A program made the position numbers and the translations under genes. The notes under the pieces are model-generated. The model worked only from the letters and a program-made list of their open reading frames with translations, was not told the origin of the DNA and searched no databases. From an uncultured virus (IMG/VR IMGVR_UViG_3300030376_003448) (lineage: Duplodnaviria > Heunggongvirae > Uroviricota > Caudoviricetes), in the IMG/VR virus record IMGVR_UViG_3300030376_003448: 20,000 nt of DNA. The stretch is one strand, 5' to 3'. Every line of letters starts with the position of its first letter. Position 1 is the stretch's first letter. Below are positions 1 through 20,000 of this stretch, piece by piece.

Positions 1-31
1 TATCTATCCCTCAAATTATTATGGTTATAAA

Positions 32-1561
32 CTACTCGGTCGGTGCTATGATAGCGCAATCAGTCATCAATACCAAAGAAGCTATTGACACCGCACTCTC
101 TACACTGTTCAATACTACCTGCATCGGGTCAAGAACACCATCCGTTTTAGCATCCTCTAACTCACCAGTTTTACCGCAAATGTAAAGACCTTCATTGACA
201 AGTCTTGAATCACTAGATGGGAATGTTGTAGCACCAGTATTCTCTACGATAGTATTGAGTGGTGTTTGCATAGCTTTCTTGAACAACAATCTGACGGCTA
301 AGGTCGTTGCATCCTCAATATCCATACTTTCAGCATACCTCCATAGTGTCGCGCCCCCGCCGATGACTACACCGGACTCAAGAGCGAGCTTACAAGCATT
401 GACCGCATCATCCACTCGCTCCTTAGTTTCTACCTGCTCTACATCGGAAGCACCTCCAACGTAAATCGTGGAGATGCCTGTGGTCATACGGTCTATCCTA
501 TTCTGTGTCTGCTCTTTTACCCAGTCGTTTTGTTCGTCGTCCAACGCCTCTGTCAGCTCTACTACATGAGCCGTAGGATATACCCGTCCTACGATAGTAG
601 TGGTATTAGAAGCTGAATGTAACTTCTCGCACTCTCCTAGCTCCTCGCTAGTAGTCTTTATGATAGACTCATTTAGAGATGTCTTGAATAACTTACTACC
701 TGTGAAGGCACTGATGTCTTCCAACCACTCTTGTTGTTGTTGTGACATACCGGGTACTTTTACGATACAAACAGATACTTTACCCTGCACTATATTTACC
801 AAAAGATTCTGTAGCATCTGTGGGTTCACGTCGGGACAAAAGACAACCAGTGGTCTTCCTTCCTGTATGCTTGTTTCTAACGCCGGTACTAACATATTGA
901 AGCTCTCTATACGCTCAGTAGTAGTTAGTATTAGTGGATTAGTAAACTCACACTTACCTTTCCCAGAGTTAGCCATGAGAGTATGAATCATACCAGAGCT
1001 TATCTCTAGACCATTACTCGTTCTGACATAGGTTTCTTGTGTGGGTGACTTCTCTATAGTGATACCACCACCAGTCTTTACTACATCAGCTATCAAAACA
1101 CCTAGCTCTCGGTCATTGTTAGATGCTATGGTAGCAACATCTACTAGGTCGAAATCTGTTATTGCACTTTCTTTGATATACTGTGTGACATCTTCTAGAC
1201 AGTCCTTTAACGCATCACGTATTACTAAAGGGGAAGTACCGTTCTCCATAAGAGTGAGAGAACCATTACACAATGCCTGTGCTATCAATGTGGCTCCCGT
1301 AGTACCGTCGCCAGACTTCTCCTGTGCTTCCGATGCGACCTCTTTCAGTAGGTCTATACCCATCTGAACATACGGGTCTTTATCTGTTACTGCTCTCGCT
1401 ATGGTAACACCATCGTTGAGGATGACTGGCATCCCCATAGGATTCTGCACGATGACTGTTCTAGCTTGGGGTCCGAATGTTCCCTTGATAGAGGATGCTA
1501 ACTTATTAACACCTTTGAGTAGCTTACTTCTAGCTTCTGCTCCTGTGATTATTGTTTCCAT
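32..1561 (-). CDS. groEL: Group I chaperonin (GroEL/Cpn60), virus-encoded
   Basis: 509 aa. N-terminus 'GAEARSKLLKGVNKLASSIKGTFGP', 'NDGVTIARAV', ATP-binding 'GDGTTGAT', 'IYVGGASDVEQVETKERVDDAVNA', 'GVVIGGG', 'GVLDP'. No GGM tail. Confidence 0.95.
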   Translation of the reverse strand: METIITGAEARSKLLKGVNKLASSIKGTFGPQARTVIVQNPMGMPVILNDGVTIARAVTDKDPYVQMGIDLLKEVASEAQEKSGDGTTGATLIAQALCNGSLTLMENGTSPLVIRDALKDCLEDVTQYIKESAITDFDLVDVATIASNNDRELGVLIADVVKTGGGITIEKSPTQETYVRTSNGLEISSGMIHTLMANSGKGKCEFTNPLILTTTERIESFNMLVPALETSIQEGRPLVVFCPDVNPQMLQNLLVNIVQGKVSVCIVKVPGMSQQQQEWLEDISAFTGSKLFKTSLNESIIKTTSEELGECEKLHSASNTTTIVGRVYPTAHVVELTEALDDEQNDWVKEQTQNRIDRMTTGISTIYVGGASDVEQVETKERVDDAVNACKLALESGVVIGGGATLWRYAESMDIEDATTLAVRLLFKKAMQTPLNTIVENTGATTFPSSDSRLVNEGLYICGKTGELEDAKTDGVLDPMQVVLNSVESAVSIASLVLMTDCAIIAPTE

Positions 1562-1563
1562 AA

Positions 1564-1842
1564 TTATACCTCCAATAACTCTACTTCTTCAGTAGATAAC
1601 ACCGCACCAATGGCACTATAATGCGCCATGAGTGGCGATGTAGGATTGGAAGGCTCTACCTTGTTTAGCTCTGTGGGGTTTACATTTAAGCTAACTATAT
1701 CTGCTTGGTAAAGCTCGATGGGAACAAACCCGCCGACACTTAGAACGACATAAGGCGCATCAATTACTAGGCCGTAGTCGCTGACTTCTTCGTGCTTTGT
1801 CACAAGAACAAACTCACCTAAAGCCTTCCAATTCCTTTCCAT
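1564..1842 (-). CDS. groES: GroES/Cpn10-like co-chaperonin (divergent)
   Basis: 92 aa, directly upstream of groEL. 'WKALGEFVLV...SDYGLVI...VVLSVG...DIV' parallels the GroES pattern 'I.PL.DRV.V...GGIV...G.V.AVG'. Confidence 0.75.
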   Translation of the reverse strand: MERNWKALGEFVLVTKHEEVSDYGLVIDAPYVVLSVGGFVPIELYQADIVSLNVNPTELNKVEPSNPTSPLMAHYSAIGAVLSTEEVELLEV

Positions 1843-3021
1843 CTATGCTTCCCACCCGTCGGTTACTTCCTCGTCGGTGAAGTCGGGTGTGACCATCTGT
1901 TGCACTTCATCAAAGGCCCACCAACCATTTACGGTCATGCGGTCTTCATCTTCCCTACTTCTCCAAGCCTGTCCGTGTATGAGTAGCTTAGTACCCACAC
2001 CGAAGGATGGAATCTCGTCGCAATAAACATCTATCGTACCTGCCATAGATGTGATGTCAATGTCACCACACACTAGGATAGCACCGCCCTTATCTCTTGG
2101 GTCTATGTGTATTACTTCTGTGACAGTGGCACAAGTCCTGTCCCACCATCCGTCAGTACCGTTGTGTGTATCGTAATACTGCCTAAGAGCCGATAGGTTA
2201 GGTAGCATATTCTCATCCCCAATCAACCCACCTAGAATATCTACGGGGGAACCACTGAAGATGTTAGCCAAGTCTGTATTGATTGTAGGCACAGATACAT
2301 CTGCGTTAAAATAACACCTACCATTCCTACCAGTCTTTAGTGGTATAGTAAGTGGTGTGAATGTTGGGTACTGTCTGTCTGCTGACTTACCACTACCACT
2401 GACCTTGATTAGTGATAGCTCGTTGTCGCCATGCTTTCGTCCATAGAACAGACAAGTCCTCTCCCTCTCGTCCTGTGGGCGAGGCGCACCGTACTTGAAG
2501 TTGGCATCGCCACTAGGGAATGTTGGGTTACTCTTGTCCCACACCACATAGAAGTGTGTGTTAGCATCTAGTTGCATGGTGTGTTTTGGTAGAGCTGATA
2601 CGTCGCTCTCTGCGCCGAAGCCAAACATCTCGGCGGAAAGCCTAGTGTATGTACCATCGTGGTTGTCCTCAAACAGAATAACGGAACCACTGTTTACTAG
2701 GGCCATTCTAACTTCCTGTGGTGCTGAAATCATCTGATTCTTCATCTTGTTGTATAGAATCTTACCCCACTCCTTCGGTCTTGGGACAGAGATAAACATA
2801 CCCTCGTATGTATCTGCACCTGCTCGACGCATCCTAGCATTCTCGCTTGTGATGTTTCTACCTGCTACTCTAAGAGCTAGGATAAAACAATCCTCGTCCG
2901 AGCGACCCGCATTCTTCCATGCTGGTCCCTGCTCCGCAAGAACCTCATCGGCCCTCGCTCGCACCACATCGGGTGCGACATTCAGTGTCTTGGCTATATT
3001 GTTCAACATATCGTCACTCAT
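1843..3021 (-). CDS. RPA/SSB-like single-stranded DNA-binding protein (OB fold, acidic tail)
   Basis: Helical N-terminus, OB-fold-like C-terminal beta pattern (ATVTEVIHID...GTIDVY...FGVGTKLLIHG), acidic C-terminus DFTDEEVTDGWEA, next to RFC. Start moved to ATG 3021 behind an archaeal-type SD AGGTGA. Confidence 0.6.
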   Translation of the reverse strand: MSDDMLNNIAKTLNVAPDVVRARADEVLAEQGPAWKNAGRSDEDCFILALRVAGRNITSENARMRRAGADTYEGMFISVPRPKEWGKILYNKMKNQMISAPQEVRMALVNSGSVILFEDNHDGTYTRLSAEMFGFGAESDVSALPKHTMQLDANTHFYVVWDKSNPTFPSGDANFKYGAPRPQDERERTCLFYGRKHGDNELSLIKVSGSGKSADRQYPTFTPLTIPLKTGRNGRCYFNADVSVPTINTDLANIFSGSPVDILGGLIGDENMLPNLSALRQYYDTHNGTDGWWDRTCATVTEVIHIDPRDKGGAILVCGDIDITSMAGTIDVYCDEIPSFGVGTKLLIHGQAWRSREDEDRMTVNGWWAFDEVQQMVTPDFTDEEVTDGWEA

Positions 3022-3061
3022 TTTTTTCACCTGTTACAGTTTCTTTCGCTTTTTATTACGG

Positions 3062-3069
3062 ATATAAAC
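3062..3069 (-). promoter_or_regulatory. Putative archaeal TATA box for the RPA-groES-groEL unit
   Basis: Minus-strand GTTTATAT just after the RFC stop, about 45 nt upstream of ATG 3021. Confidence 0.45.
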
Positions 3070-3070
3070 A

Positions 3071-3961
3071 TTACGTTATCATCATCCTTACATAGTTGGC
3101 CTTGACAATATCCTCATCAACACCGTCTATAATATCTCTCTCAGCAGTAATCGAAGCGTCAATAACTTGGAGTCTTTTAGTCAAACTATTACTCCACCCG
3201 TCTATGGCACTCTGCATTACATTCCTTACTATCTTTCTGATATCCCCATCTAACATCTTCAAAGAAGTATCGAAGTCTTTATCATTTATACATAGTGCGA
3301 GGAATAGTTCTGCGTTAAAGTTTCTTTCAGTGAGGGAGAGAAGGAAGTCGTGTGCCGTGTCTGCGTCGTCCGGTTCTATGGAGGCAAACGCTTGTAGAGC
3401 ATTGATAGCATTTCTTAGGTCGCCCTCATGAGCTTCGCAAATAATATTTAGTTGCGAGTATGTTATGCTTACACCTTCTGCCCCACAAATGTATTCCAAT
3501 CTTCCTTTCATAGCTTCTTTACTTATGGGTAGGAAGTGTATCTGCAAACACCTTGACTTAATCCAGTTACTTACTTTACTGATATCATTACATGCTAGTA
3601 TGAAATAACCGTGAGCGTTTTCTATAACACCTTTGAGAGCCGACTGTGCTTCTGGTGTGAGTTGGTCTGCCTCATCCAAGAGTATGATTTGATTGCGGTT
3701 GCCAGAGCTTGTAAGTGGTATAAGCTCCTCCTCTACAAATGCTATACCCCTAGTCTTTTTAGAAGAAGCATTGAATGTATGTATCGGGTAGTCTAGCTCG
3801 TTAGCTATGACGTGCGCTAGTGTAGTCTTACCACGACCCGCTCCCCTACTATGTAGTAGTAGATGTTGCATACTAAGTGTAAGATAGTCTAGCTCCTTAG
3901 CACCACCCACTAACTCATTGAAAGTCTGTGGTCTGTACTTGTTAGCCCATAGTTGGTCCAT
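3071..3961 (-). CDS. rfcS: Replication factor C small subunit (clamp loader AAA+ ATPase)
   Basis: 'LWANKYRPQTFNELVG', Walker A 'GAGRGKTT', Walker B 'IILLDEAD', arginine finger 'SRC', 'GDLRNAINALQ'. Confidence 0.93.
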   Translation of the reverse strand: MDQLWANKYRPQTFNELVGGAKELDYLTLSMQHLLLHSRGAGRGKTTLAHVIANELDYPIHTFNASSKKTRGIAFVEEELIPLTSSGNRNQIILLDEADQLTPEAQSALKGVIENAHGYFILACNDISKVSNWIKSRCLQIHFLPISKEAMKGRLEYICGAEGVSITYSQLNIICEAHEGDLRNAINALQAFASIEPDDADTAHDFLLSLTERNFNAELFLALCINDKDFDTSLKMLDGDIRKIVRNVMQSAIDGWSNSLTKRLQVIDASITAERDIIDGVDEDIVKANYVRMMIT

Positions 3962-3983
3962 GAAGTATGCTCAACAATTACGC

Positions 3984-3991
3984 ATATAAAC
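3984..3991 (-). promoter_or_regulatory. Putative TATA box, leaderless geometry, for rfcS
   Basis: Minus-strand GTTTATAT starting about 29-30 nt upstream of ATG 3961, with no SD in between. Confidence 0.45.
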
Positions 3992-4333
3992 TTACACTTT
4001 GTTTTCAGTTATGTAAGCAACACCACTATCGTACAAATCTATTAGCTCTGCGTTTGATGGCGTACCCATAGGTTCGCCCGTTGTTCTTTTTACCATGAGA
4101 GAAAGGACGATGCCAGACAGAACACCACGAATAAAATCGTCCGATAGCTCTAACATTTCGTCTTCAAATTCTTCTTCATCGAATGCTTGTAACAGGAAAC
4201 TTCTGATTAGAGAAGCGTCAAACATATTTTCTTGGGTCATTATTCTACTAAAGTCCAAGCCTCTGTTGTTGTGCATCATAGCTGAAACAATTGTGTGAAT
4301 GTCATCACGCATTTTCCCTACCATTGTAACCAT
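3992..4333 (-). CDS. Hypothetical acidic protein
   Basis: 113-aa ORF tiling the operon. Start may be 4324. Confidence 0.7.
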   Translation of the reverse strand: MVTMVGKMRDDIHTIVSAMMHNNRGLDFSRIMTQENMFDASLIRSFLLQAFDEEEFEDEMLELSDDFIRGVLSGIVLSLMVKRTTGEPMGTPSNAELIDLYDSGVAYITENKV

Positions 4334-4348
4334 ATCCTAGATGTAATA

Positions 4349-4747
4349 TTAACCCTTTCTAATACAGTGAAGACACACCTTTGATTCTGGCGGGAAAACA
4401 CGTATCTTTCCACACTCGCATTGTACCGCCACCGCCCTCTGCTTAGGAGTCATAACCGTTGGACTACGGGTATAAACTATTTCATCTCGATGTTGTATTA
4501 GGGTACGGTCAATATCATAGACCAAATGCTTTGCCTTTATCCCAACGGCGTTCTCCACCATCTCAGAACCTACTGGTATTATCTGTGGATTCTTCGACAA
4601 CAAAGCCGATAGACTGTGGGGAGAAGGTACTGCACGTACATTTTTCTCGGAGGATAGCTTCTCTGCCACGCCCTCCTTTGTCATAGCACCATGCTCCCAT
4701 AGTATGTCTACTATAAGTCGCCGGACCCGACGGTTATTGGCACTCAT
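4349..4747 (-). CDS. Winged-helix DNA-binding protein with C-terminal Zn ribbon
   Basis: 'IVDILWEHGAMTKEGVAEKL...PSPHSLSALLSKNPQI' wHTH-like pattern. C-terminal CECG...CLHC. Confidence 0.6.
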   Translation of the reverse strand: MSANNRRVRRLIVDILWEHGAMTKEGVAEKLSSEKNVRAVPSPHSLSALLSKNPQIIPVGSEMVENAVGIKAKHLVYDIDRTLIQHRDEIVYTRSPTVMTPKQRAVAVQCECGKIRVFPPESKVCLHCIRKG

Positions 4748-4770
4748 GTATAAGTGTTAGTGTTTAGGTA

Positions 4771-4989
4771 TTATAAGTCGTTCCCAACGTCTGCCCATAA
4801 AATAGCATCTGCGAAAGAATTCTCCTCATATTGATAGGGTGTGTCGCAAACATTGTGTTTTATAGGTTTTTCCAAAGCTACCCACTCAATTTGCGGAGAT
4901 ACTATTATCATAAAGAGTTGCATAAACGGGAATAACAAACCCAAAAACAAAAGGAATACTAGAAAGAAACATACTTCCACTAGAGCCAT
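4771..4989 (-). CDS. Small membrane-anchored hypothetical protein
   Basis: N-terminal hydrophobic stretch VCFFLVFLLFLGLLFPFMQLFMIIV. Confidence 0.55.
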   Translation of the reverse strand: MALVEVCFFLVFLLFLGLLFPFMQLFMIIVSPQIEWVALEKPIKHNVCDTPYQYEENSFADAILWADVGNDL

Positions 4990-5639
4990 GACAAAGCCTT
5001 CTGTTTAGTGCGCTTCATACCCTTCGGTATGTCGCCACTATCCCTTACTTTGTTGGCTACGGTTATAGAGTTTTCCAGAATGACCTCCCAATGCTGGTCA
5101 GTGCTTCTGAAAATCTCTGGTCGTTCTTTACTTTTACCCTTTTTCTTAGGCCACTTTACTCTGGCTCTGCTAGGCTTGATGCCGTATATTAGTGATGCTT
5201 TAATGTATTCATCTGGCAAAGTGTAGAGTACCTTTGCTATTCTTCTCCAAACATCTATGTCATCCACGTTCTCCTTCAAGAACCAAAGTAGTAGTTGTGT
5301 TGGTTGCTCTTTGTATAATTCTTTTACCCTATCTCTATTACCCCAGTTGAGCAAAGCACGAACCAAGACAAAGGCATCGTCATTACTTTTACCTTTAAGG
5401 TTATCATCCACCACACACAAATCCTTAGCTTTCTTATTGAGCTTCGGCTCTTTATCTGTCACCACGACAAGTTTGTTCTTTATGACGGGCGACCACTGGA
5501 TGACATCATCAGAAGAAAACTTATCGGAGTGTAGTATGTAGGTAGTTTCTTTTAAGTTTGGAATACTATCAAGGTTGTTATACATTAGGATTTCATTGTC
5601 GCTTCTGAATGGAGTTGCATCCTTTGTAAAGATAATCAT
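4980..5639 (-). CDS. Hypothetical protein, possibly a degenerate clamp-loader large subunit (no Walker A)
   Basis: 219 aa. 'EQPTQLLLWFLKEN' and 'RVKWP' recall the C-terminal collar region of archaeal RFC large subunits, by eye only. Confidence 0.35.
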   Translation of the reverse strand: MIIFTKDATPFRSDNEILMYNNLDSIPNLKETTYILHSDKFSSDDVIQWSPVIKNKLVVVTDKEPKLNKKAKDLCVVDDNLKGKSNDDAFVLVRALLNWGNRDRVKELYKEQPTQLLLWFLKENVDDIDVWRRIAKVLYTLPDEYIKASLIYGIKPSRARVKWPKKKGKSKERPEIFRSTDQHWEVILENSITVANKVRDSGDIPKGMKRTKQKALSWL

Positions 5640-5896
5640 TCTTGTTCCCTCACAAACGGGTCATGACCGTAGATGTAGTCCTCTACTCTTTTTAGCTGAC
5701 TGCCCGATAGATTCCAGACATCACATATAGATGTCTTAGGTACTTTGTATTCGGCATGATACCATTGGATTCCCTTCGGTGTTATCAAAGCCATGACCCC
5801 ATCTTCTATCATAGCCTTTATCAGCTTAGGTATTTCTTCCTTAAATATAGGACGTGTGGCAAAGTATCTAGTGGGTTGCACTCTCCACTTCTTCAT
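5636..5896 (-). CDS. Hypothetical protein
   Basis: 86-aa ORF with ATGA overlaps to both neighbours. Confidence 0.7.
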   Translation of the reverse strand: MKKWRVQPTRYFATRPIFKEEIPKLIKAMIEDGVMALITPKGIQWYHAEYKVPKTSICDVWNLSGSQLKRVEDYIYGHDPFVREQE

Positions 5897-6513
5897 TCCA
5901 CGACCTCGTAATCAACATCAATAGGTGTGGTTAGTAGGTTTAGTTTTCTCTCCACATCATCCAGTAGTTTAGGTTGGTCTGCTAAGGTTTCCACAAGAAT
6001 CCTACTGACATCACTGAGCTGATTGTTTACTAGCAGTAGTTGGGAATCTACACCTATCTCTTTTTTGAGCTGGCCTACTAGCTTGAGCGATGCGTTGGCC
6101 TGTGCTATCAACCTAGAGGCATCAGCTACAAACTCTGATGTGATACCTCCTTCTGCTTCCTTACGCTCCTCTAGCTCGTCCAAGTAATTTCTGATTCTAA
6201 TTACTATGTCCTCTGCTGAGTCTAGCGTGTTGATGGATTGGGAACGTGCTTGTTCCATGTGCATAGCTTCGGTAGGGTCATACTCCATGTGTGAATCCAT
6301 GTGGTTCATCACTGTCCCATCCGGCCAGTTATATTTAGCTTCAAGATAACTAGGTGATGCTTCGTCATTGAACACCTGCTTCTCCAATTCCTTTCTGTCT
6401 TTATGGTCGCACATCTCACAACCACCCGACAGAACCCATCTCAATACTTCTATGGCAAAGGCATCGTTCTCAGTGGCAAGCCTTCTCTGTATCTCTATCT
6501 TTGTCTTCATCAA
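5893..6513 (-). CDS. Zn-finger/HTH plus coiled-coil protein (terminase small subunit-like N-terminal pattern)
   Basis: 'CEMCDHKDRKELE...YLEAKYNWPDGTVMNHMDSH' gives CxxC...HxxxH around an HTH-like segment, followed by a helical coiled coil. Confidence 0.45.
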   Translation of the reverse strand: MMKTKIEIQRRLATENDAFAIEVLRWVLSGGCEMCDHKDRKELEKQVFNDEASPSYLEAKYNWPDGTVMNHMDSHMEYDPTEAMHMEQARSQSINTLDSAEDIVIRIRNYLDELEERKEAEGGITSEFVADASRLIAQANASLKLVGQLKKEIGVDSQLLLVNNQLSDVSRILVETLADQPKLLDDVERKLNLLTTPIDVDYEVVE

Positions 6514-7832
6514 TTACCACCCCACATTATAGGCTCACTAGCTTCTGATACTGGACCGAACCTACAAATGACTCCCTTACGACCACGCCTTTTAACACTC
6601 GGTTCTACTTCGCTATACCAAGTCTGACCCTCTAGATTTTCTATCAACCATCGCTTTGCACTTTGGTAGTCACCCGCAGTTATCATACGACTAATCTCTT
6701 TTAGTAGTTGCGACTTGGGTACGTCCTTCATCCAGAAGGTGCTACGCATAAGCTCAAGGTCTGCATCCATTACTCTCCTTCTCTGAGCTAGAGATTGGTT
6801 GAGTATAGCCTCTAGCTTCTCATCTAGTTTTATGATTAAAGGTTCTCCTCCACGATAGGTAGGTTGCATCATGGCGTAGCCTATACACATTCTTCTGAAT
6901 AGGTCTGCCTCAAAGGAACGCACATCGGGTCTGTCTATCCACTCCATGATGCCGTCATCAAACAAGATACCCGTAGGTGGATTCCTAACGGCTTCGTGCA
7001 TTCTGTTTCTTATCCATTCTTTTATCTCAATATTAAGATTGGCAACGGCCACCCTCTCATCCTTCTGCATGTTGGCCTGTGCATGTTGGGCCAATTTATA
7101 CTGCCTCTCTTTCTCTGGGGTCATCTCTATGTCTATGATGAAGAACCTTCGGTCTAGTCCAGAGTCAAGCTCAAACCTAGCGGGTTGTGTACCCGCCCAT
7201 ACTGTGTATCGTGTGGTGTATCTAACCCATCCGTTACGCATGGCCTTCTGTACCCTGCCGTTGTCTAGGCTTGTGAGCAGTTGATTCTTCATGTCTAGGC
7301 TATGGTCCTTCTTAGACGCATCAGACATAGATGAGAATTCCTCAAAGCCGAGGAAGCCACCACACATCTCTCTAGCGATAGGTCGCCCTGCTATCTCACC
7401 CTCATCATCTACGGAGCCAAACATACCTGCCTCTGTTATAGAGTTAGCACCCATCATCGTCCTCATACCCTGCCCTAAGTCGGCGTTGGAGTTGTAAACA
7501 AGACCTGTTCCTTCTGCTAGGAACATGAGGATAAGAACAGACTTACCACTACCCTTAGCTCCTCTCATCAGTATGTGTATGCGTGTGTCTGGTAACTGTG
7601 ACATGGGGGTGTAGAATGGTACGTTGTTGTGCCTCAGTGGACAGTTTTCTATGATGAAGTCATTCTCCTCATCTACTAACGGACTGTCGGGGTCGAAGTC
7701 ACACCGGCTACATTTGTTTAGGGCATTGAATATGTGACCCCCGATACTACACAAGAAGATAGGTATTTTATCCTCGACATCAACGAAGTAGTTACGTCGT
7801 GCAAACTCAATAGTTTTATCGAAAATATTCAT
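6510..7832 (-). CDS. MCM-family-like AAA+ ATPase/helicase lacking the N-terminal domain
   Basis: 'RIHILMRGAKGSGKS' (Walker A), 'ITEAGMFGSVD' (h2i), 'FLGFEEFSSM' (Walker B), 'LLTSLDNGRVQKA', 'VWAGTQP' (sensor 1), 'LDRRF' (R-finger). These match the MCM core motif order. Confidence 0.7.
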   Translation of the reverse strand: MNIFDKTIEFARRNYFVDVEDKIPIFLCSIGGHIFNALNKCSRCDFDPDSPLVDEENDFIIENCPLRHNNVPFYTPMSQLPDTRIHILMRGAKGSGKSVLILMFLAEGTGLVYNSNADLGQGMRTMMGANSITEAGMFGSVDDEGEIAGRPIAREMCGGFLGFEEFSSMSDASKKDHSLDMKNQLLTSLDNGRVQKAMRNGWVRYTTRYTVWAGTQPARFELDSGLDRRFFIIDIEMTPEKERQYKLAQHAQANMQKDERVAVANLNIEIKEWIRNRMHEAVRNPPTGILFDDGIMEWIDRPDVRSFEADLFRRMCIGYAMMQPTYRGGEPLIIKLDEKLEAILNQSLAQRRRVMDADLELMRSTFWMKDVPKSQLLKEISRMITAGDYQSAKRWLIENLEGQTWYSEVEPSVKRRGRKGVICRFGPVSEASEPIMWGGN

Positions 7833-8641
7833 TGTTGATTACCCCCTATATGTTCCGCCAGTTTTAGTGCTTCCATCATCTCACTGTAATAAACAGTGTC
7901 ATACTCAAGACCATGAACATCATACATGTAATCTAGCAACCTGTCTGCTTCTGATATGTTTAGGTAAGTGGTGTTGTCGTTACCACATAGGACTAACCAA
8001 ACTCCTCGGATTGGATTCGTACAGAAGGAGTTGAACAAGCTACACATAATCCATGTGGGTGACGGCACTATAAGTTGTAGGTCATCTATGACTTCCCCGT
8101 TTGTTAGGTACAATGCTTCGTCCTCCGGCTCTTGGTAATTATACACAATCAATTCGTTTGGTGGTATCTGTGGTTGGTCATCGAAGATGAAATTCTGCAT
8201 GACGTGTGATGTCAGATACACCAGCTCATCTACTCCTCTTTTACTGCACTCCATTATGATGTCCCTCATCACTGGATAGTTATAGAGCCATGCTTTAGTC
8301 TGTTCTGGTGACGGTGTGTAGGCGTGAGATATTCTTAGGATAAAGTAACGTCGCCCATCCAAGTTACGCATCTCGTACAATCTCCATTCTGGGAAGGTGG
8401 GTAGTGGCAAACTGTTCATCGGCTCTACTTGGTGTAGCTTTGAGAATATCTTACAGACTGGTTGTTGTTCGCCCACAAGACTAGCACCGGCCACAAAGGA
8501 AGCGTAGCCCGCCTCACCTTGATAATAAACTACTAGAGTAGTAGGCTCCACTTGGTTTGGGAATTCAAGGACTCCATTGAGTATAGTTTCCTCCGTCCAT
8601 ACAAAGTCAGTGTCGCCGGTAGTTGATATTACTTTACTCAT
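7829..8641 (-). CDS. PAC2 (proteasome assembly chaperone) family-like protein, divergent
   Basis: 270 aa. 'TLVVYYQGEAGYASFVAGASLV', 'PEWRLYE', 'IIMECSKRGVDELVYLTS' parallel the archaeal PAC2-family pattern 'LIVGFPG.G.VG.IA...L ... GV..II.LG'. Confidence 0.5.
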   Translation of the reverse strand: MSKVISTTGDTDFVWTEETILNGVLEFPNQVEPTTLVVYYQGEAGYASFVAGASLVGEQQPVCKIFSKLHQVEPMNSLPLPTFPEWRLYEMRNLDGRRYFILRISHAYTPSPEQTKAWLYNYPVMRDIIMECSKRGVDELVYLTSHVMQNFIFDDQPQIPPNELIVYNYQEPEDEALYLTNGEVIDDLQLIVPSPTWIMCSLFNSFCTNPIRGVWLVLCGNDNTTYLNISEADRLLDYMYDVHGLEYDTVYYSEMMEALKLAEHIGGNQQ

Positions 8642-8969
8642 CTAATCTCTCCTTTATCTTTTCTTGTAGGAACATGGGAAACTTCTTGATTGGTTTTCTT
8701 GAAGCTATTGCCCTACTTACTGCATCATCTAAAGGACGTGCATCCCATACCCCTAGTTTCTTTTCTTCTCCAATCTTCTCAAACAATACCGATGCCCTTA
8801 GTACGCAACCAAGAGATACGGGAGTAGTACCGTAGTTATACCCGAACCTGTTTGAGTAGCAATCAGAGTTGTACCAATCGCATATGTCCGTAGATGTCAT
8901 CGGGCCGTTCTCTTGTAGATACTCATAGACTTTTGATTGTAGTCTTTTGGTCTGCCCTCTACCACCCAT
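8634..8969 (-). CDS. Winged-helix DNA-binding protein
   Basis: 'VYEYLQENGPMTSTDICDWYN...TTPVSLGCVLRAS'. Start reassigned to ATG 8969 behind GGAGAGG and the repeat motif. Confidence 0.6.
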   Translation of the reverse strand: MGGRGQTKRLQSKVYEYLQENGPMTSTDICDWYNSDCYSNRFGYNYGTTPVSLGCVLRASVLFEKIGEEKKLGVWDARPLDDAVSRAIASRKPIKKFPMFLQEKIKERLDE

Positions 8970-8990
8970 ACCCTGTCCTCTCCTGTCACG

Positions 8991-9023
8991 GTTATAATTA
9001 TTTTTGTTACCTGTCACAAGCGT
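8991..9023 (-). promoter_or_regulatory. Repeat promoter module copy 1 (variant)
   Basis: Plus strand gttataa...ctgtcacaagcgt. Motif is 41 nt from ATG 8969. Confidence 0.7.
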
Positions 9024-9200
9024 AAAAAATTAAAACGCTTTACTGCTCTCCATATTTTTATTTCTTTTATTTCTTCAAAGGTGTTTTAGAATTACTTTCT
9101 TCTTTACCTTAACACACTATTGAATTAATTGAAGAATTAGTAAATAGGCTTTCAGTGTCACGGTTTTTTATTTATGTGATATCGAAACCAACAAAAAGAA
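9024..9200. other. AT-rich intergenic region with inverted repeats; candidate origin or regulatory region
   Basis: Longest non-coding stretch in the window. Inverted repeats AAGCGT(9018-9023)/ACGCTT(9035-9040) and TTCTTCAA(9071-9078)/TTGAAGAA(9129-9136). Confidence 0.35.
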
Positions 9201-9401
9201 TTAGGAATCTATTTCTTTCTTTCTGTGATAAAAGTCATATTCATCTAACTGTAAAGTCATACCATTCTCACCACACTCGACTATATCAGATAGTACAACG
9301 TCACCTTTCCATTCAAAGGCTACAATTACAGGCCAGTGTCCTTTACCTTCGTCCATCATTTTCTCGCATATTTCTTTAAGCTCGTCTATTGTCATCGTCA
9401 T
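9201..9401 (-). CDS. Hypothetical protein
   Basis: 66 aa from ATG 9401 (MTMTIDELKEI...), immediately after the upstream stop. Confidence 0.65.
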   Translation of the reverse strand: MTMTIDELKEICEKMMDEGKGHWPVIVAFEWKGDVVLSDIVECGENGMTLQLDEYDFYHRKKEIDS

Positions 9402-9402
9402 A

Positions 9403-10224
9403 TTAGTAACCCCGTAATGCCCACGTATAATATTCTTTCTGTAACTTAGTTTTATCGTGGAAATCATTTAACCTATCTGCGTTTATCATTTTCTTTTCAA
9501 TGCTTTCTGGTAACTTACTAAGCACATCTTGACTAAACTTATCTAAGCTAGAGTGAATTCCTTCAAGGACATCACCAAGCTCTCCCGCCTCTATTGTGTG
9601 AACCCACCCTACTACCCTGTGGTATTTCTCCACAAGCATAGTAGCACCGGTAGGTGTTTCTATCGTACCCCAAATGTAGGTATTGTTATTGACAGATAAT
9701 ATATTTATCCTAAACTTATAGAGTCTTGTGTGTCTAAGAACATTATCTTTTGTGAAGCGCATATACGGGTACATTCTACCTTTGTAACTTATTCTAGGCA
9801 ACCCATCCTTCTCGTAACCGCTTAGGTAATTAGCGTCTATGAAATCATATGTTGTTTGAAGATACTTACTACCGGTATCTGATGTGAGGATATTTATTAT
9901 CGAGCCTTCATCATGCCATACATCTATCTTCATCTTTGGTTGGCTATCTATGTAGCCTTGTAGGATTTCCTTTAGCGGTGGTCTGTGGGTTGGTAATACA
10001 TCATAGATGGTCTGCATCATTTCTTTGTACTGTAATGTTGGGTCTATGCACTTCAAGAAAGCGAAAAGGATATGCCGGTCCTTTATCTCGTACTGTTTGT
10101 TGTGTTGTGATAGTAACACCATAGGGTGTTTTCTACCATTACTTTTAACCTTATTATACTCTCTAGCTTCTACAACCTTCAAGCCCTTAAGACTTAGCGA
10201 CTTGTATCTACTGCTCACTGGCAT
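9403..10224 (-). CDS. Hypothetical protein
   Basis: 273-aa ORF; no motif recognised. Confidence 0.75.
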   Translation of the reverse strand: MPVSSRYKSLSLKGLKVVEAREYNKVKSNGRKHPMVLLSQHNKQYEIKDRHILFAFLKCIDPTLQYKEMMQTIYDVLPTHRPPLKEILQGYIDSQPKMKIDVWHDEGSIINILTSDTGSKYLQTTYDFIDANYLSGYEKDGLPRISYKGRMYPYMRFTKDNVLRHTRLYKFRINILSVNNNTYIWGTIETPTGATMLVEKYHRVVGWVHTIEAGELGDVLEGIHSSLDKFSQDVLSKLPESIEKKMINADRLNDFHDKTKLQKEYYTWALRGY

Positions 10225-10462
10225 CTCTCCACTGTTTGTTTTTTGCTTTCACTCTGTTAGCTTTGCTCATGGTAGTCTTGAATTCCTTTACCATGTACTG
10301 AGGAGTCTTCTGCTTGAAGGAGCCTATACTCATCCACTTGGTACAGTCTTCTACTAACTGCCTAAGCTCATTGACTTCTTTGTTATTGGTATATGGGAAT
10401 ACCTCGTTGGCTTTCTCAGCCTCCTTTTTTTTATCCTCAAGATAATCCGTGTACTTCCTCAT
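10208..10462 (-). CDS. Hypothetical basic protein
   Basis: 84-aa ORF with an ATGA overlap to the upstream gene. Confidence 0.7.
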   Translation of the reverse strand: MRKYTDYLEDKKKEAEKANEVFPYTNNKEVNELRQLVEDCTKWMSIGSFKQKTPQYMVKEFKTTMSKANRVKAKNKQWRDASEQ

Positions 10463-10728
10463 ATCTCCGCACCTTCTTCATCGTAGTAGTATCTGTTTAC
10501 CTTGTATGTTGTAGTACCAAACTGACTTAGTGTATCGCTTAACTGCTCTCTGACATTACCCTTCCTTATACCCTTCATACCTCTAATCAGATTACTGATA
10601 TGCCTAGCATTACTGATGTACTTTTTCCTCTTGGGGTTCATCCTCTCTAGAATCTGGTCTGCCGTAAGACCGTCTGGATTCGCCTTGAGTGTCCTTATTA
10701 TCTCGTTTCTAACTCCCTGCTTTCTCAT
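10459..10728 (-). CDS. Winged-helix DNA-binding protein
   Basis: 'EIIRTLKANPDGLTADQILERM...NARHISNLIRGMKGI'. Start reassigned to ATG 10728, 41 nt from the repeat motif. Confidence 0.6.
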   Translation of the reverse strand: MRKQGVRNEIIRTLKANPDGLTADQILERMNPKRKKYISNARHISNLIRGMKGIRKGNVREQLSDTLSQFGTTTYKVNRYYYDEEGAEI

Positions 10729-10750
10729 AAAATCCCCACTCTTTTTGTAT

Positions 10751-10783
10751 GTATAAGTATTTCTATTCTGATTCGCAAGCGTC
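10751..10783 (-). promoter_or_regulatory. Repeat promoter module copy 2 (variant)
   Basis: Plus strand gtataag...gattcgcaagcgtc. Overlaps the 3' end of the upstream gene (…DDACESE*). Confidence 0.6.
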
Positions 10784-11062
10784 GTCTGGATGCACACCAT
10801 ATTTTGCTTCGTGTGCGTTGTTTATTATATCTATTAAGTCTTGGTCCTTGATAGCTTTATTAGCTATGTTCACATCGTTTATCAAACGCTGAACATAGAC
10901 ACTAGCATCTAGTAGCTCCTCTTGGAGATGCACTAACCACTCTGTAATGTTAAGGTCTTCTCTTTCCATAGTAACTCCGTACTTGGTTTTACCAACCTTA
11001 GCTCTATGCCTTATTTTCCATATTACTTTTTCCTCAATACTACTCAATCTTACCACGTCCAT
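10763..11062 (-). CDS. MazG-like/all-alpha NTP pyrophosphohydrolase-type phage protein
   Basis: 'RAKVGKTKYGVTMEREDL...EWLVHLQEELLDASVY', an EExxD acidic motif seen in a widespread phage family. Confidence 0.5.
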   Translation of the reverse strand: MDVVRLSSIEEKVIWKIRHRAKVGKTKYGVTMEREDLNITEWLVHLQEELLDASVYVQRLINDVNIANKAIKDQDLIDIINNAHEAKYGVHPDDACESE

Positions 11063-11360
11063 TGTTGTAATTCTCATAATGCTTATCGTAATCCTTTTGA
11101 CTACAAGTAAAAAGGTACGAACCATTTGGAGAAGTCTTATGCTTCTTGAACATCTTGTTCCTACATAACTTAGCTAGGAATGAGTGATAGTGTATAGTGC
11201 CTCTTTTATTACGGTAAAGGTTCCCATTTTTGTAGGTCATATTCTCAAAGATATTTAGAGCGGTGCATGGTTTATCTTGTTCTATCAACCAACGACCCGC
11301 ACACTCAAAGGCTCTAGCGAACCGTGTCTTTCTGGCATTGATACCGTTCAGCTCTTTCAT
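11040..11360 (-). CDS. Putative winged-helix protein
   Basis: 'WLIEQDKPCTALNIFENM...YHSFLAKLCRNKMFKK'. Start reassigned to ATG 11360 (ATGA overlap). Confidence 0.5.
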   Translation of the reverse strand: MKELNGINARKTRFARAFECAGRWLIEQDKPCTALNIFENMTYKNGNLYRNKRGTIHYHSFLAKLCRNKMFKKHKTSPNGSYLFTCSQKDYDKHYENYNNGRGKIE

Positions 11361-11428
11361 CTGTTCCACCTGTCCCGCCAACAACCGCACTGTCTATCGT
11401 TGTGATGCCCACACAATAAACACTTCAT
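11357..11428 (-). CDS. 23-aa Cys/His-rich microprotein (not in ORF track)
   Basis: MKCLLCGHHNDRQCGCWRDRWNR*. ATG directly follows the upstream TAA, and the stop overlaps the next ATG (ATGA). Confidence 0.55.
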   Translation of the reverse strand: MKCLLCGHHNDRQCGCWRDRWNR

Positions 11429-11581
11429 TTATCTAGCCTCCACATCTGGAATCCAGTCGCCGTTCTGGTACTCGTCGTAGCAACAATCGCACACGACATC
11501 ACCCCACTCGTTGAAGAAGTAGATGGTAGTACCTTCCCCATCTTCAATGGCGTTATCACAATCCTCTAGCTCACAAATCAT
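11429..11581 (-). CDS. 50-aa acidic Zn-finger microprotein (not in ORF track)
   Basis: MICELEDCDNAIEDGEGTTIYFFNEWGDVVCDCCYDEYQNGDWIPDVEAR*, ATGA-coupled. Confidence 0.7.
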   Translation of the reverse strand: MICELEDCDNAIEDGEGTTIYFFNEWGDVVCDCCYDEYQNGDWIPDVEAR

Positions 11582-11718
11582 TCTTCCTCATCTTCCCACT
11601 TCTCTACAAGACCAACGTACTTCTCTCCATCAGGAAAGTACACAGTGATATACAGATGACCCTTCTTGTGGTAGTCATCCACTGTGACTGTTGGCTCATT
11701 CTCTGTGTTAATTGCCAT
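11578..11718 (-). CDS. 46-aa hypothetical protein (not in ORF track)
   Basis: MAINTENEPTVTVDDYHKKGHLYITVYFPDGEKYVGLVEKWEDEEE*. SD AGGAGG; ATG 40 nt from the repeat motif. Confidence 0.75.
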   Translation of the reverse strand: MAINTENEPTVTVDDYHKKGHLYITVYFPDGEKYVGLVEKWEDEEE

Positions 11719-11741
11719 ATCTATGCCTCCTAGTCTTTTCT

Positions 11742-11771
11742 CTTAACTGTTGTCCTGTGTATCGCAAGCGT
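11742..11771 (-). promoter_or_regulatory. Repeat promoter module copy 3
   Basis: Plus strand cttaactgttgtcctgtgtatcgcaagcgt. Confidence 0.75.
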
Positions 11772-11925
11772 ACATATTATTTTCTTCTAACAATCTGTAA
11801 TCAGCTTCGCTCAATCTCTTGTCTACCTGTGTCTTTCTCCAACGACCTAGTACGCCGTTGTTTACTCCTCTTACATTCTTTCCCTTGTTGTATCTTCTTC
11901 TCATTCTTTTTCCTGTGCTACTCAT
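11743..11925 (-). CDS. Small basic hypothetical protein
   Basis: MSSTGKRMRRRY..., ATGA-coupled to the upstream gene. Reads through the repeat (…YACDTQDNS*) and stops in its TTAA. Confidence 0.6.
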   Translation of the reverse strand: MSSTGKRMRRRYNKGKNVRGVNNGVLGRWRKTQVDKRLSEADYRLLEENNMYACDTQDNS

Positions 11926-12445
11926 TGTATCATCTCCATCGGCCACCAATCGGGGGCATCTCTACCCTTCTTCCACTGGGCGAATCTACTTTTATCGTGA
12001 ATGTAGTAGTCACGATATGCGGTGACGGCACACTCGTTTTTGTAATCATCGGGCATGGCCTGTGCAAATGGCGTTAGCTCTCCTTCNNNNNNNNNNCTTC
12101 TGGTATCAAGTGCGCCATGATGTATAGATGCTCTATACCCTTCTCGCATGAATGAACCTTGTCGAATCTCTTGGTATACTCGTCGCATAGCATAGCACCG
12201 TGGTAACAAGCCCATAGGAAGTTAGACCTAGAATCACCCACCCAACGGGTACAGGGGTGATTGTGGTAGCCACCACGTAGCGGTGTGCCTTTACTTGTTA
12301 GTGGCATCATGTCGGGTGTAGCACCGTGACGGATGACGGCGGAGCCTAACTGTTGGTAAAGCTCCACGACCATCTTAGGAACGTGCTTGTCACAGTACAT
12401 CTTTGCTGACTGTATCGGGTCTTCATCTAGTATGAATATGTTCAC
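11922..12445 (-). CDS. Pyrimidine dimer DNA glycosylase / T4 endonuclease V-like family protein (split only by an assembly gap)
   Basis: 'MNIFILDEDP...CDKHVPKM...HNHPCTRW...EYTKRF.KVH...LTPFAQAMPD.YK...AVTAYRDYY...K...PDWW'. Removing the 10 Ns (12087-12096) and the duplicated CTTC gives an in-frame 169-aa ORF. Confidence 0.8.
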
Positions 12446-12702
12446 TGTATCTCCTCCAAATAATCTCGTAGGTATAGTCCTCGTCTTACAGGCTTCTCTA
12501 GTGCCGGGTCTTTATCAAGTTTGGGTTCCGATGTCGCAAGCGTGAGTATTAACTTTTTGTTATAGATTTTTTCGTAGTTTGCGAAGCACGTCGGACACTC
12601 TGGTAGCTTTGCGTACTCGGCATCGGTGACGTACTCACCGGACTCTGGTACAGGCGTACCACAGAGCCTATCATGATGTCCTAATGAGATATGCTTCATC
12701 AT
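12442..12702 (-). CDS. Hypothetical protein with possible Zn-binding residues
   Basis: H...LCG...CPTC. Start reassigned to ATG 12702 (SD GAGGAG). Confidence 0.65.
   Translation of the reverse strand: MMKHISLGHHDRLCGTPVPESGEYVTDAEYAKLPECPTCFANYEKIYNKKLILTLATSEPKLDKDPALEKPVRRGLYLRDYLEEIQ
12511..12543 (-). promoter_or_regulatory. Degenerate intragenic copy of the repeat motif (copy 4)
   Basis: Plus strand tttatcaa...gatgtcgcaagcgt inside CDS 12442-12702. No ATG at the 40-nt position. Confidence 0.35.
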
Positions 12703-12761
12703 TCTAAGTCCCACTCCTCAAAGACCCACTCGTCTGTTTCAATCCTTACTACTAGCTTCAT
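12699..12761 (-). CDS. 20-aa micro-ORF (not in ORF track)
   Basis: MKLVVRIETDEWVFEEWDLE*, with ATGA overlaps at both ends exactly filling the gap. Confidence 0.5.
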   Translation of the reverse strand: MKLVVRIETDEWVFEEWDLE

Positions 12762-12991
12762 GCTTCTTTCTCCTTGTAATCTGGATGCTCCTCTGGTAGT
12801 AAGTGCCTTCTTCGCTCCATCATATTGACAAGCAGTTTCGTCAGTTTCTTAGCTCCCTTGTCGAATCTTTCCTCCGCTTTGTTTTTTCTTGGACCTACTA
12901 CCATAGTTTCTTTTACGATAGATATATCTATGTCATCAAGGATATGTTGTAGTATCTCGTACTCAACATGGGGTATTGTTTGGCATCTCAT
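12758..12991 (-). CDS. Hypothetical protein
   Basis: 77-aa ORF, ATGA-coupled. Confidence 0.7.
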   Translation of the reverse strand: MRCQTIPHVEYEILQHILDDIDISIVKETMVVGPRKNKAEERFDKGAKKLTKLLVNMMERRRHLLPEEHPDYKEKEA

Positions 12992-13155
12992 TCCTCATCA
13001 TCTCCGTGGTCCCAAAGGATTCGCTGACACAATGCGAGTATCAATGTTCGGTATTGTGCTTCGATATCTGATAGGTCATCATCGTCCCAATTCTCGTAGC
13101 AATCAAGAAGGTCGCCGTATGTATTCTCAAATCTGCAATAACTCATATTACTCAT
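12988..13155 (-). CDS. Conserved phage hypothetical protein (MSNMSYCRFENT type)
   Basis: True start likely ATG 13155 with SD GGGGAG. The N-terminus resembles a common small phage family. Confidence 0.7.
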   Translation of the reverse strand: MSNMSYCRFENTYGDLLDCYENWDDDDLSDIEAQYRTLILALCQRILWDHGDDEE

Positions 13156-13588
13156 GGCAACCACACTCCCCTGCCTTGTGCATGTTGTATGGCATACCGT
13201 GGTTGCACACATCATAGACCCCGGCTTTCTTCCTATACTCATGAGCTTTCTCTGATATTCTCCATGCCCTAGCCTGTCTTCTCCTCTGTGGCTCGACAAT
13301 GAATTCTTGTTCTAGGCTTTCAACGTAGTCTGAAAACTCCTCCTCTGTGATTGTTGATGTAGTCCAATCATACCTGTTCTTCTTAACATTCCAACCCGGT
13401 GTTTCTGGTCCATCCATAGATGAACCCATCTCAAGCAACCACTCATACAGATTCATGTGTCTGTGGTCACTTGGGTATGAGTTACTGTCATCCATGTAAC
13501 TGACAAACCAGCTTAGGTAGTCGGCCTCCCTCTCAATATTCGTTCTTACCCTCATGGGGTTCTTCTCCTGTGTCGCTTTTTGCTCCAT
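13148..13588 (-). CDS. Hypothetical protein with C-terminal Cys/His cluster
   Basis: 146 aa ending CNHG...H..GECGCHE. ATG 39 nt from the repeat motif. Confidence 0.75.
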   Translation of the reverse strand: MEQKATQEKNPMRVRTNIEREADYLSWFVSYMDDSNSYPSDHRHMNLYEWLLEMGSSMDGPETPGWNVKKNRYDWTTSTITEEEFSDYVESLEQEFIVEPQRRRQARAWRISEKAHEYRKKAGVYDVCNHGMPYNMHKAGECGCHE

Positions 13589-13610
13589 GATACTCCATCG
13601 AAGCCGTACC

Positions 13611-13641
13611 TTTAACTGTTCCGTTCTGTGTCACAAGCGTC
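13611..13641 (-). promoter_or_regulatory. Repeat promoter module copy 5
   Basis: Plus strand tttaactgttccgttctgtgtcacaagcgtc. Confidence 0.85.
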
Positions 13642-13687
13642 ACCATTCGACTTGTGACCCGACGACGGGGGTAAGTTACTATTACCG

Positions 13688-13780
13688 TTATTCTTCTTCT
13701 GACCTTATCCAAAATCTCTTTCCACATACTCGACACCTTGACTCCCCGACTACTCTAGGGCATACCTTACAATCTGACAT
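13688..13780 (-). CDS. 30-aa CxxC...CxxC Zn-ribbon microprotein (not in ORF track)
   Basis: MSDCKVCPRVVGESRCRVCGKRFWIRSEEE*, with SD-like AGAGG. Confidence 0.65.
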   Translation of the reverse strand: MSDCKVCPRVVGESRCRVCGKRFWIRSEEE

Positions 13781-13892
13781 AGCCGTTGCCTCTACAATAG
13801 TCACAAGCATCTTGTTCCTTTTCACCTGTCATAGCCGTGTAGTGTATTGTGAAACCTCGGCCTCGACAAGCTGAACAAGTTACTTTTACCAT
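13767..13892 (-). CDS. 41-aa DnaJ-type Zn-finger microprotein (not in ORF track)
   Basis: MVKVTCSACRGRGFTIHYTAMTGEKEQDACDYCRGNGYVRL*, two CxxCxGxG repeats. Confidence 0.75.
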   Translation of the reverse strand: MVKVTCSACRGRGFTIHYTAMTGEKEQDACDYCRGNGYVRL

Positions 13893-13900
13893 AGTATTAC

Positions 13901-14101
13901 CTACTGTGGGATAACTCCATCCTCTCGTAACTGGTCGTAGTTATCCATCCATGATTTTAGTACCTTATGGGCCGTCTTTCTGTCTAGGTCACAATGCTCT
14001 ACTAGGTAGGGCGTAGCACCAAACATGTTGGTTGCTCCCGACTGCCTTAGCACCTCAAGGAAGATGTAGTGTTCTCTCCACTCTGGATTGTAAGGCATCA
14101 T
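13901..14101 (-). CDS. Conserved small hypothetical protein
   Basis: 'FLEVLRQSGATNMFGATPYL' motif typical of a phage small-protein family. Confidence 0.75.
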   Translation of the reverse strand: MMPYNPEWREHYIFLEVLRQSGATNMFGATPYLVEHCDLDRKTAHKVLKSWMDNYDQLREDGVIPQ

Positions 14102-14292
14102 ATCATCTCCATCATGTAGAGCATATCTTGTATCTTATCAGTTTCTTTTGTGGTAAATATAGTACCCGAGGACATGTGTATGTCATACGCCCATCTGTCT
14201 TCCGAAGGTATCTCGTACTGAACAATGCCACATATCTTACTTACATTTATCATAGTAGTACCGGCATTTGTCGTTAGCTTGATGTAAGTCAT
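14098..14292 (-). CDS. Hypothetical protein
   Basis: 64-aa beta-rich ORF, tightly coupled to neighbours. Confidence 0.7.
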   Translation of the reverse strand: MTYIKLTTNAGTTMINVSKICGIVQYEIPSEDRWAYDIHMSSGTIFTTKETDKIQDMLYMMEMI

Positions 14293-14652
14293 CTACTCGC
14301 CCCCCTTCTCAATAAAATCAATACAAGTTATGGCGTGGGTCAATGCCTCTATCCAACCTTGATTGATGTAATCACCATTTTCATCGTGATTCTCATAATC
14401 GCCTATGGCTTCTTCGCAATCCTCTAATGTATCTTTTAGCTGAAGCCTTAGACTCTGCATGGGAGTCATGGCGGGCTTTGGTGTGCCTACCTCACTAATC
14501 ATGTCCCAGTTTCTTTCTAGGTCACGCTCTGTGAACATGTCATAGGCATCTGCGTACCAAAAGTTAGTACCACAGTCGCTAATATCCATTCTCTCAATCG
14601 TTATCTCTCTGTTGTTGTGTTTGTTTCTGTATGTTCCGTACATGTTTCTCAC
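14293..14652 (-). CDS. Hypothetical protein
   Basis: 119 aa. GTG start 42 nt from the repeat motif. Confidence 0.75.
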   Translation of the reverse strand: MRNMYGTYRNKHNNREITIERMDISDCGTNFWYADAYDMFTERDLERNWDMISEVGTPKPAMTPMQSLRLQLKDTLEDCEEAIGDYENHDENGDYINQGWIEALTHAITCIDFIEKGGE

Positions 14653-14677
14653 TTATCCTTTCCTCATATCCTTTACT

Positions 14678-14707
14678 TTTAACCTTGTTGTTCTGTGTCG
14701 CAAGCGT
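14678..14707 (-). promoter_or_regulatory. Repeat promoter module copy 6
   Basis: Plus strand tttaaccttgttgttctgtgtcgcaagcgt. Confidence 0.85.
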
Positions 14708-14714
14708 AATCTAC

Positions 14715-15110
14715 CTACATACACCCCGCCCAAAAATCAGCTTCGTACTCATCTGTTTCTCTGTTCCAGTGCATTAGGTATAGCTCACACGGCCATGAGT
14801 GACCCCACACCTGTAAGAAGGCGACTAAGCAGGGTGATAGACCTGTGACGTATAGGTTTACCCTGTTGGGTATTTCCCTATCATGTTCCTCTTTTATGAA
14901 GCCCATGTTCTTCTCTAACCACTCATCTACTACCCGCTCGTTACCACTAAAGTCCAACGGGTTCTCCACTACCTGCGGGAACACCGAGTCAGTCACGTCC
15001 GGTATCGGATGTCTAGAATCGCACAAGGCGACGTTATGCATCCTGTATTCTCTCATCATTCCATCATCTTCCTCAAAACCATATAGGTATATCTCGTCCA
15101 TTGTTGTCAT
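14715..15110 (-). CDS. Hypothetical alpha/beta protein
   Basis: 'RHPIP...VF...VNLYVTGLSPCLVAFL...LYLMHWNRETDEY'. Start may be 15101. Confidence 0.75.
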   Translation of the reverse strand: MTTMDEIYLYGFEEDDGMMREYRMHNVALCDSRHPIPDVTDSVFPQVVENPLDFSGNERVVDEWLEKNMGFIKEEHDREIPNRVNLYVTGLSPCLVAFLQVWGHSWPCELYLMHWNRETDEYEADFWAGCM

Positions 15111-15141
15111 CTCCTAAGTTATTTTTACTGTAATTGTTGGT

Positions 15142-15193
15142 GGGGTAGCCGGACGAAAATGAAAAGCAAACAAGAAGGAATGCCGACTACCCC
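15142..15193 (-). terminator. 11-bp GC-rich stem enclosing a 30-nt U-rich loop (terminator or RNA processing/stability element)
   Basis: Minus-strand GGGGUAGUCGG...CCGGCUACCCC with one U-G pair, just downstream of the DUF932 stop. Confidence 0.5.
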
Positions 15194-15206
15194 GATAAGT
15201 TTCTAT

Positions 15207-16193
15207 CTAAGCCACTATGCGGGCTACTGCCTCCCTCCAAGCTCTGTCCTTGGTTCTCATGCCGGTCCCTAGTAGGGCCGACTCGACTCTCTTTTCATTG
15301 ACCTTCTCACCCTTTCGGTCATAGACCCATGCGTGGTCTAGGTACTCGGTCACGGTGTTGAATGACTGCCATGCCGTACCTGCCATGCCTCCGGTCGTGT
15401 TATTCTCGGTCTTCTCAAGCTCTAGGAGTCTGTCAAGCGTGTTGTTTCCTCTGGTGGTAAGACCTAGAGGGTTGTCCGTCTTGTGTATCAGCTCCTCGTC
15501 TGACTTGAGGCCCATGGCGTCAATGTAGTATTGAATCCTATCACCTATCTCCATCTCTACTTCCATGAGCTTCGACGCTTGTGAAGCAAAGTGGTGATTC
15601 AAGTGGTCGGTGATTTTTAGTGCCTCTATTGCTTGGTTGATTCTCTCATCAATTCTTGATGAGTGACGGCATGAGAGGCTTCTGGGGTTGATGCCCGCAT
15701 CCCTCATCATGCTCTCTAGGTATGCGAATTGGTTGGTGCATTGCACTCTCTGGTTTGAGGGTATGAACCTAACACCCGAAGAACCATCGTGTGACCATAT
15801 GCCGTATATGTATTGGTCTATGTCATCCATCCCGGCAATCGTGAATCCTTCGGGCATTATCATACTAACATAGCCCTTTCTGCCTCCGTCAATCATGCCT
15901 ATGCGGTCATACTCAACCCTGCCTTCGCCCACTAAGCGGTCAAAGACCTTTAGCACATCGTTGTTTTGATATACTTTGTAGGTACTGCCCACGTTACCGA
16001 GGGGTTGTCCTGTGTCGTCCCTGTATGTAACACTGTGGCCCTTGTGGTGTATGAAATCCCCTCGGTGGTTCATGTACCCCGCCGGGGCTTTCTGGACTGT
16101 GAAGTCCAGCCCCGCATTTGCGAGGACTTCTTCTGCCGTCGTTCCTTCTGCCTGTTGCCCTAGTAGGGCGTATGCCGGTAATCTACCTGTCAT
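15207..16193 (-). CDS. DUF932/DUF945 family phage/plasmid protein (TIGR03299-like)
   Basis: 'AGLDFTVQK', 'RDDTGQPLGNVGSTYKVYQN', 'GGRK', 'SHDGS', 'RVQCTNQ', 'RHS', 'GTAWQSFNTVTEYLDH'. Confidence 0.88.
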   Translation of the reverse strand: MTGRLPAYALLGQQAEGTTAEEVLANAGLDFTVQKAPAGYMNHRGDFIHHKGHSVTYRDDTGQPLGNVGSTYKVYQNNDVLKVFDRLVGEGRVEYDRIGMIDGGRKGYVSMIMPEGFTIAGMDDIDQYIYGIWSHDGSSGVRFIPSNQRVQCTNQFAYLESMMRDAGINPRSLSCRHSSRIDERINQAIEALKITDHLNHHFASQASKLMEVEMEIGDRIQYYIDAMGLKSDEELIHKTDNPLGLTTRGNNTLDRLLELEKTENNTTGGMAGTAWQSFNTVTEYLDHAWVYDRKGEKVNEKRVESALLGTGMRTKDRAWREAVARIVA

Positions 16194-16216
16194 ATTATCT
16201 CCTCTCCTTCATTCCT

Positions 16217-16247
16217 TTTAACTCTACTGCTTTGTGTCACAAGCGTC
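16217..16247 (-). promoter_or_regulatory. Repeat promoter module copy 7
   Basis: Plus strand tttaactctactgctttgtgtcacaagcgtc, 40 nt from ATG 16193. Confidence 0.85.
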
Positions 16248-16275
16248 CTTAACAATTCTTCTTCCTTTATTCTAC

Positions 16276-16491
16276 TCATGATAATACCTCGACATCATCC
16301 TCATCCTCTCCGCCCACTGTTTCCCAATGGACGAACACCGGTGGATTGCCCGTAAAGGAGCAGGTGATTCTCTCGGCTTCCGCCAATCCGGTGACGTAGC
16401 CCACGCCTTCGACGTGATACACTCCGATAACCTCTGTATCGTAATCATCGTGCATCTCCCTCCATCTTCTCAATTGTAGCTCACTGTGCAT
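16276..16491 (-). CDS. Hypothetical acidic protein
   Basis: 71-aa ORF with SD AGGAGG. Confidence 0.7.
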   Translation of the reverse strand: MHSELQLRRWREMHDDYDTEVIGVYHVEGVGYVTGLAEAERITCSFTGNPPVFVHWETVGGEDEDDVEVLS

Positions 16492-16493
16492 TT

Positions 16494-16754
16494 CTAATCC
16501 TCCTTTAGTAAGTCCAAAGACTTTGGGGGGCTAAGGTCGAGGGCGTACATCTTCAACCCATCTCTAGGGGCAACCAATCCATTCTCCATTAGGTAGTCCC
16601 ATGAGAATGAACCGAGTATCTCCTCTATGAGCTGGACTTTTGTCATGTACCCCAACCCAGAGAGCTGATACTCTGTGTCCGTCATCGGGACACCGTTCCT
16701 CTTTACTTGGCGGTCTAGTGCTTTCCTTTCATACATCGGCTTGTTCTGCTTCAT
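16494..16754 (-). CDS. Hypothetical protein
   Basis: 86 aa; first gene of a cassette. Confidence 0.75.
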   Translation of the reverse strand: MKQNKPMYERKALDRQVKRNGVPMTDTEYQLSGLGYMTKVQLIEEILGSFSWDYLMENGLVAPRDGLKMYALDLSPPKSLDLLKED

Positions 16755-16776
16755 ATTCCTTCCTCTCCTTCATTAC

Positions 16777-16808
16777 TTAAGAACCCGTCGTTCTGTGTCA
16801 CAAGCGTC
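16777..16808 (-). promoter_or_regulatory. Repeat promoter module copy 8
   Basis: Plus strand ttaagaacccgtcgttctgtgtcacaagcgtc, 40 nt from ATG 16754. Confidence 0.85.
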
Positions 16809-16809
16809 A

Positions 16810-17187
16810 TTACTCCTCATCCCACTCGGATTCTACCTTTCTGAATCTTGGCATCCTATCGTATACTAACTCAAGTAGTACCCGGTGCGATTCAGCATCT
16901 CCGTCAAAGCATTCCATACTCTCTCCGGTCTGCCATCTGGTTAGATAGGTTAAACACAATCGCTTGATTTCTTTTGCCGTAATTCTAGAGGGGTGGTATG
17001 TGTTATGCTCCCAATCCCATATCCTTTGAATGGCTTCCGACCTACTGTGAGTATCGTTGATGTTTAGGACGTACCCTAATATCATGGCAACATCTTCAAC
17101 ATCTACTGTTTCCGGCTCCGGTCTTATTGTCATCCTGACCTGCCCGTTCTTCCTCATGGCTATTGTGCCGTGTCTGCCCACACTCAT
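16810..17187 (-). CDS. Hypothetical protein
   Basis: 125 aa with SD AGGAGG. Its stop abuts the repeat. Confidence 0.75.
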   Translation of the reverse strand: MSVGRHGTIAMRKNGQVRMTIRPEPETVDVEDVAMILGYVLNINDTHSRSEAIQRIWDWEHNTYHPSRITAKEIKRLCLTYLTRWQTGESMECFDGDAESHRVLLELVYDRMPRFRKVESEWDEE

Positions 17188-17188
17188 C

Positions 17189-17314
17189 CTAATTCCTCCT
17201 ATCTACGGTGTTCATCCACGCTTGTATTACCTTTACCACAAACGCCCCTTCGTCTATCTCGCCGTTGTCATATTCGTCTATCAATCTCCAAACATACTGT
17301 TTTACATCTGTCAT
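17189..17314 (-). CDS. 41-aa hypothetical protein (not in ORF track)
   Basis: MTDVKQYVWRLIDEYDNGEIDEGAFVVKVIQAWMNTVDRRN*, SD AGGAG. Alternative start 17323. Confidence 0.7.
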   Translation of the reverse strand: MTDVKQYVWRLIDEYDNGEIDEGAFVVKVIQAWMNTVDRRN

Positions 17315-17358
17315 CGTTGTCATCTCCTTGTTCTTATCCTGTCCTTTCTTTCATTCCT

Positions 17359-17389
17359 TTTAACTCTGTTGAATTGTGTCGCAAGCGTC
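17359..17389 (-). promoter_or_regulatory. Repeat promoter module copy 9
   Basis: Plus strand tttaactctgttgaattgtgtcgcaagcgtc. Confidence 0.85.
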
Positions 17390-17391
17390 GT

Positions 17392-17577
17392 CTATGCCTC
17401 CCCAAACCTCGCTTTAGCTTCGGCTTCGGCCTCGACCCTAGTGTGGCCCCATGCGTAATTATCCTCGTTGTACCCCATCATCAACCACTCAATCAAATCA
17501 TCCTTTGATGTGCCAATCTTGTAAGGCTCATCCGGCTGGTATCTATACACGACCCACATAGGCCATCCCTTCTTCAT
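17392..17577 (-). CDS. Hypothetical protein
   Basis: 61 aa with SD GGAGGTG. Its stop abuts the repeat. Confidence 0.7.
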   Translation of the reverse strand: MKKGWPMWVVYRYQPDEPYKIGTSKDDLIEWLMMGYNEDNYAWGHTRVEAEAEAKARFGEA

Positions 17578-17913
17578 CTACGCCACCTCCTCTTTGACAG
17601 TGTGATAAGCTGACATTGATGCGGGCCAATTTGTGTGCCTCACGTATGAGTCAATGTCCTGACCTCTCCATAGGTCATATGCGTCCCTTTGAGCGTACCC
17701 ATCTCTTGATTCCTCGGCCTTTTCGTACATCAGCTCAATGATTCTTTCGCAGTGTTCTGCGATGAATCTAAGCTCGTTGGCTTTGTGGGATAGCTGGTCA
17801 TTCTGTATTGCCATAATTTGCCAATGTCTTTTGGATAGCATCTTTCTGTTTTCGATGCGCTCCCTCATCTTAGCGTTCTTTGTCGGGCTTGTTGTCTGGT
17901 TTCCTTCTTCCAT
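17578..17913 (-). CDS. Hypothetical protein
   Basis: 111 aa; first gene of a cassette. Confidence 0.75.
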   Translation of the reverse strand: MEEGNQTTSPTKNAKMRERIENRKMLSKRHWQIMAIQNDQLSHKANELRFIAEHCERIIELMYEKAEESRDGYAQRDAYDLWRGQDIDSYVRHTNWPASMSAYHTVKEEVA

Positions 17914-17936
17914 ATTGTGTCCTCTCCTTCGTTGTA

Positions 17937-17967
17937 TTTAACTGCTCTCATTTGTGTCACAAGCGTC
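17937..17967 (-). promoter_or_regulatory. Repeat promoter module copy 10
   Basis: Plus strand tttaactgctctcatttgtgtcacaagcgtc, 40 nt from ATG 17913. Confidence 0.85.
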
Positions 17968-18180
17968 ATCGGCTATGCCGTGATAATCGCTACCTATACC
18001 GAACAGGCTTTCCATGTGTTCCCAATCTCTTAACTGCCTCGCCTCCATGTAATCCTCCATTAAGATAATCTCATTATCCCCATCAAGGAACAGGCTTTTG
18101 CCATCGGTCCATTGTATCACTGTGTATAACCTCTTAGGGCCGTTTTCAATTTCGTATGTTGCTTCATCGTAATCTTTCAT
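17938..18180 (-). CDS. Hypothetical acidic protein ending inside the repeat
   Basis: 80 aa. The C-terminus DDACDTNESS* is encoded by repeat copy 10. Confidence 0.75.
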   Translation of the reverse strand: MKDYDEATYEIENGPKRLYTVIQWTDGKSLFLDGDNEIILMEDYMEARQLRDWEHMESLFGIGSDYHGIADDACDTNESS

Positions 18181-18203
18181 ATTCTATCCTCCTTATCTTT
18201 TTA

Positions 18204-18233
18204 TTTAAGTCTGTCTTTTTGTGTCACAAGCGT
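18204..18233 (-). promoter_or_regulatory. Repeat promoter module copy 11
   Basis: Plus strand tttaagtctgtctttttgtgtcacaagcgt, 40 nt from ATG 18180. Confidence 0.85.
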
Positions 18234-18238
18234 TGTTC

Positions 18239-18580
18239 TTACTCCTCCTCAGAGTTTGGTCCGGTGGGCCAATAATCTCCATCGTCCTCCTCATCGGCGG
18301 GCCAATCTTCACCATAGACACAGTAGTCTTGATTAAACATAGCTTGAAGGCTTGAGATAAGCGTCTTGACCTGCTTGGGTGTGAGGAATGCGTGAACGTG
18401 GTCGTTACCTGCGTTTATGCCTATGAAAGCCATGTGTGGGCGATAGCACCCCCTCTTTAGGTATAGCTCGCCACGGCCATTGAACACCGGGTCGTGCATG
18501 GGTTTCTCGTCGGCTACCTGCCTTCGCCAATTGTATAGGGCCACCTTTACATCGGCATCCTCAATGAATTCTGTACCCAT
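18239..18580 (-). CDS. Hypothetical protein
   Basis: 113 aa, TGATG-coupled to the upstream gene. Confidence 0.75.
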   Translation of the reverse strand: MGTEFIEDADVKVALYNWRRQVADEKPMHDPVFNGRGELYLKRGCYRPHMAFIGINAGNDHVHAFLTPKQVKTLISSLQAMFNQDYCVYGEDWPADEEDDGDYWPTGPNSEEE

Positions 18581-18744
18581 CAATTCAGCCCCCTTGAAAC
18601 CCAGACTTCATCAATCAATGCCTTAGTATCAGCATCCCCTAACTGATACACCTTATTCAGCACTCTCTTGTATACAATCAATTCTTGTAATCTGGTTACA
18701 ATCAATTCTAATTCTTCTTTCGTGTTTGCTTCTTTGTTGCTCAT
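18580..18744 (-). CDS. 54-aa hypothetical protein (not in ORF track)
   Basis: MSNKEANTKEELELIVTRLQELIVYKRVLNKVYQLGDADTKALIDEVWVSRGLN*, preceded by the canonical leader. Confidence 0.8.
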   Translation of the reverse strand: MSNKEANTKEELELIVTRLQELIVYKRVLNKVYQLGDADTKALIDEVWVSRGLN

Positions 18745-18767
18745 ATTGTGTCCTCTCCTTCATTCTA

Positions 18768-18798
18768 TTTAACTGCTCTTATCTGTGTCACAAGCGTC
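18768..18798 (-). promoter_or_regulatory. Repeat promoter module copy 12
   Basis: Plus strand tttaactgctcttatctgtgtcacaagcgtc, 40 nt from ATG 18744. Confidence 0.85.
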
Positions 18799-18806
18799 GT
18801 TCTCTC

Positions 18807-19127
18807 CTACCAATCCCTAATTATGATTGTTGAATCCTCTGTGCGTCCGTTCCAATTGTACCCACCCGCTTCAATGACGATGGTGTAGAGGTCGATATCC
18901 TCGTCCTCATCAAGCCCGTAGGCTTTACGTACTTCGTCCTCGTCGGCGTACTCTGTATACTCGCAACAGATGGCGATGACATCAAGCTCAAGCTCAATGC
19001 CCCATTCTTCTTCAAGCTCTGTTAGGTACTCATACAGGGCTATTCTTCCGGGGCGGGTGAAGTTATCCTCTCGGTTCATATTCACAAATGCGTCTACAAA
19101 TGTTTGTTCGGTTACTGTCTGTTTCAT
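18807..19127 (-). CDS. Conserved acidic phage hypothetical protein
   Basis: 'R.DNFT..G..ALYEYL.ELEE..G.ELELDVIAICCEYTEY' pattern seen in a phage small-protein family. Confidence 0.8.
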   Translation of the reverse strand: MKQTVTEQTFVDAFVNMNREDNFTRPGRIALYEYLTELEEEWGIELELDVIAICCEYTEYADEDEVRKAYGLDEDEDIDLYTIVIEAGGYNWNGRTEDSTIIIRDW

Positions 19128-19150
19128 ATTGTGTCCTCTCCTTCATTTCT

Positions 19151-19181
19151 TTTAACTCTGTTGTTCTGTGTCACAAGCGTC
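19151..19181 (-). promoter_or_regulatory. Repeat promoter module copy 13 (hybrid of copies 14 and 15)
   Basis: Plus strand tttaactctgttgttctgtgtcacaagcgtc. Confidence 0.85.
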
Positions 19182-19183
19182 AT

Positions 19184-19303
19184 CTACTTCTTACTCCACG
19201 TCCTCTTGAGCCTCTCTGCTCTAAACTGTTCGTCCTTGATTTCCCTCTTTAGATATTGGCCAATCTTTCTCGCAAATTCTGTGTTTGTGCTTCTTCTTGA
19301 ATA
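19184..19303 (-). other. 3' fragment of an allelic variant of CDS 19672-19956 (alternative haplotype)
   Basis: Encodes ...EQFRAERLKRTWSKK* versus ...EQFRVERLKRKVENGTHPWSKK*. 19227-19303 is identical to 19736-19812 (77 bp). Confidence 0.85.
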
Positions 19304-19313
19304 NNNNNNNNNN

Positions 19314-19390
19314 TTCACAAATGCGTCTACAAATGTTTGTTCGGTTACTGTCTGTTTCATATTGTGTCCTCTCCTTCATTTCTTTTAACT
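19314..19390. repeat. 77-bp exact duplicate of 19081-19157 after a 10-N scaffold gap (assembly bubble overlap)
   Basis: Exact identity ends at TTTTAACT. Both gap flanks are duplicated over exactly 77 bp. Confidence 0.9.
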
Positions 19391-19414
19391 GTGTTGTTTT
19401 GTGTCACAAGCGTC
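19384..19414 (-). promoter_or_regulatory. Repeat promoter module copy 14
   Basis: Plus strand tttaactgtgttgttttgtgtcacaagcgtc. Confidence 0.85.
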
Positions 19415-19426
19415 ATTTATACTCCT

Positions 19427-19615
19427 TCAAAAATACTCATCCTTCAATGCCTCTAAAGCGCATGAACGGCAATATCTATTTCCGGCGTACATTCCATCAA
19501 GCTGGATATAGAGTCTTACTGCCTCTTTTCCGCAACCCATACAACACTCGGTCATAAATAGCTCCAAATCCATAGCTTTTTTTAGGCTCATCTTCTTTCT
19601 TGTTTCTTGGTTCAT
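19427..19615 (-). CDS. 62-aa Zn-finger protein; presence/absence cassette gene
   Basis: CCMGCG...YCRSC. Absent from the alternative haplotype. Confidence 0.8.
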   Translation of the reverse strand: MNQETRKKMSLKKAMDLELFMTECCMGCGKEAVRLYIQLDGMYAGNRYCRSCALEALKDEYF

Positions 19616-19638
19616 ATTGTGTCCTCTCCTTCTTTTTA

Positions 19639-19669
19639 TTTAACTCTGTTGTTCTGTGTCACAAGCGTC
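19639..19669 (-). promoter_or_regulatory. Repeat promoter module copy 15
   Basis: Plus strand tttaactctgttgttctgtgtcacaagcgtc, 40 nt from ATG 19615. Confidence 0.85.
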
Positions 19670-19671
19670 AT

Positions 19672-19956
19672 CTACTTTTTGCTCCACGGATGTGTGCCGT
19701 TCTCAACCTTCCTCTTGAGCCTCTCTACTCTAAATTGTTCGTCCTTGATTTCCCTCTTTAGATATTGGCCAATCTTTCTCGCAAATTCTGTGTTTGTGCT
19801 TCTTCTTGAATAGAGGTACACATTCTCTATTTTTCGTGCCGATGTGCGACATACTCTAATCACCGCATCAAGGTCGGTACTTTTCCCTCCCCATAAATCG
19901 CTACATTCGTTTTGGTATTCTTCGTATATCTGTTGTATCTCCTTTACTGCTTTCAT
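19672..19956 (-). CDS. Hypothetical basic protein
   Basis: 94 aa with SD AGGAGG. Its stop abuts repeat copy 15. Confidence 0.8.
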   Translation of the reverse strand: MKAVKEIQQIYEEYQNECSDLWGGKSTDLDAVIRVCRTSARKIENVYLYSRRSTNTEFARKIGQYLKREIKDEQFRVERLKRKVENGTHPWSKK

Positions 19957-19979
19957 ATTCTGTCCTCCTAATCTTTTTA

Positions 19980-20000
19980 TTTAACTGTGTTGTTTTGTTT
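19980..20000 (-). promoter_or_regulatory. Repeat promoter module copy 16 (truncated by window end)
   Basis: Plus strand tttaactgtgttgttttgttt, with the same 40-nt register to ATG 19956. Confidence 0.6.

Follow-up and report, generated by a model that had tools for sequence, protein, structure and literature searches.

How do tailed archaeal viruses that have no RNA polymerase of their own time the expression of their genes? This question is raised by a 20,000-nucleotide stretch of an uncultured marine virus (IMG/VR IMGVR_UViG_3300030376_003448), hereafter the window, in which an array of gene cassettes is headed by copies of one repeated module. Most characterised viral regulators are repressors according to a 2017 review (PMC5569661), and the factor proposed for the promoter repeats of halovirus HF2 has so far not been found (PMC8707807). 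What is new here is a multi-zinc-finger gene beyond the right end of the window that, judging from sequence comparison, tracks a box within the module. The box appears, changes and disappears along with this gene, which points to a gene switch made by the virus. Moreover, the repeated modules double as gene swap points. Because the site is defined (14 bp), a candidate protein can be named, and nature supplies two knockouts and one specificity variant, the question becomes testable without culturing the host.

A magrovirus-like genome and its module array

Profile searches of the window and its relative G002 liken the window virus to group C magroviruses by gene content: the combination that marks this group was found, namely a halovirus-like PolB, an archaeal-type replication module (its primase and MCM labels assigned by inspection, without an HMM match) and GroEL. 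The PolB of the relative is nearest to those of haloviruses, and ERCC4, clamp and clamp loader were found too. Group C magroviruses (Philosof et al. 2017) resemble the window virus in having a PolB nearest haloviruses, clamp, clamp loader, a RadA/Sak4-like ATPase, nucleases and GroEL, in showing no ligase, and in a phosphoesterase/exonuclease gene adjoining the packaging genes (PMC5434244); nothing on promoters, repeats or motifs appears in the available part of that paper. GroEL was thus already known from magroviruses, and it also occurs in group E (PMC11706807). GroES is probably dispensable according to PMC5434244, whereas in the window virus a 92-aa gene of GroES size adjoins GroEL; its reading as GroES is by inspection, without an HMM match. 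Judging by gene content, the host would be a member of the Poseidoniales. The module array adjoins the terminal region of the genome, and the features are as follows.

32..8969 (-): conserved replication block (context), from profile searches
32-1561 (-): GroEL, in this block
3071-3961 (-): clamp-loader small subunit, in this block
8969..9024 (-): last module, heading a conserved core operon (111-aa, 270-aa and 440-aa P-loop genes)
9024..9036 (-): T-rich tract directly before the last box, seen in the sequence, with similar tracts in relatives
10728..10783 (-): diverged module overlapping the upstream gene's end; heads 89-aa, 84-aa and 273-aa ORFs
11718..11772 (-): module; from the ATG onward, relatives have a different gene here
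12074-12445 (-): pyrimidine-dimer glycosylase-like gene (PF03013, E 3.6e-6), broken by an N gap at 12087-12096
12445..12544 (-): diverged module of this gene, with an inferred leader of ~45 nt
13588..13641 (-): module of a 146-aa ORF
14293..14652 (-): NKHN-family protein, no known family matched
14652..14708 (-): module of the NKHN-family gene and small ORFs behind it
15207..16193 (-): DUF932 protein, 328 aa (PF06067, E 1.5e-32)
16193..16247 (-): module of the DUF932 gene
16754..16808 (-): module of 86-aa and 71-aa ORFs
17323..17389 (-): module with no ATG at the predicted start and a short leader with its own Shine-Dalgarno site; heads 44-aa and 125-aa ORFs
17913..17967 (-): module of 111-aa and 61-aa ORFs
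18180..18234 (-): module of an 80-aa ORF (17938-18180)
18744..18798 (-): module of 54-aa and 113-aa ORFs
19127..19181 (-): chimaeric module, haplotype 2; heads a 106-aa ORF (18807-19127)
19304..19313 (no strand): scaffold gap (N) joining two haplotypes, from sequence and relatives
19360..19414 (-): module of the 106-aa gene, haplotype 1; same locus as 19127-19181
19615..19669 (-): module of a 62-aa ORF (19427-19615)
19956..20000 (-): module clipped by the window end (BRE-TATA-SD-ATG part); heads a 94-aa ORF (19672-19956)

Searching the window for TGTGTCRCAAGCG with at most 2 mismatches gave 17 matches where 0.47 were expected, a number reached in 0/200 shuffles. Fifteen of these are the full motif copies listed in an earlier note on this DNA; the other two lie at 4840 (+) and 15576 (-). 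A sixteenth copy (19996), cut by the window end, is complete in L207, L220 and L009. The spacing from motif to start codon also stands, at 40 nt in 10 copies and 39-42 nt in 4, the exceptions being 17375 (52 nt) and 12530 (85 nt). A perfect antisense box within the DUF932 gene (15574-15588, +), with no clear TATA after it, had been overlooked. Across the scaffold gap, 19314-19419 is 97% identical to 19081-19186, and the 62-aa cassette is present in L220 and absent from L207. The copies at 19400 and 19167 are therefore one locus, and any one genome carries 14 or 15 modules over this stretch. Consequently, the 20-mer ending in ATG that had been counted five times does occur five times but represents 4 independent copies.

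Promoter anatomy of the module

In relatives, 136 dereplicated sites show a common module layout: an asymmetric 14-bp box (ACGCTTGYGANRCA), a BRE-like tract, a TATA element near -28 and a start codon preceded by a pyrimidine (position -1). The box lies 5-6 bp upstream of the BRE-like purine tract. In 165 dereplicated sites ACGCTT is practically invariant, and the most frequent boxes are ACGCTTGCGACACA and those ending in GAGGCA and GAAGCA. A TGTG-N-CACA palindromic core had been proposed as the conserved part; it is instead ACGCTT that is conserved, and the dyad positions Y8 and R12 do not covary (C-G 71, C-A 45, T-G 21, T-A 9). A role of the palindrome as functional core is likewise unsupported.

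A TATA-like word occupies box positions 25-30 in 110/136 unique sites and an ATG positions 53-57 in 97/136. Sites outside the selection patterns behave similarly (79/105 and 68/105), as compared to 278/2720 and 379/2720 at random positions. The distance from TATA to ATG is 28-29 nt in 72 of the 88 sites scored, and the TATA consensus reads T-29 T-28 W-27 A-26 from the A of the ATG; leaderless haloarchaeal promoters likewise have their TATA centred at -27/-28 (PMC2151090). Upstream of the TATA, A predominates at the BRE positions -34 (60%) and -33 (75%), with modest information content. All 50 boxed genes have a pyrimidine at -1, compared to 37/61 non-overlapping operon-internal genes (p 5e-8, from related contigs that are not fully independent). 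Taken together, the TATA at -28 and the pyrimidine at -1 predict a transcription start at the A of the ATG, and leaderless archaeal transcription from the modules is most likely. The 20-mer is thus not supported as a transcribed leader, as had been thought, and is probably a Shine-Dalgarno site for read-through RNA. A GGAG lies at -12 to -9, and a strong Shine-Dalgarno sequence was found in 44/50 boxed genes. These strong sites are compatible with a leadered model as well.

Most modules are without a terminator, and so the Shine-Dalgarno site would be used when a gene is read on a longer RNA from upstream modules; the T-rich tract at 9024..9036 may be an archaeal terminator closing this RNA. 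No conserved hairpin was found in 8 folded modules (z +0.98 to -1.85; no shared hairpin). In some lineages the box also heads core replication genes, for example the clamp loader, suggesting that it is primarily a regulon marker. No box array was found in cells, with 30 scattered single matches in 185,579 genomes, none titled Poseidoniales. The earlier reading of the region as an archaeal-virus cassette array whose modules have promoter anatomy is borne out.

The zinc-finger gene and its link to the box

The multi-zinc-finger gene lies just past the right end of the window, directly upstream of the array, and its own promoter is usually box-less; in L207 its end falls just past the module at 19956..20000. 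Ten genomes or contigs were compared, 8 with the box and 2 without; of the 107 ORF families that occur in three or more of them, the zinc-finger family is the sole one that BLAST finds in 8/8 box-bearing and 0/2 box-less records. G010, contiguous from DUF932 to terminase and 84% complete, has neither box nor gene, is sister to L003, which has both (support 100/99), and has lost the box and kept the TATA at 3 orthologous promoters. A second clade, including the complete G012, is also without both. These are two independent events of co-loss. Moreover, the outgroup G013 encodes a diverged zinc-finger protein (E 2e-26) and carries a variant box, TGCTTGYGTGG, in 5 copies upstream of a TATA, plus 1 in front of the zinc-finger gene that falls after its TATA and before its ATG. 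A reversed near-box lies between TATA and start of this gene in L228; among 45 loci scanned, only 2 lineages place a box where the zinc-finger gene begins. In 13 kb of L380 there is no box, and the zinc-finger-like frame found there is truncated (E 1e-6). The protein (P0001) is rich in cysteine and histidine and could be assigned to no known family: 57/58 homologue rows have no precomputed Pfam, the match to an unnamed PHROG is weak, and there is no significant fold match. On this evidence the zinc-finger gene is the best candidate activator of the box. The activator dependence that had been proposed for the promoters thus gains real support from the co-loss. We consider it probable that the modules are archaeal promoters whose box is read by this viral activator and that they also act as homology handles.

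The best-surviving alternative, albeit an unlikely one, is that the promoter anatomy is right but the reader of the box is a host protein; the zinc-finger gene would then track the box through the box's origin from, and travel with, the gene's 3′ end or through joint loss of a gene set. In many lineages the first box is indeed the coding end of the zinc-finger gene (Asp-Ala-Cys-Glu-Ala-stop), its tolerant positions being codon wobble positions in that frame, and so common history could tie the two without binding. HF2 repeats are active without viral proteins (PMC8707807) and the host factor Sta1 has been implicated in viral transcription (PMC5569661). However, G010 lost its boxes one at a time, at orthologous promoters several kb from the gene, a variant box accompanies the variant protein in G013, and no host copies with this geometry were found in the 185,579 genomes searched.

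Also improbable, and ranked second, is that the box acts like an operator, to which the zinc-finger protein binds in order to repress, or to shut off at a set time, promoters that are strong and constitutive. Archaeal viral regulators characterised to date would favour this (PMC5569661), as would TATA boxes near consensus, the copy that two lineages carry between the TATA and the start of the zinc-finger gene, and the antisense box in DUF932. Nevertheless, the box keeps a fixed place upstream of the BRE, overlapping neither BRE, TATA nor start. Moreover, few TATA-headed starts occur in the array of the box-less G012 and G010, which suggests that many such promoters depend on the box.

It is very unlikely that the NKHN-family protein (14293-14652), alone or with the zinc-finger protein, reads the box. 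By HMM this family has the identical presence and absence over the 10 main records (8/8 box-bearing, 0/2 box-less); however, it is missing from L359, a complete box-bearing array with at least 6 canonical boxes, whose sequence runs without omission between the zinc-finger gene and the core operon. In addition, its gene often lies directly behind a box, as expected of a target, and searches found no family for it.

Under the favoured model of a viral zinc-finger activator, each module would be a promoter for the host polymerase with an upstream activating box, and transcription would most likely start at the A of the start codon to give a leaderless mRNA. The zinc-finger protein, which most likely binds the box, would be made first and then activate both the array and the replication operon next to it; recruitment of TFB or TBP is the probable mechanism. 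The anatomy, conservation, cassette polymorphism, crossover positions and co-distribution of box and gene are observed, and it is from these that we infer transcription start, protein binding, activation and timing. More tentatively, at somewhat less than even chance, this would be a new family of zinc-finger activators governing an early-to-middle switch in a group of archaeal viruses that is abundant in the sea, with a box derived from the end of the activator's own gene and co-evolved with it, an own promoter repressed by a downstream copy in some lineages, and the promoter as a portable unit of exchange. If true, any gene arriving in a cassette would immediately enter the regulon of the activator.

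Cassette exchange and known systems

Cassettes are gained, lost or relocated as complete units. The crossovers map to the first 8 bp of the box, to the interval between box and BRE, to the TATA stretch and to the Shine-Dalgarno stretch. The chimaeric module at 19127..19181 joins a 5′ half of the 19655 copy to a 3′ half of the 19400 copy within the TATA stretch, and its 106-aa cassette has a different location in relatives. The 80-aa cassette behind 18180..18234 is absent from L213 and L010 by two differing crossover points, L214 has an additional 178-aa cassette ahead of the module at 16754..16808, and homology to 4 relatives starts at the box of 16193..16247. Distal modules share 81-96% identity across 57 bp and can thus serve as homology handles; recombination between them would delete, insert or move promoter-gene cassettes. 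Since the crossovers fall at several places along the module, exchange is homologous and not site-specific.

The earlier note had taken the element for a recombination handle and looked to breakpoint synteny and a tyrosine recombinase as checks. Cassettes do move with crossovers inside modules. However, junctions with a module are not clearly more variable than others (11/19 vs 10/24), alignments end at modules in 19/115 cases, and a tyrosine integrase was found in 0/4 records (2 of them at least 90% complete; control positive 14/14), so that a dedicated recombination site is not supported. We therefore give little credence to the palindrome being an integron- or shufflon-like recombination site with a secondary promoter role. 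The tight bounds of single-gene cassettes and several homology ends at the box start would fit it, whereas the missing integrase, dyad covariation and hairpin, the four differing crossover places (two for one same cassette, hence no single fixed point), the diverged proximal modules that retain the box with mostly stable junctions, and the boxes heading core genes all argue against it. Least credible is a phage of bacteria whose promoters are of the bacterial sigma-70 type (TTGYGA, 17 bp, TAAAWR) and are followed by a Shine-Dalgarno leader of 15 nt: spacing, Shine-Dalgarno placement and a bacterial-type GroEL agree, but the -10 hexamer lacks its last T, matches are at chance level (17 vs 21.7 in shuffles; only 3 in modules, in differing registers), and the relative's PolB, the ERCC4, clamp and clamp loader, and the GroEL already known in magroviruses (PMC5434244) speak against it.

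Lastly, the module can be set beside known systems. The SAS of cluster K mycobacteriophages (Pope et al. 2011, PMC3203893) is likewise an asymmetric 13-14 bp repeat with 11-19 copies at gene starts, rare in the host and with a consensus that varies by lineage. However, SAS overlaps the ribosome-binding site and ESAS are paired 17-bp inverted repeats, whereas our box lies 40-55 nt upstream, before the TATA, and forms no such repeats. TFB-RF1 and the ARA-box (Reichelt et al. 2018, PMC5937170) resemble the module in that a conserved motif is bound at a set distance directly upstream of BRE/TATA. They serve cellular regulators that control one or two operons, however, and the TFB-RF1 site is palindromic, whereas the box is asymmetric, viral and multi-copy.

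By analogy, the system would work like the class I repeats of HF2 combined with the PeSLs of T4. The HF2 class I intergenic repeats (Russ et al. 2021, PMC8707807) are also ~57 bp long and belong to a tailed euryarchaeal virus, in whose early-middle arm they lie; their conserved motif precedes BRE, TATA and start, positions are kept across related viruses, replication genes are headed too, and a virus-encoded regulator has been proposed. The module is likewise a ~57-bp intergenic repeat with upstream motif, TATA and start, conserved across relatives. By eye, against the sequences quoted in that text, the HF2 alpha, beta and gamma motifs differ from the consensus here. Moreover, HF2 has 7 copies over 33 kb with no cassette shuffling reported in the available text, as opposed to 14-15 copies in 11 kb and mobile cassettes; and no factor is known there, mutation of the alpha motif having no effect in the absence of viral proteins, whereas here co-loss and co-variation provide a candidate. 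The PeSLs of T4-type phages (Arbiol et al. 2010, PMC2839356) differ in being sigma-70 promoters with terminator stem-loops, as opposed to archaeal elements with a probable activator box and no hairpin. In both, however, repeated start modules lie in a variable region with upstream stop codons abutting, and homologous crossovers at varied points, without a dedicated recombinase, delete or insert promoter-gene units and leave chimaeric modules. The array is thus a case of PeSL-like cassette shuffling, seen as polymorphism inside one virus population.

Architecture of the repeated module

Searching the window with the 13-mer reported in the earlier note gave 17 matches at two or fewer mismatches, against 0.47 expected, and 15 of these coincide with copies that it had listed. 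The sixteenth, cut by the window end, is whole in the near-identical contigs L207, L220 and L009, and both the motif-to-start spacings and the 20-mer claimed for five copies were correct. The array therefore stands, but its copies at 19167 and 19400 are not separate loci. The N gap at 19304-19313 is a junction between two haplotypes: the piece to its right matches L220 at 99.9% and has the 62-aa cassette (a module with its gene), whilst the piece to its left matches L207, which lacks that cassette. Thus the two copies represent one locus and a single genome would hold 14 or 15 modules in the array span. Relative to L207, the left piece has also lost 21 nt in frame close to the end of the 94-aa gene (19225-19245), making a third allele. 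A further copy, at 4840, was rejected as an operator of a 132-aa gene, as it forms part of the coding frame of a 72-aa ORF some 90 nt upstream, and several relatives have it only in degenerate form or not at all.

Box loci from pattern and protein scans were merged into 233 contigs. The loose pattern scan returned mostly chance single matches, and motifs were counted only in contigs with at least two boxes (82 or 83 of the 233). The 82 contigs held 463 sites, 165 once dereplicated, with the consensus G-ACGCTTGYGANRCA; the window-type box is ACGCTTGCGACACA and a variant box is TGCTTGCGTGGTCG. Across the dereplicated sites ACGCTT is virtually unchanged and there is no covariation between the two dyad positions; the palindrome that had been taken for the conserved core is thus a local variant.

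Keyed on the 9-letter core alone, 136 unique sites could be counted. A TATA-like word occupies box positions 25-30 in 110 of them and an ATG falls at positions 53-57 in 97; for sites outside the contig-selection patterns the figures are 79/105 and 68/105, and for random positions 278/2720 and 379/2720. Modules aligned on the ATG read T-29 T-28 W-27 A-26, with A at -34/-33. This is the TATA-to-ATG spacing of leaderless haloarchaeal promoters, whose TATA centre is placed at -27/-28 in the accessible part of PMC2151090. A pyrimidine precedes the ATG in 50/50 boxed genes compared with 37/61 non-overlapping operon-internal genes (p 5e-8; 75/193 internal genes when overlapping ones are included). 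On this sequence evidence the module is almost certainly an archaeal promoter, and transcription likely starts at the A of the ATG. Matches to a sigma-70 promoter were at chance level, and a hairpin reading of the module was rejected on folding.

The SD-like word is equally common in boxed (44/50) and internal genes (155/193), and no hairpin or regular terminator was found between cassettes; therefore, the word most likely serves read-through RNA. At three window copies (17375, 14694 and 12530) the predicted start lacks an ATG, and a separate start follows downstream. The last box, preceded by a T-tract, heads the core operon; lineages other than this one place full modules ahead of the clamp loader or the gene preceding it. 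A search of 185,579 cellular genomes with the full pattern returned 30 scattered single matches, none titled Poseidoniales. One RNA run yielded a single 163-nt contig at <90% identity, which is uninformative on expression.

Genes that overlap a box almost always read it in one frame, Asp-Ala-Cys-Asp/Glu, and two tolerant box positions coincide with wobble positions of that frame. Such overlaps occur at the zinc-finger gene 3′ end in L002, L004, L095 and other contigs, and in the window at 10763-10783, 17938-17967 and 11743-11772. A perfect antisense box also lies inside the DUF932 gene (15574-15588, plus strand), with no clear TATA after it. All five distinct sequences from close relatives, one of them the same as the window, keep it; they differ only at box positions that tolerate change, whilst nearby wobble bases vary.

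A candidate reader of the box

Immediately upstream of the array lies a gene for a cysteine/histidine-rich protein of 158-277 aa, a candidate multi-zinc-finger protein, whose end in L207 falls just past the right edge of the window. It has 58 homologue rows and matched no known family or fold; a profile search returned 31 representatives, all without annotation. The structure model (pTM 0.31) had no Foldseek match at E 0.001 and matched in VIA-align only in its N-terminal helical hairpin (Z <8), whilst modelling the C-terminal 74 residues from a single sequence gave a pLDDT of 48. Best Atlas scores were 0.83 and 0.77, and are leads only.

Among 107 ORF families, this was the only one by BLAST to be found in 8/8 box-bearing and 0/2 box-less records. 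The box-less genome G010 is sister to the contig L003 (support 100/99), which has both box and gene. G010 lacks the 9-letter core throughout its 56 kb and lacks the zinc-finger gene, though it is contiguous from DUF932 to the terminase; at three orthologous promoters the box is present in L003 and lost in G010, which keeps the TATA. We also carried out a scan anchored on DUF932 and blind to the box, which recovered 29 loci. Nine had 6-14 boxes and the zinc-finger gene, one had boxes but no upstream DNA, and 12 had neither box nor gene, seven of these with at least 6 kb upstream. These 12 fall into two distinct groups in the tree, and in the complete genome G012 the gene is absent genome-wide. 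Two loci (L378 and L379, the latter being G013) have the gene without a canonical box, L380 has a truncated zinc-finger frame and no box, L381 has neither over the 2.2 kb of upstream DNA covered, and three loci are distant. In L378 and L379 a diverged zinc-finger protein accompanies a variant box, TGCTTGYGTGG, found in five copies upstream of a TATA and in a sixth that lies after the TATA and before the ATG of the zinc-finger gene. L228 carries a reversed near-box at the latter place; only two lineages among the 45 loci scanned have a box there.

Taken together, these data suggest that the zinc-finger protein is probably the reader of the box. A rival explanation is that box and gene could be linked without binding, through the coding end of the gene: in many lineages the first box doubles as that end (Asp-Ala-Cys-Glu-Ala-stop), from which the box may have originated.

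An HMM check identified a second family with the same distribution, NKHN (window ORF 14293-14652, minus strand), which is missing from L359, a complete box-bearing array. Both box-less lineages have lost this family, which often follows a box directly and is possibly a partner or key target of the regulon. Four small genes that look winged-helix-like by inspection (window 4349-4747, 8634-8969, 10459-10728 and 11040-11390) include one weak DUF3860 match, and two lie directly behind modules. They were dropped as readers of the box since each of them has a homologue in box-less G010, and are possibly a second regulatory tier.

Under the preferred reading, with the zinc-finger protein as box reader, its gene would be transcribed first, mostly from a box-less promoter. 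The protein would bind upstream of the BRE, the usual place for archaeal activators according to parts of PMC5937170, and would switch on the array and the replication operon. Given binding, activation is a good deal likelier than repression; we infer the binding itself as well as activation, its timing and the start sites.

Exchange of cassettes

The distal array has been shuffled cassette by cassette (17 pieces from close relatives), and crossovers were mapped for four cassettes with sharp junctions. They fall in the TATA stretch for the 62-aa cassette, leaving a chimaeric module, within the first 8 bp of the box for the 69-aa cassette, in the box-BRE for the 178-aa cassette, and in the SD stretch (L213) or the box (L010) for the 80-aa cassette; for a 106-aa cassette the position differs between genomes. 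Module identity is 81-96% among the four most distal copies and 40-47% between distal and most proximal copies, and proximal module junctions are mostly stable. Distal modules would recombine among themselves because they are alike. Exchange driven by an integrase is rejected, as the tyrosine recombinase raised in the earlier note was found in none of 4 records; cassette exchange is homologous, as proposed for PeSLs in the available portion of PMC2839356.

Exchange very probably takes place at modules. The idea of the module as a recombination handle is borne out by these crossovers, but not as a special role: variable junctions number 11/19 with a module and 10/24 without, each including one truncation artefact. 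Of 115 distinct alignment ends, 19 lie inside modules, which make up about a tenth of long arrays, and this counting is confounded by divergence within genes. Genes have also moved at SD/start microhomologies. At window 17870-17913 and in L213, L227, L206, L010 and L233, a common 15-residue N-terminus (MEEANQTTSPPENA-like) begins genes that otherwise differ; homology extends beyond the ATG, and recombination there yields chimaeric genes.

The virus and known systems

Pfam matches were obtained for 7/46 window proteins, and the window encodes GroEL, a clamp-loader subunit, DUF932 and a pyrimidine-dimer glycosylase-like gene. The relative G002 (61 kb, 92% complete) adds PolB, whose best 25 matches listed are all haloviruses, ERCC4, a PD-(D/E)XK nuclease, clamp, a weak Sak4-like ATPase, terminase, portal and tail genes. 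No annotated phage had a match to the 440-aa protein, and there was no Rfam match. With GroEL, a phosphoesterase next to the packaging genes and no ligase seen, the virus fits group C magroviruses, an assignment by likeness of gene content to the description in the accessible part of PMC5434244, and we infer a Poseidoniales host. A 92-aa gene of GroES size without an HMM match (1564-1842) adjoins GroEL, which in magroviruses is expected to act without GroES (PMC5434244, in part); the complete genome G011 has no GroEL match.

The array is bordered on one side by the replication operon and on the other by a repeat-rich region close to the terminase genes. In L011, L188, L367, L369, L372, L379 and L380 the DNA upstream of the zinc-finger gene is gene-poor and dense in short repeats, which vary from lineage to lineage (one 9-mer occurs 42 times in L379, for instance), possibly a genome end or origin. 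Downstream of DUF932, an 11-bp inverted repeat with a pyrimidine-rich 30-nt loop (15117-15206) has a folding z of only -0.54 and no Rfam match. A second repeated element, in which CCCCCATCTCAT comes after a TATA, occurs in L003 at 300-2200 close to small genes in divergent orientation; it is kept in the matching region of box-less G010.

We found no paper describing the module or box in the openly accessible literature, supplements largely aside, and a word search of PMC5434244, PMC10160649, PMC11706807, PMC5332604 and PMC8651126 gave no passage on such viral promoters or repeats. The candidate regulator is new and directly testable. As far as the accessible texts describe them, SAS/ESAS elements (PMC3203893) resemble the module only as start-linked repeats, whereas the HF2 class I repeats (PMC8707807) and PeSLs (PMC2839356) are alike in function. 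However, the motifs differ from those of HF2, and the module has neither the sigma-70 promoter nor the stem-loop of PeSLs; therefore, the array stands outside both.
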